Source: Dehalococcoidia bacterium (GTDB taxonomy: Bacteria > Chloroflexota > Dehalococcoidia > Lucifugimonadales > JAGWBF01). Taken from it: DNA of 64,000 nucleotides. The notes below the pieces were generated by a model, which searched no databases, was not told where the DNA came from, and was given only the letters and a program-made list of their open reading frames with translations. The translations under genes were made by a program, and so were the position numbers. Positions within the stretch are counted from its first letter, which is position 1. The number at the start of each line of letters is the position of its first letter. The stretch spans positions 2,665,931-2,729,930 of the forward strand of contig OZ253489.1 in assembly GCA_965261965.1 (NCBI GenBank), read 5' to 3'. Shown here piece after piece: positions 1 to 64,000 of this stretch.

Positions 1-506
1 ATCTGCGTGCTCCCACACCATCGGCGGCGGCAGAGATGGTGGTCCCCGATAGAAGGGCGCTGCGCCAGGATATCGCGGCTTTCGAATATGGTCTGGAGCG
101 GTTCTTTGCCGATCAGCTAAACCGGCGCCGGAATTCGGTAACCTCCTTAACCGGACGGGTGAACCGAGGATCTCCTGATATTGCAAGCTGGCGCCGCAGG
201 GTGGATGACCTGGCGAGGGATGCCTACGCTCCTCTGGCAGAACACCTCACCAGCCTGCGGTTCCAGGTATCCGGGTTTGGCCATCAGCTGAGGGCCCTTA
301 GCCCCAAGGCCATCTTGGAAAGGGGCTATGCTATCGTTGAAACCCAACCGGACCCCCAGATAGTCCGCAGCAAAGATCAGGTGAAGACCGGACAGCAGCT
401 AAAACTGACTGTTGCTGAAGGTTCGATCCCGGCCATCGTGGGCGCTGCAGGCCAGAAGCCGGTCCCAAAGAAGCAGGTGGAGCGCGCCGGGGCACCGCTG
501 ATCTAG
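1..506 (+). CDS. xseA: Exodeoxyribonuclease VII large subunit, C-terminal part (5' end outside window)
   Basis: Frame runs from the window edge through DLRAPTPSAAAE-like and LSPKAILERGYAIV motifs; directly upstream of xseB. Confidence 0.9.
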   Translation, partial: LRAPTPSAAAEMVVPDRRALRQDIAAFEYGLERFFADQLNRRRNSVTSLTGRVNRGSPDIASWRRRVDDLARDAYAPLAEHLTSLRFQVSGFGHQLRALSPKAILERGYAIVETQPDPQIVRSKDQVKTGQQLKLTVAEGSIPAIVGAAGQKPVPKKQVERAGAPLI

Positions 507-512
507 GTAAGC

Positions 513-794
513 TTGGGACTATCGAAGGTTGATTCTTTGACAAACAACAACTCAAACGCCGAATCGGAGCTTTCCTTCGAAGGCGCTTTCCGGCATCTGG
601 AGCAGACGGTACAAGCACTGGAAGGTGGAGATCTGACCTTGGAGCGGGCTACGACCTTGTATGAGGAGGGTATGAAATTGGTGCAAGCATGCAACCAACT
701 CCTCAGCTCCGCAGAACTGCGGGTGACCCAGCTTAAAGATTCTTATTCCGCCACGCCAGACCCGCTGCCCAAGGATGATGAAGACGGGTTTTAG
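513..794 (+). CDS. xseB: Exodeoxyribonuclease VII small subunit
   Basis: SFEGAFRHLEQTVQALEGGDLTLERATTLYEEGMKLVQACNQLL matches the XseB pattern. Start codon uncertain. Confidence 0.9.
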   Translation: MGLSKVDSLTNNNSNAESELSFEGAFRHLEQTVQALEGGDLTLERATTLYEEGMKLVQACNQLLSSAELRVTQLKDSYSATPDPLPKDDEDGF

Positions 795-801
795 CAGTGC
801 A

Positions 802-1452
802 ATGTTGAAGGCGGACCTGCACATGCACACCTACCGGTCTTACGATTCCGGCGCCCAGCCCAAGTCTATCGTTGCGCAGTGTATCAAGACCGGCTTGGAT
901 TGCATCGCAGTAACAGACCACAACTCCATCTCCGGGGCCTTGGAGGTGCGTGAGCTGGCGCCCTTTCAGGTGATAATCGGCGAAGAGATAAAAAGCTCAG
1001 GGGGCGACATCATAGGCCTTTTCCTTCAAGAAGAGATACCCAAGGGCTTGTCTCCCAAGGAGACGGTCCAAGCCATCCTCTCCCAAGGCGGCTTGGTCAT
1101 GATTCCCCATCCCTTTGATCGGCTTCGATCTTCGGTAATCACCCACGATGCACTGACCGAGGTCGTGGATCAGGTGGATACTATCGAAAGCTTCAATGCC
1201 CACAACCTATTCCACCAAGACAACCTGAAGGCAGAATCATTCGCCCAGAAGCACCAGTTAATCCAGGTTGCGGTCAGTGATTCTCATACCCATCGTGAGC
1301 TGGGCTCCACCTATATGGAGCTGCCTTTCTTCGATGGCACCCCTTCCGGTCTGAAAGCAGCCCTTAGCCAAGGGAGGCCGGTTGGAAAGAAAGCAAATCC
1401 CGTGCTTCGTTTAGCTCCGATGTGTGCCAAGCTGAAAAGGCGTTTTTCTTAG
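802..1452 (+). CDS. PHP-domain phosphoesterase
   Basis: DLHMHT, AVTDHN, GEEI, IPHPF and SDSH metal-binding motifs; ATG at 802. Confidence 0.85.
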   Translation: MLKADLHMHTYRSYDSGAQPKSIVAQCIKTGLDCIAVTDHNSISGALEVRELAPFQVIIGEEIKSSGGDIIGLFLQEEIPKGLSPKETVQAILSQGGLVMIPHPFDRLRSSVITHDALTEVVDQVDTIESFNAHNLFHQDNLKAESFAQKHQLIQVAVSDSHTHRELGSTYMELPFFDGTPSGLKAALSQGRPVGKKANPVLRLAPMCAKLKRRFS

Positions 1453-1454
1453 AT

Positions 1455-2252
1455 ATGTTGGAGGTCGGCTGGTTTTCTACGGGGCGGGGCGGAGGGTCGC
1501 TGGGTTTATTGAAACACATCCATGAAAGTATGCGGTCCGGCGATATCAATGGTCGCATCCAGTTTGTGTTCAGCAATCGGGAACCGGGAGAAGCAGAAGG
1601 AAGCGACCGTTTTTTCGAGCAGGTCCGCGAATATGGCCTGCCCCTGGTGACCATCTCCTCCAGGAAATTTCAGCGTGCGATGGGTGGCAAGCCCGCAGAC
1701 AACCGCGCAGAATATGATAGACAGGTCATCGCCAGTCTCGAACAATTTCAGCCCGATGTGTGTGTTCTGGCAGGGTATATGCGTATCGTGAGTAAAGAGA
1801 TGTGCCAACGGTACACCATGCTCAATCTTCATCCCGCCCTGCCCGACGGCCCCACCGGGACCTGGCAGGAGGTCATCTGGAGCTTGATGGAATCCAAGGC
1901 GGTCATGACAGGATCAATGGTCCACTTGGTTACCGAAGATGTGGACCGCGGCCCGGTGATGGCTTACAGCGCCATGCCCATCGTGGGCGATGCTTATGAC
2001 GGTCTGTGGGCGGATGCGGAAGGGAAGTCCGTCTCGGACCTGCAAGCATCCGGTGGTGAAGAGCATCCCCTCTTCAAGATGGTCCGGCAGGAAGGGTACC
2101 GCAGGGAACCTTGGATGTTGGGCGCTGCCCTCGAAGCTTTCTCGGAAGGCAGGATCAGGGTGTCTGACGGCCAAGTCTATGACGAAAACGGCTCACCGTC
2201 GGCTGGCTTGTGCCTTGATGAAGAGGTGGACCGGGCACTATCCCGGAGCTAG
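1455..2252 (+). CDS. purN: Phosphoribosylglycinamide formyltransferase (long PurN-like form)
   Basis: [25 protein letters not shown] and [12 protein letters not shown] formyltransferase motifs. Confidence 0.8.
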
Positions 2253-3562
2253 GCGAGTTTCGCCATATCCAAGGGAAGCTCGACAGTATCTCCTGCTGCA
2301 TTCAGCAAATCCGGTTGCCCATTGCCGGTGATAGCTTCCCCATCTACGATACACCGCGTCACATCTTGTAGGGATGGAAGCTCGTACATAACATCCAGCA
2401 AGGATTCTTCGATGATGCTTCTCAGTCCCCTGGCCCCTGTTTTGTAACCTATAGCTTTGCTGGATGCAGCTTCCAGAGCTTTGGGGGTGAAGACCAGTTC
2501 CACACCATCCATGGTGAAAAGCTGTTGGTACTGCTTGGCAATGGCATTCTTGGGTTCCGTAAGCACCCGGATGAGCGCCCCCTCATCCAGCTCATCCAAA
2601 GATGTGGACACCGGGAGACGGCCTACCAGTTCTGGAATGAACCCGTACTCCAGCAAATCTTCAGGGCCCAAATTCAACATCATGCCGGGGATCTGGCTTC
2701 CATCTTTATCGCCCGACTGGTTCTCCCAAAGAGAGTTGGACTTGAACCCCAACTTGGAGCTGCCCGCGGATAAACGTCGCTCTATGATCCCCTCAAGGCC
2801 ATCGAAAGCTCCCCCGCAGATGAACAATATATCGTGAGTCTTGATCTGGAGAAACTCTTGGTACGGATGTTTTCTGCCGCCTTGGGGGGGCACATTAGCT
2901 ATGCAACCTTCGACGATCTTCAGCAGTTCTTGCTGAACGCCCTCCCCTGAAACATCTCGTGTAATGGACCTGTTGGCCCCCTCTTTGCGGGCGATCTTGT
3001 CGATCTCATCAATGTAGATTATCCCCTGCTCAGCTTTGCCCATATCCCAATCAGCTGCTTGGATCAGACGCAAGAGGATGTTCTCCACATCTTCACCGAC
3101 ATAACCCGATTCCGTGAGTGAGGTGGCATCAGCGATGGCAAAGGGAACGTCCAGGATTTTTGCCAAGGTTTGTGCTAGGAGGGTTTTCCCGCAGCCTGTG
3201 GGGCCGATCAATAGGATGTTGGTCTTCTGGATCTCGACATCCGACCGTTCTGTGTCGTTCCAGATGCGCTTGTAGTGGTTGTGGACTGCTACACTGAGGA
3301 CCTTCTTGGCCCTTTCTTGGCCCACAACATAGCTGTCAAGAGCTTGATTGATCTCACGGGGGACAGGGGGTTTCCGGTTTTTCTGCTCGTTCTTGTGGGA
3401 TTCGCTTGCAGCGTTTTGGTCTATCACCTGCTTGCAAGCTCCGATGCATTCGTAGCATATGGACACCCGGCCTGGACCGGACACAAGGCGGTTGGTTTTG
3501 GTCTCCGCCTTTCTACAGAATGAACATTGATAAGCTTTGGAACCGGCTCTGCTGTTGGGCAC
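2249..3562 (-). CDS. clpX: ATP-dependent Clp protease ATP-binding subunit ClpX
   Basis: N-terminal CSFC...CYEC zinc finger, GPTGCGKT Walker [25 protein letters not shown]. Confidence 0.97.
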
Positions 3563-3609
3563 TTCCCATCCTCCCCTAATGCTAGTTCCCGTCTATTCAG
3601 AGCAGCTGG

Positions 3610-4293
3610 TTATTTTTGGGGTTCGCTCCCATTCGCATCTTCCGGCTGTTCTGCACCAGTCTGAGGGCCTAGCACTTCATCTACCAAGCCATATTCCAAT
3701 GCCTGGTCTGCTGCCAGATAGTAGTCCCGGTCAGTATCGCGTGCGACCTTTTCATAAGTCTGTCCTGTGCGGGCCGACAGTATCTGACGAATCTTGTCCT
3801 GCATCCGAATTATCTCGCGGGCGGCGATCTCTATATCCGCCGCTTGGCCCTGTGCACCACCCATCGGCTGGTGCATATGAATGGTTGCATTGGGCAGCGC
3901 ATACCGTTTCCCCATGTGGCCGCCACTCAGCAGCACCGTTGCCATGCTGGCTGCCATTCCAACGCAAATGGTGGAAATCTCTGGGCGCACAAGATGCATG
4001 GTATCATATATGGCCAGCCCGGCACTGATGACTCCCCCTGGGCTGTTGATGTACAAGCTGATATCCCGATCAGGGTCTTCTCTTTCCAAGAAGAGGAGCT
4101 GGGCGATGATCACATTTGCTACATGGTCGACGATCGGGGTTCCCAAGAAGATTATCCGCTCCTTCAGCAGCAACGAGAAGATATCAAAAGCTCGCTCACC
4201 CCTGGGGCTGGTCTCGATCACCATGGGTATTATGTCTTGAGGGACGGTCACCTGGCTGTTAAAGGGATTTTCGAGCAATGTGCTCACCTCCAC
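3610..4293 (-). CDS. clpP: ATP-dependent Clp protease proteolytic subunit ClpP
   Basis: IPMVIE, YINSPGG, GMAASMA (catalytic Ser), HQPMGG, DTDRD. Confidence 0.97.
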
Positions 4294-4320
4294 ACTCCGC
4301 TTAATTCCGTTAGGGGTATC

Positions 4321-5703
4321 CTACTCGGAAGTTGAGGAAGGACTTCCTCTCTCCTCATCTTCCGCTGGTTCTTCGTCTATTTCTGGTTGGGCGGCGTCAT
4401 CTTCGGAATCCTCCGGGTCTTCATCCGTTTCTTCCACCATCTGTCCCAATCGCCCCAGTACCTTCCGGGTAAGGAGCGCGCTCCCGAGGGAGGCCTTTGC
4501 TTCGTCCGTGGAGAAGGCTCTCAGCAGAGCATCGGATGAACCGGCAGTGCCGGATACCAGCCGCTCAATTTCCGCGTTTATCTCCTCTGGCATAACTTCC
4601 AGATGTTCATCTTGGGCCAGCTTGCGAATCACCAAGTATCTGCTCAAGCGTTCTCGGGCAGGCGGGCGCAGCTCATCCCGCGTTTCCTCCGGGCTCTTGC
4701 CGGCATTTTGCAGGTAGGTTTCCACGTCTGCGTCACGCCCTTGGAGATTGCGGGCCTGCTCTTCCAGCAGATGGTCTATTTCCCGTTCGACCGTCGCGTC
4801 GGAAACCTCTATGGAAGCGCCGCTGATGAGCTTCTCCAGCGCCGTTTCTTGAAATTCCCGGGTTGCTCTCTGCTCTGATTCAGAGGTCAGATTTTCCAAA
4901 ATCGAGGTTTTCAGGGCTTCCAAAGATTCGTAACCGTCCTCGATGCCCTTGGCAAACTCATCATCGATCTCGGGCAAATCCTTGGCCTTGATCTGCAGGA
5001 TTTTGACATCGAATGAGCAGTCTTCTCCGGCTATGGTGGTGTCTTGGAAGTCATCCGGCACCTTCAGGGTGAACTGCCGTGAATCATCCTTTTTCAAGCC
5101 TTCCAGGTATATCGAAAATCCGGGGAACGGATAGGGGTTGTCTTGGGAAGGAATGAAGTCCACACCCTTGTCATTAGCCACCTGGTTTCCTTTGATGGTC
5201 CCATCCACATCAAGGGTCACCAGATCGCCGAACTGGATGGGTCGATCCATAGGCTCCCATGGGGCTGCATTGTATTGTAGCTGTTCGAGGACGAGGCCCA
5301 CCTGCTCGTCGGTGATCTCCACCGTCCCCCTGGCGACATCCAACTGCCGGATGTCGCCGAGATCGATCACAGGTTCCAAGGGTACGATGGCTGTGAAGGA
5401 GACGGGATCGACCTCTTCGACTTCCACGTCCGGCTGGCCGAAGGCATCCAATGCTTCATCGCTGATCGCTTGGTCCAAAGATTCTTGAACTATGTAGTCC
5501 AAGCTGTCCCGGACCAAGGTTTCACGGCCTAGAAAGGCTTCCACGATGTATCTGGGAGCTTTCCCTGGACGGAAGCCGGGAATTGAAACTCGGCTTTTGT
5601 TTCGTTTGTAGGCCCGTTCTAGGAACGGTTCTAAGTCCTCAGAATCTAAAGCAACATGTAGGGTCACTTGGCGTGTTGCGGATTCGTCTTTGGTTACTTT
5701 CAA
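4321..5703 (-). CDS. tig: Trigger factor
   Basis: IPGFRPGKAP ribosome-binding signature, FKBP-like middle domain, tig-clpP-clpX synteny. Confidence 0.95.
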   Translation of the reverse strand: MKVTKDESATRQVTLHVALDSEDLEPFLERAYKRNKSRVSIPGFRPGKAPRYIVEAFLGRETLVRDSLDYIVQESLDQAISDEALDAFGQPDVEVEEVDPVSFTAIVPLEPVIDLGDIRQLDVARGTVEITDEQVGLVLEQLQYNAAPWEPMDRPIQFGDLVTLDVDGTIKGNQVANDKGVDFIPSQDNPYPFPGFSIYLEGLKKDDSRQFTLKVPDDFQDTTIAGEDCSFDVKILQIKAKDLPEIDDEFAKGIEDGYESLEALKTSILENLTSESEQRATREFQETALEKLISGASIEVSDATVEREIDHLLEEQARNLQGRDADVETYLQNAGKSPEETRDELRPPARERLSRYLVIRKLAQDEHLEVMPEEINAEIERLVSGTAGSSDALLRAFSTDEAKASLGSALLTRKVLGRLGQMVEETDEDPEDSEDDAAQPEIDEEPAEDEERGSPSSTSE

Positions 5704-5738
5704 GTACCTGCGTACCCCCGAGCATTTTAAACCTAGGG

Positions 5739-5766
5739 ATTATAACATACCTGATAGCTTGTGAAA
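5739..5766 (-). promoter_or_regulatory. Sigma70-type extended -10 promoter for tig-clpP-clpX
   Basis: Minus strand reads TGtTATAAT (5747-5739) about 35 bp upstream of tig; weak -35 (TTTCAC). Confidence 0.55.
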
Positions 5767-5791
5767 AGTTTCTCTTTGTTGGGAGTAAAAG

Positions 5792-7591
5792 CTACTCGAC
5801 CACCCTCAGGTGCAACTCCCGGAGCTGCTCTTCTGTGACCGGGGACGGAGCTCCAAAAAGAAGGTCGGCCCCGCTTTGAGTCTTGGGGAAAGCGATCACA
5901 TCCCGGATGGAAGGCGTGCCTGCCAATATGGCTACCAGCCGGTCGATTCCTGGGGCGATGCCGCCATGGGGAGGAGCGCCATACTCCAGAGCTTCCAAGA
6001 GATGACCGAACCGCTCTTCAGTCTGCTCAGGGCTGTAACCCAAAATCGACATGATCTTCTCTTGGGTTCTTCGTTGGTGTACCCGGATGCTCCCGCTGGC
6101 AAGCTCGCTTCCGTTGCACACCAGATCATAAGCTCGGGAAACGATCGATCCAAGATCAGCTTCGGGCAGTTGCCAGAGCAGCTCTTCTTGTTCGGACTTG
6201 GCGGAAGTGAACGGATGGTGGGAAGAATCCCACCGACCATCGGTTTCGTTCCACTCGAACAAGGGGAAGTCCACAACAAAGGCAAAGGCCAGCACATCCG
6301 GGTCAGCCAGCTCCAACCTCCGGCCCATCTCATTCCTGAGAGCACTTAGGGGTGGGTCGATATCTCTTAAGGGTCCGGCAAGAATCAGCAGTAGGTCGCC
6401 GGGTCCGGCGCCCATATGAGCAGCCAGCTCAGCCACCAATTGCGGCTCCATACGGAGACCTTGGCTGAATTGCAGGTCGCCTTCCGCCAGTTCGGACAGT
6501 GGTGCGGCGCCCTTCAGCCGGATATGACTGATCCCTTTAGCTCCCCGTTCCACAGCATACTTCTCCAAGTCTCGAAGTATTGCGTTGCTATAGCTTGCTT
6601 GGCCGGGAACAGCGAAACCCTTGATCACACCGCCTGCTTGGGCAACATTGTGGAAGATGCGGAATTCGGCGCGAAGGGCTATTTCGGTGATGTCCGACAT
6701 TTCCATTCCGAACCGCAGATCCGGTTTGTCGGAAGCATATCGTGCGAGGGCATCTTGGTAGGTGAGGCGCTGGAAGGGTTTGGTTATCTTCTTATCGGGG
6801 CAGATCATCTCCAGCATCGACGTATAAAGCTGCTCGGTCAGCCCGAGTATATCTTCTTCATCGACAAAGCTCATCTCCAGGTCCAGCTGGGTGAATTCAG
6901 GCTGGCGGTCAGCCCTCAGGTCTTCATCGCGGAAACAACGGGCGATCTGAAAGTACTTTTCGATTCCCGCTACCATAAGAAGCTGCTTTAGCTGCTGGGG
7001 CGACTGGGGTAGCGCATAGAAGCTGCCCTTCTGGGTACGGCTGGGGACCAAGTAATCTCGAGCTCCTTCAGGGGTGCTTTTTATCAGAAGGGGGGTTTCT
7101 ATTTCGAGGAACCCCCGCTCATCCAGGAAGTCCCGGATGTACTTCACCAGCTTGTGCCTCAGCACCAGGTTGGCCAGCAGCCGGGGCCTGCGAAGCTCTA
7201 AATATCGGTACTTTAGCCTGAGAGGCTCATCCACTTCTGAATCTTCGTTGATATAGAAGGGCGGGGTCGGCGAAGGGTTAAAAACCGTTGCACCACGGGC
7301 AATAACCTCGACGCCACCGGTGGTCATGTTGGGGTTGCGAGTTTCGGCGGTCCGCTTTGAAACAACGCCTTCTATCTGCAACACCCATTCGGGGCGGGCT
7401 TCGTTACCGACCTGGTACGATTCGTGGGACAACTCCGGGTTGAATATCACCTGGACCAAGCCTGAGCTATCCCTGAGGTCCAAGAAGATGATTCCGCCAT
7501 GATCACGCCTCCGGTGGACCCATCCGGCAAGGGTGACTTCTCTGCCTTCGTCTGCCTCTCGCAGGTCGCCGCATCTTGCGTTTTTGAACAA
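5792..7591 (-). CDS. aspS: Aspartate--tRNA ligase
   Basis: [70 protein letters not shown]. Confidence 0.97.
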
Positions 7592-7694
7592 CTATATCCT
7601 CGAATTTCCTTGTTTCAGCGCCAATGCCCCTGATTGCCGATCATACTTCCGCCCTTGGATGCGATGAAGCAAGAAAGAACTATGGGTTTGCGAA

Positions 7695-7817
7695 GGGGTG
7701 ATCCCGCGGCTCTCCAATAGACCACCATGAGGGGCGACCGGTCTGGGAACCTACCGGTTGGAGTGCCTGTCCTGACGCTTGGTGCGGCAACCTATTGCAT
7801 AGCTGATCGGTACCCCC
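7695..7817 (-). ncRNA. Candidate structured RNA upstream of aspS (6S-like sRNA or aspS leader)
   Basis: Minus transcript GGGGUA...UCACCCC closes a rod. CAAUAGGUUGCCG pairs with UGGUGGUCUAUUG, and there is an inner ACCGGU/ACCGGU hairpin. It starts just after a consensus-like promoter. Confidence 0.5.
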
Positions 7818-7819
7818 GA

Positions 7820-7848
7820 AGATTAGCATAACGGCACATTCATTTCAA
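7820..7848 (-). promoter_or_regulatory. Sigma70 promoter driving the structured RNA/aspS
   Basis: Minus strand TTGAAA (7848-7843), 17-bp spacer, TGc-TAATCT (-10 at 7825-7820). Confidence 0.65.
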
Positions 7849-7887
7849 GGCTGCTTCCCTGCGGCCCTGCTGGTGAATTGCTCAGGT

Positions 7888-7916
7888 TTGTTTTGTCCCA
7901 AGCCCGCTGCTATAAT
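7888..7916 (+). promoter_or_regulatory. Sigma70 promoter for the GNAT gene
   Basis: TTGTTT (7888-7893), 17-bp spacer, TGc-TATAAT (7911-7916). Confidence 0.6.
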
Positions 7917-8005
7917 CCAGAAGTGACGGTTGGGAAGGGATGCTGGGCACTTTCTCCACTGCTGTGGTTCTCGCCAATGGCCAACCCATTTATCGGAGGG
8001 ATATC

Positions 8006-8596
8006 GTGATCCCCAACGTAAAGCTCACCAAGGTATCTCAGGACGATGTCCGGCGGGTGGTGCAGTGGCTTCAAGATCCTGAAGTCAGCGGGTCATGGTA
8101 TGGGGCTGATGAACATGGGGAAGCATTGCACATCGGGTATTCCCCCAAGGGCTTGGTCAACGCTTCGCCGGGTGGCTGGGAGCAAGCTTTCGATACTCCG
8201 CTCCGGAAAATATATTCCGTGGTGACCGACGGCGACGATCACATCGGCGAAGCACAGATGGTTATCGAAGAACCCCTCCGGGAAGCTCAACTGCACATCC
8301 TGATTGGACGCAAAGACCTGTGGTATCAAGGATATGGCACTGCAGGTTTGGTCCAGCTTCTGGACCTGGCTTTCTTCACCCATGGCCTGCACCGGGCATG
8401 GGTGGATGTGCCCGAATACAACAAACCCGCCCTGCATATGTGCGAACGCATGGGATTTGTGCTGGAAGGCCACCTGCGCGGGACTCACCCCAAGGATGGC
8501 GAATGGTACGACTCCCTTGCTATGGGCCTGCTATCCAATGAGTATCCCAGGCGGCGGGCCCGTCTTGTGGAAAGCGCCGACCAACCGTCAAGGTAG
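8006..8596 (+). CDS. GNAT (RimJ/RimL-like) N-acetyltransferase
   Basis: IGRKDLWYQGYG acetyl-CoA motif, N..A...ERMGFVLEG.LR; GGAGG RBS before GTG at 8006. Confidence 0.85.
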   Translation: MIPNVKLTKVSQDDVRRVVQWLQDPEVSGSWYGADEHGEALHIGYSPKGLVNASPGGWEQAFDTPLRKIYSVVTDGDDHIGEAQMVIEEPLREAQLHILIGRKDLWYQGYGTAGLVQLLDLAFFTHGLHRAWVDVPEYNKPALHMCERMGFVLEGHLRGTHPKDGEWYDSLAMGLLSNEYPRRRARLVESADQPSR

Positions 8597-8763
8597 CGGA
8601 GGCTGGTTTGCTTGTCATAACCATGAGGCAATGCCCTGGTACTATCGAAGATGAATGTGTTCGACCTACCAGCCCCTCGGGATATCGCATCGCCGGCTTG
8701 CCCCGTTCCGTCCGATCTGAAGTACGTCATATTTAGCAGCACCGGCCAAAGAAGCCTAGCAGG

Positions 8764-9465
8764 TTGATTACCCTCCTTTATCACAGCCCCAGACCCCTCA
8801 TTACCTATCTGCTCATCGGCGCCAATGGACTGGTATTCATCTACCAGCTTCTCCTGTCCGAGGCGGAGACAGCCCAGTTTGTCTACCGCTACGGACTCAT
8901 ACCTTGGGAGCTGACCAGTGGCGAGGATCTGACCCAGTTGTACTTCCGTTCCGGGATAGGGACAGAAACATTGGATGTAACTTCACCTGTTCCGGTTTGG
9001 GGAACGGTGTTTTCGTCCATGTTCGTCCATGGTGGATTTATGCACATCGGCCTGAACATGCTCTTCCTCTGGATCACCGGCGAACGGACGGAAGCTCGAT
9101 TGGGCCACACGAAATTCCTGTTGTTCTATCTGGTTGCCGGAGTTGCCGCGGTGTGGGCTCAAGTAGCGGTGAACCCAAGCTCCGTGAGCCCCTTGGTCGG
9201 AGCCAGCGGCGCCATCTCCGGCATCATGGGGGTTTACTTGGTCGCCTTCCCCCGCGGCCAGTCTACGATCTTTATCGTATTCTGGTTTATTTCGCAGCTC
9301 ATGAATGGGCTGGGGTCACAGACCTTGGCTGCTTCTGGGGTGGGCATAGCGTACATGGCCCATATCGGAGGGTTCACAGCCGGGGTGTTGTTCGCCTTGG
9401 GTTACAGGCTGATAGCTGGTAAAAATTGGGGGATTCGGCGTCGCCAGGACCAACTATATTACTGA
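8764..9465 (+). CDS. Rhomboid-family intramembrane serine protease
   Basis: HGGFMHIGLNMLFLW, GASGAISG (catalytic Ser), AHIGG (catalytic His). Confidence 0.9.
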   Translation: MITLLYHSPRPLITYLLIGANGLVFIYQLLLSEAETAQFVYRYGLIPWELTSGEDLTQLYFRSGIGTETLDVTSPVPVWGTVFSSMFVHGGFMHIGLNMLFLWITGERTEARLGHTKFLLFYLVAGVAAVWAQVAVNPSSVSPLVGASGAISGIMGVYLVAFPRGQSTIFIVFWFISQLMNGLGSQTLAASGVGIAYMAHIGGFTAGVLFALGYRLIAGKNWGIRRRQDQLYY

Positions 9466-9471
9466 GAAATC

Positions 9472-10269
9472 CTACTCTGGGTTCACCCTGCCGAGGAAGA
9501 CCTGCGTCAGTATATTGGTGTCGCGTATCGATTCAGGGGTGCCCTCATGTGCGATACGGCCCTTGTCCAGGACGTAGGCCCGGTCCACGATGCCCAGAAC
9601 GCCCTTGATGTTGTGCTCGACGATGAAGATACTGGTCTTGAAACTCTGGTTGATCTCAGAAACCTTCTGAAACACCTCTTTGACCACTATGGGCGCAAGG
9701 CCCAGCGTGGGTTCATCAAGCAGCAACACCTCAGGGACTGCCATGAGCCCGCGCCCCAGCGCCAACATCTGTTGCTGGCCCCCGGACATCTGACTGGCCA
9801 GATCGCGGCGCTTCTGGTGCAAAATGGGGAAGAGCGCCATGACCGAATCCAAGCGCCGCTCTTTTTCGGCCTTGTCGTTCAAGTAAAGACAACCCATATC
9901 CAGGTTCTCTTGGATGGTGAGATGGGTGAATACGCGCCTTCCTTGAGGCACAAAAGAGATGCCCTCCTTCACTATCTCGTGAGTTGCTGCAGCCAGGCGG
10001 TTTTGACGCCAGTAGACATTCCCGGCGACCACCGGCGCAAGCCCCATGATAGCTTTGAGAACAGTGGATTTCCCCGCCCCGTTGGGGCCCATCACCGCTA
10101 CCACCTCACCCTTTTGGACTCCCATCGATATTTCATCCAAAGCTAGCACAGCCCCGTAACGAACGGATATGCCCGCCAGCTCCAGGAGCATCGTCCTGTT
10201 GATGGAAGGCCCCTTCCCGCCGGGGATGCTGGATATCCCTTCTTTGACCGTACCTTCTGGAGTGTCCAT
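9472..10269 (-). CDS. livF: Branched-chain amino acid-type ABC transporter ATPase (LivF-like)
   Basis: GPNGAGKST, VPQGRRVF, MSGGQQQMLALGRGLM, LLLDEPTLGLAP, VEHN. Confidence 0.88.
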   Translation of the reverse strand: MDTPEGTVKEGISSIPGGKGPSINRTMLLELAGISVRYGAVLALDEISMGVQKGEVVAVMGPNGAGKSTVLKAIMGLAPVVAGNVYWRQNRLAAATHEIVKEGISFVPQGRRVFTHLTIQENLDMGCLYLNDKAEKERRLDSVMALFPILHQKRRDLASQMSGGQQQMLALGRGLMAVPEVLLLDEPTLGLAPIVVKEVFQKVSEINQSFKTSIFIVEHNIKGVLGIVDRAYVLDKGRIAHEGTPESIRDTNILTQVFLGRVNPE

Positions 10270-10318
10270 GTGTGCACCACCGCTGCGCTGAGTGAAAATA
10301 TCCCGCTTTAACGCGGGA

Positions 10319-11080
10319 TCAGGCGCCCAGATAAGCTTCTATAACCTCTGTGCTGTTCAGCAGCTCATCCACATCTCCTTGGGCGAGGAGGGTTCCGCTG
10401 TCCAGCACGATCAGGTGGTCCGGGAGTTGGCGGACAATATCCATGTTATGGGATATCAGGATGATGGTCCGGCCTTGGTCCCGGATATCGTTCATGATGT
10501 CTTTAGCCCTCTCCAGCATCTGGGGAAAGAGGCCCGCGAAAGGTTCGTCAAACATGTATATGCTCACATCCAATGCTATGGCCCGCCCGATCTCCAACAG
10601 CTTCCGCTGACCGTAGGACATATCCATAGCCAAGGAGTCCCGCTTTTCCCACAACCCAACCTTCTCCAGGATGTCCTTGGCCTTTTCTTTATAGGCGGGT
10701 TTGGCCCGTTCAAGCAGTGCAGGAAACAGGCGCCGGTCGGTCAACACGACCATGATGTTGTCCCACACGCTGATCTGGTCGAAGAGCCGCACCTCCTGAA
10801 AGCTGCGGGTGAGTCCGTGGCTGGGGGTCTCATGGGAATTTACGACCTTGAGGCCCTTACCGTCGATGATCACCAACCCTCCGTCGAGGGGCAGCGTTCC
10901 GCTCAGCAAGTTGACCAAGGTCGATTTTCCCGAGCCGTTGGGCCCTACTATGCTGGTCATACCATCACGCTTGATGGCTACGGAAAGCCGGTCCACCGCC
11001 TTGACCGCACCAAAGCGCTTGGAGACCTCCTGAGTCTCCAGGGCAATGGGGCTGCGTGAACCTGTGTCGGCTGCACTCAT
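10319..11080 (-). CDS. livG: Branched-chain amino acid-type ABC transporter ATPase (LivG-like)
   Basis: GPNGSGKST, RSFQEVRLF, MSYGQRKLLEIGRA, DEPFAG. Confidence 0.88.
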   Translation of the reverse strand: MSAADTGSRSPIALETQEVSKRFGAVKAVDRLSVAIKRDGMTSIVGPNGSGKSTLVNLLSGTLPLDGGLVIIDGKGLKVVNSHETPSHGLTRSFQEVRLFDQISVWDNIMVVLTDRRLFPALLERAKPAYKEKAKDILEKVGLWEKRDSLAMDMSYGQRKLLEIGRAIALDVSIYMFDEPFAGLFPQMLERAKDIMNDIRDQGRTIILISHNMDIVRQLPDHLIVLDSGTLLAQGDVDELLNSTEVIEAYLGA

Positions 11081-12159
11081 AGCTTGAACCTCCCAGCCAA
11101 ACCTTGGGGTCTCAAGAGCATCAGCGCCACCAAGAGAACACCCAAGACGACCTGCCGGGCTTGGCCGACGAACTCGTTCGGTATGAACGGCAGAAAGCGC
11201 ATCCCCTCTTCCAACAGGACGAAAGCCATGGCGCCCATCAGGGAACCGCGGATGGAAGCCAGCCCTCCCAGTATTACGATCGACACCAACAGGACCGATT
11301 CCAACAGAATGAAGGAGTTGGGGTCGATGAAGCTTGTCCAGCTGCTAAATAACCCGCCGGCAAGCCCAGCCATCATTGCTGAGACCACCCATATGGCTAA
11401 TTTATAGTGGGTTGCCCGGTATCCAAAAACCTCTATTGCTTGCTCATCTTCACGAATTGCGGTAAGCACACGTCCAAAGGAAGATGACACGATGAACCAT
11501 GAGACCAGCACGACGACAGCAAGGAATGCCAGCGCCAAGGCCAAGAACTCCAATTCGCCGTCGAATACCCAGCCGCCTATTTCAGGTCTGGGTATCTGAT
11601 GAATGCCGAAGGGCCCCCTGGTAAGGGTCCGCCAGTTCAAGAAGATGTTGTAGACGATGATCGCAAAGCCGAAAGATACAAGGACGTAGATATCATCTCT
11701 GAACCTGTTGAAGGCAACGCCTACCAAGATAGCCACCAAGCCGGCTACTACGACACTCACCGGCAGGGCAGCAAAGAACGGCCAAGCAAAGGTGGGAATA
11801 GCTTCCGTGCGCAGCTGTTCATATGCAGCATCCGAGGTCAGAATGGCCGTGGAGTAAGCGCCGATTCCGAAAAAACCGATGTGCCCTATGGATAGCAGAC
11901 CGGTAAACCCCACCACCAAATTGAGGCTGACCGCCAGTATCGCCCAGATGGCGAATATGGTGCCTATCGTTATGGCAAATCCGGTGCCTTGCCATAGCAT
12001 GAACGCCACTGCCCAAGCGATCACAAACAGGTTCGCCCACAGCTCCACATTCACCTTGGGAGACCGCATAAGCCCCTGAGACCTTTGTGCCAGCTTCTTT
12101 AAATCCATATGTGCAAGCAAACCCGCCAACATGTTCTTACTTTCTTGGCAACAAGCCAT
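11077..12159 (-). CDS. livM: Branched-chain amino acid-type ABC permease (LivM-like)
   Basis: SLNLVVGFTGLLSIGHIGFFGIGAY, LTRGPFGI, FGRVLTAIREDE. Start uncertain. Confidence 0.88.
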   Translation of the reverse strand: MACCQESKNMLAGLLAHMDLKKLAQRSQGLMRSPKVNVELWANLFVIAWAVAFMLWQGTGFAITIGTIFAIWAILAVSLNLVVGFTGLLSIGHIGFFGIGAYSTAILTSDAAYEQLRTEAIPTFAWPFFAALPVSVVVAGLVAILVGVAFNRFRDDIYVLVSFGFAIIVYNIFLNWRTLTRGPFGIHQIPRPEIGGWVFDGELEFLALALAFLAVVVLVSWFIVSSSFGRVLTAIREDEQAIEVFGYRATHYKLAIWVVSAMMAGLAGGLFSSWTSFIDPNSFILLESVLLVSIVILGGLASIRGSLMGAMAFVLLEEGMRFLPFIPNEFVGQARQVVLGVLLVALMLLRPQGLAGRFKL

Positions 12160-13519
12160 TTGGCCAGAAGGATAAGAAGAGGATCAGCAGGATGAAAGAT
12201 ATGGCTTCCTTCCATTGTCCCGCCAGGTCCCAGATGCCGAACTGTTCGACCATACCCAAGACAAAGCCGCCAACGATGGCCCCGTACAGGTTGCCGATAC
12301 CGCCGACCACAGAAGCTATCCAACCCTTCAACAATAGCAGGAGGCCCATCTTGGGCTGAATAGCTGTATCATGGCCGCTCAACAACCCGGCCATCGCGGC
12401 AAAGACCGCTCCTATGAAGAAGACCGCGCCGATGATGACCGTGGTGTTTATTCCCACCACCTTGGAAACCTCTTCATCATCGCCTATGGCCCTGACAGCC
12501 CTTCCGAAGGCGGTCTTCTTGAGGAGGACAAACAATGCCATAAAGCCGACCACGGCAACGCCGATGGTGAATACATTGAATCCCTTGATGTATGCGCCGC
12601 CGACAGCCCAAGAGGCGCTGCCAAAGGCTTCTGGAAGGGCTCGCGGCGGGCTTTGGAAGACTATTACGATGAATGCGGAGATGGCCAGCAACATGCCGAG
12701 GGAGGCAACGAGCATGATCAAGGGGGACCTTGCTTGTTGACGCATGTAGACGTACAAGCCCCTGTATAATGCCACACCGACTGCTCCAGCCAGCAAGCAT
12801 GACACTCCCCAGCTCAGATAAAGCTTGGACCCTGGGGCATCAGCCACAAGTAAGCTGCAATACACCCCCAAGGCCGCCGCCGCAAGGGTGGCAAGAACCA
12901 ATAAAGGCACATGCTTGGCGCCGGCCCAAATGCGCTGATATCCCCGATGGAGCACCCAAACCGCCGCCGCCGCCGCCATTACGCCTATCGCTGGGCTGAG
13001 CATGATGTTCAGCTGGCCCGGATAGGCTAGAACCAGCCACGTATAAGCTCCGGCTCCCGCAGCCGCCAAGCCTTGGATGACCAGCAGTGAAGTTCGACCA
13101 AAGCGGGCGGTGAGCCGGGGAAGAATAATCGTATGGAAGACCCAGACGGTCACTCCGGCAACCACAGCCGCCAGTACGGTATTGACGAAAATGCTGTTGA
13201 CATCGTGCTGCCTGCCCAAGGTCTCTTGGGTCCTCAGGTAGTAGACGCCGTACGCCCCCATAGCTGCTGCCGCACCGTAGTACAGATCGAAGAACCAGAC
13301 GGTGCTGTACACGATGGTGAACCCCATCGCCAAGATGGCGTACACAGCGCCCACCGACAGGCCGTTGAAGGTGAACTGTAGTGCTTGGTCCGGGGATTGG
13401 GTAACCTTCCAGCAGACATAGGCTACAGCTGCCATCGTCAGCACAATTGCCAAGATGTTGGCCCGGCTTCCAAGATGTGTGAGCAAATGGCGCCTCGAAG
13501 CGAACTTCAGTTTGATCAA
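12137..13519 (-). CDS. livH: Branched-chain amino acid-type ABC permease (LivH-like, with extra TM segments)
   Basis: NGLSVGAVYAILAMGFTIVY, FGRAVRAIGDD, VVGGIGNLYGAIVGG; 460 aa is longer than typical LivH. Confidence 0.85.
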   Translation of the reverse strand: MIKLKFASRRHLLTHLGSRANILAIVLTMAAVAYVCWKVTQSPDQALQFTFNGLSVGAVYAILAMGFTIVYSTVWFFDLYYGAAAAMGAYGVYYLRTQETLGRQHDVNSIFVNTVLAAVVAGVTVWVFHTIILPRLTARFGRTSLLVIQGLAAAGAGAYTWLVLAYPGQLNIMLSPAIGVMAAAAAVWVLHRGYQRIWAGAKHVPLLVLATLAAAALGVYCSLLVADAPGSKLYLSWGVSCLLAGAVGVALYRGLYVYMRQQARSPLIMLVASLGMLLAISAFIVIVFQSPPRALPEAFGSASWAVGGAYIKGFNVFTIGVAVVGFMALFVLLKKTAFGRAVRAIGDDEEVSKVVGINTTVIIGAVFFIGAVFAAMAGLLSGHDTAIQPKMGLLLLLKGWIASVVGGIGNLYGAIVGGFVLGMVEQFGIWDLAGQWKEAISFILLILFLSFWPNGLLPRK

Positions 13520-13599
13520 AGCTCATCGGGCCAACCCAAGCGCTCCCCTAACGTCCAGATACGGCGCCAGAGTCGGCCCGATGTCTCACCAAGTAGCTG

Positions 13600-13640
13600 C
13601 CCCGCCGGGATGGCCGAATGCTGGCGTCACCCCGGCGGGG
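13600..13640 (-). terminator. GC-rich intercistronic stem-loop after the binding-protein gene (possible mRNA stabiliser or attenuator)
   Basis: Perfect 10-bp stem CCCCGCCGGG (13600-13609) / CCCGGCGGGG (13631-13640); no U-tract. Confidence 0.4.
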
Positions 13641-13660
13641 ACCGTTACCATGAGGTAAGA

Positions 13661-14887
13661 TTAGTTGGTTGGAGCACTGCCCAAGACTCGTTGACCCTGG
13701 TTGGTTTCGTTTCTTTCATCAACCGGCAGAATCTCTACGACCGCGTTGGAAAGACCGACAACCTCGCCTTTTTCGTCAAAGCTGTAGTTGTCTCCTATGG
13801 CGCCGCTCCAGGTGATATCGTACAAACAGTCCCTGACACCATCCGCATCCTGGTCGTCACCTGTCCTCTTGAGGCACTCCGCCGCGATATATACATCATC
13901 GTAGGCTGAGCCCAAGAACCAAGCTAGGGTGATGGTTCCGTAGCGTTCCAGGAAGTTGGCTAGAAATTCCTTCCCTTTATCGGTGGACAGGTCAGGGCTC
14001 GGGATGATGCCCTTCAAGCCGGTAGCGGCATCGCCGGCTATTTCAATCGCCGTTGACCCCGTTGGCACGGACTCTGAGTACAATGGACCTTGGTAACCCA
14101 GCTCACGGAGTTGCTTCATGATCGTGCCGCCGCTGAACTCCGTCTGGGCAGCCAAGAGAATAGCATCGGGGCTTTCGTCGATGAGTTTGGCCAACTGGGA
14201 CCTGAAGTCGATGATGTCGGAGGAGTACCGCTCCTCGCCCAATACCTGACCGCCCAGCTTCTCGAACTGTGCGACGGAGGTCCGTCTCACACCCTCAGCG
14301 TAGTCGGTTGATTCAGTCATGGTAGCCAGTGTACGAATGCCGTCCGCCCAGAGTACGTTGCCGGTGTCGACGCCCAGCTTGTCATCGTTGATCGCGGTCC
14401 GGAAAATGTAGTCGCCAGCCTCCGCTATGTCCGGGTTGGTTGCCGATGCGGAGAGTAGGATCACACCATCCGCCTCAGCCAGAGGTGCGGCTCCAAGCAT
14501 GGCTCCGCTGCATGTGGTGCCGAGGATGATCTTCACACCATCCACATCGGTTAGTTTGTTGTAGGCAGTAATCGAGTCCTGCGCGCCGCATTTCGAATCT
14601 TCGACGATGATCTCCAACATGCGGCCGTCTATACCGCCCGCAGCATTGATCTCGTCGACAGCCATCTGCTTGGCTTTGATAATCGCTGTGCCATAGCTCT
14701 CACCCCGTCCTGTGGCCGAGTCCATCACACCGATCCTGAAGGGTTCGTCGCTGTCACTCCCACTGGCCGAGTCCATCACACCGGTCCCGAAGGGTTCGTC
14801 GCTGTCACTCCCACAAGCAACGGATGCTAGAGCCAGAATCGACAACAACATGAATGGGACTACCAGTTTCTTCAGCAAGATTGCCAT
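13661..14887 (-). CDS. ABC substrate-binding lipoprotein (LivJ/K family)
   Basis: Lipobox-like LASVAC, AVDEINAAGGIDGR, YIFRTA, DFRSQL; AGGAGG RBS. Confidence 0.88.
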   Translation of the reverse strand: MAILLKKLVVPFMLLSILALASVACGSDSDEPFGTGVMDSASGSDSDEPFRIGVMDSATGRGESYGTAIIKAKQMAVDEINAAGGIDGRMLEIIVEDSKCGAQDSITAYNKLTDVDGVKIILGTTCSGAMLGAAPLAEADGVILLSASATNPDIAEAGDYIFRTAINDDKLGVDTGNVLWADGIRTLATMTESTDYAEGVRRTSVAQFEKLGGQVLGEERYSSDIIDFRSQLAKLIDESPDAILLAAQTEFSGGTIMKQLRELGYQGPLYSESVPTGSTAIEIAGDAATGLKGIIPSPDLSTDKGKEFLANFLERYGTITLAWFLGSAYDDVYIAAECLKRTGDDQDADGVRDCLYDITWSGAIGDNYSFDEKGEVVGLSNAVVEILPVDERNETNQGQRVLGSAPTN

Positions 14888-15002
14888 GACACCCTCCCTT
14901 TATAATGGATGATTTGCCACAACCCAACATCTACCGGCTAACAGCTGTACCGGGACTATTGACGGATACTTTGCACATCGTTCATACAGCCTTAAGCCTT
15001 AT

Positions 15003-15449
15003 CTATCCACCCGGTCCCGGTTTATTGCCTGAAGTGGTCACGCTCTGTCCGGATGTTTCCTTGCGTTTTGCAAGCGCACATTCGATCAGCGCTCGAATTG
15101 CCGGCTGGCGCGCATCATCAAGCAGGTGGATCTTCGCATGGCGCATCTTGGCGCCGGCGCCTTCAAGAAGCCCGTTCGGGTCCGGCTGCCCGTACCCCTG
15201 CCCGTACCTCTGATAAGGATCGAAGCCGAGGTTGACCCATGTTTTATGGGGCTGAATATAAGCATAACCATCGATCATCTTCGGGGAACCTACGCCAAAG
15301 GTTGCCGCCCTGTCGCCAAGACGCACCACCTCGCAAACCTTCGGATCGACCTCGAAGATGATGTCCCTCAGGGCCTGAGCGACTGCTCGGAGGGGATCTT
15401 CCGTAGTCTGGAGCAAATCCTCGAACGTTCTGATATCAACTGGGGACAA
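15003..15449 (-). CDS. DUF1801/YdhG-like protein
   Basis: ALRDIIFEVDP...WVNLGF...PDPNGLLEGAGAKMRHAKI pattern; carries a 12-bp tandem duplication (YGQGYGQ). Confidence 0.7.
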   Translation of the reverse strand: MSPVDIRTFEDLLQTTEDPLRAVAQALRDIIFEVDPKVCEVVRLGDRAATFGVGSPKMIDGYAYIQPHKTWVNLGFDPYQRYGQGYGQPDPNGLLEGAGAKMRHAKIHLLDDARQPAIRALIECALAKRKETSGQSVTTSGNKPGPGG

Positions 15450-15693
15450 GTTGTCGTTACTCCCGTGCTTGATTACCCAATTCGTATATACTCTTTATCC
15501 AGCGTTTTAGTCAATAAGATACCGCGGGCGTAGCTGTTCAGTTTCTGTGAGTTGAACGTTGAGGGCCTCCCCGGAACGTCGGTCCGAACGCAACATCAGC
15601 GCCCGAAATGTCATGCCGAACCCAATTCTGCCGATGCGACAACCCGACCTTCCACCAACCTCAACACTTGATGTAGAATGACAGGTGCCCATT

Positions 15694-17289
15694 GAGTTTG
15701 TCTCATAGACCGGTGGGCGGGTTGAGTAACACAGGTGTGGGAGCGATGCGCCTCAACAGAGGTTGGCCCGTCCAGTTGCACCGGCCACTTGTCGGCCCCC
15801 AGAAAGGTCGTCTACTCTCTTAGTTCCATGGCGCCTTGACCCAGTCCCAAGGCGCTTGGCCGCTGCGCCATAGCTTGAGCAAGTTATGGGTCGTCCCTGC
15901 CAGCGACCACTCACTCTGTGCAGCGCCCAACCCCCGTCTCATAAACCGTCGGAACCCCTGGCCTTCCTTGACCTGTCCGAACACCGGCTCCACCAGTACA
16001 CCCCGCTTCTTGTACAGAGCTCGGCCTCGCTTTGTCAGCAGCTTGCGCTCCATCCTGTCCCTCGGGCTCAGTCCTTTTGGTATACGCCCTCGGGGACACC
16101 CCTTCTCCCATAGCAGCTTCCGCTGTTTCCAATCCTTGGTGGTGGCAATAAGAAGCTCAGGCATCTCTGGCCAGGGGCAAGCCCTGATGTTGGCCTCACT
16201 CCAGTACCCGGCATCGGCCAAGCCCGCTTTGGGCCGGTCCTCTATGCCGGCTGCTTCCAGAGTATGCGCCATGGTTTGGAGCATCGGCTCCAGTTGCTGC
16301 ACATCGTTGGCCTCTTGGGTCACTCCAACGGCTACTATGATCTGCTCCTCGCTCACCACCGCCTGGGCATTGTAGCCCTGCACGTACCCTTGCCTGGTCT
16401 TCATGATACGACTGTCCGGGTCGGTGGTATTAGCCTTCGCCCCTTCGGTAGGAAGTGGCTCTACCACCTTGGGCTTTCGCCCTCGCTTCTTTTTGCCTGT
16501 GACATCTTCTTCTGCCCGCCGTCGCTCCACGTGCTCTTGGACAGCCTTGGCTCCTGCTTCAGCCTCCCGCTGCAGACGTTCCTTGGCTTCCTTCAGGCGC
16601 TTGAGCCGCTCCGTCCGTCCCCCTAGCCCTTCCGGTAGCTCATCCCCTCGCCGGTCGGGACCATAATGGGCATCCTCTTCAGCATCCGTTGCCTTGGCCT
16701 CTGCCAACATGCGCCGCACTTCTTCTTCAATGGCCTGGTGGCTCCGGTTGGTGGCCAGGGCCGCGTTGGCTGCCACCTTCGTCCCATCAAGAGCCACTAC
16801 CCCCAACTTCACCAGACCCGCTTCATGGCATAACCTCAGTACCTCTACAAAGAGCTCCTCGAACGCCTCCTCGCGCTCCGCCCTAAAGCGACAGATGGTA
16901 CGGAAGTCTGGCTGCCGGTTGGCCGCCACCACCCGGAATCCTACATCTTCCTCCAGAGCACGGGCTATGCGCCTGGAACTGCGTACACCCAGGCAGTAGC
17001 CGTACAACAGGATGGCCACCATCATCCCCGGATCGTAGGCCGCTGCACCCCATCCATCACTTCGATAGACTGCATAGAACTCCCTCAGATCCATCTGGCC
17101 TACTGCATCTACAATGAACCAAGCCAAGTGACCCTCACTCAGCCAATCCCTCATGGACGGCGGCATCAAGTAGCTCTGGTCTCGCTCGCAACTCAGAAGG
17201 TTATAAGCCATAGTGTCCTACCTGCCTGATGTTTCTATGAGCTTACTGCTTCGCCAACCCCGCAGGAAGGGGGTTTATGGGACACGCTC
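15694..17289 (-). mobile_element. IS1182-family insertion sequence, apparently intact (1,596 bp)
   Basis: Terminal IRs GAGTTTGTCTCATAGACC (15694-) and revcomp GAGCGTGTCCCATAAACC (-17289) match 14/18. Direct repeat CATT at 15690-15693 and 17290-17293. Confidence 0.9.
15820..17211 (-). CDS. IS1182-family DDE transposase
   Basis: YDPGMMVAILLYGY...SSRRI, PDFRTICRFR, ALDGTKV, NTTDPDSRIMK, GYNAQ, ADAGY, VEPVFGQVK. Confidence 0.93.
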   Translation of the reverse strand: MAYNLLSCERDQSYLMPPSMRDWLSEGHLAWFIVDAVGQMDLREFYAVYRSDGWGAAAYDPGMMVAILLYGYCLGVRSSRRIARALEEDVGFRVVAANRQPDFRTICRFRAEREEAFEELFVEVLRLCHEAGLVKLGVVALDGTKVAANAALATNRSHQAIEEEVRRMLAEAKATDAEEDAHYGPDRRGDELPEGLGGRTERLKRLKEAKERLQREAEAGAKAVQEHVERRRAEEDVTGKKKRGRKPKVVEPLPTEGAKANTTDPDSRIMKTRQGYVQGYNAQAVVSEEQIIVAVGVTQEANDVQQLEPMLQTMAHTLEAAGIEDRPKAGLADAGYWSEANIRACPWPEMPELLIATTKDWKQRKLLWEKGCPRGRIPKGLSPRDRMERKLLTKRGRALYKKRGVLVEPVFGQVKEGQGFRRFMRRGLGAAQSEWSLAGTTHNLLKLWRSGQAPWDWVKAPWN

Positions 17290-17424
17290 CATTGTGCCGT
17301 TTTCTTAGACTGCAGCCCGGCGATCCTGCTCGTTCGCTTGGTCCACAGCAGAAGGTACGGCGACGAATGTTTCCCGTCAAGGGATGGGGATCAGATTATT
17401 CAGGATGTGTGCTTCCGAATTCTC

Positions 17425-18384
17425 ATGACTAATCGGCCGAACGTGAACGACCAAGAATATGCTATCTTCACCCAAGGACTGGTGCGGCACTTTGGCGATG
17501 TCCAGGCGGTCAACGGCATAGATCTGGCAGTGCGCCGTGGAGAGATATACGGCTTCCTCGGCCCCAACGGCGCTGGCAAGACCACCGTTATCCGGATGCT
17601 GATTACGCTGTTAGCCCCCACTGCAGGCGAGATTTGGGTGGCGGGCCACGATGTTGTGCGCCAGCCCGAAGAGGTGCGCACCCGCATCGGTGCAGCCCTA
17701 CAGGAAGCTGCCCTCGACAACAAACAGACCGGGCGCGAGCTCCTGAATCTACAGGGCAATCTTTACGGCCTCTCCAGGCGGCAGGTCAAGCAACGCATCG
17801 ATGAGCTTACCGACTTGGTGGACATCGGCGAAGCTATGGACCGGATGATTGGCACCTACTCCGGCGGCATGAAACGCAGGCTGGACCTGGCCGCAGCGCT
17901 GATCCATAACCCCTCGGTGCTCTTCTTGGATGAACCTACCTCCGGGCTTGACCCCATCAGCAGAGCTCGCATCTGGGAGGAAGTGCGCAATATCAACAGC
18001 AAGCTTGAGGTGACCATATTCCTCACCACCCAGTACCTGGAGGAGGCAGATGCACTGGCTCACCGAGTCGGCATCATCGCACAAGGTAAGTTGGCAGCCC
18101 AAGGGGCCCCAGCCGACCTGAAGCGGGCCCGCGGCTCCGACCTTATATTGGTCCGGCTTGACGGAGATACAGCAGCAGCAACGGAAGCTCTGAACAGTAT
18201 CTCCCAGGTGGAAAACGTCGCGGTACATGGACAAGAGCTGACCGTCAGCGTAGCCAACGGCGCAGCTTTGATCAGCACAGTAGCCCTTGCGTTAAACCAG
18301 CGAGGTGTGAGCGTTCAGGAGCTAACCCTGCGGACCCCCACCTTGGATGATGTGTTTCTTCAGGTTACCGGGGGTCGGCTGTAG
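17425..18384 (+). CDS. ABC-2 exporter ATP-binding protein (DrrA-like)
   Basis: GPNGAGKTT, YSGGMKRRLDLA, FLDEPTSGLDP, TTQYLEEAD, PTLDDVFL. Confidence 0.9.
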   Translation: MTNRPNVNDQEYAIFTQGLVRHFGDVQAVNGIDLAVRRGEIYGFLGPNGAGKTTVIRMLITLLAPTAGEIWVAGHDVVRQPEEVRTRIGAALQEAALDNKQTGRELLNLQGNLYGLSRRQVKQRIDELTDLVDIGEAMDRMIGTYSGGMKRRLDLAAALIHNPSVLFLDEPTSGLDPISRARIWEEVRNINSKLEVTIFLTTQYLEEADALAHRVGIIAQGKLAAQGAPADLKRARGSDLILVRLDGDTAAATEALNSISQVENVAVHGQELTVSVANGAALISTVALALNQRGVSVQELTLRTPTLDDVFLQVTGGRL

Positions 18385-18427
18385 GAAGCAGCTAGCTGAT
18401 GAACCAGTTCAACCGGAATTATTACAT

Positions 18428-19237
18428 ATGACAATATCAACATCATCATCCACCGGCCAAGGGACCTTGGCCCGCCGGAGAGGGTTCATCCACGGTACTG
18501 CCAGCGTGGCTGAAAGAGCCCTGCGTTCCATACCGCGGGACCCGGAGGTCACGATTCCAGCCCTCTTGATCCCCGTGTTCATGTACGTTGTGACCGTGGG
18601 AGCGCTCAATGATGTTGCCGAAGGCATCCCCGACCTCAACTACCGCGCCTTCCAGATACCCGTGGCAGTGCTCTTTGCTGTAACTGGCATCTCCCGAGCT
18701 ATGGTGGTGGTGACCGATATCCAGACAGGTTACTTCGACCGCTTGGTGGTTAGCCCGGTGAACCGGCTCGCCTTGCTCTTGGGACTGATGATCGCTGACT
18801 TCACCTTGGTCACCGCTCTCACGGTGCCGGTGGTCATCATGGGATTTATAGCTGGCGTAAACTTTGCGACCGGGGTGCCGGGAATCTTGGCGTTCATGTT
18901 CTTGAGCGGACTGTGGGGGCTGATATTTTCGGGCTTCCCCTACACCATCGCCTTCAAGACGGGCAATCCGGCTGCCGTCAACATGAGCTTCTTGCTGTTC
19001 TTCCCATTCCTGTTTATGACCACCCTGTTTGTCCCCCGTGAGGCGATGACCGGTTGGCTGGGCGCAGCAGCGGACTACAACCCGGTAACCTACCTCCTGG
19101 CTGCCCTACGTTCGTTGGTCTCCGACGGCTGGGAGCCTGTGACCTTGGCAAAGGGCGTGGCTGCCATATTCGGCGTGGGTGTCGTCAGCATCGGTATGTC
19201 TCTAACTGCCCTAAGAGGTCGTGCCACCCGCAAGTAG
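18428..19237 (+). CDS. ABC-2 exporter permease (DrrB-like)
   Basis: About six TM segments, GYFDRLVVSP, NPVTYLLAALR. Confidence 0.85.
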   Translation: MTISTSSSTGQGTLARRRGFIHGTASVAERALRSIPRDPEVTIPALLIPVFMYVVTVGALNDVAEGIPDLNYRAFQIPVAVLFAVTGISRAMVVVTDIQTGYFDRLVVSPVNRLALLLGLMIADFTLVTALTVPVVIMGFIAGVNFATGVPGILAFMFLSGLWGLIFSGFPYTIAFKTGNPAAVNMSFLLFFPFLFMTTLFVPREAMTGWLGAAADYNPVTYLLAALRSLVSDGWEPVTLAKGVAAIFGVGVVSIGMSLTALRGRATRK

Positions 19238-19251
19238 ATTCCCTGTATCAG

Positions 19252-20025
19252 CTAACGGCGAGGCTCCCAAGAGAAGGTCCGAAGGGTCAGCAGCAGTCCG
19301 GCAACCATCCACCCAGTCATCACCAGCAGGTGCACCAATTCGAAACCCGCACCTGTCTCGAAGGGATTGAACGATGTTTGCATTGCCAAGGAAAAGTGTC
19401 TCACCGGGAATATGTCTGCGAAGGTCCTGAGCCATGCTGGCGCATCGTGCATCGGTATGAACACATCCGACACGAACATCAGCGGCAGGATGGATGCGTT
19501 GACAACGGCTGGCGACGCTTCTGCATTCGGGATGATCGCCATGATTGCCAGCCCCAAGGCGCAGAAGGTCGCCGCTCCGATGGCGAGGGTTACCAGAAAT
19601 GCCGGCAGCGTGTTGGTTGGCACATCCACCCCGTAGAAGAGCGCACCGGCTGCTGTGATGATAACGACCAGCAGGACAGCCAGAAACACAGCGTGGGCAA
19701 TCTTTCCCGCCAAGAACGACCATGCAGGAAGCGGGGTCCCCCGGGTACGTTTGAGCAACCCGCGGTCCCTCGAAAAAGACATCATTATGGCTACGTTGGT
19801 GTAGCAGGCCGTGATCACCGACAGGGCTGCTATCGCCGGAACATAGAAGGTGGATGTGCTGACGGTCCCGCCTGGGATGTCCAACTGGTTGTTGCCGAAC
19901 ACCAGGTTGAAGATCACCAAGAACATCAGAGGAAACACAAACGCAAAGAAAGCTGCTACCGGATTGCGCCAGAAAACCGTATTCTGGTACCTGATCTGCC
20001 TCAGAGCCAGCACAAACGAATTCAT
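19252..20025 (-). CDS. ABC-2 exporter permease
   Basis: FWRNPVAAFF, RDRGLLKRTRGTP, PAWLRTFADIFP; overlaps the ATPase stop. Confidence 0.85.
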   Translation of the reverse strand: MNSFVLALRQIRYQNTVFWRNPVAAFFAFVFPLMFLVIFNLVFGNNQLDIPGGTVSTSTFYVPAIAALSVITACYTNVAIMMSFSRDRGLLKRTRGTPLPAWSFLAGKIAHAVFLAVLLVVIITAAGALFYGVDVPTNTLPAFLVTLAIGAATFCALGLAIMAIIPNAEASPAVVNASILPLMFVSDVFIPMHDAPAWLRTFADIFPVRHFSLAMQTSFNPFETGAGFELVHLLVMTGWMVAGLLLTLRTFSWEPRR

Positions 20026-20975
20026 GCTGGTTCTTGGTCCGCCCCATCAGCGCCTGCAAGCTCCAAGAAGACATCTTCCAAGGATGGTCGGGATACCGAA
20101 AGGTCTTCCAGCTCGATTCCCTGCTCCACAGCCCAGCTCGTGATCTGGTGCAAGCTTTGGGTCGGTGTGTCGGTTGTGAAGGTGAACAGCCCATCAGCAG
20201 CGCTGGCTTCTGTCCCCAAGCCCGGAGGTAAGCTTGCTGCTTCAGCCCCTATTCTGAACCGTACGATGGCGCCGCCTTCCTTCTGCATCAACTCGGCGGG
20301 TGTCCCCTCAGCAACGATCTTTCCGTGCGCCATGATTGCTACACGGTCTGCCAAGAACTCTGCCTCGTCCATGTAGTGGGTGGTGAGAACCACGGTTTTA
20401 CCGAGGGACCTCAGGTTCCTGATCATCTCCCAAGCTCCCCGGCGTGCTGAAGGATCGAACCCGGTGGTTGGCTCATCCAAGAACAAAAGGTCGGGGTCCC
20501 CCGCCAGACCAATGGCCAAGTCCAAGCGGCGTTGCTGGCCTCCCGAAAGGCGCCTCACGAGGGTCCGGCGCTGGTCTCCGAGGTCGATCATATCCAGAAT
20601 TTCATCCAGCGGCAACGGATGAGGGTAGTATCTCCGAAAGAGGTCTATGGTCTCAGCAACGGTCAGGTACGGGTCCACTCCGGCCGATTGGAGCACGATG
20701 CCGATACGCTCCTTCAGCTTGCGATCGTTTCCAGCTGGATCGAAGCCCAAGACAGAAACATCGCCTGAGGTCCTGCTTCTATGCCCCTCCAGTATCTCCA
20801 CCGTGGTCGTCTTTCCGGCGCCGTTGGGGCCGAGTAGGGCGAACACTTCCGTCCTCAACACCTGCAGGTCTATCCCGCGGACAGCTTCCACTTGACCATA
20901 CGACTTTCGAAGCCCATGGACCTCAATAACCGGAGAATGTGCTTCTTCATTCGGGGATGCTATTGCCATCTCCAA
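20022..20975 (-). CDS. ABC-2 exporter ATP-binding protein
   Basis: GPNGAGKTT, LSGGQQRRLDLA, FLDEPTTGFDP, TTHYMDEAE, PSLEDVFL. Confidence 0.9.
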   Translation of the reverse strand: MEMAIASPNEEAHSPVIEVHGLRKSYGQVEAVRGIDLQVLRTEVFALLGPNGAGKTTTVEILEGHRSRTSGDVSVLGFDPAGNDRKLKERIGIVLQSAGVDPYLTVAETIDLFRRYYPHPLPLDEILDMIDLGDQRRTLVRRLSGGQQRRLDLAIGLAGDPDLLFLDEPTTGFDPSARRGAWEMIRNLRSLGKTVVLTTHYMDEAEFLADRVAIMAHGKIVAEGTPAELMQKEGGAIVRFRIGAEAASLPPGLGTEASAADGLFTFTTDTPTQSLHQITSWAVEQGIELEDLSVSRPSLEDVFLELAGADGADQEPA

Positions 20976-21033
20976 CCATTTACTTCGTCAACGCCCTCTG
21001 GGTAAGTTCTTGGCAATGATTCACGTATGGGGA

Positions 21034-21534
21034 CTACAAACTACGAGGAGATGAAAGGAGATAATCGGCGACCTTTAGAAGGTCCTCCCGATCTTGGCTG
21101 GTCGGTTCAAATCGTCTGTCCACCTGCAATGTCCAACCCTGAAACTCTTTGGCATAGCTACGAACATCCAAGTTGCGGATCCTCTTTGGTAGTTCTTTTA
21201 TTGTTTGGTCGCTGGAGAGGGTATAGGCGAGTCCGGCGCCATGATCATTACCTCTCCAGATCACATCGACCACCTTTCCAAACAACGGAAAAGACTTTTT
21301 TCTGACGGTCTTGATCCTGACAGCTTGGGTATACGATACCGATTTGTCGTCCGGTATGTGAAGAACAACCCACCACATGGGTCCGCTATGTTTCGACCCG
21401 TCTTGTCTGAGGATGTTCACCCAACTGATAGGCCCTTCCGGTATGTCTATTATTCCCAAGGAACGTGTGCGCCACGACGTTTGTATTTGTTCTTCGAGCC
21501 GCTCACGTTCACTCATTTCTGCTGCTATACCCAA
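21034..21534 (-). CDS. Hypothetical protein
   Basis: 166-aa ORF with protein-like composition; frame stays open to about 21610 with no clear ATG; no recognised motif. Confidence 0.5.
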   Translation of the reverse strand: MGIAAEMSERERLEEQIQTSWRTRSLGIIDIPEGPISWVNILRQDGSKHSGPMWWVVLHIPDDKSVSYTQAVRIKTVRKKSFPLFGKVVDVIWRGNDHGAGLAYTLSSDQTIKELPKRIRNLDVRSYAKEFQGWTLQVDRRFEPTSQDREDLLKVADYLLSSPRSL

Positions 21535-21759
21535 CGATTTCAGGGCGTCGGTTAGGCGATCCCTTGTTTTGTCACGCAGTGCTTCTTTGATCGGATGCCT
21601 CCCGTGCAGCTTCTATCGACAGGTGCTTCCAAGCCCCCATCAGGGCACAACGATACCATGACCTTAGGCCAATTTAAAGGTAATTAAGCGGTCGAACCCG
21701 TTCGGAGTCGCGGTCGAAACCCTTCGGAGTTGGTGAAAAATGCAGCGACCCGCCCTCCC

Positions 21760-23650
21760 CCATCGTCATCCTGCCTCCCCCCTCCCCCCTCCAGTCGTCC
21801 TTCTGAGCATCCCCCCCTTACTGTCCTTCTGAGCACTCCCCCTTCCCCCATCGTCATCCTGCGGCCTACCTCCCCCCTCCAGTCGTCCTTCTGAGCACCC
21901 CCCCTTATTGTCATCCTGAGGAGTGCCTCCCCTCCCTGTCATTCTGAGTCGCGCACGCCGAAGAATCTAAAATCCTTGCCCACACACCGGGTCGTCGTAG
22001 GAACGGACCAAGACTTACTGCCAGCATCTTAGATTCCTCACTCCGTTCGGAATGACAAAATAGGGGGTTCGGAATGGCAGTGAGGAGTTTTGAATCACAT
22101 TGGGAGGAGGGCATCTCGTCGTTGTCATTCCAACGAGCACCTCCCTCACGTCATTCTGAGGCGCACCCCCCTTACTGTCATTCTGAGGAGTGCCTCCGTT
22201 ATCGTCATTCTGAGGAGCCCTCCCCTCACTATCATTCTGAGGGGTGCTCCCCCCTGTCATTCTGAGGAGCGCACGACGAAGAATCTAAAATGCCTGCTCA
22301 CCCTATGGCTCATCCTAGTAACGAACTGGCCATCAGAGGGAAATTTTAGATTCCTCACTGCGGTTCGGAATGACAGTAGGGAGGTTCAGAATGACACTAG
22401 GGGGTTCGGAATGACATTGGGAGCGTTCGGAATGGCAACCTGAGGGGCACCCCCCCTCATTGTCATTCCGAGAGGTGCGCCGGCCCGTCATTCTGAGGGG
22501 CCCCCCTGTCATTCTGAGGGGCCCCCTCCCTTACTGTCATTCTGAGGCGCGCCCCTCCCTCCCTGTCATTCTGAGGAGCGCACGACGAAGAATCTAAAAT
22601 CCTTGTCCACACGCTGGGTCGTCGTAGGAACGGACCAAGACTTAGTGCCATCATCTTAGATTCCTCACTCCGTTCGGAATGACAAAGCAGGGGGGTTCGG
22701 AATGACAACGTGGGGGGTTCGGAATGACAATGGGGGATTCGGAATGACGCCCCCCTTACTGTCATTCTGAGGGGCGCGCCTCCCTCCCTGTCATTCTGAG
22801 GCGCGCCCCTCCCTCCCTGTCATTCTGAGGAGCGCACGACGAAGAATCTAAAATCCTTGTCCACACGCTGGGTTGTCGTAGGAATGGACTAAGACTTAGT
22901 GCGGGCATCTTAGATTCCTCACTCCGTTCGGAATGACAAAGCAGGGGGGTTCGGAATGACAATGGGGGATTCGGAATGACGCCCCCCTTATTGTCATTCT
23001 GAGGCGCCCCCTCCCTCCCTGTCATTCTGAGGCGCGCGCCTCCCTCCCTGTCATTCTGAGGAGTGCCTCCCCCCCTGTTATTCTGAGGAGTGCCTCCACC
23101 CTGTCATTCTGAGGAGCGCACGACGAAGAATCTAAGGTCCTTGCCCGCACACTGGGTTGTCCAAAAATGGGCTGGCCCCACCGGTGGGCCGTAGATTCCT
23201 CACTCCGTTCGGAATGACAAAGTAGGGGCGTTCGGAATGACGCCTCCCTCCCTGTCATTCTGAGGAGTGCCTCCCTCTCTGTCATTCTGAGGAGTGCCTC
23301 CCTCTCTGTCATTCTGAGGAGTGCCTCCCCCATTGTCATTCTGAGGAGCGCCTCCCTCTCTGTCATTCTGAGGAGTGCCTCCTCCATTGTCATTCTGAGG
23401 AGCGCCTCCCTTATTGTCATTCTGAGGAGCGCCTCCCTTATTGTCATTCTGAGGCGCGCACGCCGAAAAATCTAAGATGCATGTACACACGCCGGGTAGT
23501 CGTAGGAATGGACCAAGACTTAGCGCAGGCATCTTAGATTCCTCACTCCGTTCGGAATGACAGCATGGAGCGTTCGGAATGACAGCAGGGAGCGTTCGGA
23601 ATGACAGCAGGGAGCGTTCGGAATGGAAGCAGGGAGTGTTCGGGATGACG
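21760..23650. repeat. Hierarchical palindromic (REP/REPIN-like) repeat array
   Basis: Six modules of the form GTCATTCTGAGGAGCGCACGACGAAGAATCTA-spacer-TAGATTCCTCACTCCGTTCGGAATGAC at 21938-22056, 22256-22374, 22565-22683, 22819-22937, 23103-23218 and 23443-23561. They are separated by ~27-bp tandem GTCATTCTGAGG units and ~21-22-bp tandem TTCGGAATGAC units. Confidence 0.92.
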
Positions 23651-23786
23651 GTAGGGGGTACGGGACTGCCATTTGGGGAGGGGGTACGGGACGGGCATTT
23701 GGGAAGGCCGTCAAGATCCAACTCATGGAGACTGAAGGTTCAACTCATGGAGACTCAGCAGTTACCGGGAAGCTGAGGGACGGGAG

Positions 23787-25535
23787 TTACCGGGAAGCCG
23801 AGGGAGGGGCTTCGGGCCGCGTCCGGCGCCCGTTAAGCAGCGTACCCAATGGCGTGTAGCGAACGCCCCACTGGTACAGGACCAGCAGCAGAGCTGTGAC
23901 CATGATGCAGATGAAAGCAAGTTTCACAGCCGCGGGCGCCTCCCAGTTCCGTACCATGTGCTGCATCAATACAATCAGCGGCAGGTGCGCCAGGTATAGC
24001 CAGTAAGAAGAATCTGAAATGTAACGGACCACGTAGCTGCCGCTCTCCAGGAGCGCTCGAAACAACCCCATCAGCCCAAAGATCATGCACCAAGGAAATG
24101 CAGCTTGAAGGACGACCGCCGGGACCCTGATTATCCATTGGCCGGCGGGGCTATCTTGCAGGGCGCCGAAATCCCCGTACACGAGCCACATACCTAACGG
24201 GAAGATGACCAGCAGCCCCAAGGGAAGCCAAATCCGCCACCACCGGCTCAGGTGCTGCCCACCCTCCTTATGCGCGAAATACACTGCGCCGAAGGCGAAG
24301 AAGACAGCATGGTAAAGCAGGATGTGTGGAATCGGTATAGGTCCTACCGATGTGTCCGGCCCAAAGATCGGAGAACTCCCTTCCAACCCCATGAACCACT
24401 GGAGGCAAGCTGTTATGGGAATCAACCAAAGGAGGTTCGCGGGTGAAAGCGCCAGCCAGCCGGGCAGGCGCGGGCTGCTCCATGAGAACCTATCCGCAGC
24501 CCAAGCGTAGATGGCAAACCCACCCACAAGCCACACCAAGAACCAGAGGAACCACAGATGATGAAAGATGGATGTGTGGAAGAAGTTGAACCTGCCCGCC
24601 TTTTCAGGATCTGTGCCGGTGGAGATGGTGAAAGCATCCGAGTAGATGGTCTCCCAATACCAAGGAGCCAGCGTCAAGGGTTCCTGTTCCCGGTTCCCGG
24701 TTGGGTCTCCGAACTCGGCCCCTTGGGCGGTGAGAAGCTCCGCCACAGCTTTCCTTCCTTCTTGAATGGCTCTTTTGTCGAATTCCAGCCCCAGAACCCC
24801 CGCCAAGTATTCTGTAACTCCCAAATCGACAGAACTGCTGTCCAAGGGCGTCTGGCTGTCCGCATTCGCGGCATTTGGGTCCGCGCCGTTGCGCAGCAGC
24901 AGATCGGCGCCATCAACGCTGCCCATGAATGCCGCCGCATGCAATGCTGTTCCACCATCCTTGTTCTTGGCGCCCACATCGGCGCCGTTCTCAAGGAGCA
25001 GGCCGATCATTTCGGCGTGGCCCGCAGGCGCCGCCCAAGACAGAGGTGTGGCCCCGAAGATACGGTCCTGCTCATTGATGTCCGCACCATCGGCCAAGTA
25101 AGCTTCGATGGCTTCCCCGTCATTGGCCTTCGCTGCTGTCCAGATGTTGTCCCCGGCTGCATCCGTGACGACGTAGGCGACCACAATGTTCATTATGGGT
25201 AAGATGGTAAACAAAGCTATGACCAAGGGCGCCAGCACACGGGTGGACCGCTGTTTGATCAGTGCCGGTAGACCCCTTTTTTGCCACAACATAGCCGTAA
25301 AGAACCCGCTCATCATGAAGAATACGGGCATTCGAAAGCCGTGTATTGCCGCCACCAGCAAGCCGAGCAGATCATCTTGCTTCTGGTCCTGTACCGGCCA
25401 CCACCCCGTTGTGAAGGATAGTGCCCCATGCAGGACGATGCCGAGCAGCATCGCAAGCCCGCGCATGGCATCAAGATCGTGCCTTCGCGCGATGCTTTGA
25501 AGCTCGACCTCAGCCCCGCTTTCTAAACTGGTCAT
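23787..25535 (-). CDS. Acyltransferase-3 (OpgC/MdoC-like) membrane protein with inserted ankyrin repeats
   Basis: RRHDLDAMR, IVLH, IHGFRMPVFF, HHLWFLWFL and YISDSSYWLYLAH, interrupted by GADIN/GATPLSWAA, GADVG/GGTALHAAA and GADPN/QTPLD ankyrin repeats. Confidence 0.88.
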   Translation of the reverse strand: MTSLESGAEVELQSIARRHDLDAMRGLAMLLGIVLHGALSFTTGWWPVQDQKQDDLLGLLVAAIHGFRMPVFFMMSGFFTAMLWQKRGLPALIKQRSTRVLAPLVIALFTILPIMNIVVAYVVTDAAGDNIWTAAKANDGEAIEAYLADGADINEQDRIFGATPLSWAAPAGHAEMIGLLLENGADVGAKNKDGGTALHAAAFMGSVDGADLLLRNGADPNAANADSQTPLDSSSVDLGVTEYLAGVLGLEFDKRAIQEGRKAVAELLTAQGAEFGDPTGNREQEPLTLAPWYWETIYSDAFTISTGTDPEKAGRFNFFHTSIFHHLWFLWFLVWLVGGFAIYAWAADRFSWSSPRLPGWLALSPANLLWLIPITACLQWFMGLEGSSPIFGPDTSVGPIPIPHILLYHAVFFAFGAVYFAHKEGGQHLSRWWRIWLPLGLLVIFPLGMWLVYGDFGALQDSPAGQWIIRVPAVVLQAAFPWCMIFGLMGLFRALLESGSYVVRYISDSSYWLYLAHLPLIVLMQHMVRNWEAPAAVKLAFICIMVTALLLVLYQWGVRYTPLGTLLNGRRTRPEAPPSASR

Positions 25536-25943
25536 ATTGACGCTGGTCTCTTCATCCGATTGCCCAACTCCATAGTTGCAATGGGTCCTTTGTGGATTGT
25601 CGGCTCCCGTATCGAAATCCGCGGCTGGCAGGTTCCGGCACATGCACATGCGTTAGCTGTGGCGGTCGAAGATCATTTGACCAAGGAACCGCTTCAGAAT
25701 ATGCTTGCTTTCTCAACAGGGCAAGAAATACGTTCCAAGATAGCTGGCCAGCGTCCTCGTCGAGTTGATCGCCATCCATCATCATGCCGCAACTTCACAA
25801 GTTACTTTCAGGGCTGAATGTACTGCCATTTCACCCCTTTTCATCTCTCGCTTTGTCCAGCCCAACTATGCTAAGACGACTGCGCAACGTTCTGGGAACG
25901 ACCAAGGCCCTACGTTGCCAATCAAAGCCAGGAGGACGGTAAA

Positions 25944-26096
25944 ATGCCTCACGACACCCACGAGTGCGATGAACACGAACACCACGGCGATGAGGCCGGC
26001 CATGTTCATGACATCCACGAATGCGACGACCACGAACACCATGAACATATCCATGGTCCCCACGAGTGCGACGACCACGAGCGCCACGAACACTAA
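25944..26096 (+). CDS. Small 50-aa His/Cys/acidic putative metal-binding peptide (not in the ORF track)
   Basis: AGGAGG RBS, then ATG: MPHDTHECDEHEHHGDEAGHVHDIHECDDHEHHEHIHGPHECDDHERHEH*, ending in a double TAA stop. Confidence 0.75.
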   Translation: MPHDTHECDEHEHHGDEAGHVHDIHECDDHEHHEHIHGPHECDDHERHEH

Positions 26097-26199
26097 TAAT
26101 CCATCGGACTCGTAAAAGGCGATTTACAAGATAAATGGATGCGGCGCTGACCAGATAGGAACCGACGCTGACCCAGTTACTGTCGGAAGAGATAACCCC

Positions 26200-26228
26200 T
26201 TGCGCCGCACAACTTGGGATAATATCCT
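26200..26228 (+). promoter_or_regulatory. Possible sigma70 promoter for the CDF gene
   Basis: TTGCGC (26200-26205), 17-bp spacer, TATCCT (26223-26228). Confidence 0.35.
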
Positions 26229-26302
26229 ACTAACTGCCGTCAAGTACGGCAAAGGTTCAGGCTGGCTTCATCCGGCGTGTCGAATCATTAGAAATTGGGT
26301 AG

Positions 26303-27682
26303 GTGCTCATGACTACCGCAGATCCAAGAGTTCTTTCCCCAGGAACTGAGGCTGTTCGAAGACTTGGGGCTGTACGTCAAGCGATCAAGGCATTACTTAA
26401 GCCGTCGAACCTGATCTCAGCAGCCGGAAGGTCTGAGTACTACAGTTCGAACCCGTCCGATAGTCCCAGAGACAGTCAGTCCACGGATGATCACGACGCC
26501 CATGACCACGGCCATGACGACCACGGCCACGATGAGCACGGCCACGACGAGCATGGGCACGACGAGCATGAGCATGACGAGCATGGGCACGACGAGCATG
26601 AGCATGACGAGTATGGGCACGACGAGCATGAGCATGACGAGCATGGCCACGACGAGCATGAGCATGACGAGCATGGGCACGACGAGCATGAGCATGACGA
26701 GCATGGGCACGACGACGGCCATGGCGACCACGGCCACGGCGGTCATGACCATTCCCATGAACTAAGAGGGGCCAGTCGCCGCAGCTTGATCATCGCCTTC
26801 GTGTTGATTTCGGCTTACATGGTGGCCGAGGTGGTGGGAGGCGTAATTTCGGGTAGCTTGGCTCTCCTCGCTGACGCCGGGCACATGCTCACCGACGCAG
26901 CAGCCATCGGCATGGCCCTCTTCGCGATGTGGATCGCTGAGCGGGAAGCATCTGCAGAACGCACGTATGGGTACTATCGCACCGAGGTGCTGGCAGCTCT
27001 GATCAATGCTCTAACGCTTTGGCTGATCGTGGGCTGGATATTCTGGGAGGCGTTCCAACGATTCAGGCTTGATGAAATTCACGTCGAAGGGTGGTCGGTG
27101 CTCATAGTCGGCATCGGCGGGCTCTTCGTGAACGTGGCTTCTGCTTGGATACTTCACAGATCATCGGAGCACAGCATAAACGTCGAAGGCGCCTTCCAGC
27201 ATGTGATGGCCGATCTTCTGGGGTCCGTTGGGGTGGTCCTTGCAGGCATCGTTGTTCTGACCACTGGGTGGACCCTCATAGATCCGATCCTGAGCGTTGT
27301 CATCGGCCTGCTCATAATGCGCAGCTCTTGGCGTTTGGCCTTCAAGGTGTTCCACGTTCTTTTGGAAGGGACGCCCGAACATATTGATGCGTATAAGCTC
27401 TGTAGCGATATTGAGGATGTGGAGGGTGTGACCCTGATACATGATATCCATATTTGGACCATCACATCAGGAAGGGAAGCCTTCACCGCCCACATAGTCG
27501 TGGACCCTTCTTACCAAGGAAGCATGGAGCAGCTACGCAATCGAATTCAGGATATCACACACAACCGCTACAACATCGGGCACGTGACCATTCAACTGGA
27601 GCAATCGACATCCAGTTGTCTTGAGACTGAGGGCCACCACGTCGGCCACCTCATGCAAACACAGCGGACCACCAAGGCATAG
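26303..27682 (+). CDS. czcD: Cation diffusion facilitator (CzcD/ZitB-like) with a long His-rich N-terminal repeat
   Basis: SLALLADAGHMLTD, TYGYYRTEVLAALINA, HVMADLLGS, HDIHIWTITSG, HVTIQLE. Start uncertain. Confidence 0.9.
   Translation: MLMTTADPRVLSPGTEAVRRLGAVRQAIKALLKPSNLISAAGRSEYYSSNPSDSPRDSQSTDDHDAHDHGHDDHGHDEHGHDEHGHDEHEHDEHGHDEHEHDEYGHDEHEHDEHGHDEHEHDEHGHDEHEHDEHGHDDGHGDHGHGGHDHSHELRGASRRSLIIAFVLISAYMVAEVVGGVISGSLALLADAGHMLTDAAAIGMALFAMWIAEREASAERTYGYYRTEVLAALINALTLWLIVGWIFWEAFQRFRLDEIHVEGWSVLIVGIGGLFVNVASAWILHRSSEHSINVEGAFQHVMADLLGSVGVVLAGIVVLTTGWTLIDPILSVVIGLLIMRSSWRLAFKVFHVLLEGTPEHIDAYKLCSDIEDVEGVTLIHDIHIWTITSGREAFTAHIVVDPSYQGSMEQLRNRIQDITHNRYNIGHVTIQLEQSTSSCLETEGHHVGHLMQTQRTTKA
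26490..26760 (+). repeat. 15-bp tandem coding repeat (DEHGH/DEHEH) in czcD
   Basis: Alternating GACGAGCATGGGCAC and GACGAGCATGAGCAT units. Confidence 0.9.
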
Positions 27683-27802
27683 GGCCCCCGTTGGTTAAAC
27701 CCACGGGTCACAGGGTCTAGCCAACCACAGGTTCGAGGAGCTCTCTGCTGTGGCGGCCTCCGTGCCCGGTCATACATAAACGTTCAGGCTGGGCGCTCAA
27801 GT

Positions 27803-29260
27803 TCACGCATTCCCGGAACCGTCGGCCATCCGAGCCCTTGTAGCTGCTGAGACGTTCGTCCCAGGAAGACGGCTGATCCCGTCCAAGGCTGCTGCCGGAT
27901 AGCATTCTGCCAGCGTGGGATGGCTTGTCACTGCCTCAAGGAAGTAGTCGATCGTTCCGCCGTGCGCAATTACCGCCTGCCCGATGTGTATCAGCTCGGC
28001 CGCAGCTTCCCCGATGATGTGCACACCCAGGAGTTTCCGTGTATCTATGTTGAAGAGCAGCTTAAGGAGACCGGTATCATCACCTTGGATCATACTCTTC
28101 ACACTCTCTTGATAACGAGCTTTGCCGACCTCATATGGAACACCGGCCTCGGTCAGTTCGGCTTCGGTCTTGCCGACCATCGCCACTTCGGGAATCGTTT
28201 TGATCGTGTAGGGAAAGAGGCCGGGGAAACTGTTGGTTGCAGCTCCAAAGGCATGACACGCAGCCAGACGACCCTGCATTTCAGAAGTCGACACCAGGTT
28301 GGGAAAACCGATTACCCCTCCCACCGCATAGATGCCTTCCACCGACGTTTGGTAGTTGTCGTCCACGCTGAGGCGGCCCCGCATATCGGCCTCCAAGCCC
28401 GCAGCCTCCAACCTGAGCGGGTCGGTGGACCCGGTGCGTCCGACGCAGTACATCACCGCATCGCTAACTATCTGTTTACCGCTGACAAGTTTGACTCGCA
28501 CCCGGTCCCCAAGCTCGTCTCTGATGTACTCCACGTCGAAGACCTCTTCCTGCAGGCGAAATGTCACCGACCGTTGACGTAGGTGATATATCAGCGTGTC
28601 CACGATCTCATCGTCCGCGAAGGGCAGCACACGCGGGGCCATGTTCACAAGCGTAACCCGCACGCCCAGCTCAGCAAATGTACTGCAATACTCCAAACCA
28701 ATGGGCCCGGCGCCAACGATGGTTAGCGTACGGGGCAAGTCGGGTAGGTTCAGCACATCATCGCTTACGAATATTAGCTTCCCGTCCGCATACACCACGG
28801 AGGGGACGGTGGATAATGTTCCTACAGCTATGATTATCTTCTCTGAGGTGAGGGTGCGATTTGATCTGCCGTTATCAGAAGAGAGGTTTAGGGTATTACG
28901 ATCAAGGAATGATGCCTCAGCGGTGATCATATCCACGCGGTTCCTGATGAGCTGGTTTCGCAGCATGTCCGCTTGATGCTGCATCACATAGCGGGTCCTG
29001 ACCATCAGGTCGCTCATGGTGATGTTCTGCTTGATGGCGTAAGACTCGCCATATATGTTACGTTCTTTGTAACCTGTCAGGTAGACAACAGCCTCGCGCA
29101 CCGTCTTGCTTGGAGTTCCGACGTTGACGGTTTCACCGCCGATGTCCGAAAGCCGCTCGATCACCGCCACACGCTTGCCAAGCTTCGCGGCCTGAATCGC
29201 AGCCCCATGCCCGCCCGGCCCCGATCCGATGATCGCCATGTCATAATCGTAGCTAGCCAT
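27803..29260 (-). CDS. sthA: SthA-like soluble pyridine nucleotide transhydrogenase / flavoprotein oxidoreductase
   Basis: IIGSGPGG FAD motif, GTPSKTVRE, IVGAGPIGLEY, QGRLAACHAFG, ELIHIGQAV, PTLAECY; several motifs diverged. Confidence 0.7.
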   Translation of the reverse strand: MASYDYDMAIIGSGPGGHGAAIQAAKLGKRVAVIERLSDIGGETVNVGTPSKTVREAVVYLTGYKERNIYGESYAIKQNITMSDLMVRTRYVMQHQADMLRNQLIRNRVDMITAEASFLDRNTLNLSSDNGRSNRTLTSEKIIIAVGTLSTVPSVVYADGKLIFVSDDVLNLPDLPRTLTIVGAGPIGLEYCSTFAELGVRVTLVNMAPRVLPFADDEIVDTLIYHLRQRSVTFRLQEEVFDVEYIRDELGDRVRVKLVSGKQIVSDAVMYCVGRTGSTDPLRLEAAGLEADMRGRLSVDDNYQTSVEGIYAVGGVIGFPNLVSTSEMQGRLAACHAFGAATNSFPGLFPYTIKTIPEVAMVGKTEAELTEAGVPYEVGKARYQESVKSMIQGDDTGLLKLLFNIDTRKLLGVHIIGEAAAELIHIGQAVIAHGGTIDYFLEAVTSHPTLAECYPAAALDGISRLPGTNVSAATRARMADGSGNA

Positions 29261-29612
29261 TGGCGCTCTCGCTTCTGGAATACCAAGGAGTGGATCAATG
29301 CTATCACTTATCAGGCGTTCGTGGTAAGCCGAGGGCGTATGATCTTCGCAGCATCGCAGGACTGATGAATCTCCGGCTCATACCGGATACGAAGGGCGGG
29401 ATGACAGCATGGCGCGCGGCAATATTGTAACAGCGTCATCAGCGAGATCCGGTAGTTCTCATGGGGGCCTGCTCTTTAAGCACGACCACATCTCCCTTGG
29501 TCGGTCAGCAACCTACCAGAAAAGGAATTACCGCTTTATAGCGAATCCATCGGACTGGCGAGGGTCGGCCAGGATCACTGCCATCACATACTGGCAGCTA
29601 AACAGAGCTGAT

Positions 29613-31097
29613 CTACATGCCGGATTCAGCCAACAGGGCGCGGTAGATGTGGACCATCGCCTCGGTATCCCTTTGGCAGTAGGCGAGCAGTGCTTCCCTG
29701 ATCTGCGCCTTTTCGGGTTCAGGGGTATCGACGGCGATCATCCGGGTGTAGGACGCGGCAGCATCCAAGCCCTCTGCTATCTCCAGGTCGGCGTAGCCCA
29801 AGCTGGGAACCAGGGCCGGCAGAACCGACTTGAGTGAGTAGCTTCCGTGAAATTCCGGGTGGTAGTAGTTATTTTGTATCAGCTTCAGCAGGTCAACTTC
29901 CCGGTCCAACAGGGCCAGCAGGTGATCTTGGCGCCTTGGGAAGGCTTGCGCCAATTGATTTATTATCCGTCTTTCATAGGATGAGTACGTTAGTATCGAA
30001 CCTTCCGGGGGAAGCGCTTCCAGCAGGCTGACTATGAAGCTCTCGCGGGGGTCATCGGCGGTGTTATTCAGGAACCAATAGTGGTTCATCCGCCCGGAGG
30101 AGTCCAGTACATGCAGCGACCATTGGAACGGGACCGTTTGGTAGGGCCGGGCGCCTGCATAGATGGGCATGGCTGGCCCGATGGTCTCGAAGTCCAAGAA
30201 GCTGGCCGGAAACGCAATTTCTTGCAGCTTTGGTCCAAGCTCCGGGCCCACAAAAGAACATCCACCCATCACGCTATCCCGCACCCGGTTTTGCAGCAAG
30301 CTCAGGCCGGGGAAGCCCGGCGGGATGCTGCCGACATCGCGAATTCCTGAAGCTTTCAGTTGCCCCCATTGCCGTTCCTGTAGCCTGGGCAGTTCTCCAA
30401 TCGGGTGTTCAGGCTCATCTTGGTGGCAGAACCCAAAGAAAGAGCAGTGGTAGGGTCTTTCGCAATGGCGGCCCGTTGCAATGTCCGGCACATCGTCCAG
30501 TTGCAGCGTCGCCCACATCCGGGCTAGGTCGTCGGGGACATTCGCAGATACGAACGATCTCGCATCATCCGAGATATCCTCCAGTGTGAATAACTGTTCC
30601 AAGTCGTAGTCGCCGCCTTGGTACACATAACCATTGTTGAGGTGCATCAGGTACGTCCCTTTGATGGGGACCCCGGAACCCTCCGCAGCATACAGCTGAA
30701 TCGCTGCGTCGGTGATGTGTTCGGGTTTGACTTTCGTGGTGGACTTGACCTCCACGAGGTCGAATCCCTCTTGGGTGTTTCCCGTAAGAATATCGACCCT
30801 TGTTCTGATGCCCTGGAAGGTGAAGGCAGCCTCGTACAGGGACGGAATGGCATCATCGGCCAGAAGGGTTTGGGTTGTCCTGACAGCCTGGTCGTGTTCC
30901 AAGTAGGTTTCTTCGATGAGCTTGCCGTTGGGGAACCGCTGCCTTGCCACTTCACCGACGGCGGCGCCGGTGTCGAACCTCGCCTGTGTGCCCGGATCCA
31001 CCGGATCGGCCATCTCCCGGTGGTAGCATTCCAAGTAGAGCCGTTTCAGGCACTGAAGCCCATTCTGGAATTTGGATTTGGATAGATACGGCGTCAA
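29613..31097 (-). CDS. DUF2779-domain protein (PD-(D/E)XK-like N-terminus plus RNase H-like C-terminus)
   Basis: LSKSKFQNGLQCLKRLYL, VDIL...LVEVKS, C..PYHCSFFGFC, FLDFET, PYQTVPFQWSLH, SYSLKSVLPAL, YCQRDT. Confidence 0.82.
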   Translation of the reverse strand: MTPYLSKSKFQNGLQCLKRLYLECYHREMADPVDPGTQARFDTGAAVGEVARQRFPNGKLIEETYLEHDQAVRTTQTLLADDAIPSLYEAAFTFQGIRTRVDILTGNTQEGFDLVEVKSTTKVKPEHITDAAIQLYAAEGSGVPIKGTYLMHLNNGYVYQGGDYDLEQLFTLEDISDDARSFVSANVPDDLARMWATLQLDDVPDIATGRHCERPYHCSFFGFCHQDEPEHPIGELPRLQERQWGQLKASGIRDVGSIPPGFPGLSLLQNRVRDSVMGGCSFVGPELGPKLQEIAFPASFLDFETIGPAMPIYAGARPYQTVPFQWSLHVLDSSGRMNHYWFLNNTADDPRESFIVSLLEALPPEGSILTYSSYERRIINQLAQAFPRRQDHLLALLDREVDLLKLIQNNYYHPEFHGSYSLKSVLPALVPSLGYADLEIAEGLDAAASYTRMIAVDTPEPEKAQIREALLAYCQRDTEAMVHIYRALLAESGM

Positions 31098-31136
31098 TTT
31101 CTGGTTGGTGGGCCTAAGGAGACTGAGCTAGGAGCT

Positions 31137-33137
31137 TTGGAACCGGCAATTTCACCGTATTCTTCACGGCCGGGAGCGCAGAGCCCACTATACCACACGA
31201 TTAAAGCGCCCATAGCTCGCTTGTCTGTTCATTGCATACCGCAGCATCCCGGTGATAAACTCGGCCCCACCAAGCTCGCACACCTATGGACTGATTTGTA
31301 CAACTACGGGTTGATCGGCGATATGTCCTCAGCAGCCCTCGTCGGGACCGACGGCTCCGTTGACTGGTGTTGCTTCCCGCGCTTCGATTCTCCCAGCGTC
31401 TTTGCTGGCATCCTCGACCCGGAGGCTGGGGGGCGCTTCCGCATCAGCCCTGCCGACCCCGGTTTCGACGTCCGGCAGGCGTATCTGACCGACACCAACA
31501 TTCTCGAAACCACCTTCACCACAGCCACCGGTGTGGTCTCCGTCACCGATTTTATGCCCGCCTCTGAAGATGATGACAACAACCCGGATACACCGCCGAA
31601 TGCCCTCCATGAAATCCACCGCATCGTTCGCTGCCTCACCGGTGAGGTCGACATGTGCTGCGATTTTCAGCCCCGGCACGATTACGCCCGCTCCGTCCCC
31701 AGCTTCAGCCCGCTGAGGAGCCGGTCCGGCGGTGGAGCTGTTCAAGCCAGCGGAGGCCGCCAGACCATGACCCTCTCAGCCAGCATCCCTCTTCCCTTCG
31801 ACGACCGCGGCGCCACCTGCCCTTTCACGCTCGCTGAAGGCCAGTCCGCTGTCTTCGTTCTTGCCTACGGCCACAGCCGCCCGGCCAGCTTCGAACGTTT
31901 CCGTACCGCCGAAAAGCTTGACTACACCCGCCGCTACTGGCAGGGGCTGGTAGCCCACATGAACTACGACGGGCTCTGGAGAGATGCTGTCGTCCGCTCA
32001 TTCTTGGCCCTTCATCTTATGATGTACCGGAACACCGGAGCTATCGTCGCCGCCCCCACCACCAGTCTGCCGGAGAGCATCGGCGGGTCGCGTAACTGGG
32101 ACTACCGCTTCTCATGGCTGCGCGATGCCAGCTTCACCGTGGATGTTCTCTATCGTTTGGGCGATGTTTACGGGGCTGACAGGTATATGAACTGGCTGTT
32201 GGAACAGTGCCAGCTGGGCCGCCGGAAAACCCGGATCATCTACGGCATAAGCCCCAATTCGTCGCTGCGGGAGTATACCCTCTCCCATCTGAGAGGGTAC
32301 GAAGGGTCACGCCCCGTCCGCATCGGCAATGCTGCTGCAAAGCATCTCCAACTCGACGTTTTCGGAGAAGTCATCATCTCCATCCATTCCCTGCTTCTGC
32401 TGTTCGGAGACATCTCGACAGAAGCTTGGGAGCTGGTCCACGCCATGGCCGAAGTCGTCATGGCCAATTGGCATCGAAAAGACCGGGGCGTTTGGGAAGT
32501 GCGCGGTGAACAACAGCACTTCGTGTATTCCAAGCTGATGTGCTGGGCTGGCCTCGACCGTGCAGCCTACATTGCCGGCGCCAAGGGACATGTGCAATTG
32601 TGTCGCCGCTGGTCCCTGACCGCAGACAAAATCAAGTCCGAAATCTTGGACTCAGGGTGGAGCTCCAACAAACGTGCCTTCCGGCAGCGATACGGCGACG
32701 ATGCCTTGGATGCTTCGAACTTGGTCATGCTTTTTGTTGGCTTGATCCCGCCCGATGACCCGCGCATTCTGCAAAACGTGAATGCCATCGAACGGGAGCT
32801 AACCGATGGCCCGCTGGTTTGGCGCTATATCCCGGAAGAAACCGACGATGGGTTGGGAGGTCAGCCCGAGGGGGCCTTCACACTGCTCAGCTTCTGGCTA
32901 ATCGGGAACTTCATATACACAGGTCAGATGGACCGAGGTTTCGATTACTTCCACGAAGTGATTACAAAGCAGAGCAACCACCTGGGCTTATTCGCTGAAA
33001 TGTTCGATCCTGTATCCAAGCGGCAGCTGGGCAACTTTCCCCAAGCCTACTCCCACATCGGGCTTATTCACACAGCCCTGAACCTCTCCGGCTTCATCGC
33101 CGATACCCCCACCAGGCGGTCTAACCCGTCACAGTAG
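31137..33137 (+). CDS. Glycoside hydrolase family 15 (trehalase/glucoamylase-like)
   Basis: YGLIGD...SVDWCCFPRFDSPSVF, GAIVAAPTTSLPE, RNWDYRFSWLRDA, GVWEVRG, GNFPQAYSH. True start probably near 31287-31296. Confidence 0.92.
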   Translation: MEPAISPYSSRPGAQSPLYHTIKAPIARLSVHCIPQHPGDKLGPTKLAHLWTDLYNYGLIGDMSSAALVGTDGSVDWCCFPRFDSPSVFAGILDPEAGGRFRISPADPGFDVRQAYLTDTNILETTFTTATGVVSVTDFMPASEDDDNNPDTPPNALHEIHRIVRCLTGEVDMCCDFQPRHDYARSVPSFSPLRSRSGGGAVQASGGRQTMTLSASIPLPFDDRGATCPFTLAEGQSAVFVLAYGHSRPASFERFRTAEKLDYTRRYWQGLVAHMNYDGLWRDAVVRSFLALHLMMYRNTGAIVAAPTTSLPESIGGSRNWDYRFSWLRDASFTVDVLYRLGDVYGADRYMNWLLEQCQLGRRKTRIIYGISPNSSLREYTLSHLRGYEGSRPVRIGNAAAKHLQLDVFGEVIISIHSLLLLFGDISTEAWELVHAMAEVVMANWHRKDRGVWEVRGEQQHFVYSKLMCWAGLDRAAYIAGAKGHVQLCRRWSLTADKIKSEILDSGWSSNKRAFRQRYGDDALDASNLVMLFVGLIPPDDPRILQNVNAIERELTDGPLVWRYIPEETDDGLGGQPEGAFTLLSFWLIGNFIYTGQMDRGFDYFHEVITKQSNHLGLFAEMFDPVSKRQLGNFPQAYSHIGLIHTALNLSGFIADTPTRRSNPSQ

Positions 33138-33320
33138 ACACCTTCCCCAAACCTCTGTGAGGAAAGCCCTACTGGTTCCCTTGAACGGTCCTCACCGGCC
33201 CAACATTCCCTGCGCATGGGGTCTGGGCGGGTCTGCTGTTTCGACCGCAACCGGAGGATGATGGCTCCATCCCAAGAAAATACGTAGTGTGGATTTGCGA
33301 GAAGGGCAGGCTGGCGTTAC

Positions 33321-35081
33321 CTACCGCATTCCAGGTGGGCCGACTCGGACGGTGATGATGTCTGCGTCGTGGTACTGCCGGTGCTGCACCGATGAAGCGT
33401 AGTGGCGCAGCAGCCTGAGCGAGATCTCGCGTTCCGTCGGGATTTCCGAGTCGTGTTGCTGGAGCTGTTGGATCCTGTCCTCCAGGTTTTCTGCACTCTC
33501 CGCGCCGATGAACTCGAGCTCGGCCACGGGGCCGTCGCTGGCTGCAAGCACAACCAACCGCCTTCTCGGCTTGTCCTCTTCATCTCCGCTCAAATCCAAC
33601 GGGGCCAGCGTCAGGAGGGTTTCTTCCGCAACAGCATTCAGCCGCTCCTTCATCTCAGGCCCCCAGCCCCTCCGGGCAGCGAACCTTGCGAGAAAGGTAT
33701 TGAGCTCCTCCAAGGAATCGATGTTGAGGTCTGACTGAAACCGCATACGCCGCTGACTGGTGACTTCCAAGAAAAGGATCATCAGCATCGCGGTGATCCC
33801 TCCGGTTGTTACACCGCTTTGGATCAGGGTCCCCCATACTGGGCCAAGGTTCGGCAAGGAGAACAGCCCGAATTGAAATGCAGCGCCGACCCAGAAGGAA
33901 ACTCCTGCAACCACCACCTTCTGCCTGTCGAGCCCGGCTTGGATAACGATGCGCGCCCCTTCGATGAACAGTGTCCCGGTTACTATAACAAGATATCCCG
34001 CCATGACCGGGCCGGGTATGCTGCTGAGCAGCCCAGACACCTTGGGAAGAAACGCCACCACGATGAAAATGGCCCCGATGTAATATCCAACCCTTCGGGA
34101 AGCACTGCCCGTGGTCTGGGTGAATGAAACGATGCCCGGGTTGACGATGTTGGGTACAGCCCCCGCAACGGCAGCAAGCAGATTGGCTACGCCGGCGCCT
34201 GAGAGAGCCCCCTGAACCTCCCGGAAGTCGACGGCCCGAGGTTCCCGCCACGAGACTCTCTGCAAGGATATGGCCTCCCCGTTGACCTGGATGGATATGA
34301 CCACAGTGAGGAATAAAAACGCCGGAACAAGGGTCCAGAAATCGACGCTGAAGTCGAGGCCCAACCCCGGCCACTCGGCGGGAACCCCTATCCAAGGGGC
34401 TGATATGATCCTGTCGGTGTCATAGATTCCGAGTATTGCAGCAACGATGCACCCAACTGCTATGGCGACCATCGGCGACCAGAGACGCACCATGGCTGAA
34501 CCTCGGAGGATGATCCCAACAGCGACGATCAAGGTCGCCAAGGCGGTCAGGGGCGCTGCGGTAGGCTCAAGCGTCGATGCTTCGTTCAGCAGGCCGAAGA
34601 CGACGGAAGCAAGGGTGATGGAAAGGATCATCATCACCGTGCCGCCGACCGTCGGTGTGACGATCCGCCTCAGGATGAAGAGCCACTTGGAGATGATGAT
34701 CTGGAAAATCCCCAGGACGAGGATCAGGGTCGTCAGCGTTGCAGGACCCCCGTTCACCAAGGCGGAGATGCAGAACGGGATGGCAAAGGCGGCAGTGAAC
34801 AGGGGCAGAACGGCCCCGGCGCCGACCGGCCCGATCCGACGTACCTGCAGCAGTGTGGACAGGCCAACGACCACCAAGGAGGCGAAGACCATCCACAACA
34901 GATAGGAATCATCCCTTCCTGCTGCTTTGGCTACGATTACGGGCGTTATCAGCAGGGTGGCGGAGGCGATGACGCTGAACTGCAAGCTGAGGCCCAAGGA
35001 AACCAGCGGGGGCGGGTTTTCGTGGGCCTCGAAACGAGGGTTATCAGAAGCTGGAGTCGTCATCAAACGGGCCCTCTGCAT
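33321..35081 (-). CDS. NCS2 (xanthine/uracil) permease-like protein with an extra C-terminal soluble domain
   Basis: HENPP..LGLSLQ, STLLQV..GPVGA, TPTVGGTV, TGSASRRVG and PKVSGLLSSIPGPV, followed by a ~145-aa hydrophilic domain. Confidence 0.8.
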   Translation of the reverse strand: MQRARLMTTPASDNPRFEAHENPPPLVSLGLSLQFSVIASATLLITPVIVAKAAGRDDSYLLWMVFASLVVVGLSTLLQVRRIGPVGAGAVLPLFTAAFAIPFCISALVNGGPATLTTLILVLGIFQIIISKWLFILRRIVTPTVGGTVMMILSITLASVVFGLLNEASTLEPTAAPLTALATLIVAVGIILRGSAMVRLWSPMVAIAVGCIVAAILGIYDTDRIISAPWIGVPAEWPGLGLDFSVDFWTLVPAFLFLTVVISIQVNGEAISLQRVSWREPRAVDFREVQGALSGAGVANLLAAVAGAVPNIVNPGIVSFTQTTGSASRRVGYYIGAIFIVVAFLPKVSGLLSSIPGPVMAGYLVIVTGTLFIEGARIVIQAGLDRQKVVVAGVSFWVGAAFQFGLFSLPNLGPVWGTLIQSGVTTGGITAMLMILFLEVTSQRRMRFQSDLNIDSLEELNTFLARFAARRGWGPEMKERLNAVAEETLLTLAPLDLSGDEEDKPRRRLVVLAASDGPVAELEFIGAESAENLEDRIQQLQQHDSEIPTEREISLRLLRHYASSVQHRQYHDADIITVRVGPPGMR

Positions 35082-35456
35082 TTAGCTGGTGGGTGGGTAG
35101 GGTAGTGGGACCTGTGTACACTACTCCATCGGGGTGGCGGTGTACCTGCAAGTCGCGAAGATCAAGTATTCCACTACGCAACCCGGCCATTATAGGAGCT
35201 AGGGATGGGCTGGGCAACATGACCGCCCCCCCTCGCAACCCCCGCCAACCCGCAGGCGATGGCGCCCCACCTTGTGAGGGGATGGACCAAGTACTGCTTG
35301 GCATCTGCCAAAGCTCGGGCAATGTCTGTTAGGTGCCCCAAGCCAATGTGAGTTCGCTGCTGACATCGCTGCGCATCCAAGAGATGTCGCTTGTGTGCCG
35401 ACTAGCTAGGCCTGTTCTCCAAGGTCGTGGCGGGCATGTGGGCTGCCGTCTGCCCG

Positions 35457-35490
35457 TTGACCGTCGCACCACTTGTTCATCATAATGATG
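35457..35490 (+). promoter_or_regulatory. Promoter with overlapping palindromic operator for the RM operon
   Basis: TTGACC (35457-35462), 18-bp spacer, CATAAT (35481-35486); CATCAT-A-ATGATG inverted repeat (35478-35490) covers the -10. Confidence 0.5.
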
Positions 35491-35514
35491 CATGACACAT
35501 GGAGCAGGTAGAGC

Positions 35515-35715
35515 ATGGCATCTGACAATTCTGCCGCGGGCCAAGCCCGTCTTGCCACCACTTTGGGTCCCGGCCAACGAGCGATCCTGGAAGAGATAGC
35601 GAATCGGAACGACGCAATGCTGACGTTTGTGGCTCGCCACGTCTTGTGTAGATTCATAGAGGACAGTGGGCAAGGCAGGCTTCCTCCTGAGTTTCCCTCA
35701 GGGCGCCAGTCTTGA
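35515..35715 (+). CDS. Small putative ribbon-helix-helix (CopG-like) regulator
   Basis: RLATTL (strand), GQRAILEEIANRND (helix), LTFVARHVLCRFIE (helix); its stop overlaps the MTase TTG. Confidence 0.5.
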   Translation: MASDNSAAGQARLATTLGPGQRAILEEIANRNDAMLTFVARHVLCRFIEDSGQGRLPPEFPSGRQS

Positions 35716-37169
35716 CATCTTATTCTTTCTGGGAACATGCAGAGGCGTTTCAGGGTATTACAGGGATCCAATACCGTACGCCAATTGAGTCTCCAAATGG
35801 TGGGAGCGTCGAAGAACGCCGTTCCTTGCACACGCGTTTTGAGGAGAGACTATCTGTAGATCCAAATTTGACACGCAGGGTAGTGTCATACCAGGGGAAC
35901 CGAGGAGTCCCGGGGTTTCGTTGGCTAAAGTACAAAGAAGGGTTCTCTTTGGAACTTGTAGAGCGAATGTTGGACGAGGTCCGACCGAGCTCCGTCCTTG
36001 ACCCTTTCTCCGGTATTGGCACCACCCCGCTCATCGCGGCTGGCAGGGGCTTGAAGGCAACTGGCATCGAGCTCATTCCTGTGGGCGTATTGGCTGGCAA
36101 CGCAATCGCCCATGCCGCCAATGGGTTGCGCCGGGAAGCATTTAGCTCCGCCGCTGAGTCCCTGCTCAGCCATGTGTCATCGGATAAAGCAGCCGACCGC
36201 AGACACGCCTTTCGCCACGTTCGAATCACAGAGGCGGCATTCCCGTTGGAAACCGAAGAAGGACTCGCGAAGGCCCGAGAGTACATAAGTTCCGTGGACA
36301 ATCCAGGCATTCGCTCCATGCTCAACCTAGCCTGCATGAGTGTCCTCGAATCCGTGAGTTACACTCGGAAGGATGGGCAATACCTTCGGTGGGACTATCG
36401 ATCAGGACGAAAGCTGAGGGCTCGGATACACAAGGGCCCGATCTTGCCGTTCTTGGAAGCTCTCCAAGCTCGCCTGACGGAAATGTCGGAAGATATAGAT
36501 CTCCTCAAGGAGCGGTACGGCAAGGGGGTCCCCGAGTTCATCACCGGGTCCAGCTTAGAACGTCTCCGGCTGCTGCCCGATAGCTCCTTTGACATGGTGA
36601 TCACCTCTCCCCCATACGCAAACCGATACGACTATACTAGGACATACGCCCTCGAGCTTGCGTGGCTTGGCTATGATCAGAAGGCGTTCTCCGCACTCCG
36701 TCAGAGTATGCTATCTGCGACCGTTGAGAACAAACCCAAGCTGGGACTTCTGAAGGCAGCGTATGATGGCTCGTCTCGGCTTGATGCAGCGGGAAGTCTA
36801 TACGAAGGCCAGGGTGCGATTCACGAAGTCCTCGCCATTCTGAAGGAGAGGGTGAAGGAGCTTAGCAATCCACACGTAATACGCCTGATCGAAGGATATT
36901 TCCTTGAAATGGCCGTAGTCATTGCAGAACTAGGACGACTTGTACGCCCTGGTGGTACCGTGATCATGGTAAATGACAACGTCCAATACCATGGTGAAGA
37001 GGTGCCCGTCGATCTAATTCTTTCGGACTACGCCGAACAAAGCGGGTTCACTTGCACACACATCTGGACGCTGCGACGCGGCAAGGGGAACTCCAGTCAG
37101 CAGATGGGGCGGTTCGGGCGGAGAGAACTTCGCAAATGTGTCTATCGGTGGGTACGAGACGATGGCTAA
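35712..37169 (+). CDS. Site-specific DNA amino-methyltransferase (probably N4-cytosine)
   Basis: RWLKYKEGFS, VLDPFSGIGTT (motif I) preceding ITSPPY (motif IV). Confidence 0.88.
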   Translation: MTSYSFWEHAEAFQGITGIQYRTPIESPNGGSVEERRSLHTRFEERLSVDPNLTRRVVSYQGNRGVPGFRWLKYKEGFSLELVERMLDEVRPSSVLDPFSGIGTTPLIAAGRGLKATGIELIPVGVLAGNAIAHAANGLRREAFSSAAESLLSHVSSDKAADRRHAFRHVRITEAAFPLETEEGLAKAREYISSVDNPGIRSMLNLACMSVLESVSYTRKDGQYLRWDYRSGRKLRARIHKGPILPFLEALQARLTEMSEDIDLLKERYGKGVPEFITGSSLERLRLLPDSSFDMVITSPPYANRYDYTRTYALELAWLGYDQKAFSALRQSMLSATVENKPKLGLLKAAYDGSSRLDAAGSLYEGQGAIHEVLAILKERVKELSNPHVIRLIEGYFLEMAVVIAELGRLVRPGGTVIMVNDNVQYHGEEVPVDLILSDYAEQSGFTCTHIWTLRRGKGNSSQQMGRFGRRELRKCVYRWVRDDG

Positions 37170-38121
37170 GCTGGACGATGCCCAGGAGCGTTCCGGTGTA
37201 ATAGCGGAGAGAATCCGGCAGAGAACTGATCTGGCGTTGCGCAGGTCCATCGCCAACTTTGAGGGAGAATTGAATTTTCTTCCCCTGTCTGACTTGATGA
37301 TTAGCGAGGGGGCATGGGCACACGTCACGTCATCCGACATCGATCCAAAGCTTGTATTCGCACATCCTCTTATGTTGCGTCAGAATCCTCGCGCTTCCCA
37401 ATACTATCGAGGTATCGCACTTCTGCCACGAAAGCGTGTGACCGAAATAGCGGGTGCCGTCGATTCCTGGGAAGATGAGTCCAGAAGAACTGTTCTGCGT
37501 GAGGCGCATATAATCCGCGTCGCCCAGCTATACAACGCGGTGATCTCCTCGATCATTGAAGGCTCCGATGACTGGACGCTTGAGAATGGATATCGAAACA
37601 TCATTGCGAACATGGGCATCGGTCTGGACGGAACGTTTCGAAATCTCATCGGTCAGGACGCTGAACGACTGATCAAAGATAGGATGCGAAAGTGGCTGGA
37701 GAGCCAGCAACTGATTATCCAGCGTAATGATGAAGGGACTAAGTTTGAGTTGATCGACGAATATTTCATGCGTTATGGCTCGGAGCCGGACATTGAGTTT
37801 AGTCGAGGCGTAGGAGGCGGATCGACCGTGGTCGCAACGATTGAGATTAAAGGCGGCAAGGACCCCGCGGGCGCACTCGAGAGGCTGGGAGCCATACAGA
37901 AAAGCTTCGAGGTGACTCCGCCCGGCTGCGTCAACATGCTGATTGCTGGAATCATTACGCCGGAGATGAGGGAACGGCTGGACAGGCGGGGGATTGTCAA
38001 GACCTTCTTGCTTGACGATCTTGCACATGATGGCGACTCTTGGACAGAATTCCTGAATGAAGTGTTTCACTATACGGTCCGCATTACTGCCGGCGCTATT
38101 ACCATGTCGGACAAGGCGTGA
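37162..38121 (+). CDS. Type II restriction endonuclease (PD-(D/E)XK; possibly XcyI-like)
   Basis: Overlaps the MTase stop; SEPDIEF...IEIKGGKD catalytic pattern. Family assignment is tentative. Confidence 0.72.
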   Translation: MAKLDDAQERSGVIAERIRQRTDLALRRSIANFEGELNFLPLSDLMISEGAWAHVTSSDIDPKLVFAHPLMLRQNPRASQYYRGIALLPRKRVTEIAGAVDSWEDESRRTVLREAHIIRVAQLYNAVISSIIEGSDDWTLENGYRNIIANMGIGLDGTFRNLIGQDAERLIKDRMRKWLESQQLIIQRNDEGTKFELIDEYFMRYGSEPDIEFSRGVGGGSTVVATIEIKGGKDPAGALERLGAIQKSFEVTPPGCVNMLIAGIITPEMRERLDRRGIVKTFLLDDLAHDGDSWTEFLNEVFHYTVRITAGAITMSDKA

Positions 38122-38330
38122 GTACTTCCTGCTTGTCGGTTGATCGCTCCTGACGCTTGAGCGCTAGCACTGGACCAAGTTTGGAGACAGACCCCGGTCT
38201 AGTCACCGCAGTAAGCCGGACGACGCAATCTGGGGGACAAATTGGCAAACCGCTCCACATCTTTGGTGAGAGCCGCTCTGTGGCTATCGTACGGAGATGT
38301 GCGAGACAGGGGCAGCGCGGGAACCCTCGG

Positions 38331-38606
38331 TTACAGATGCGGGACATTGAAGCCGCCGGTGGCGCCTATCCTGCGCTTGAACTCGATGAAGGTGTCCAAG
38401 GCGGCGAGGTCCACGGCACGGCGGGAGCCTTGAGCTGGTGGGTTCTCAAGGGCGATCTCATCGTCCTTCACCAAGCCGGTAGCGGTCAGGAAGTTGCGGA
38501 CGGCACTGGTGATGTTGGCCTCGGGCTCGCCAGCATCGTGCCGCCGCAGTATCTCGGCAGCTGCCTCAACGCACCGAGGATCGTTGTCGTCTATTTGGAC
38601 AAGCAT
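38331..38606 (-). pseudogene. Truncated N-terminal nuclease fragment of a type IIG-like RM enzyme
   Basis: EANITSAVRNFL...ENPP...AVDL...FIEFKRRIG (PD-(D/E)XK-like) ends after 91 aa with no MTase part. Confidence 0.5.
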
Positions 38607-38748
38607 TCGAGTTCCCTAAATGAGGAGATATCCATGAAATCCTGCTCTGCGATTCCCGCTTGTGACCAGGTCGACAAGGTTCCAGATACACTCCTACAAG
38701 CTGCTGGATCGACGAACCATTTGACCCTCTTCGAGCGAGAGATTTGGG

Positions 38749-39065
38749 TTACTTCGGCGAGTGGGCCGCCACCATATTTAGCTTATCAGATAGCCGGTCC
38801 TCGACAGTTTCCAGGTCATACTGGCTTTGCAGCCCCATCCAGAACTCAGCGGAATTTCCGAAGAACCGCGAGAGCAGCAAGGCTGTCTCTGCGGTGATGG
38901 CCGCTCCCCGTGGACGATGGAATGAATCCGGCGCGCATCCACGCCAATAACCTTGGCCAGCCGGTACTGGGTAATGTTCATCGGGAGGAGAAATTCATCC
39001 TTGAGGATTTCTCCTTGGTGGACGGGAGCCAGCCTTTCGGGATTGAGTGCCATCTTGCTGGTCAT
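38749..39065 (-). pseudogene. higA: HigA-family antitoxin, frameshifted
   Basis: PVHQGEILKDEFLLPMNITQYRLAKVIGV.ARRI.SIVHGER, then a 1-bp shift near 38900, then ITAETALLLSRFFGNSAEFWMGLQSQYDL...*. Confidence 0.85.
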
Positions 39066-39069
39066 GGTC

Positions 39070-39214
39070 TCCGCGCTCCTTGGTCGTCCAGTTTCTGTAC
39101 TAAGCGGTAGTCCACTAAAGCTGTGCCCTGAGCTGGATGTCCCCGGGGAACTTGCTGACATGTCGTCATCCAGGGACTGATTCAGTATCCCGGTCCCGGT
39201 GGACTCCTGATCAC
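39070..39214 (-). pseudogene. higB: Degraded HigB-family toxin remnant
   Basis: GTG-IRS / HRDRDTE / RHVSKFPGDIQLRAQ and a C-terminal VDY piece survive across frameshifts, stops and an internal deletion. Confidence 0.6.
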
Positions 39215-39220
39215 ACCCCG

Positions 39221-39249
39221 TTAATAGTGTGTCACACTATTAGTGTCAA
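39221..39249 (-). promoter_or_regulatory. higBA promoter with a perfect operator palindrome
   Basis: TTGACA (39249-39244), 17-bp spacer, TATTAA; TAATAGTGTG-T-CACACTATTA (39222-39242) fills the spacer. Confidence 0.75.
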
Positions 39250-39310
39250 TTGCTACGCTTCTTGGTCTAGCCAAGCAGTCAGAGATAAAAGGGTATCGAG
39301 TAGGGGGGAG

Positions 39311-40423
39311 TTAGTTCCCTCCGAGGGTGTAGCTGGTACTCCGGCCGCCTTCTGGGCTCCTCACGAGTATTCTGTGCTCCATGAGGTTCGCGATGTCGCG
39401 GAGAGCTGTATCTTGAGAGCACTTCGTCATTTTTGCCCATTTCGTAGTGGTGAGTTTGCCCTCGAACCCGTCCAGTAGATGGTTGATGATGACACGCTGG
39501 CGCTCGTTGATCCGAAGGTTGGCTATCCCTTCCCAAAATCGGGCCTTTGCAAGCGCCCCTGTGAGGATACGGTCGGCACCCCCGATGGCCCGGCCCAGGC
39601 ATGCCACGAACCAACTCATCCACTCAGTGATGTCCGTCGCCCCCTTCTGCGTGCGCTCCAGAATGTCGTAATAAGCAGCCCGCTCCTGCCTTATCTGAGA
39701 CGACATGCTGTAGAACCGTTGGGAGCTCTCTTCTGACCGGGCTAAGGCCATGTCTGAGATGGCCCTGGCGATACGTCCGTTGCCGTCGTCGAACGGGTGC
39801 ACAGTAACGAACCAGAGATGAGCTAGTCCAGCCTTGAGCACCTCATCCGTATCGGCAGGTGAATTGAACCAGTCCAAGAAGGCTTGCATTTCCCCGTTGA
39901 GCTTGGTTGCCGCCGGGGCCTCGAAATGTACATGTTCCCGGCCAATTGAGCCCGATACGACCTGCATGGGGTCGGAGCTATCGTCACGCCAGCCGCCCAC
40001 TGTGATCCGTCTCAGGCCGCTCCGTCCAGTGGAGAACAAAGCAGAGTGCCAACCGAATAGACGGTCCCGGGTAAGGGGCTGAGCGTAACACTCGGTTGCG
40101 TCCAACATCAGATCAACGATGCCATCGACGCCGCTGTTAACGTTGGTCAGTCCGGCGACGTCTATTCTGAGACCCCTCGCGACCGAGGAGCGGACCTGCC
40201 CCGCGTCAAGTAGCTCACCCTCGATCCCGCTGCTCGTAACCACATCCTCGGTGAGCACATTGAGTAGGGCCTCCCGGCGAACATTGAAGCCGAGGGACGA
40301 CATCCGGCCCAAGAGCCGACCTTGTTGGTGTCTGGCGGCAGCGAGTTGGGCGACTATGCTTTCTGGTCGCCAGTGAAGATGGGGCCAGTCGGCCTGCTGA
40401 TGTATATATATTCTCCGCACCAT
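39311..40423 (-). CDS. Fic-family protein (DUF4172 N-terminus, C-terminal HTH)
   Basis: YIHQQADWP, VHPFDDGNGRIARA Fic motif, KWAKMTKCSQDTALRDI, GGRSTSY. Confidence 0.92.
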   Translation of the reverse strand: MVRRIYIHQQADWPHLHWRPESIVAQLAAARHQQGRLLGRMSSLGFNVRREALLNVLTEDVVTSSGIEGELLDAGQVRSSVARGLRIDVAGLTNVNSGVDGIVDLMLDATECYAQPLTRDRLFGWHSALFSTGRSGLRRITVGGWRDDSSDPMQVVSGSIGREHVHFEAPAATKLNGEMQAFLDWFNSPADTDEVLKAGLAHLWFVTVHPFDDGNGRIARAISDMALARSEESSQRFYSMSSQIRQERAAYYDILERTQKGATDITEWMSWFVACLGRAIGGADRILTGALAKARFWEGIANLRINERQRVIINHLLDGFEGKLTTTKWAKMTKCSQDTALRDIANLMEHRILVRSPEGGRSTSYTLGGN

Positions 40424-40430
40424 ATGCGGA
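40414..40430. promoter_or_regulatory. Inverted repeat at the Fic start (possible autoregulatory operator)
   Basis: TCCGCA-CCATA-TGCGGA spanning the annotated start. Confidence 0.4.
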
Positions 40431-40665
40431 TATTATAAACTGTAATCACCGCAAGGCGCAAGACTCATACCGCAGCTTTTACGGGGAACAGCATCAACAC
40501 TTGCAGCAACTATCCCTTCCAAGGGGATTGGCGCTGCCTCGCATATGAACTCTTCTCCTAGGCAGAGTAAACACCTCAGATCAATGGTTATGAATGCGGT
40601 ACGTTTAGTTCGAAAATGGCGGGCAGGAGGGACGGGATCGGGGACTTGGAGATGAGTTGGTCGAG

Positions 40666-41115
40666 TCAGCTGTCCGTGCTTGTCATCAGCGCTGTGAAAT
40701 GACGCTGCATCTCCTCCGGCGTAACCTCCTCGAGAAAATGGCCGACGTTCCAGCGATGACCGGAAGGGTCACGCAACCAGCCCGACCGCTCGCCGCAGAA
40801 CTGGTCCTCCGGTTCGTTCTCGATCTCGGCGCCCGCCTCGGCCGCGCGACGAATCACCGCGTCGGCATCGTAGACTTGCAGGTGCATCGTGACCGAGGCG
40901 CCGCCCAACCTCACCGGTCCCAAGATGCCGAATTCAGGGAATTCTTCAGCCAGCATGAGCGTCGTACCGCCAAAATCGGGCACGGCGTGCCCAATGCGCC
41001 CGCTGGGGTCTGTCAGGCGCAACGTCCCAGTCGCCCCAAAAACCGACGTATAGAACTCGATCGCCTTGGCGGCGTCATTGACTTGCAGACATGCGAGAAG
41101 GTGATGGATCTTCAT
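40666..41115 (-). CDS. VOC/glyoxalase (PhnB-like) protein
   Basis: DAAKAIEFYTSVFGA, GRIGHA, LMLAEEFPE, PEDQFCGERSGWLRDPSGHRW. Confidence 0.88.
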   Translation of the reverse strand: MKIHHLLACLQVNDAAKAIEFYTSVFGATGTLRLTDPSGRIGHAVPDFGGTTLMLAEEFPEFGILGPVRLGGASVTMHLQVYDADAVIRRAAEAGAEIENEPEDQFCGERSGWLRDPSGHRWNVGHFLEEVTPEEMQRHFTALMTSTDS

Positions 41116-41627
41116 TGCGACAGCATACTTCTTTCTATGTAATTTATCTTGGAAATTTATCTTGCGGATGCCGCAACGACATCCGATGCCCGCATTCTTG
41201 GTGGGCGTCGGATCCGTCTAGTGAAGGTGGAGAGGTGCGTCAGTCGGAAGGCCACTGGAAGCAGGGCCGTTCCCAGCGCCTGTGCAATGCCGCGGCCAAG
41301 TGGAAATTATATGAAGTGAAATGAGTCATGGGAGAGGAACAGTCATTGGTGGGCCGGAGTGTACCGTACTGCGAACTTTCCGGTGGGAGGTTTCGCTATA
41401 GGCATCGCATTGCATATTGTGCAACGGTGGGAGGCGGTCTCAGGTAATGAGCCCCATTCTGGCGGGAAAGCTTGGTTGAAGTCGTCTCTTCCAGCATACC
41501 ACTGACCGTCTGCCTTGAGTCCACAGACTTGTCCATATCCGCTGCTCAAGGATGCGACGTAAGAGACCAGTTCAATCGCTGGTTCCGCCCCATGACGAAC
41601 CCAGGCAGAATCTCATGCCGTTAAGCG

Positions 41628-42900
41628 CTAGCGCCGCCGCCAGATGCCTATGGCGACGCCTAGGGCCACGAGGTTGAGCAGCACGCCTATGAGCGTCAAG
41701 ACCCATACGCTGATATTGCTGCCCCCCTCGGACACCGTCAGCGTGGTCTCGGACACCGTCGCCCCGGCGGTGTCGTCGTCGGCCACCGTGACCGCCACCC
41801 CGGCGATGGTCGCGCCGTCGTACTCGTCGGCGCTCCGGGAGGCGTCGACGGCGTGGGCGATGGCGGCTGCGTCGTTCGCGGCGTCGGCGTCCTGGGCGGC
41901 GGACACCCTTACCGTCTGCGCCGTGTCCCAGTTGGACGAGGTGAAGGTCAGGGTCGCCGGCGACACCGTCACGTCGGGGCTGCCGCTCTTGGTTACACCG
42001 ATCACCACGTCGGAGGCGGGCTGGGCGTCCAGGACCACCGTGTAGGTGGCGCTGCCGCCCTCGGACACCGTCAGCGTGGACGCGGACACGCTCACCGCGG
42101 CGTCATCGTCGTCCACGGTCAAGCTCACGCTCGCGATGGTCGCGCCGTCGTACTCGTCGGCGCTCCGGGAGGCGTCGACGGCGTGGGCGATGGCGGTTGC
42201 GTCGTTCGCGGCGTCGGCGTCCTGGGCGGCGGTCACCGTCACCGTCTGCGCCGTGTCCCAGTTGGACGAGGTGAAGGTCAGGGTCGCCGGCGACACCGTC
42301 ATGTCCGAATTGTCGCTCACCGCTACGCTGATCACCACGTTGCCTGATGGCAGCGCGTTCAGGACCACCGTGTAGGCGTCGTCGTCGCCCTCGGCCACTT
42401 CCACTTCGGTGAGGGACACGCTCACCCCCGGCCTCTCGTTCACGGTGATATAGAAGCGCAGGTGAACGCGGTCACCGTCGGAATCGGCCGTCGTATAGGT
42501 GAACCGCGTCCTGGGGAACGTCGCCCTGGGCGTGCCGGTGATCGTGCGGTCCGAGTTGAAGCGCAGCCCCGCGGGCAGGTCTGGCGACAAGCTGTATCGC
42601 AGCCTGTCGTCGCCCCCCAAGAGCGGAGGGCAGGCTCACCGTCCCTATGTCTTCGCCTACTGCGTAGATCTGGTCGTCCACCGTCCGCGAGGCGAACGTC
42701 GGACTCCGGTCGGGCTGGTTCTGGGCTACGTCGTTGTCGGTGACGGTCACCCTCACGCCGGAGACTCTAACCGAGTCATACTCGTCGGCGCTGCTGGTGG
42801 CCGCGACCATGTGGGTGATGGAGGCCGCGTCGTCCACCGCGTCGGCGTCCTGGGCCGCCCGCACCGTCACCCTCTGCGCCGCGTTCCAGTTCCGCCGCGT
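41628..42900 (-). pseudogene. 5'-truncated, frameshifted paralogue of the giant surface protein (repeats + He_PIG-like Ig domain + TM anchor)
   Basis: Same NWDTAQTVTV.AAQDADA repeat; LRYSLSPDLPAGLRFNSDRTITGTP Ig-like domain; ends in a TM helix plus WRRR; frameshift near 42620; no start. Confidence 0.8.
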
Positions 42901-43056
42901 CGATGAACGGCATCCGGCTGAGGGAGTCGAGTAACTGACGGTTGGAGATTGCCATACATCGATCATAGCAAAGGACGGGCGTGGTTGGCAGCCATCAAAT
43001 GACAGTGACAGTGGTCCAGAATTGGGCCGCATGCACCCCTATCAGCCCAATCCCTA

Positions 43057-43826
43057 TTGGACCTGCTGGACGCCCTGGTCAATGACCGGGGCCGGGTGGC
43101 GGTAGTCGAGGCTCTGGGGGTGAACTACCGCACCATGATGACCTGCTATGATTCCCGGCACGTGTCCCGGCGGATGCGGCAGGCGGTGGCGGACTTTCGG
43201 GCCGCGGGCGTTGGTGACGACGGCGGGGCGGAGGTTGGCGGCGGAGATGGTGCTCTGAAGGATGAGGCCGGACTCCTGGAGCAACGGGTGGCGGCGCTGG
43301 AGGAGGAGATTCTCGGGTTGCGAGAGATTGTCGAAGTCCAGGCGTGTTAACTGGAAGAGTTGGAGCGCCGGGTGGCCCGTTTGGAGCAGTCGCAGCAGCA
43401 ACGGGGCGAGTCTGAAACGGTGGTGGGGCCGCAAGAACCGTCCGCGTGGCCTCCGCCCCAGCGGGGCCACGGGCTGCCCGACGCCTGGGTGGTTACGTTG
43501 GAAGAGCAGCCCAACGGGGAACACGCCTGCGGCCCGGCGGCGGTGCTGGCGGCCGAGTGGCGCAGCCTGCGGGCCGGCGGAGATGCGGCGGGTAGCCGGG
43601 TTGACCGGGCCAGGGTTGGGGTACGCCGGTGGGAACTGAAGCAGAGATGCTTCGGGACTTTCGCCTGACGCTGCCGCCGGAGAGGGAACCGTTGGATGGA
43701 TGGAGAAGGCAAGATCATGTCCGGCGGCGGCTGGATGCCCTGGCTGAGGCACGGCGGGAGCTGAACAGGGCCAATCAGGTCCGATTGCTGCGGCGTGTGG
43801 TCACTCGGGGTATCTGGTGGAAGTAG
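43057..43826 (+). pseudogene. Degraded hypothetical gene (HTH-like N-terminus, coiled coil)
   Basis: Three consecutive ORF pieces (43057-43350, 43360-43668, 43629-43826) joined by an in-frame TAA and a frameshift. Confidence 0.45.
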
Positions 43827-44460
43827 CCGTTGCCGCGTTCCAGGCGTATGAACGCAAGGGTTTGGGACGGGATGTTCCTTGGCGTGGTGGTGGGTCAAGG
43901 AAGGCTTCGGGGCTGCTTGGGATGAACCGATGCTGGCCCTGACGAAGCAGGTCATCAGCGGCGCCAGGAGGACGCCGATCCGGTGGCGGCATGTCTTTGC
44001 CCCGGCCCGCGGTGCCGAGGGCAACGTTGAGAAGCCGCTGGAATACGACGGAGTAGCGGAGTGTGAAAACCGGGGCTGAGCTGGTACTTGCTGAGTTCCA
44101 TCGGGTGGGTGCAATGACAACCTGGGATCCCGTTCGGGTGATTGTCATCGCCAGTCAAGAAGCGTACGGGGCTAAGCAGGGTTCTTCAGTGAGGAACACC
44201 GTATTGCAGCAGTTCCCCATGTGCACGAATCCGGTCCGGGGTAAAGCAACGTCCGTCATAATCTCCTCATTTAGCCGCTGGCGCCCTTTTTCTGAATCCC
44301 CCACCACGACGAGGAGGCAGGGAGGGCGTCTGGCACAGAACGGACGGCACCGGGCGGTTGGCGAGCAGGGCGGGACCATTGTGCGTAGCGGCCACCACGG
44401 CAATCAGGAGACTGGCATCATCTTGGGATTTGTTTATGCGGCTCTCGCGGTATCCCCATC

Positions 44461-47400
44461 CTAGCGCCAGCGCCGCAGCCTCCGCAGCCGGCGGGCCATC
44501 AGGATTATGATGATAATGGCTATGAGGAGCCAGAACGGCCAGCCCAGACGCACCCCTTCATCAGGGCTTTGAGGCGCTAAATCTGATGGGGCCGCGGCGG
44601 ACGGCACATCCGCAGTAGCCGTAGGACTGGGTTTGGGAGGAGCGGTGGCTGCCAGCACAGGTACGGCCGTCAGTGTCGGCGTGGGAGTTTCGTTGCCGCC
44701 TTGGTCCGGTGGTTGCGTTGGCGCCGGCTTAGCTATCGGCACAATGGCACTATGGCGTGGCGTGGCGATGGCTGGCGCTGACCAGTCGCTGGGGCCGACG
44801 ACATTGACCGCCCTCACCCAGAAGTGGCACTCAACGCCGTTGGTCAGGCCGCCGATGCTCAGAGTGGTCGCGGCGTCAGCAGTGCCCGAGATCATCGCCG
44901 CCGCCCTGAAGTTGCTGTCGGTTGAGTATTCAACGGTGTAGTGCGTAATGCGGGAGTTGCCGTGGTTCGCGGGAGCAGTCCAGCTCAATTCCACCTGGCC
45001 GTCGCCCGGAGCCGCCGTAAGTTCCGTGGGCGCTCCGGGTATCGCGTCGTTGTCGGTTACCGTTATTGATGCCGAGCTGCCGGGCGCCCTCACCCGGTAA
45101 TTGTTCCGCGCCTGAAGTGTGGCGGTAATGTCTTCGTTCGGCTCGTCCACGGTATCGTCTATGGTAGCCATGCTGAGCCTTGCGGTGTCCGCGCCGGCGG
45201 CGAGTCGCACCGTTTTATTGCCGGACACGGTGGTGAAGTTCGCGCCGCCGGAGACACGGACCGTCACGGCGAGGGCAGCGCTTGGCGCAGGACTGGCGGT
45301 GATAATGAAGTTGGCGTCGCTCCCCTCAGTGATCGGGGAGGTATCCGCCGCGATGGATATGGCTGGCGTCCAGTTGTCGCCACCGCCGGGCGGTCGGCTG
45401 TCGTCGTCGGCGACGGTCACCGCCACCCCGGCGACGCTCACGGCGTCGTACTCGTCGGCGCTCCGGGAGGCGTCGACGGCGTGGGTGATGGAGGCCGCGT
45501 CGTTCACCGCGTCGGCGTCCTGGGCGGCCCGCACCGTCACCGTCTGCGCCGTGTCCCAGTTGGACGAGGTGAAGGTCAGGGTGGCCGGCGACACCGTCAC
45601 GTCGCTGCTGCCGCTCCTGGTTACGCCGATCACCACGTTGGAGGCGGGCTGGGCGTCCAGGACCACCGTGTAGGTGGAACTGTTGCCCTCAGCAACCGTC
45701 AGCGTGGTTTCGGACACGCTCACCCCGGCGTCGTCGTCGGCCACCGTGACCGCCACCCCGGCGACGCTCACGGCGTCGTACTCGTCGGCGCTCCGGGAGG
45801 CGTCGACGGCGTGGGTGATGGACGCCGCGTCGTTCACCGCATCGGCGTCCTGGGCGGCCCGCACCGTCACCGTCTGCGCCGTGTCCCAGTTGGACGGGCT
45901 GAAGGTCAGGGTGGCCGGCGACACCGTCACGTCGCTGCTGCCGCTGATGGTTACGCCGATCACCACGTTGGAGGCGGGCTGGGCGTCCAGGACCACCGTG
46001 TAGGTGGAACTGTTGCCCTCAGCAACCGTCAGCGTGGTTTCGGACACGCTCACCCCGGCGTCGTCGTCGGCCACCGTGACCGCCACCCCGGCGACGCTCA
46101 CGGCGTCGTACTCGTCGGCGCTCCGGGAGGCGTCGACGGCGTGGGTGATGGAGGCCGCGTCGTTCACCGCGTCGGCGTCCTGGGCGGCCCGCACCGTCAC
46201 CGTCTGCGCCGTGTCCCAGTTGGACGGGCTGAAGGTCAGGGTGGCCGGCGACACCGTCACGTCGCTGCTGCCGCTCCTGGTTACGCCGATCACCACGTTG
46301 GAGGCGGGCTGGGCGTCCAGGACCACCGTGTAGGTGGAACTGTTGCCCTCAGCAACCGTCAGCGTGGTTTCGGACACGCTCACCCCGGCGTCGTCGTCGG
46401 CCACCGTGACCGCCACCCCGGCGACGCTCACGGCGTCGTACTCGTCGGCGCTCCGGGAGGCGTCGACGGCGTGGGTGATGGAGGCCGCGTCGTTCACCGC
46501 GTCGGCGTCCTGGGCGGCCCGCACCGTCACCGTCTGCGCCGTGTCCCAGTTGGACGGGCTGAAGGTCAGCGTGGCCCGGTCCACCGTCACGTCGCTGCTG
46601 CCGCTCCTGGTTACGCCGATCACCACGTTGGAGGCGGGCTGGGCGTCCAGGACCACCGTGTAGGTGGAACTGTTGCCCTCAGCAACCGTCAGCGTGGTTT
46701 CGGACACGCTCACCCCGGCGTCGTCGTCGGCCACCGTGACCGCCACCCCGGCGACGCTCACGGCGTCGTACTCGTCGGCGCTGCTGGCGGCCACCACCGC
46801 GTGGGTGATGGAGGCCGCGTCGTTCACCGCGTCGGCGTCCTGGGCGGCCCGCACCGTCACCGTCTGCGCCGTGTCCCAGTTGGACGGGCTGAAGGTCAGG
46901 GTGGCCGGCGACACCGTCACGTCGCTGCTGCCGCTCCTGGTTACGCCGATCACCACGTTGGAGGCGGGCTGGGCGTCCAGGACCACCGTGTAGGTGGAAC
47001 TGTTGCCCTCAGCAACCGTCAGCGTGGTTTCGGACACGCTCACCCCGGCGTCGTCGTCGGCCACCGTGACCGCCACCCCGGCGACGCTCACGGCGTCGTA
47101 CTCGTCGGCGCTGCTGGCGGCCACCACCGCGTGGGTGATGGAGGCCGCGTCGTTCACCGCGTCGGCGTCCTGGGCGGCCCGCACCGTCACCGTCTGCGCC
47201 GTGTCCCAGTTGGACGGGCTGAAGGTCAGGGTGGCCGGCGACACCGTCACGTCGCTGCTGCCGCTCCTGGTTACGCCGATCACCACGTTGGAGGCGGGCT
47301 GGGCGTCCAGGACCACCGTGTAGGTGGAACTGTTGCCCTCAGCAACCGTCAGCGTGGTTTCGGACACGCTCACCCCGGCGGTATCGTCGTCGGCCACCGT

Positions 47401-50400
47401 GACCGCCACCCCGGCGACGCTCACGTTGTCGAACTCGTCGGCGCTGCTGGCGGCCACCACCGCGTGGGTGGTGGAGGCCGCGTCGTTCACCGCGTCGGCG
47501 TCCTGGGCGGCCCGCACCGTCACCGTCTGGGCCGTGTCCCAGTTGGACGGGCTGAAGGTCAGGGTGGCCGGCGACACCGTCACGTCGCTGCTGCCGCTCC
47601 TGGTTACGCCGATCACCACGTTGGAGGCGGGCTGGGCGTCCAGGACCACCGTGTAGGTGGAACTGTTGCCCTCAGCAACCGTCAGCGTGGTTTCGGACAC
47701 GCTCACCCCGGCGTCGTCGTCGGCCACCGTGACCGCCACCCCGGCGACGCTCACGGCGTCGTACTCGTCGGCGCTGCTGGCGGCCACCACCGCGTGGGTG
47801 GTGGAGGCCGCGTCGTTCACCGCGTCGGCGTCCTGGGCGGCCCGCACCGTCACCGTCTGCGCCGTGTCCCAGTTGGACGGGCTGAAGGTCAGGGTGGCCG
47901 GCGACACCGTCACGTCGCTGCTGCCGCTCCTGGTTACGCCGATCACCACGTTGGAGGCGGGCTGGGCGTCCAGGACCACCGTGTAGGTGGAACTGTTGCC
48001 CTCAGCAACCGTCAGCGTGGTTTCGGACACGCTCACCCCGGCGTCGTCGTCGGCCACCGTGACCGCCACCCCGGCGACGCTCACGTTGTCGTACTCGTCG
48101 GCGCTGCTGGCGGCCACCACCGCGTGGGTGGTGGAGGCCGCGTCGTTCACCGCGTCGGCGTCCTGGGCGGCCCGCACCGTCACCGTCTGCGCCGTGTCCC
48201 AGTTGGACGGGCTGAAGGTCAGGGTGGCCGGCGACACCGTCACGTCGCTGCTGCCGCTCCTGGTTACGCCGATCACCACGTTGGAGGCGGGCTGGGCGTC
48301 CAGGACCACCGTGTAGGTGGAACTGTTGCCCTCAGCAACCGTCAGCGTGGTTTCGGACACGCTCACCCCGGCGTCGTCGTCGGCCACCGTGACCGCCACC
48401 CCGGCGACGCTCACGTTGTCGAACTCGTCGGCGCTGCTGGCGGCCACCACCGCGTGGGTGGTGGAGGCCGCGTCGTTCACCGCGTCGGCGTCCTGGGCGG
48501 CCCGCACCGTCACCGTCTGGGCCGTGTCCCAGTTGGACGAGGTGAAGGTCAGAGTGGTCTGGTTGCCGGACGTCGCGGCGTCGGTGTCCGCCGTCACGTC
48601 CGAATTGTCGCTGCTCACCGTGATCACCACGTTGGAGGCGGGCTGGGCGTCCAGGACCACCGTGTAGGTGGAACTGTTGCCCTCAGCAACCGTCAGCGTG
48701 GTTTCGGACACGCTCACCCCGGCGTCGTCGTCGGCCACCGTGACCGCCACCCCGGCGACGCTCACGTTGTCGAACTCGTCGGCGCTGCTGGCGGCCACCA
48801 CCGCGTGGGTGGTGGAGGCCGCGTCGTTCACCGCGTCGGCGTCCTGGGCGGCCCGCACCGTCACCGTCTGGGCCGTGTCCCAGTTGGACGGGCTGAAGGT
48901 CAGGGTGGCCGGCGACACCGTCACGTCGCTGCTGCCGCTCCTGGTTACGCCGATCACCACGTTGGAGGCGGGCTGGGCGTCCAGGACCACCGTGTAGGTG
49001 GAACTGTTGCCCTCAGCAACCGTCAGCGTGGTTTCGGACACGCTCACCCCGGCGGTATCGTCGTCGGCCACCGTGACCGCCACCCCGGCGACGCTCACGT
49101 TGTCGAACTCGTCGGCGCTGCTGGCGGCCACCACCGCGTGGGTGGTGGAGGCCGCGTCGTTCACCGCGTCGGCGTCCTGGGCGGCCCGCACCGTCACCGT
49201 CTGGGCCGTGTCCCAGTTGGACGGGCTGAAGGTCAGGGTGGCCGGCGACACCGTCACGTCGCTGCTGCCGCTCCTGGTTACGCCGATCACCACGTTGGAG
49301 GCGGGCTGGGCGTCCAGGACCACCGTGTAGGTGGAACTGTTGCCCTCAGCAACCGTCAGCGTGGTTTCGGACACGCTCACCCCGGCGTCGTCGTCGGCCA
49401 CCGTGACCGCCACCCCGGCGACGCTCACGTTGTCGAACTCGTCGGCGCTGCTGGCGGCCACCACCGCGTGGGTGATGGAGGCCGCGTCGTTCACCGCGTC
49501 GGCGTCCTGGGCGGCCCGCACCGTCACCGTCTGCGCCGTGTCCCAGTTGGACGGGCTGAAGGTCAGGGTGGCCGGCGACACCGTCACGTCGCTGCTGCCG
49601 CTCCTGGTTACGCCGATCACCACGTTGGAGGCGGGCTGGGCGTCCAGGACCACCGTGTAGGTGGAACTGTTGCCCTCAGCAACCGTCAGCGTGGTTTCGG
49701 ACACGCTCACCCCGGCGTCGTCGTCGGCCACCGTGACCGCCACCCCGGCGACGCTCACGGCGTCGTACTCGTCGGCGCTGCTGGCGGCCACCACCGCGTG
49801 GGTGGTGGAGGCCGCGTCGTTCACCGCGTCGGCGTCCTGGGCGGCCCGCACCGTCACCGTCTGCGCCGTGTCCCAGTTGGACGGGCTGAAGGTCAGGGTG
49901 GCCGGCGACACCGTCACGTCGCTGCTGCCGCTCCTGGTTACGCCGATCACCACGTTGGAGGCGGGCTGGGCGTCCAGGACCACCGTGTAGGTGGAACTGT
50001 TGCCCTCAGCAACCGTCAGCGTGGTTTCGGACACGCTCACCCCGGCGTCGTCGTCGGCCACCGTGACCGCCACCCCGGCGACGCTCACGGCGTCGTACTC
50101 GTCGGCGCTCCGGGAGGCGTCGACGGCGTGGGTGATGGAGGCCGCGTCGTTCACCGCGTCGGCGTCCTGGGCGGCCCGCACCGTCACCGTCTGCGCCGTG
50201 TCCCAGTTGGACGGGCTGAAGGTCAGCGTGGCCCGGTCCACCGTCACGTCGGGGCTGCCGCTCCTGGTTACGCCGATCACCACGTTGGAGGCGGGCTGGG
50301 CGTCCAGGACCACCGTGTAGGTGGAACTGTTGCCCTCAGCAACCGTCAGCGTGGTTTCGGACACGCTCACCCCGGCGGTATCGTCGTCGGCCACCGTGAC

Positions 50401-53400
50401 CGCCACCCCGGCGACGCTCACGTTGTCGAACTCGTCGGCGCTGCTGGCGGCCACCACCGCGTGGGTGGTGGAGGCCGCGTCGTTCACCGCGTCGGCGTCC
50501 TGGGCGGCCCGCACCGTCACCGTCTGGGCCGTGTCCCAGTTGGACGGGCTGAAGGTCAGGGTGGCCGGCGACACCGTCACGTCGCTGCTGCCGCTCCTGG
50601 TTACGCCGATCACCACGTTGGAGGCGGGCTGGGCGTCCAGGACCACCGTGTAGGTGGAACTGTTGCCCTCAGCAACCGTCAGCGTGGTTTCGGACACGCT
50701 CACCCCGGCGTCGTCGTCGGCCACCGTGACCGCCACCCCGGCGACGCTCACGTTGTCGAACTCGTCGGCGCTGCTGGCGGCCACCACCGCGTGGGTGGTG
50801 GAGGCCGCGTCGTTCACCGCGTCGGCGTCCTGGGCGGCCCGCACCGTCACCGTCTGCGCCGTGTCCCAGTTGGACGGGCTGAAGGTCAGGGTGGCCGGCG
50901 ACACCGTCACGTCGCTGCTGCCGCTCCTGGTTACGCCGATCACCACGTTGGAGGCGGGCTGGGCGTCCAGGACCACCGTGTAGGTGGAACTGTTGCCCTC
51001 AGCAACCGTCAGCGTGGTTTCGGACACGCTCACCCCGGCGGTATCGTCGTCGGCCACCGTGACCGCCACCCCGGCGACGCTCACGGCGTCGTACTCGTCG
51101 GCGCTCCGGGAGGCGTCGACGGCGTGGGTGATGGAGGCCGCGTCGTTCACCGCGTCGGCGTCCTGGGCGGCCCGCACCGTCACCGTCTGCGCCGTGTCCC
51201 AGTTGGACGGGCTGAAGGTCAGGGTGGCCGGCGACACCGTCACGTCGCTGCTGCCGCTCCTGGTTACGCCGATCACCACGTTGGAGGCGGGCTGGGCGTC
51301 CAGGACCACCGTGTAGGTGGAACTGTTGCCCTCAGCAACCGTCAGCGTGGTTTCGGACACGCTCACCCCGGCGTCGTCGTCGGCCACCGTGACCGCCACC
51401 CCGGCGACGCTCACGTTGTCGAACTCGTCGGCGCTGCTGGCGGCCACCACCGCGTGGGTGGTGGAGGCCGCGTCGTTCACCGCGTCGGCGTCCTGGGCGG
51501 CCCGCACCGTCACCGTCTGGGCCGTGTCCCAGTTGGACGGGCTGAAGGTCAGGGTGGCCGGCGACACCGTCACGTCGCTGCTGCCGCTCCTGGTTACGCC
51601 GATCACCACGTTGGAGGCGGGCTGGGCGTCCAGGACCACCGTGTAGGTGGAACTGTTGCCCTCAGCAACCGTCAGCGTGGTTTCGGACACGCTCACCCCG
51701 GCGTCGTCGTCGGCCACCGTGACCGCCACCCCGGCGACGCTCACGGCGTCGTACTCGTCGGCGCTCCGGGAGGCGTCGACGGCGTGGGTGATGGAGGCCG
51801 CGTCGTTCACCGCGTCGGCGTCCTGGGCGGCCCGCACCGTCACCGTCTGCGCCGTGTCCCAGTTGGACGGGCTGAAGGTCAGCGTGGCCCGGTCCACCGT
51901 CACGTCGGGGCTGCCGCTGATGGTTACGCCGATCACCACGTTGGAGGCGGGCTGGGCGTCCAGGACCACCGTGTAGGTGGAACTGTTGCCCTCAGCAACC
52001 GTCAGCGTGGTTTCGGACACGCTCACCCCGGCGTCGTCGTCGGCCACCGTGACCGCCACCCCGGCGACGCTCACGGCGTCGTACTCGTCGGCGCTCCGGG
52101 AGGCGTCGACGGCGTGGGTGATGGAGGCCGCGTCGTTCACCGCGTCGGCGTCCTGGGCGGCCCGCACCGTCACCGTCTGCGCCGTGTCCCAGTTGGACGG
52201 GCTGAAGGTCAGCGTGGCCCGGTCCACCGTCACGTCGCTGCTGCCGCTCCTGGTTACGCCGATCACCACGTTGGAGGCGGGCTGGGCGTCCAGGACCACC
52301 GTGTAGGTGGAACTGTTGCCCTCAGCAACCGTCAGCGTGGTTTCGGACACGCTCACCCCGGCGGTATCGTCGTCGGCCACCGTGACCGCCACCCCGGCGA
52401 CGCTCACGTTGTCGAACTCGTCGGCGCTCCGGGAGGCGTCGACGGCGTGGGTGATGGAGGCCGCGTCGTTCACCGCGTCGGCGTCCTGGGCGGCCCGCAC
52501 CGTCACCGTCTGCGCCGTGTCCCAGTTGGACGGGCTGAAGGTCAGGGTGGCCGGCGACACCGTCACGTCGCTGCTGCCGCTCCTGGTTACGCCGATCACC
52601 ACGTTGGAGGCGGGCTGGGCGTCCAGGACCACCGTGTAGGTGGAACTGTTGCCCTCAGCAACCGTCAGCGTGGTTTCGGACACGCTCACCCCGGCGGTAT
52701 CGTCGTCGGCCACCGTGACCGCCACCCCGGCGACGCTCACGGCGTCGTACTCGTCGGCGCTCCGGGAGGCGTCGACGGCGTGGGTGATGGAGGCCGCGTC
52801 GTTCACCGCGTCGGCGTCCTGGGCGGCGGACACCGTCACCGTCTGCGCCGTGTCCCAGTTGGACGGGCTGAAGGTCAGGGTGGCCGGCGACACCGTCACG
52901 TCGCTGCTGCCGCTCCTGGTTACGCCGATCACCACGTTGGAGGCGGGCTGGGCGTCCAGGACCACCGTGTAGGTGGAACTGTTGCCCTCAGCAACCGTCA
53001 GCGTGGTTTCGGACACGCTCACCCCGGCGTCGTCGTCGGCCACCGTGACCGCCACCCCGGCGACGCTCACGGCGTCGTACTCGTCGGCGCTCCGGGAGGC
53101 GTCGACGGCGTGGGTGATGGAGGCCGCGTCGTTCACCGCGTCGGCGTCCTGGGCGGCCCGCACCGTCACCGTCTGCGCCGTGTCCCAGTTGGACGGGCTG
53201 AAGGTCAGGGTGGCCGGCGACACCGTCACGTCGGGGCTGCCGCTGATGGTTACGCCGATCACCACGTTGGAGGCGGGCTGGGCGTCCAGGACCACCGTGT
53301 AGGTGGAACTGTTGCCCTCAGCAACCGTCAGCGTGGTTTCGGACACGCTCACCCCGGCGTCGTCGTCGGCCACCGTGACCGCCACCCCGGCGACGCTCAC

Positions 53401-56400
53401 GTTGTCGAACTCGTCGGCGCTGCTGGCGGCCACCACCGCGTGGGTGGTGGAGGCCGCGTCGTTCACCGCGTCGGCGTCCTGGGCGGCCCGCACCGTCACC
53501 GTCTGCGCCGTGTCCCAGTTGGACGGGCTGAAGGTCAGGGTGGCCGGCGACACCGTCACGTCGCTGCTGCCGCTCCTGGTTACGCCGATCACCACGTTGG
53601 AGGCGGGCTGGGCGTCCAGGACCACCGTGTAGGTGGAACTGTTGCCCTCAGCAACCGTCAGCGTGGTTTCGGACACGCTCACCCCGGCGTCGTCGTCGGC
53701 CACCGTGACCGCCACCCCGGCGACGCTCACGTTGTCGAACTCGTCGGCGCTCCGGGAGGCGTCGACGGCGTGGGTGATGGAGGCCGCGTCGTTCACCGCG
53801 TCGGCGTCCTGGGCGGCCCGCACCGTCACCGTCTGCGCCGTGTCCCAGTTGGACGGGCTGAAGGTCAGGGTGGCCGGCGACACCGTCACGTCGCTGCTGC
53901 CGCTGATGGTTACGCCGATCACCACGTTGGAGGCGGGCTGGGCGTCCAGGACCACCGTGTAGGTGGAACTGTTGCCCTCAGCAACCGTCAGCGTGGTTTC
54001 GGACACGCTCACCCCGGCGTCGTCGTCGGCCACCGTGACCGCCACCCCGGCGACGCTCACGGCGTCGTACTCGTCGGCGCTCCGGGAGGCGTCGACGGCG
54101 TGGGTGATGGAGGCCGCGTCGTTCACCGCGTCGGCGTCCTGGGCGGCCCGCACCGTCACCGTCTGGGCCGTGTCCCAGTTGGACGGGCTGAAGGTCAGGG
54201 TGGCCGGCGACACCGTCACGTCGCTGCTGCCGCTCCTGGTTACGCCGATCACCACGTTGGAGGCGGGCTGGGCGTCCAGGACCACCGTGTAGGTGGAACT
54301 GTTGCCCTCAGCAACCGTCAGCGTGGTTTCGGACACGCTCACCCCGGCGGTATCGTCGTCGGCCACCGTGACCGCCACCCCGGCGACGCTCACGGCGTCG
54401 TACTCGTCGGCGCTCCGGGAGGCGTCGACGGCGTGGGTGATGGAGGCCGCGTCGTTCACCGCGTCGGCGTCCTGGGCGGCCCGCACCGTCACCGTCTGCG
54501 CCGTGTCCCAGTTGGACGGGCTGAAGGTCAGGGTGGCCGGCGACACCGTCACGTCGCTGCTGCCGCTCCTGGTTACGCCGATCACCACGTTGGAGGCGGG
54601 CTGGGCGTCCAGGACCACCGTGTAGGTGGAACTGTTGCCCTCAGCAACCGTCAGCGTGGTTTCGGACACGCTCACCCCGGCGTCGTCGTCGGCCACCGTG
54701 ACCGCCACCCCGGCGACGCTCACGGCGTCGTACTCGTCGGCGCTCCGGGAGGCGTCGACGGCGTGGGTGATGGACGCCGCGTCGTTCACCGCATCGGCGT
54801 CCTGGGCGGCCCGCACCGTCACCGTCTGCGCCGTGTCCCAGTTGGACGGGCTGAAGGTCAGGGTGGCCGGCGACACCGTCACGTCGGGGCTGCCGCTGAT
54901 GGTTACGCCGATCACCACGTTGGAGGCGGGCTGGGCGTCCAGGACCACCGTGTAGGTGGAACTGTTGCCCTCAGCAACCGTCAGCGTGGTTTCGGACACG
55001 CTCACCCCGGCGTCGTCGTCGGCCACCGTGACCGCCACCCCGGCGACGCTCACGGCGTCGTACTCGTCGGCGCTCCGGGAGGCGTCGACGGCGTGGGTGA
55101 TGGAGGCCGCGTCGTTCACCGCGTCGGCGTCCTGGGCGGCCCGCACCGTCACCGTCTGCGCCGTGTCCCAGTTGGACGGGCTGAAGGTCAGCGTGGCCCG
55201 GTCCACCGTCACGTCGCTGCTGCCGCTCCTGGTTACGCCGATCACCACGTTGGAGGCGGGCTGGGCGTCCAGGACCACCGTGTAGGTGGAACTGTTGCCC
55301 TCAGCAACCGTCAGCGTGGTTTCGGACACGCTCACCCCGGCGTCGTCGTCGGCCACCGTGACCGCCACCCCGGCGACGCTCACGGCGTCGTACTCGTCGG
55401 CGCTGCTGGCGGCCACCACCGCGTGGGTGGTGGAGGCCGCGTCGTTCACCGCGTCGGCGTCCTGGGCGGCCCGCACCGTCACCGTCTGCGCCGTGTCCCA
55501 GTTGGACGAGGTGAAGGTCAGAGTGGTCTGGTTGCCGGACGTCGCGGCGTCGGTGTCCGCCGTCACGTCCGAATTGTCGCTGCTCACCGTGATCACCACG
55601 TTGGAGGCGGGCTGGGCGTCCAGGACCACCGTGTAGGTGGAACTGTTGCCCTCAGCAACCGTCAGCGTGGTTTCGGACACGCTCACCCCGGCGTCGTCGT
55701 CGGCCACCGTGACCGCCACCCCGGCGACGCTCACGTTGTCGAACTCGTCGGCGCTGCTGGCGGCCACCACCGCGTGGGTGGTGGAGGCCGCGTCGTTCAC
55801 CGCGTCGGCGTCCTGGGCGGCCCGCACCGTCACCGTCTGGGCCGTGTCCCAGTTGGACGGGCTGAAGGTCAGGGTGGCCGGCGACACCGTCACGTCGCTG
55901 CTGCCGCTCCTGGTTACGCCGATCACCACGTTGGAGGCGGGCTGGGCGTCCAGGACCACCGTGTAGGTGGAACTGTTGCCCTCAGCAACCGTCAGCGTGG
56001 TTTCGGACACGCTCACCCCGGCGTCGTCGTCGGCCACCGTGACCGCCACCCCGGCGACGCTCACGTTGTCGTACTCGTCGGCGCTGCTGGCGGCCACCAC
56101 CGCGTGGGTGATGGAGGCCGCGTCGTTCACCGCGTCGGCGTCCTGGGCGGCCCGCACCGTCACCGTCTGCGCCGTGTCCCAGTTGGACGGGCTGAAGGTC
56201 AGGGTGGCCGGCGACACCGTCACGTCGCTGCTGCCGCTCCTGGTTACGCCGATCACCACGTTGGAGGCGGGCTGGGCGTCCAGGACCACCGTGTAGGTGG
56301 AACTGTTGCCCTCAGCAACCGTCAGCGTGGTTTCGGACACGCTCACCCCGGCGTCGTCGTCGGCCACCGTGACCGCCACCCCGGCGACGCTCACGGCGTC

Positions 56401-59400
56401 GTACTCGTCGGCGCTCCGGGAGGCGTCGACGGCGTGGGTGATGGAGGCCGCGTCGTTCACCGCGTCGGCGTCCTGGGCGGCGGACACCGTCACCGTCTGG
56501 GCCGTGTCCCAGTTGGACGGGCTGAAGGTCAGGGTGGCCGGCGACACCGTCACGTCGCTGCTGCCGCTCCTGGTTACGCCGATCACCACGTTGGAGGCGG
56601 GCTGGGCGTCCAGGACCACCGTGTAGGTGGAACTGTTGCCCTCAGCAACCGTCAGCGTGGTTTCGGACACGCTCACCCCGGCGGCGTCGTCGTCGGCCAC
56701 CGTGACCGCCACCCCGGCGACGCTCACGTTGTCGAACTCGTCGGCGCTGCTGGCGGCCACCACCGCGTGGGTGGTGGAGGCCGCGTCGTTCACCGCGTCG
56801 GCGTCCTGGGCGGCCCGCACCGTCACCGTCTGGGCCGTGTCCCAGTTGGACGGGCTGAAGGTCAGGGTGGCCGGCGACACCGTCACGTCGCTGCTGCCGC
56901 TCCTGGTTACGCCGATCACCACGTTGGAGGCGGGCTGGGCGTCCAGGACCACCGTGTAGGTGGAACTGTTGCCCTCAGCAACCGTCAGCGTGGTTTCGGA
57001 CACGCTCACCCCGGCGTCGTCGTCGGCCACCGTGACCGCCACCCCGGCGACGCTCACGGCGTCGTACTCGTCGGCGCTCCGGGAGGCGTCGACGGCGTGG
57101 GTGATGGAGGCCGCGTCGTTCACCGCGTCGGCGTCCTGGGCGGCCCGCACCGTCACCGTCTGCGCCGTGTCCCAGTTGGACGGGCTGAAGGTCAGCGTGG
57201 CCCGGTCCACCGTCACGTCGGGGCTGCCGCTGATGGTTACGCCGATCACCACGTTGGAGGCGGGCTGGGCGTCCAGGACCACCGTGTAGGTGGAACTGTT
57301 GCCCTCAGCAACCGTCAGCGTGGTTTCGGACACGCTCACCCCGGCGGTATCGTCGTCGGCCACCGTGACCGCCACCCCGGCGACGCTCACGTTGTCGAAC
57401 TCGTCGGCGCTCCGGGAGGCGTCGACGGCGTGGGTGATGGAGGCCGCGTCGTTCACCGCGTCGGCGTCCTGGGCGGCCCGCACCGTCACCGTCTGCGCCG
57501 TGTCCCAGTTGGACGAGGTGAAGGTCAGAGTGGTCTGGTTGCCGGACGTCGCGGCGTCGGTGTCCGCCGTCACGTCCGAATTGTCGCTGCTCACCGTGAT
57601 CACCACGTTGGAGGCGGGCTGGGCGTCCAGGACCACCGTGTAGGTGGAACTGTTGCCCTCAGCAACCGTCAGCGTGGTTTCGGACACGCTCACCCCGGCG
57701 TCGTCGTCGGCCACCGTGACCGCCACCCCGGCGACGCTCACGTTGTCGAACTCGTCGGCGCTGCTGGCGGCCACCACCGCGTGGGTGGTGGAGGCCGCGT
57801 CGTTCACCGCGTCGGCGTCCTGGGCGGCCCGCACCGTCACCGTCTGGGCCGTGTCCCAGTTGGACGGGCTGAAGGTCAGGGTGGCCGGCGACACCGTCAC
57901 GTCGCTGCTGCCGCTCCTGGTTACGCCGATCACCACGTTGGAGGCGGGCTGGGCGTCCAGGACCACCGTGTAGGTGGAACTGTTGCCCTCAGCAACCGTC
58001 AGCGTGGTTTCGGACACGCTCACCCCGGCGTCGTCGTCGGCCACCGTGACCGCCACCCCGGCGACGCTCACGTTGTCGTACTCGTCGGCGCTGCTGGCGG
58101 CCACCACCGCGTGGGTGATGGAGGCCGCGTCGTTCACCGCGTCGGCGTCCTGGGCGGCCCGCACCGTCACCGTCTGCGCCGTGTCCCAGTTGGACGGGCT
58201 GAAGGTCAGGGTGGCCGGCGACACCGTCACGTCGCTGCTGCCGCTCCTGGTTACGCCGATCACCACGTTGGAGGCGGGCTGGGCGTCCAGGACCACCGTG
58301 TAGGTGGAACTGTTGCCCTCAGCAACCGTCAGCGTGGTTTCGGACACGCTCACCCCGGCGTCGTCGTCGGCCACCGTGACCGCCACCCCGGCGACGCTCA
58401 CGGCGTCGTACTCGTCGGCGCTCCGGGAGGCGTCGACGGCGTGGGTGATGGACGCCGCGTCGTTCACCGCGTCGGCGTCCTGGGCGGCCCGCACCGTCAC
58501 CGTCTGCGCCGTGTCCCAGTTGGACGGGCTGAAGGTCAGGGTGGCCGGCGACACCGTCACGTCGGGGCTGCCGCTGATGGTTACGCCGATCACCACGTTG
58601 GAGGCGGGCTGGGCGTCCAGGACCACCGTGTAGGTGGAACTGTTGCCCTCAGCAACCGTCAGCGTGGTTTCGGACACGCTCACCCCGGCGTCGTCGTCGG
58701 CCACCGTGACCGCCACCCCGGCGACGCTCACGGCGTCGTACTCGTCGGCGCTCCGGGAGGCGTCGACGGCGTGGGTGATGGAGGCCGCGTCGTTCACCGC
58801 GTCGGCGTCCTGGGCGGCCCGCACCGTCACCGTCTGGGCCGTGTCCCAGTTGGACGGGCTGAAGGTCAGGGTGGCCGGCGACACCGTCACGTCGCTGCTG
58901 CCGCTCCTGGTTACGCCGATCACCACGTTGGAGGCGGGCTGGGCGTCCAGGACCACCGTGTAGGTGGAACTGTTGCCCTCAGCAACCGTCAGCGTGGTTT
59001 CGGACACGCTCACCCCGGCGTCGTCGTCGGCCACCGTGACCGCCACCCCGGCGACGCTCACGGCGTCGTACTCGTCGGCGCTGCTGGCGGCCACCACCGC
59101 GTGGGTGATGGAGGCCGCGTCGTTCACCGCGTCGGCGTCCTGGGCGGCCCGCACCGTCACCGTCTGCGCCGTGTCCCAGTTGGACGGGCTGAAGGTCAGG
59201 GTGGCCGGCGACACCGTCACGTCGCTGCTGCCGCTCCTGGTTACGCCGATCACCACGTTGGAGGCGGGCTGGGCGTCCAGGACCACCGTGTAGGTGGAAC
59301 TGTTGCCCTCAGCAACCGTCAGCGTGGTTTCGGACACGCTCACCCCGGCGTCGTCGTCGGCCACCGTGACCGCCACCCCGGCGACGCTCACGGCGTCGTA

Positions 59401-62400
59401 CTCGTCGGCGCTCCGGGAGGCGTCGACGGCGTGGGTGATGGACGCCGCGTCGTTCACCGCGTCGGCGTCCTGGGCGGCCCGCACCGTCACCGTCTGCGCC
59501 GTGTCCCAGTTGGACGGGCTGAAGGTCAGGGTGGCCGGCGACACCGTCACGTCGGGGCTGCCGCTGATGGTTACGCCGATCACCACGTTGGAGGCGGGCT
59601 GGGCGTCCAGGACCACCGTGTAGGTGGAACTGTTGCCCTCAGCAACCGTCAGCGTGGTTTCGGACACGCTCACCCCGGCGTCGTCGTCGGCCACCGTGAC
59701 CGCCACCCCGGCGACGCTCACGGCGTCGTACTCGTCGGCGCTCCGGGAGGCGTCGACGGCGTGGGTGATGGAGGCCGCGTCGTTCACCGCGTCGGCGTCC
59801 TGGGCGGCCCGCACCGTCACCGTCTGCGCCGTGTCCCAGTTGGACGGGCTGAAGGTCAGCGTGGCCCGGTCCACCGTCACGTCGCTGCTGCCGCTCCTGG
59901 TTACGCCGATCACCACGTTGGAGGCGGGCTGGGCGTCCAGGACCACCGTGTAGGTGGAACTGTTGCCCTCAGCAACCGTCAGCGTGGTTTCGGACACGCT
60001 CACCCCGGCGTCGTCGTCGGCCACCGTGACCGCCACCCCGGCGACGCTCACGGCGTCGTACTCGTCGGCGCTGCTGGCGGCCACCACCGCGTGGGTGGTG
60101 GAGGCCGCGTCGTTCACCGCGTCGGCGTCCTGGGCGGCCCGCACCGTCACCGTCTGCGCCGTGTCCCAGTTGGACGAGGTGAAGGTCAGAGTGGCCGGCG
60201 ACACCGTCACGTCGCTGCTGCCGCTCCTGGTTACGCCGATCACCACGTTGGAGGCGGGCTGGGCGTCCAGGACCACCGTGTAGGTGGAACTGTTGCCCTC
60301 AGCAACCGTCAGCGTGGTTTCGGACACGCTCACCCCGGCGTCGTCGTCGGCCACCGTGACCGCCACCCCGGCGACGCTCACGTTGTCGAACTCGTCGGCG
60401 CTGCTGGCGGCCACCACCGCGTGGGTGGTGGAGGCCGCGTCGTTCACCGCGTCGGCGTCCTGGGCGGCCCGCACCGTCACCGTCTGGGCCGTGTCCCAGT
60501 TGGACGGGCTGAAGGTCAGGGTGGCCGGCGACACCGTCACGTCGGGGCTGCCGCTGATGGTTACGCCGATCACCACGTTGGAGGCGGGCTGGGCGTCCAG
60601 GACCACCGTGTAGGTGGAACTGTTGCCCTCAGCAACCGTCAGCGTGGTTTCGGACACGCTCACCCCGGCGTCGTCGTCGGCCACCGTGACCGCCACCCCG
60701 GCGACGCTCACGGCGTCGTACTCGTCGGCGCTCCGGGAGGCGTCGACGGCGTGGGTGATGGAGGCCGCGTCGTTCACCGCGTCGGCGTCCTGGGCGGCCC
60801 GCACCGTCACCGTCTGCGCCGTGTCCCAGTTGGACGGGCTGAAGGTCAGCGTGGCCCGGTCCACCGTCACGTCGCTGCTGCCGCTCCTGGTTACGCCGAT
60901 CACCACGTTGGAGGCGGGCTGGGCGTCCAGGACCACCGTGTAGGTGGAACTGTTGCCCTCAGCAACCGTCAGCGTGGTTTCGGACACGCTCACCCCGGCG
61001 TCGTCGTCGGCCACCGTGACCGCCACCCCGGCGACGCTCACGGCGTCGTACTCGTCGGCGCTGCTGGCGGCCACCACCGCGTGGGTGGTGGAGGCCGCGT
61101 CGTTCACCGCGTCGGCGTCCTGGGCGGCCCGCACCGTCACCGTCTGCGCCGTGTCCCAGTTGGACGAGGTGAAGGTCAGAGTGGTCTGGTTGCCGGACGT
61201 CGCGGCGTCGGTGTCCGCCGTCACGTCCGAATTGTCGCTGCTCACCGTGATCACCACGTTGGAGGCGGGCTGGGCGTCCAGGACCACCGTGTAGGTGGAA
61301 CTGTTGCCCTCAGCAACCGTCAGCGTGGTTTCGGACACGCTCACCCCGGCGTCGTCGTCGGCCACCGTGACCGCCACCCCGGCGACGCTCACGTTGTCGA
61401 ACTCGTCGGCGCTGCTGGCGGCCACCACCGCGTGGGTGGTGGAGGCCGCGTCGTTCACCGCGTCGGCGTCCTGGGCGGCCCGCACCGTCACCGTCTGGGC
61501 CGTGTCCCAGTTGGACGAGGTGAAGGTCAGAGTGGTCTGGTTGCCGGACGTCGCGGCGTCGGTGTCCGCCGTCACGTCCGAATTGTCGCTGCTCACCGTG
61601 ATCACCACGTTGGAGGCGGGCTGGGCGTCCAGGACCACCGTGTAGGTGGAACTGTTGCCCTCAGCAACCGTCAGCGTGGTTTCGGACACGCTCACCCCGG
61701 CGGTATCGTCGTCGGCCACCGTGACCGCCACCCCGGCGACGCTCACGTTGTCGAACTCGTCGGCGCTGCTGGCGGCCACCACCGCGTGGGTGGTGGAGGC
61801 CGCGTCGTTCACCGCGTCGGCGTCCTGGGCGGCCCGCACCGTCACCGTCTGCGCCGTGTCCCAGTTGGACGGGCTGAAGGTCAGGGTGGCCGGCGACACC
61901 GTCACGTCGCTGCTGCCGCTCCTGGTTACGCCGATCACCACGTTGGAGGCGGGCTGGGCGTCCAGGACCACCGTGTAGGTGGAACTGTTGCCCTCAGCAA
62001 CCGTCAGCGTGGTTTCGGACACGCTCACCCCGGCGGTATCGTCGTCGGCCACCGTGACCGCCACCCCGGCGACGCTCACGGCGTCGTACTCGTCGGCGCT
62101 GCTGGCGGCCACCACCGCGTGGGTGGTGGAGGCCGCGTCGTTCACCGCGTCGGCGTCCTGGGCGGCCCGCACCGTCACCGTCTGCGCCGTGTCCCAGTTG
62201 GACGGGCTGAAGGTCAGGGTGGCCGGCGACACCGTCACGTCGCTGCTGCCGCTCCTGGTTACGCCGATCACCACGTTGGAGGCGGGCTGGGCGTCCAGGA
62301 CCACCGTGTAGGTGGAACTGTTGCCCTCAGCAACCGTCAGCGTGGTTTCGGACACGCTCACCCCGGCGTCGTCGTCGGCCACCGTGACCGCCACCCCGGC

Positions 62401-64000
62401 GACGCTCACGGCGTCGTACTCGTCGGCGCTCCGGGAGGCGTCGACGGCGTGGGTGATGGAGGCCGCGTCGTTCACCGCGTCGGCGTCCTGGGCGGCCCGC
62501 ACCGTCACCGTCTGCGCCGTGTCCCAGTTGGACGGGCTGAAGGTCAGCGTGGCCCGGTCCACCGTCACGTCGGGGCTGCCGCTCCTGGTTACGCCGATCA
62601 CCACGTTGGAGGCGGGCTGGGCGTCCAGGACCACCGTGTAGGTGGAACTGTTGCCCTCAGCAACCGTCAGCGTGGTTTCGGACACGCTCACCCCGGCGGT
62701 ATCGTCGTCGGCCACCGTGACCGCCACCCCGGCGACGCTCACGGCGTCGTACTCGTCGGCGCTCCGGGAGGCGTCGACGGCGTGGGTGATGGAGGCCGCG
62801 TCGTTCACCGCGTCGGCGTCCTGGGCGGCCCGCACCGTCACCGTCTGCGCCGTGTCCCAGTTGGACGGGCTGAAGGTCAGCGTGGCCCGGTCCACCGTCA
62901 CGTCGCTGCTGCCGCTCCTGGTTACGCCGATCACCACGTTGGAGGCGGGCTGGGCGTCCAGGACCACCGTGTAGGCGGCGCTGCCCCCCTCGGCCACCGC
63001 CAATTCAGTAACGGACACGCTCACCCCGGCGGTCTCGTCGTCGTCGACGGTCACGGGCAGCGCGACATCGAGGGCCCGGTAGTGGTAATAGTCGGTTCCA
63101 GCAACGGGCAGCGCCTTGTGGGTGATGGAGGCCGCGTCGTTCACCGCGTCGGCGTCCTGGCGGCCCGCACCGTCACCGTCTGGGCCGTGTCCCAGTTGGA
63201 CCGGTTGAATCTCAGCGTGGCCCGGTCCACCGTCACGTCCGGGTTGTCGCTGCTCAGCGCGATTCTCACAAAACCCCAGTCCCCCGGGGGCGAGGCGTCC
63301 AGGACCACGGTGTAGGTTGCGCTGCCCCCCTCGGCCACCGGCAGCGCGGTTTCTGACACGCTAATCCCGACGGTTTCATCGTCGTCGACGGTGACCCTCA
63401 CGCCGTCGATATCCAGGTTCCCGTACTCGTTGGCGCTCCGGGAGGCGTCGACGGCGTGGGTGATGGAGGCCGCGTCGTTCGCCGCGTCGGCGTCCTGGGC
63501 GGCCCGCACCGTCACCGTCTGGGCCGTGTCCCAGTTGGACCGGTTGAATCTCAGCGTGGCCCGGTCCACCGTCACGTCGGGGCTGCCGCTGGCGGTTACG
63601 CCGATCACCACGTTGCCTGATGGCAGCGCGTCCAGGACCACCGTGTAGGCGGCGCTGCCCCCCTCGGCCACCGCCAATTCAGTAACGGACACGCTCACCC
63701 CGGCGTCGTCGTCGTCGTCGACGGTCACGGGCAGCGCGACATCGAGGGCCCGGTAGTGGTAATAGTCGGTTCCAGCAACGGGCAGCGCCTTGTGGGTGAT
63801 GGAGGCCGCGTCGTTCACCGCGTCGGCGTCCTGGGCGGCCCGCACCGTCACCGTCTGGGCCGTGTCCCAGTTGGACCGGTTGAATCTCAGCGTGGCCCGG
63901 TCCACCGTCACGTCCGGGTTGTCGCTGCTCAGCGCGATTCTCACAAAACCCCAGTCCCCCGGGGGCGAGGCGTCCAGGACCACGGTGTAGGTTGCGCTGC
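44461..64000 (-). CDS. Giant repetitive surface protein/adhesin (>6,200 aa; 5' end outside window; 1-bp frameshift near 63160)
   Basis: At least 56 Calx-beta/Ig-like ~110-aa repeats, then one divergent Calx-beta-like domain, an FN3 domain (PGAPTELTA..GDGQVELSWTAP...GLTNG...VRAVN), a Pro/Thr linker, a TM helix and RRLRRLRRWR. Confidence 0.9.
45400..63040 (-). repeat. Tandem array of 53 near-identical 330/333/351/354-bp coding units
   Basis: Period read directly from the recurring GGACCACCGTGTAGG anchor (45673, 46003, ... 62974); about 3 further divergent units continue to 64000. Confidence 0.97.

Follow-up and report, generated by a model that had tools for sequence, protein, structure and literature searches.

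A runaway array of hairpin doublets in a Dehalococcoidia genome, probably of the repeat family of an Ssn-type GIY-YIG nuclease

The window, as we call the whole stretch of 64,000 nucleotides of Dehalococcoidia DNA that was analysed, contains six hairpin doublets at positions 21756-23707, between two minus-strand ORFs that lie outside the element. Reading and alignment of the modules gave a length of 119 bp for M1-M4 and M6 and of 116 bp for M5, each with inward-facing arms, as the initial annotation had described. The left arm common to all six modules is GTCATTCTGAG..GAAGAATCTAA, and the right arm is TAGATTCC..GTTCGGAATGAC. Every module is preceded on its 5' side by 26-29-bp copies of its own left outer half and followed on its 3' side by 20-22-bp copies of the right outer half. 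Tandem Repeats Finder assigned a period of 26-29 to the left-end runs (for example 23242-23454, period 27, 7.9 copies, 90% matches) and of 20-22 to the right-end runs (for example 23549-23656, period 22, 4.9 copies), in agreement with the tandem copies of ~27 bp and ~21-22 bp reported previously around the modules. The decay noticed at both outer edges of the array was located at 21756-21937 and 23606-23707. The features are as follows.

21034-21534, - strand: left flanking ORF, outside the element; 166 aa, no Pfam family, conserved in same-genus genomes
21756-21937, + strand: decayed left edge, with degenerate left-outer-half copies (GTCCTTCTGAG, GTCATCCTG and others) in a C-rich spacer; 88-bp higher-order repeat
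21938-22056, + strand: M1, 119-bp doublet; 33-nt left arm, core, 28-nt right arm
22057-22100, + strand: right-half units 3' of M1; GTTCGGAATGGC plus one decayed copy
22123-22255, + strand: left-half units 5' of M2; period 26-27, ~5 copies
22256-22374, + strand: M2, 119 bp; core of the type dominant genome-wide
22375-22436, + strand: right-half units 3' of M2; period 21, 3 copies
22462-22564, + strand: left-half units 5' of M3; periods 21-29, 4 copies
22565-22683, + strand: M3, 119 bp (alignment)
22684-22748, + strand: right-half units 3' of M3; period 20-22, 3 copies
22761-22818, + strand: left-half units 5' of M4; period 29, 2 copies
22819-22937, + strand: M4, 119 bp, near copy of M3 (alignment)
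22938-22980, + strand: right-half units 3' of M4; 2 copies
22993-23102, + strand: left-half units 5' of M5; period 27, 4 copies
23103-23218, + strand: M5, 116 bp, right half of the core divergent (alignment)
23219-23241, + strand: right-half unit 3' of M5; single copy
23242-23442, + strand: left-half units 5' of M6; period 27, 7 copies, with a GAGG..CCTC mini-palindrome in each
23443-23561, + strand: M6, 119 bp (alignment)
23562-23707, + strand: right-half units 3' of M6; period 22, decaying outward into a 26-bp repeat
23787-25649, - strand: right flanking ORF, outside the element; 620 aa, Acyl_transf_3 plus ankyrin repeats

Allowing for 1 mismatch, GTCATTCTGAG has 32 occurrences in the 64-kb window where 1.0 would be expected, and GTTCGGAATGAC has 20 where 0.3 would be expected, the sole match to either of them outside the array stretch being at 15610-15621, with one mismatch. 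Alignment of the cores confirmed that of M5 as divergent in its right half. The M2 core had been taken for an unrelated sequence, but it is the genome's dominant type and shares conserved positions with the other module cores. Unique inner pieces of the array were recovered at single-copy depth, with 0-1 differences, in short-read contigs of runs from two studies, and the DNA of the array is therefore real. As 0 contigs spanned the array in the four short-read contig sets compared, the evidence for its exact module order and copy numbers is the assembly itself. Synteny with same-genus genomes is interrupted at the array. Integron attC sites have the core sites R'' (RYYYAAC) and R' (GTTRRRY), with gene cassettes between sites; an attC or CALIN assignment was rejected, since the right end GTTCGGA has a C where R is needed and there are no ORFs between the modules.

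Genome-wide, ~1,150 doublets and ~6,500 TGTC-tagged half-sites were counted, and 225 intergenic arrays occupy 278,022 bp, or 8.1% of the 3.4-Mb genome. Tokens (2,547 left-half units, 1,668 right-half units, 1,154 left arms and 1,146 right arms, in total ~4,200 half-units and ~2,300 full arms) are ordered in the 225 arrays as (l...l A-core-B r...r)n, with up to 12 modules in the largest. Of 962 regex matches, 743 have a module length of 118-120 bp and 736 a core length of 59-60 nt, so that the conservation of core length suspected from the window holds across the genome. When up to 3 mismatches are allowed, the 33-nt left arm has 1,030 occurrences in this genome and 0 in 40 relatives, and the TGTC variant TGTCATTCYGAR makes up 4,218 of the 5,036 GTCATTCYGAR copies. 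A second repeat family of the same genome has the canonical hairpin CGTCATTCCCGCGAAGGCGGGAAC, almost the Neisseria NTS. Arrays lie in divergent gaps in 29% of cases compared to 18% in the background, with no other gene-arrangement preference; their orientation is independent of that of neighbouring genes (35 vs 35; 26 vs 22). No replication-arm bias of the arrays was found, the GC skew being weak.

In each arm a TGTC tag is followed by an 8-position stem (ATTCYGAR/YGARGAAT) that contains two neighbouring G.A pairs and encloses a loop; the tail is CTA(A). The arm reads TGTC-ATTCYGAR..YGARGAAT-C, with a C directly after the palindrome. The left arm folds on the + strand and has a loop of 10 nt. 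The right arm folds on the - strand, as ATTCCGAA / CGGAG / TGAGGAAT, with 8 stem positions, 2 of them G.A, and a 5-nt loop. Of 736 modules, 653 have T..A at arm positions 8/25, 72 have C..G and 11 are discordant. In other species, sampled at 118 loci in many phyla, pair 8:25 was concordant in 125 of 127 exact arms. The G.A-stem hairpin recurs letter for letter in many phyla. Judged by this covarying pair in the sequences, each arm is its own hairpin. Stems are near-invariant, with loops and 59-60-nt cores drifting; in recent neighbour duplicates (n=444) the arms differ at ~2% of sites, the variable ones being those of the loop, and the cores at 6.7%.

The inverted doublet folds as one hairpin, both as RNA and as DNA (whole-module z down to -4.5). 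Another explanation is that the modules are units of structured or processed small RNAs, one hairpin RNA per module, as had also been suggested from the sequence. In its favour, whole-module RNA folds scored better than shuffles on either strand, with z from -1.35 to -4.5 and below -2 in 5 of 6 folds, and the inter-arm T:G and G:T pairs would be wobble pairs on the + strand. Against this, chimeric modules folded as well as real ones (-47.8 and -46.4 kcal/mol, respectively), from which it follows that the cores lack compensatory change. Mutual information in the cores revealed subfamilies only, in gapped and ungapped alignments, and RNAalifold confined the pairs of the modules to the arms. There is also an A:C mismatch in the inner stem on the + strand, and array orientation is indifferent to the adjacent genes. 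Rfam searches of the window (gathering threshold), of the array (E up to 10) and of the relatives' loci (E up to 0.1) returned only sub-threshold miRNA-like hairpins, with no family at any threshold tried. Moreover, published SsnA did not bind RNA (PMC11893778). Processed RNAs are thus a very improbable explanation of the array.

The initial annotation had supposed that any enzyme involved acts in trans, and had proposed to look for RAYT and GIY-YIG genes in the genome. RAYT (PF01797) was absent from this genome and its 40 relatives (0 of 41), the model detecting it in 6 of 14 control genomes. A population of REPINs mobilised by a RAYT (Y1 HUH), or of miniature elements of a resident insertion sequence, would account for fixed-spacing inverted doublets and tandem clusters, which are those described for REPINs (PMC3116915). 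We find it barely credible in this genome, given the lack of RAYT, the presence of TnpB in only 3 of 41 genomes, the lack of correlation between IS110 and the motif (27 matches and 0 motifs in relative G007; 0 matches and 78 motifs in G035), and an IS1380-like element whose inverted ends (CCCGAATCCACCGA) are unrelated to the arms. The latter element only inserts into modules, at CTAAG-like sites. Two reverse transcriptases were discarded as array enzymes, both being in array-free regions; genes in short inter-array gaps and multi-copy families were likewise discarded, as they are ordinary genes, IS66, IS1182-like and IS1595 elements and serine recombinases.

When all six-frame ORFs were searched with a profile, the genome gave 1 match (E 3e-41), a single-copy gene at C1:1879815-1880132 on the minus strand, for a 106-aa protein with PF01541 GIY-YIG as its only domain (E 4.7e-13). 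This putative Ssn-type gene is located 808 kb from the window array, inside array C1:1878373-1881613, in the position of a module core and between inverted arms of the same kind, supporting that the enzyme acts in trans and answering the proposed co-occurrence check positively. The ATG of the gene follows 8 nt after the end of a tagged hairpin, and the stop codon is overlapped by an inverted hairpin of the left-arm type. NCBIfam models did not match the 106-aa protein, and the closest solved structures, UPF0213 proteins, were weak matches (E 0.0045), which counts against the assignment to an Ssn-type enzyme. Homologues form at least 1,259 clusters, named 'GIY-YIG nuclease family protein' or 'putative endonuclease'. 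Many of them are on contigs <1 kb, consistent with short-read assemblies breaking at arrays, and because of such breaks expansions of this kind may be under-reported in metagenome-assembled genomes. Descent of the doublet from the gene unit by deletion was not supported, since the cores have no significant likeness to the nuclease gene (core-gene alignment scores within shuffles in this genome, G000, and in G013 and G018).

The link between the gene and the hairpins extends to other genomes; the ORF cut-off in the search for hairpin-linked genes was 60 aa. Upstream of the gene, a (C/T)GTCAT-tagged hairpin was present at all 12 loci compared, one in the own genome and 11 in relatives; an inverted one lay downstream at 11 of the 12, and in both genomes checked (G013 and G018) the gene-flanking variant is the genome's own doublet variant. 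Of 13 more distant paralogues, among them those of same-genus genomes without the TGTC variant, 7 are flanked on either side by canonical CGTC hairpins. In a phylum sample, the best inverted repeat of the gene flanks reached at least 15 matches in 15 of 28 loci compared to 1 of 85 control ORFs, and carried a GTCRT tag in 20 of 28. The gene is present in 35 of 59 genomes with arm-like hairpins and in 33 of 341 without them (odds ratio 13.6), a figure that comes from a hand count over related genomes that are not independent. Conversely, with this query a close homologue was absent from three motif-rich relatives, G020 (closed, 50 motifs), G025 (57) and G017 (46).

Enzymes of this kind, among them SsnA of Neisseria meningitidis, were described by Chenal et al. 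(Nat Commun 2025, PMC11893778) as Ssn, single-domain GIY-YIG nucleases of ~94 aa in the cd10448 clade. In Neisseria and the three other species tested, the enzyme binds its hairpin as ssDNA only, on one strand, and cuts a few nt upstream, with no activity reported there on dsDNA or RNA; for four Ssn proteins, cleavage next to the cognate hairpin was demonstrated. Transformation of Neisseria by NTS-gene-NTS DNA is lowered by SsnA. That paper left open by what means the repeats are multiplied and which role they have outside Neisseria.

Taken together, the array is probably best explained as an intergenic, non-coding hairpin-doublet array belonging to the repeat family of an Ssn-type nuclease and spread by nicking and repair. 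By analogy with the published enzymes (PMC11893778), the nuclease would recognise the arms and nick beside them whenever the DNA becomes single-stranded. Since the two arms fold on opposite strands (left on +, right on -), cuts are predicted just outside both module ends, and in every module the half-hairpin copies sit on this predicted cut side (upstream of the hairpin, on the hairpin strand). Nicks may then be repaired by out-of-register copying or by ectopic recombination, and such repair would keep the stems uniform, duplicate whole modules and let outer half-hairpins accumulate on the cut side, in a process that may have run away in this lineage. The further proposal that the half-hairpin runs are scars of nuclease action, that nick-and-repair multiplies and homogenises NTS, SRM and CGTC repeats in general, and that the G.A-stem hairpin is an overlooked branch of the system, is tentative and rather doubtful at present. 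Several observations weigh on the opposite side of the preferred reading, the motif-rich relatives without a close nuclease homologue among them. Single arms have stabilities of only -0.3 to -2.1 kcal/mol by nearest-neighbour DNA folding, no better than shuffles, and the published SRM pattern misses the left arm, the right arm, both gene-flanking hairpins and the 31-nt pan-phylum arm. Its 241 matches in this genome (36 in a shuffle) fall nearly all in the second, canonical hairpin family.

With respect to the dynamics of the arrays, 681 of 947 modules have their nearest neighbour within their own array, and median core identity is 0.88 between neighbours and 0.49 between arrays, showing that arrays grow mainly via local duplication. 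Between arrays, 67 module pairs are at most 2 core bases apart, and the identity of their flanks falls from ~0.7 in the first 10 nt to 0.25-0.3, near background, by ~50 nt, so the likeness of near-identical modules in different arrays stops at the module borders. A search for empty sites through paralogous flanks was swamped by other repeats. Left and right unit numbers are roughly geometrically distributed and uncorrelated (r 0.06), which counts against the nick-and-repair reading and rules out nested symmetric insertion (L^n R^n). Conveyor-belt growth outward from the module was also rejected, as units scored at up to 1 mismatch showed no divergence gradient by rank. Plain slippage would predict this same picture, no age gradient and uncorrelated unit numbers, and the claim that polarised end amplification points to an enzyme rather than to slippage was consequently not borne out.

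These data are those expected if the arrays were ordinary REP/BIME-like selfish or neutral DNA that spreads and grows solely through host-driven replication slippage, unequal crossing-over and gene conversion, the nuclease locus being merely colonised by repeats or using hairpins as expression signals. The geometric and uncorrelated unit numbers, the missing unit-age gradient, the predominance of local duplication and the motif-rich relatives without a close nuclease homologue all agree with it. However, hairpins of the own variant bracket the gene in G006, G026 and G024 despite only 11-30 motifs in 2-4 Mb, which makes chance colonisation of the gene locus very unlikely. Neither the co-occurrence of gene and hairpin across the phylum, nor the cleavage by four Ssn proteins beside their own hairpins (PMC11893778), nor invariant stems next to drifting loops and cores, even in recent duplicates, fits neutral repeats, and we hold this explanation to be unlikely.

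The arrays could alternatively serve the host, by marking incoming or exposed single strands for cutting, a role that has been suggested in Neisseria transformation, or by acting as recombination platforms between genes. A single-copy nuclease gene, as would be expected of a domesticated one, the effect of SsnA on NTS-gene-NTS transformation in Neisseria (PMC11893778) and a repeat read depth of several-hundred-fold in related strains of all four studies compared speak for such a service. Yet same-genus genomes (three closed, one two-contig) contain one copy or none of the TGTC variant, 8% of a 3.4-Mb genome is a heavy cost for a marker, and there is no gene-arrangement preference except the excess in divergent gaps (29% vs 18%). 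A host-serving system is quite unlikely on this balance.

If the nick-and-repair reading is right, it would supply the missing mechanism for the multiplication, uniformity and mosaics of NTS, SRM and CGTC repeats, with this genome as its runaway state and the G.A-stem hairpin as a large branch of the system. In any case, the genome is a natural extreme, with >1,000 doublets, ~4,200 half-units and one enzyme gene, compared to sister species whose closed genomes are almost devoid of the variant, and half-hairpin runs on the predicted cut side give a concrete, testable model of repeat amplification. The published search pattern undercounts the family, with 241 sites here compared to thousands.

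In Neisseria, NIMEs are formed by dRS3 flanking 50-150-bp RS units, and the proposed resemblance of the array to these RS3/NIME mosaics and to CGTC-type REPs was supported. The CGTC/TGTC-tagged REPs of Di Nocera, De Gregorio & Rocco (2013, PMC3733652) have a CGTC, TGTC or CCTC tag, an 8-9-bp stem starting with AT, a 4-5-nt loop and a CCA tail, and are listed there for five phyla that do not include Chloroflexi. They have in common with the arms an unpaired tag, an 8-position AT-starting stem and a short tail, as well as the formation of inverted dimers, the occurrence in certain species of large clusters between genes and the lack of RAYT; unlike them, the arms described here have a CTA(A) tail, a 10-nt loop in the left arm and G.A pairs in the stem. 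With REPINs (Bertels & Rainey 2011, PMC3116915) the array shares a copied unit of two inverted hairpins with a less conserved spacer of fixed length, tandem clusters that repeat the doublet plus its flanks, and a single-copy enzyme gene flanked by repeats. The enzyme fold is GIY-YIG here and HUH there, the spacers here show no compensatory changes, and the largest REPIN cluster given by Bertels & Rainey has four REPINs, compared to up to 12 modules in our arrays. Literature searches returned the motif strings only as primers in unrelated papers, and nothing relevant on 'GIY-YIG' together with REP terms.

The closest comparison is with Ssn and its SRM hairpins (PMC11893778). Both systems have an oriented hairpin with an (H)GTC tag, an AT stem start and a C immediately behind the palindrome, intergenic copies that number from hundreds to thousands, an own hairpin variant per gene lineage, and a ~100-aa single-domain GIY-YIG gene with inverted repeat copies on both sides. 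The arms of our genome differ in having two adjacent G.A pairs and 5-10-nt loops, outside the SRM pattern; moreover, two inverted arms around a homologous fixed-length core make up the unit, and half-hairpin tandem runs flank each doublet, the whole amounting to 8% of the genome. Symbionts are in excess among the repeat-rich species of that study, whereas the present host is of an uncultured free-living lineage. Doublet length is fixed per genus, at 100-101 bp in 35 of 37 doublets of G012 and at 84-88 bp in 21 of 22 of G018, and in G035 half-hairpin runs lie upstream of single hairpins. The system has been largely in print since 2025 (PMC11893778, as far as those sections go) and is seen here in an unusually expanded, modular form; what is new is a hairpin variant outside the published search pattern, REPIN-like doublets of genus-fixed length, half-hairpin tandem runs on the predicted Ssn cut side and the scale of the expansion.

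The initial annotation had described six palindromic modules of nearly constant length, each flanked by tandem copies of its own ends, and apart from its view of the second core this account proved accurate. The array occupies 21756-23707 of the window and holds six modules (119 bp in five, 116 bp in one), each a hairpin doublet with the following parts and neighbours.

21034-21534, minus strand: left neighbour, an ORF of unknown function
Left arm of each window module, 33 nt: GTCATTCTGAGGAGCGCACGACGAAGAATCTAA
Core of the window modules, 56-60 nt
Right arm of each window module, 28 nt: TTAGATTCCTCACTCCGTTCGGAATGAC
23787-25649, minus strand: right neighbour, an acyltransferase/ankyrin gene

Every module is preceded by two to seven left-half units, in which the left arm's initial ~17 nt are joined to a C-rich spacer (period 26-29), and followed by one to four right-half units, in which the right arm's final ~13 nt are joined to a G-rich spacer (period 20-22). 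The outer edges of the array are decayed. Counts of the two end motifs in the window are 32 and 20, where chance would give ~1 and 0.3, and ORF and family searches of the window found no credible gene within the array. Small tandem repeats with no relation to the arms adjoin both array ends (21688-21730 and 23760-23809; 22 bp x2 and 25 bp x2).

The feature proved genuine and occurs in great numbers. In its own genome (G000), a single contig (C1) of 3,433,791 bp, the left arm occurs 1,030 times at ≤3 mismatches and the 12-mer TGTCATTCYGAR 4,218 times. Arrays number 225, range from 68 to 3,251 bp, hold at most 12 modules each and together take up 278,022 bp (8.1%) of the genome; 16-mers with at least five occurrences cover 15.3% of it. 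The arrays comprise 2,547 left-half units (l), 1,668 right-half units (r), 1,154 left arms (A) and 1,146 right arms (B), in the order (l..l A-core-B r..r)n. Among 962 modules matched by a regular expression, 743 are 118-120 bp long and 736 have a core of 59-60 nt. With 831 distinct sequences among 910, cores vary widely yet share a common consensus, and the core of the second window module, which had been called unrelated to the others, turned out to fit this consensus most closely. In about one tenth of modules the core is flipped relative to the asymmetric arms. Arrays are intergenic and somewhat enriched in divergent gene gaps (29% vs 18% background, with crude gene calls), and no bias was found in their orientation relative to neighbouring genes or along the chromosome. 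Two long array-free stretches, C1:777835-1055571 and 2451902-2553035, hold reverse-transcriptase genes and IS110 copies, and may be recently acquired DNA.

Read on the TGTC strand, an arm consists of the tag TGTC, a stem ATTCYGAR / YGARGAAT enclosing a loop (5 nt in the right arm, 10 nt in the left) and a tail CTAA, the stem comprising five Watson-Crick pairs, two adjacent G.A pairs and one closing pair. Left-arm positions 8 and 25 covary among 736 modules (T..A in 653, C..G in 72, discordant in 11) while their partners in the opposite arm are unchanged, so the conserved pair lies within the arm. Moreover, exact copies of a 31-nt arm version, GTCATTCYGAGGAGCGNAGCGACGARGAATC, were present in at least 118 stretches (L039-L156) from genomes whose names place them in at least ten phyla, including Acidobacteriota, Chloroflexota, Firmicutes, Planctomycetota, Gemmatimonadota and Bacteroidota, and in these 118 stretches 125 of 127 exact arms keep the arm-internal pair concordant. 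The loop region of the 31-nt version contains GCGAAGC, a very stable DNA mini-hairpin. Standard DNA folding energies gave no support for small single-arm hairpins, and the evidence for these putative structures is comparative, not thermodynamic. In the cores no compensatory change was found: joining the left half of one module to the right half of another gives folds no worse than those of real modules.

Arrays grow mainly by local duplication, as median core identity is 0.88 between neighbouring modules vs 0.49 between arrays, and 681 of 947 modules have their nearest relative in their own array. Whole modules are also copied, or else converted, in one piece: in 67 inter-array pairs with ≤2 core-base differences, flanking identity is ~0.7 in the first 10 nt and near background by ~50 nt beyond the module ends. 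In 444 recent duplicates, differences affect ~2% of arm sites, where they fall in loop positions, and 6.7% of core sites.

Same-genus genomes (three closed and one two-contig, 2.4-2.6 Mb) carry 0-1 copy of the 12-mer, which is chance level, and other genera of the family carry 0 to 291. In those genera the repeats form scattered inverted doublets, and each genus has its own fixed doublet length: 100-101 bp in 35/37 doublets of the relative G012, 84-88 bp in 21/22 of G018 and 94-95 bp in 9/14 of those listed for G013. Single hairpins in G035, a closed genome from another family, are preceded by 3-10 half-hairpin units in tandem, each 23-28 bp long; half-hairpin runs are therefore a property of the repeat class, wider than this genome. 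A phylum sample contained arm-like hairpins in 59 of 400 genomes (the unpublished G267 among them), at most ~40 per genome.

As for a partner enzyme, a small ORF lies between or beside the hairpins in 4 of the 118 cross-phylum loci, and all four encode GIY-YIG domains. A profile built from them matched exactly one ORF of the genome (E 3e-41).

C1:1879815-1880132, minus strand: predicted GIY-YIG nuclease gene, 106 aa, 808 kb from the window

This gene sits inside an array, in the position of a module core. A tagged hairpin, with one half-unit ahead of it, ends 8 nt before the ATG, and at the other end an inverted hairpin, whose loop is that of the left arms of this genome, overlaps the stop codon. 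Counting this gene and its closest homologues in 11 relatives, a hairpin is found upstream at 12/12 loci and downstream at 11/12, the variants including GTCATTGCGAG and the canonical CGTCATTCCTGCGGAGGCAGGAATCC; in the two genomes compared, G013 and G018, the gene-flanking variant is that of the genome's own doublets. Paralogues in same-genus genomes without the motif have canonical CGTC hairpins on either side. All 13 relatives with a best nuclease match of E ≤1e-25 (3e-25 to 2e-42) have at least 11 motifs, and none of 15 relatives with ≤2 motifs has such a match; several motif-rich relatives also have none. Across the phylum, inverted repeats with at least 15 matches flank the gene at 15/28 loci vs 1/85 control ORFs. 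Of the enzymes for which co-occurrence had been suggested, GIY-YIG held up, the gene being present in 35/59 hairpin-bearing vs 33/341 hairpin-free genomes (odds ratio 13.6, a hand count over related genomes that are not independent), and RAYT, the Y1 HUH transposase of REPs, was not found, with no PF01797 match in 41 genomes. The distributions of IS110 and TnpB do not follow that of the repeat. Many close nuclease homologues (P0002-P0120) come from short contigs (550-1,000 bp), which fits assembly breaks at flanking repeats, so Ssn-type systems may be under-assembled in metagenomes.

A partnership of this kind is described in the main text of Chenal et al. (Nat Commun 2025, PMC11893778), where genes of the single-domain GIY-YIG family Ssn (CDD cd10448) are flanked by hairpins: the Neisseria NTS CGTCATTCCCGCGMAVGCGGGAATCYRG, an extended dRS3, and related 'SRM' hairpins. 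SsnA binds its hairpin as single-stranded DNA only, and on one strand only; four Ssn homologues cut next to their own hairpins; and a homologue is present in 81% of genomes with >200 SRMs. The anatomy, the stem constraint, the association of gene with repeat, the local duplication and the module-length identity across arrays are established here; the course of events behind them may be envisaged as follows. The left-arm hairpin would form on the plus strand and the right-arm hairpin on the minus strand, so that, given the published Ssn biochemistry, the predicted nuclease would be expected to cut just outside both module ends, on the side of the half-hairpin runs. We propose that DNA is nicked again and again while transiently single-stranded, and that its repair, out of register or at ectopic sites, would homogenise stems, duplicate modules and stack half-hairpins. 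Plain slippage is a fair rival as the source of the arrays, because unit numbers and ages show no polarity: left and right unit numbers around modules are uncorrelated (r 0.06), and no age gradient with distance from the module was seen. A host function, such as the control of incoming single strands proposed for Neisseria (PMC11893778), is also possible.

Modules are a ready target for an IS1380-like element (442-aa transposase, ends CCCGAATCCACCGA), which interrupts five of them, duplicating CTAAG, CTTAG or TTAAG, at the arm-core junction in 4/5.

C1:116034-117859, IS1380-like element in a module
C1:138518-140348, IS1380-like element in a module
C1:2097225-2099179, IS1380-like element in a module
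C1:2117213-2119044, IS1380-like element in a module
C1:2216888-2218719, IS1380-like element in a module

The genome also holds 35 IS66-family and 17 IS1380-like copies, IS1595, several large serine recombinases and Replic_Relax genes. In the window, an insertion sequence at 15692-17289 (32 genomic copies) encodes a 463-aa DDE_Tnp_1/DUF772 transposase (15820-17211, minus), and a giant ORF of 6,227 aa (44461-63144, minus) consists of ~55 tandem 330-bp units at ~94% identity, the opposite strand being likewise open for 5,944 codons (45481-63315).

A second miniature element, of 123 bp, is inserted at the CTAAG junction of modules, giving ~40 long modules of ~242 bp.

C1:207769-208010, example of a long module with the 123-bp element

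Its hairpin, tandemly duplicated as a half in some copies, is nearly identical to NTS, and ~240 copies fit the SRM pattern as published in the main text; a second Ssn-type gene to accompany it was not found in the genome. This family accounts for nearly all of the 241 genomic sites matching that pattern (vs 36 in a shuffle).

In layout the arms match the CGTC-tagged REP superfamily, and Di Nocera et al. found that superfamily to have no dedicated transposase (PMC3733652). Given the published pairing of hairpin repeats with single-domain GIY-YIG genes, the window repeat and its predicted gene are best filed as a variant member of the Ssn/SRM (CGTC-REP, NIME-like) system. Its authors pointed out an IS-like NTS-ssnA-NTS layout and the REP/RAYT parallel, and propose domestication and 'massive expansion' (PMC11893778). 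Four features go beyond that paper's main text: the arms of the modules, the hairpins beside the gene and the 31-nt pan-phylum arm all fail the published SRM pattern; what is copied is an inverted doublet whose core is homologous and of fixed length; the doublets are flanked by tandem runs of half-hairpins; and the expansion has reached the scale found in this genome.
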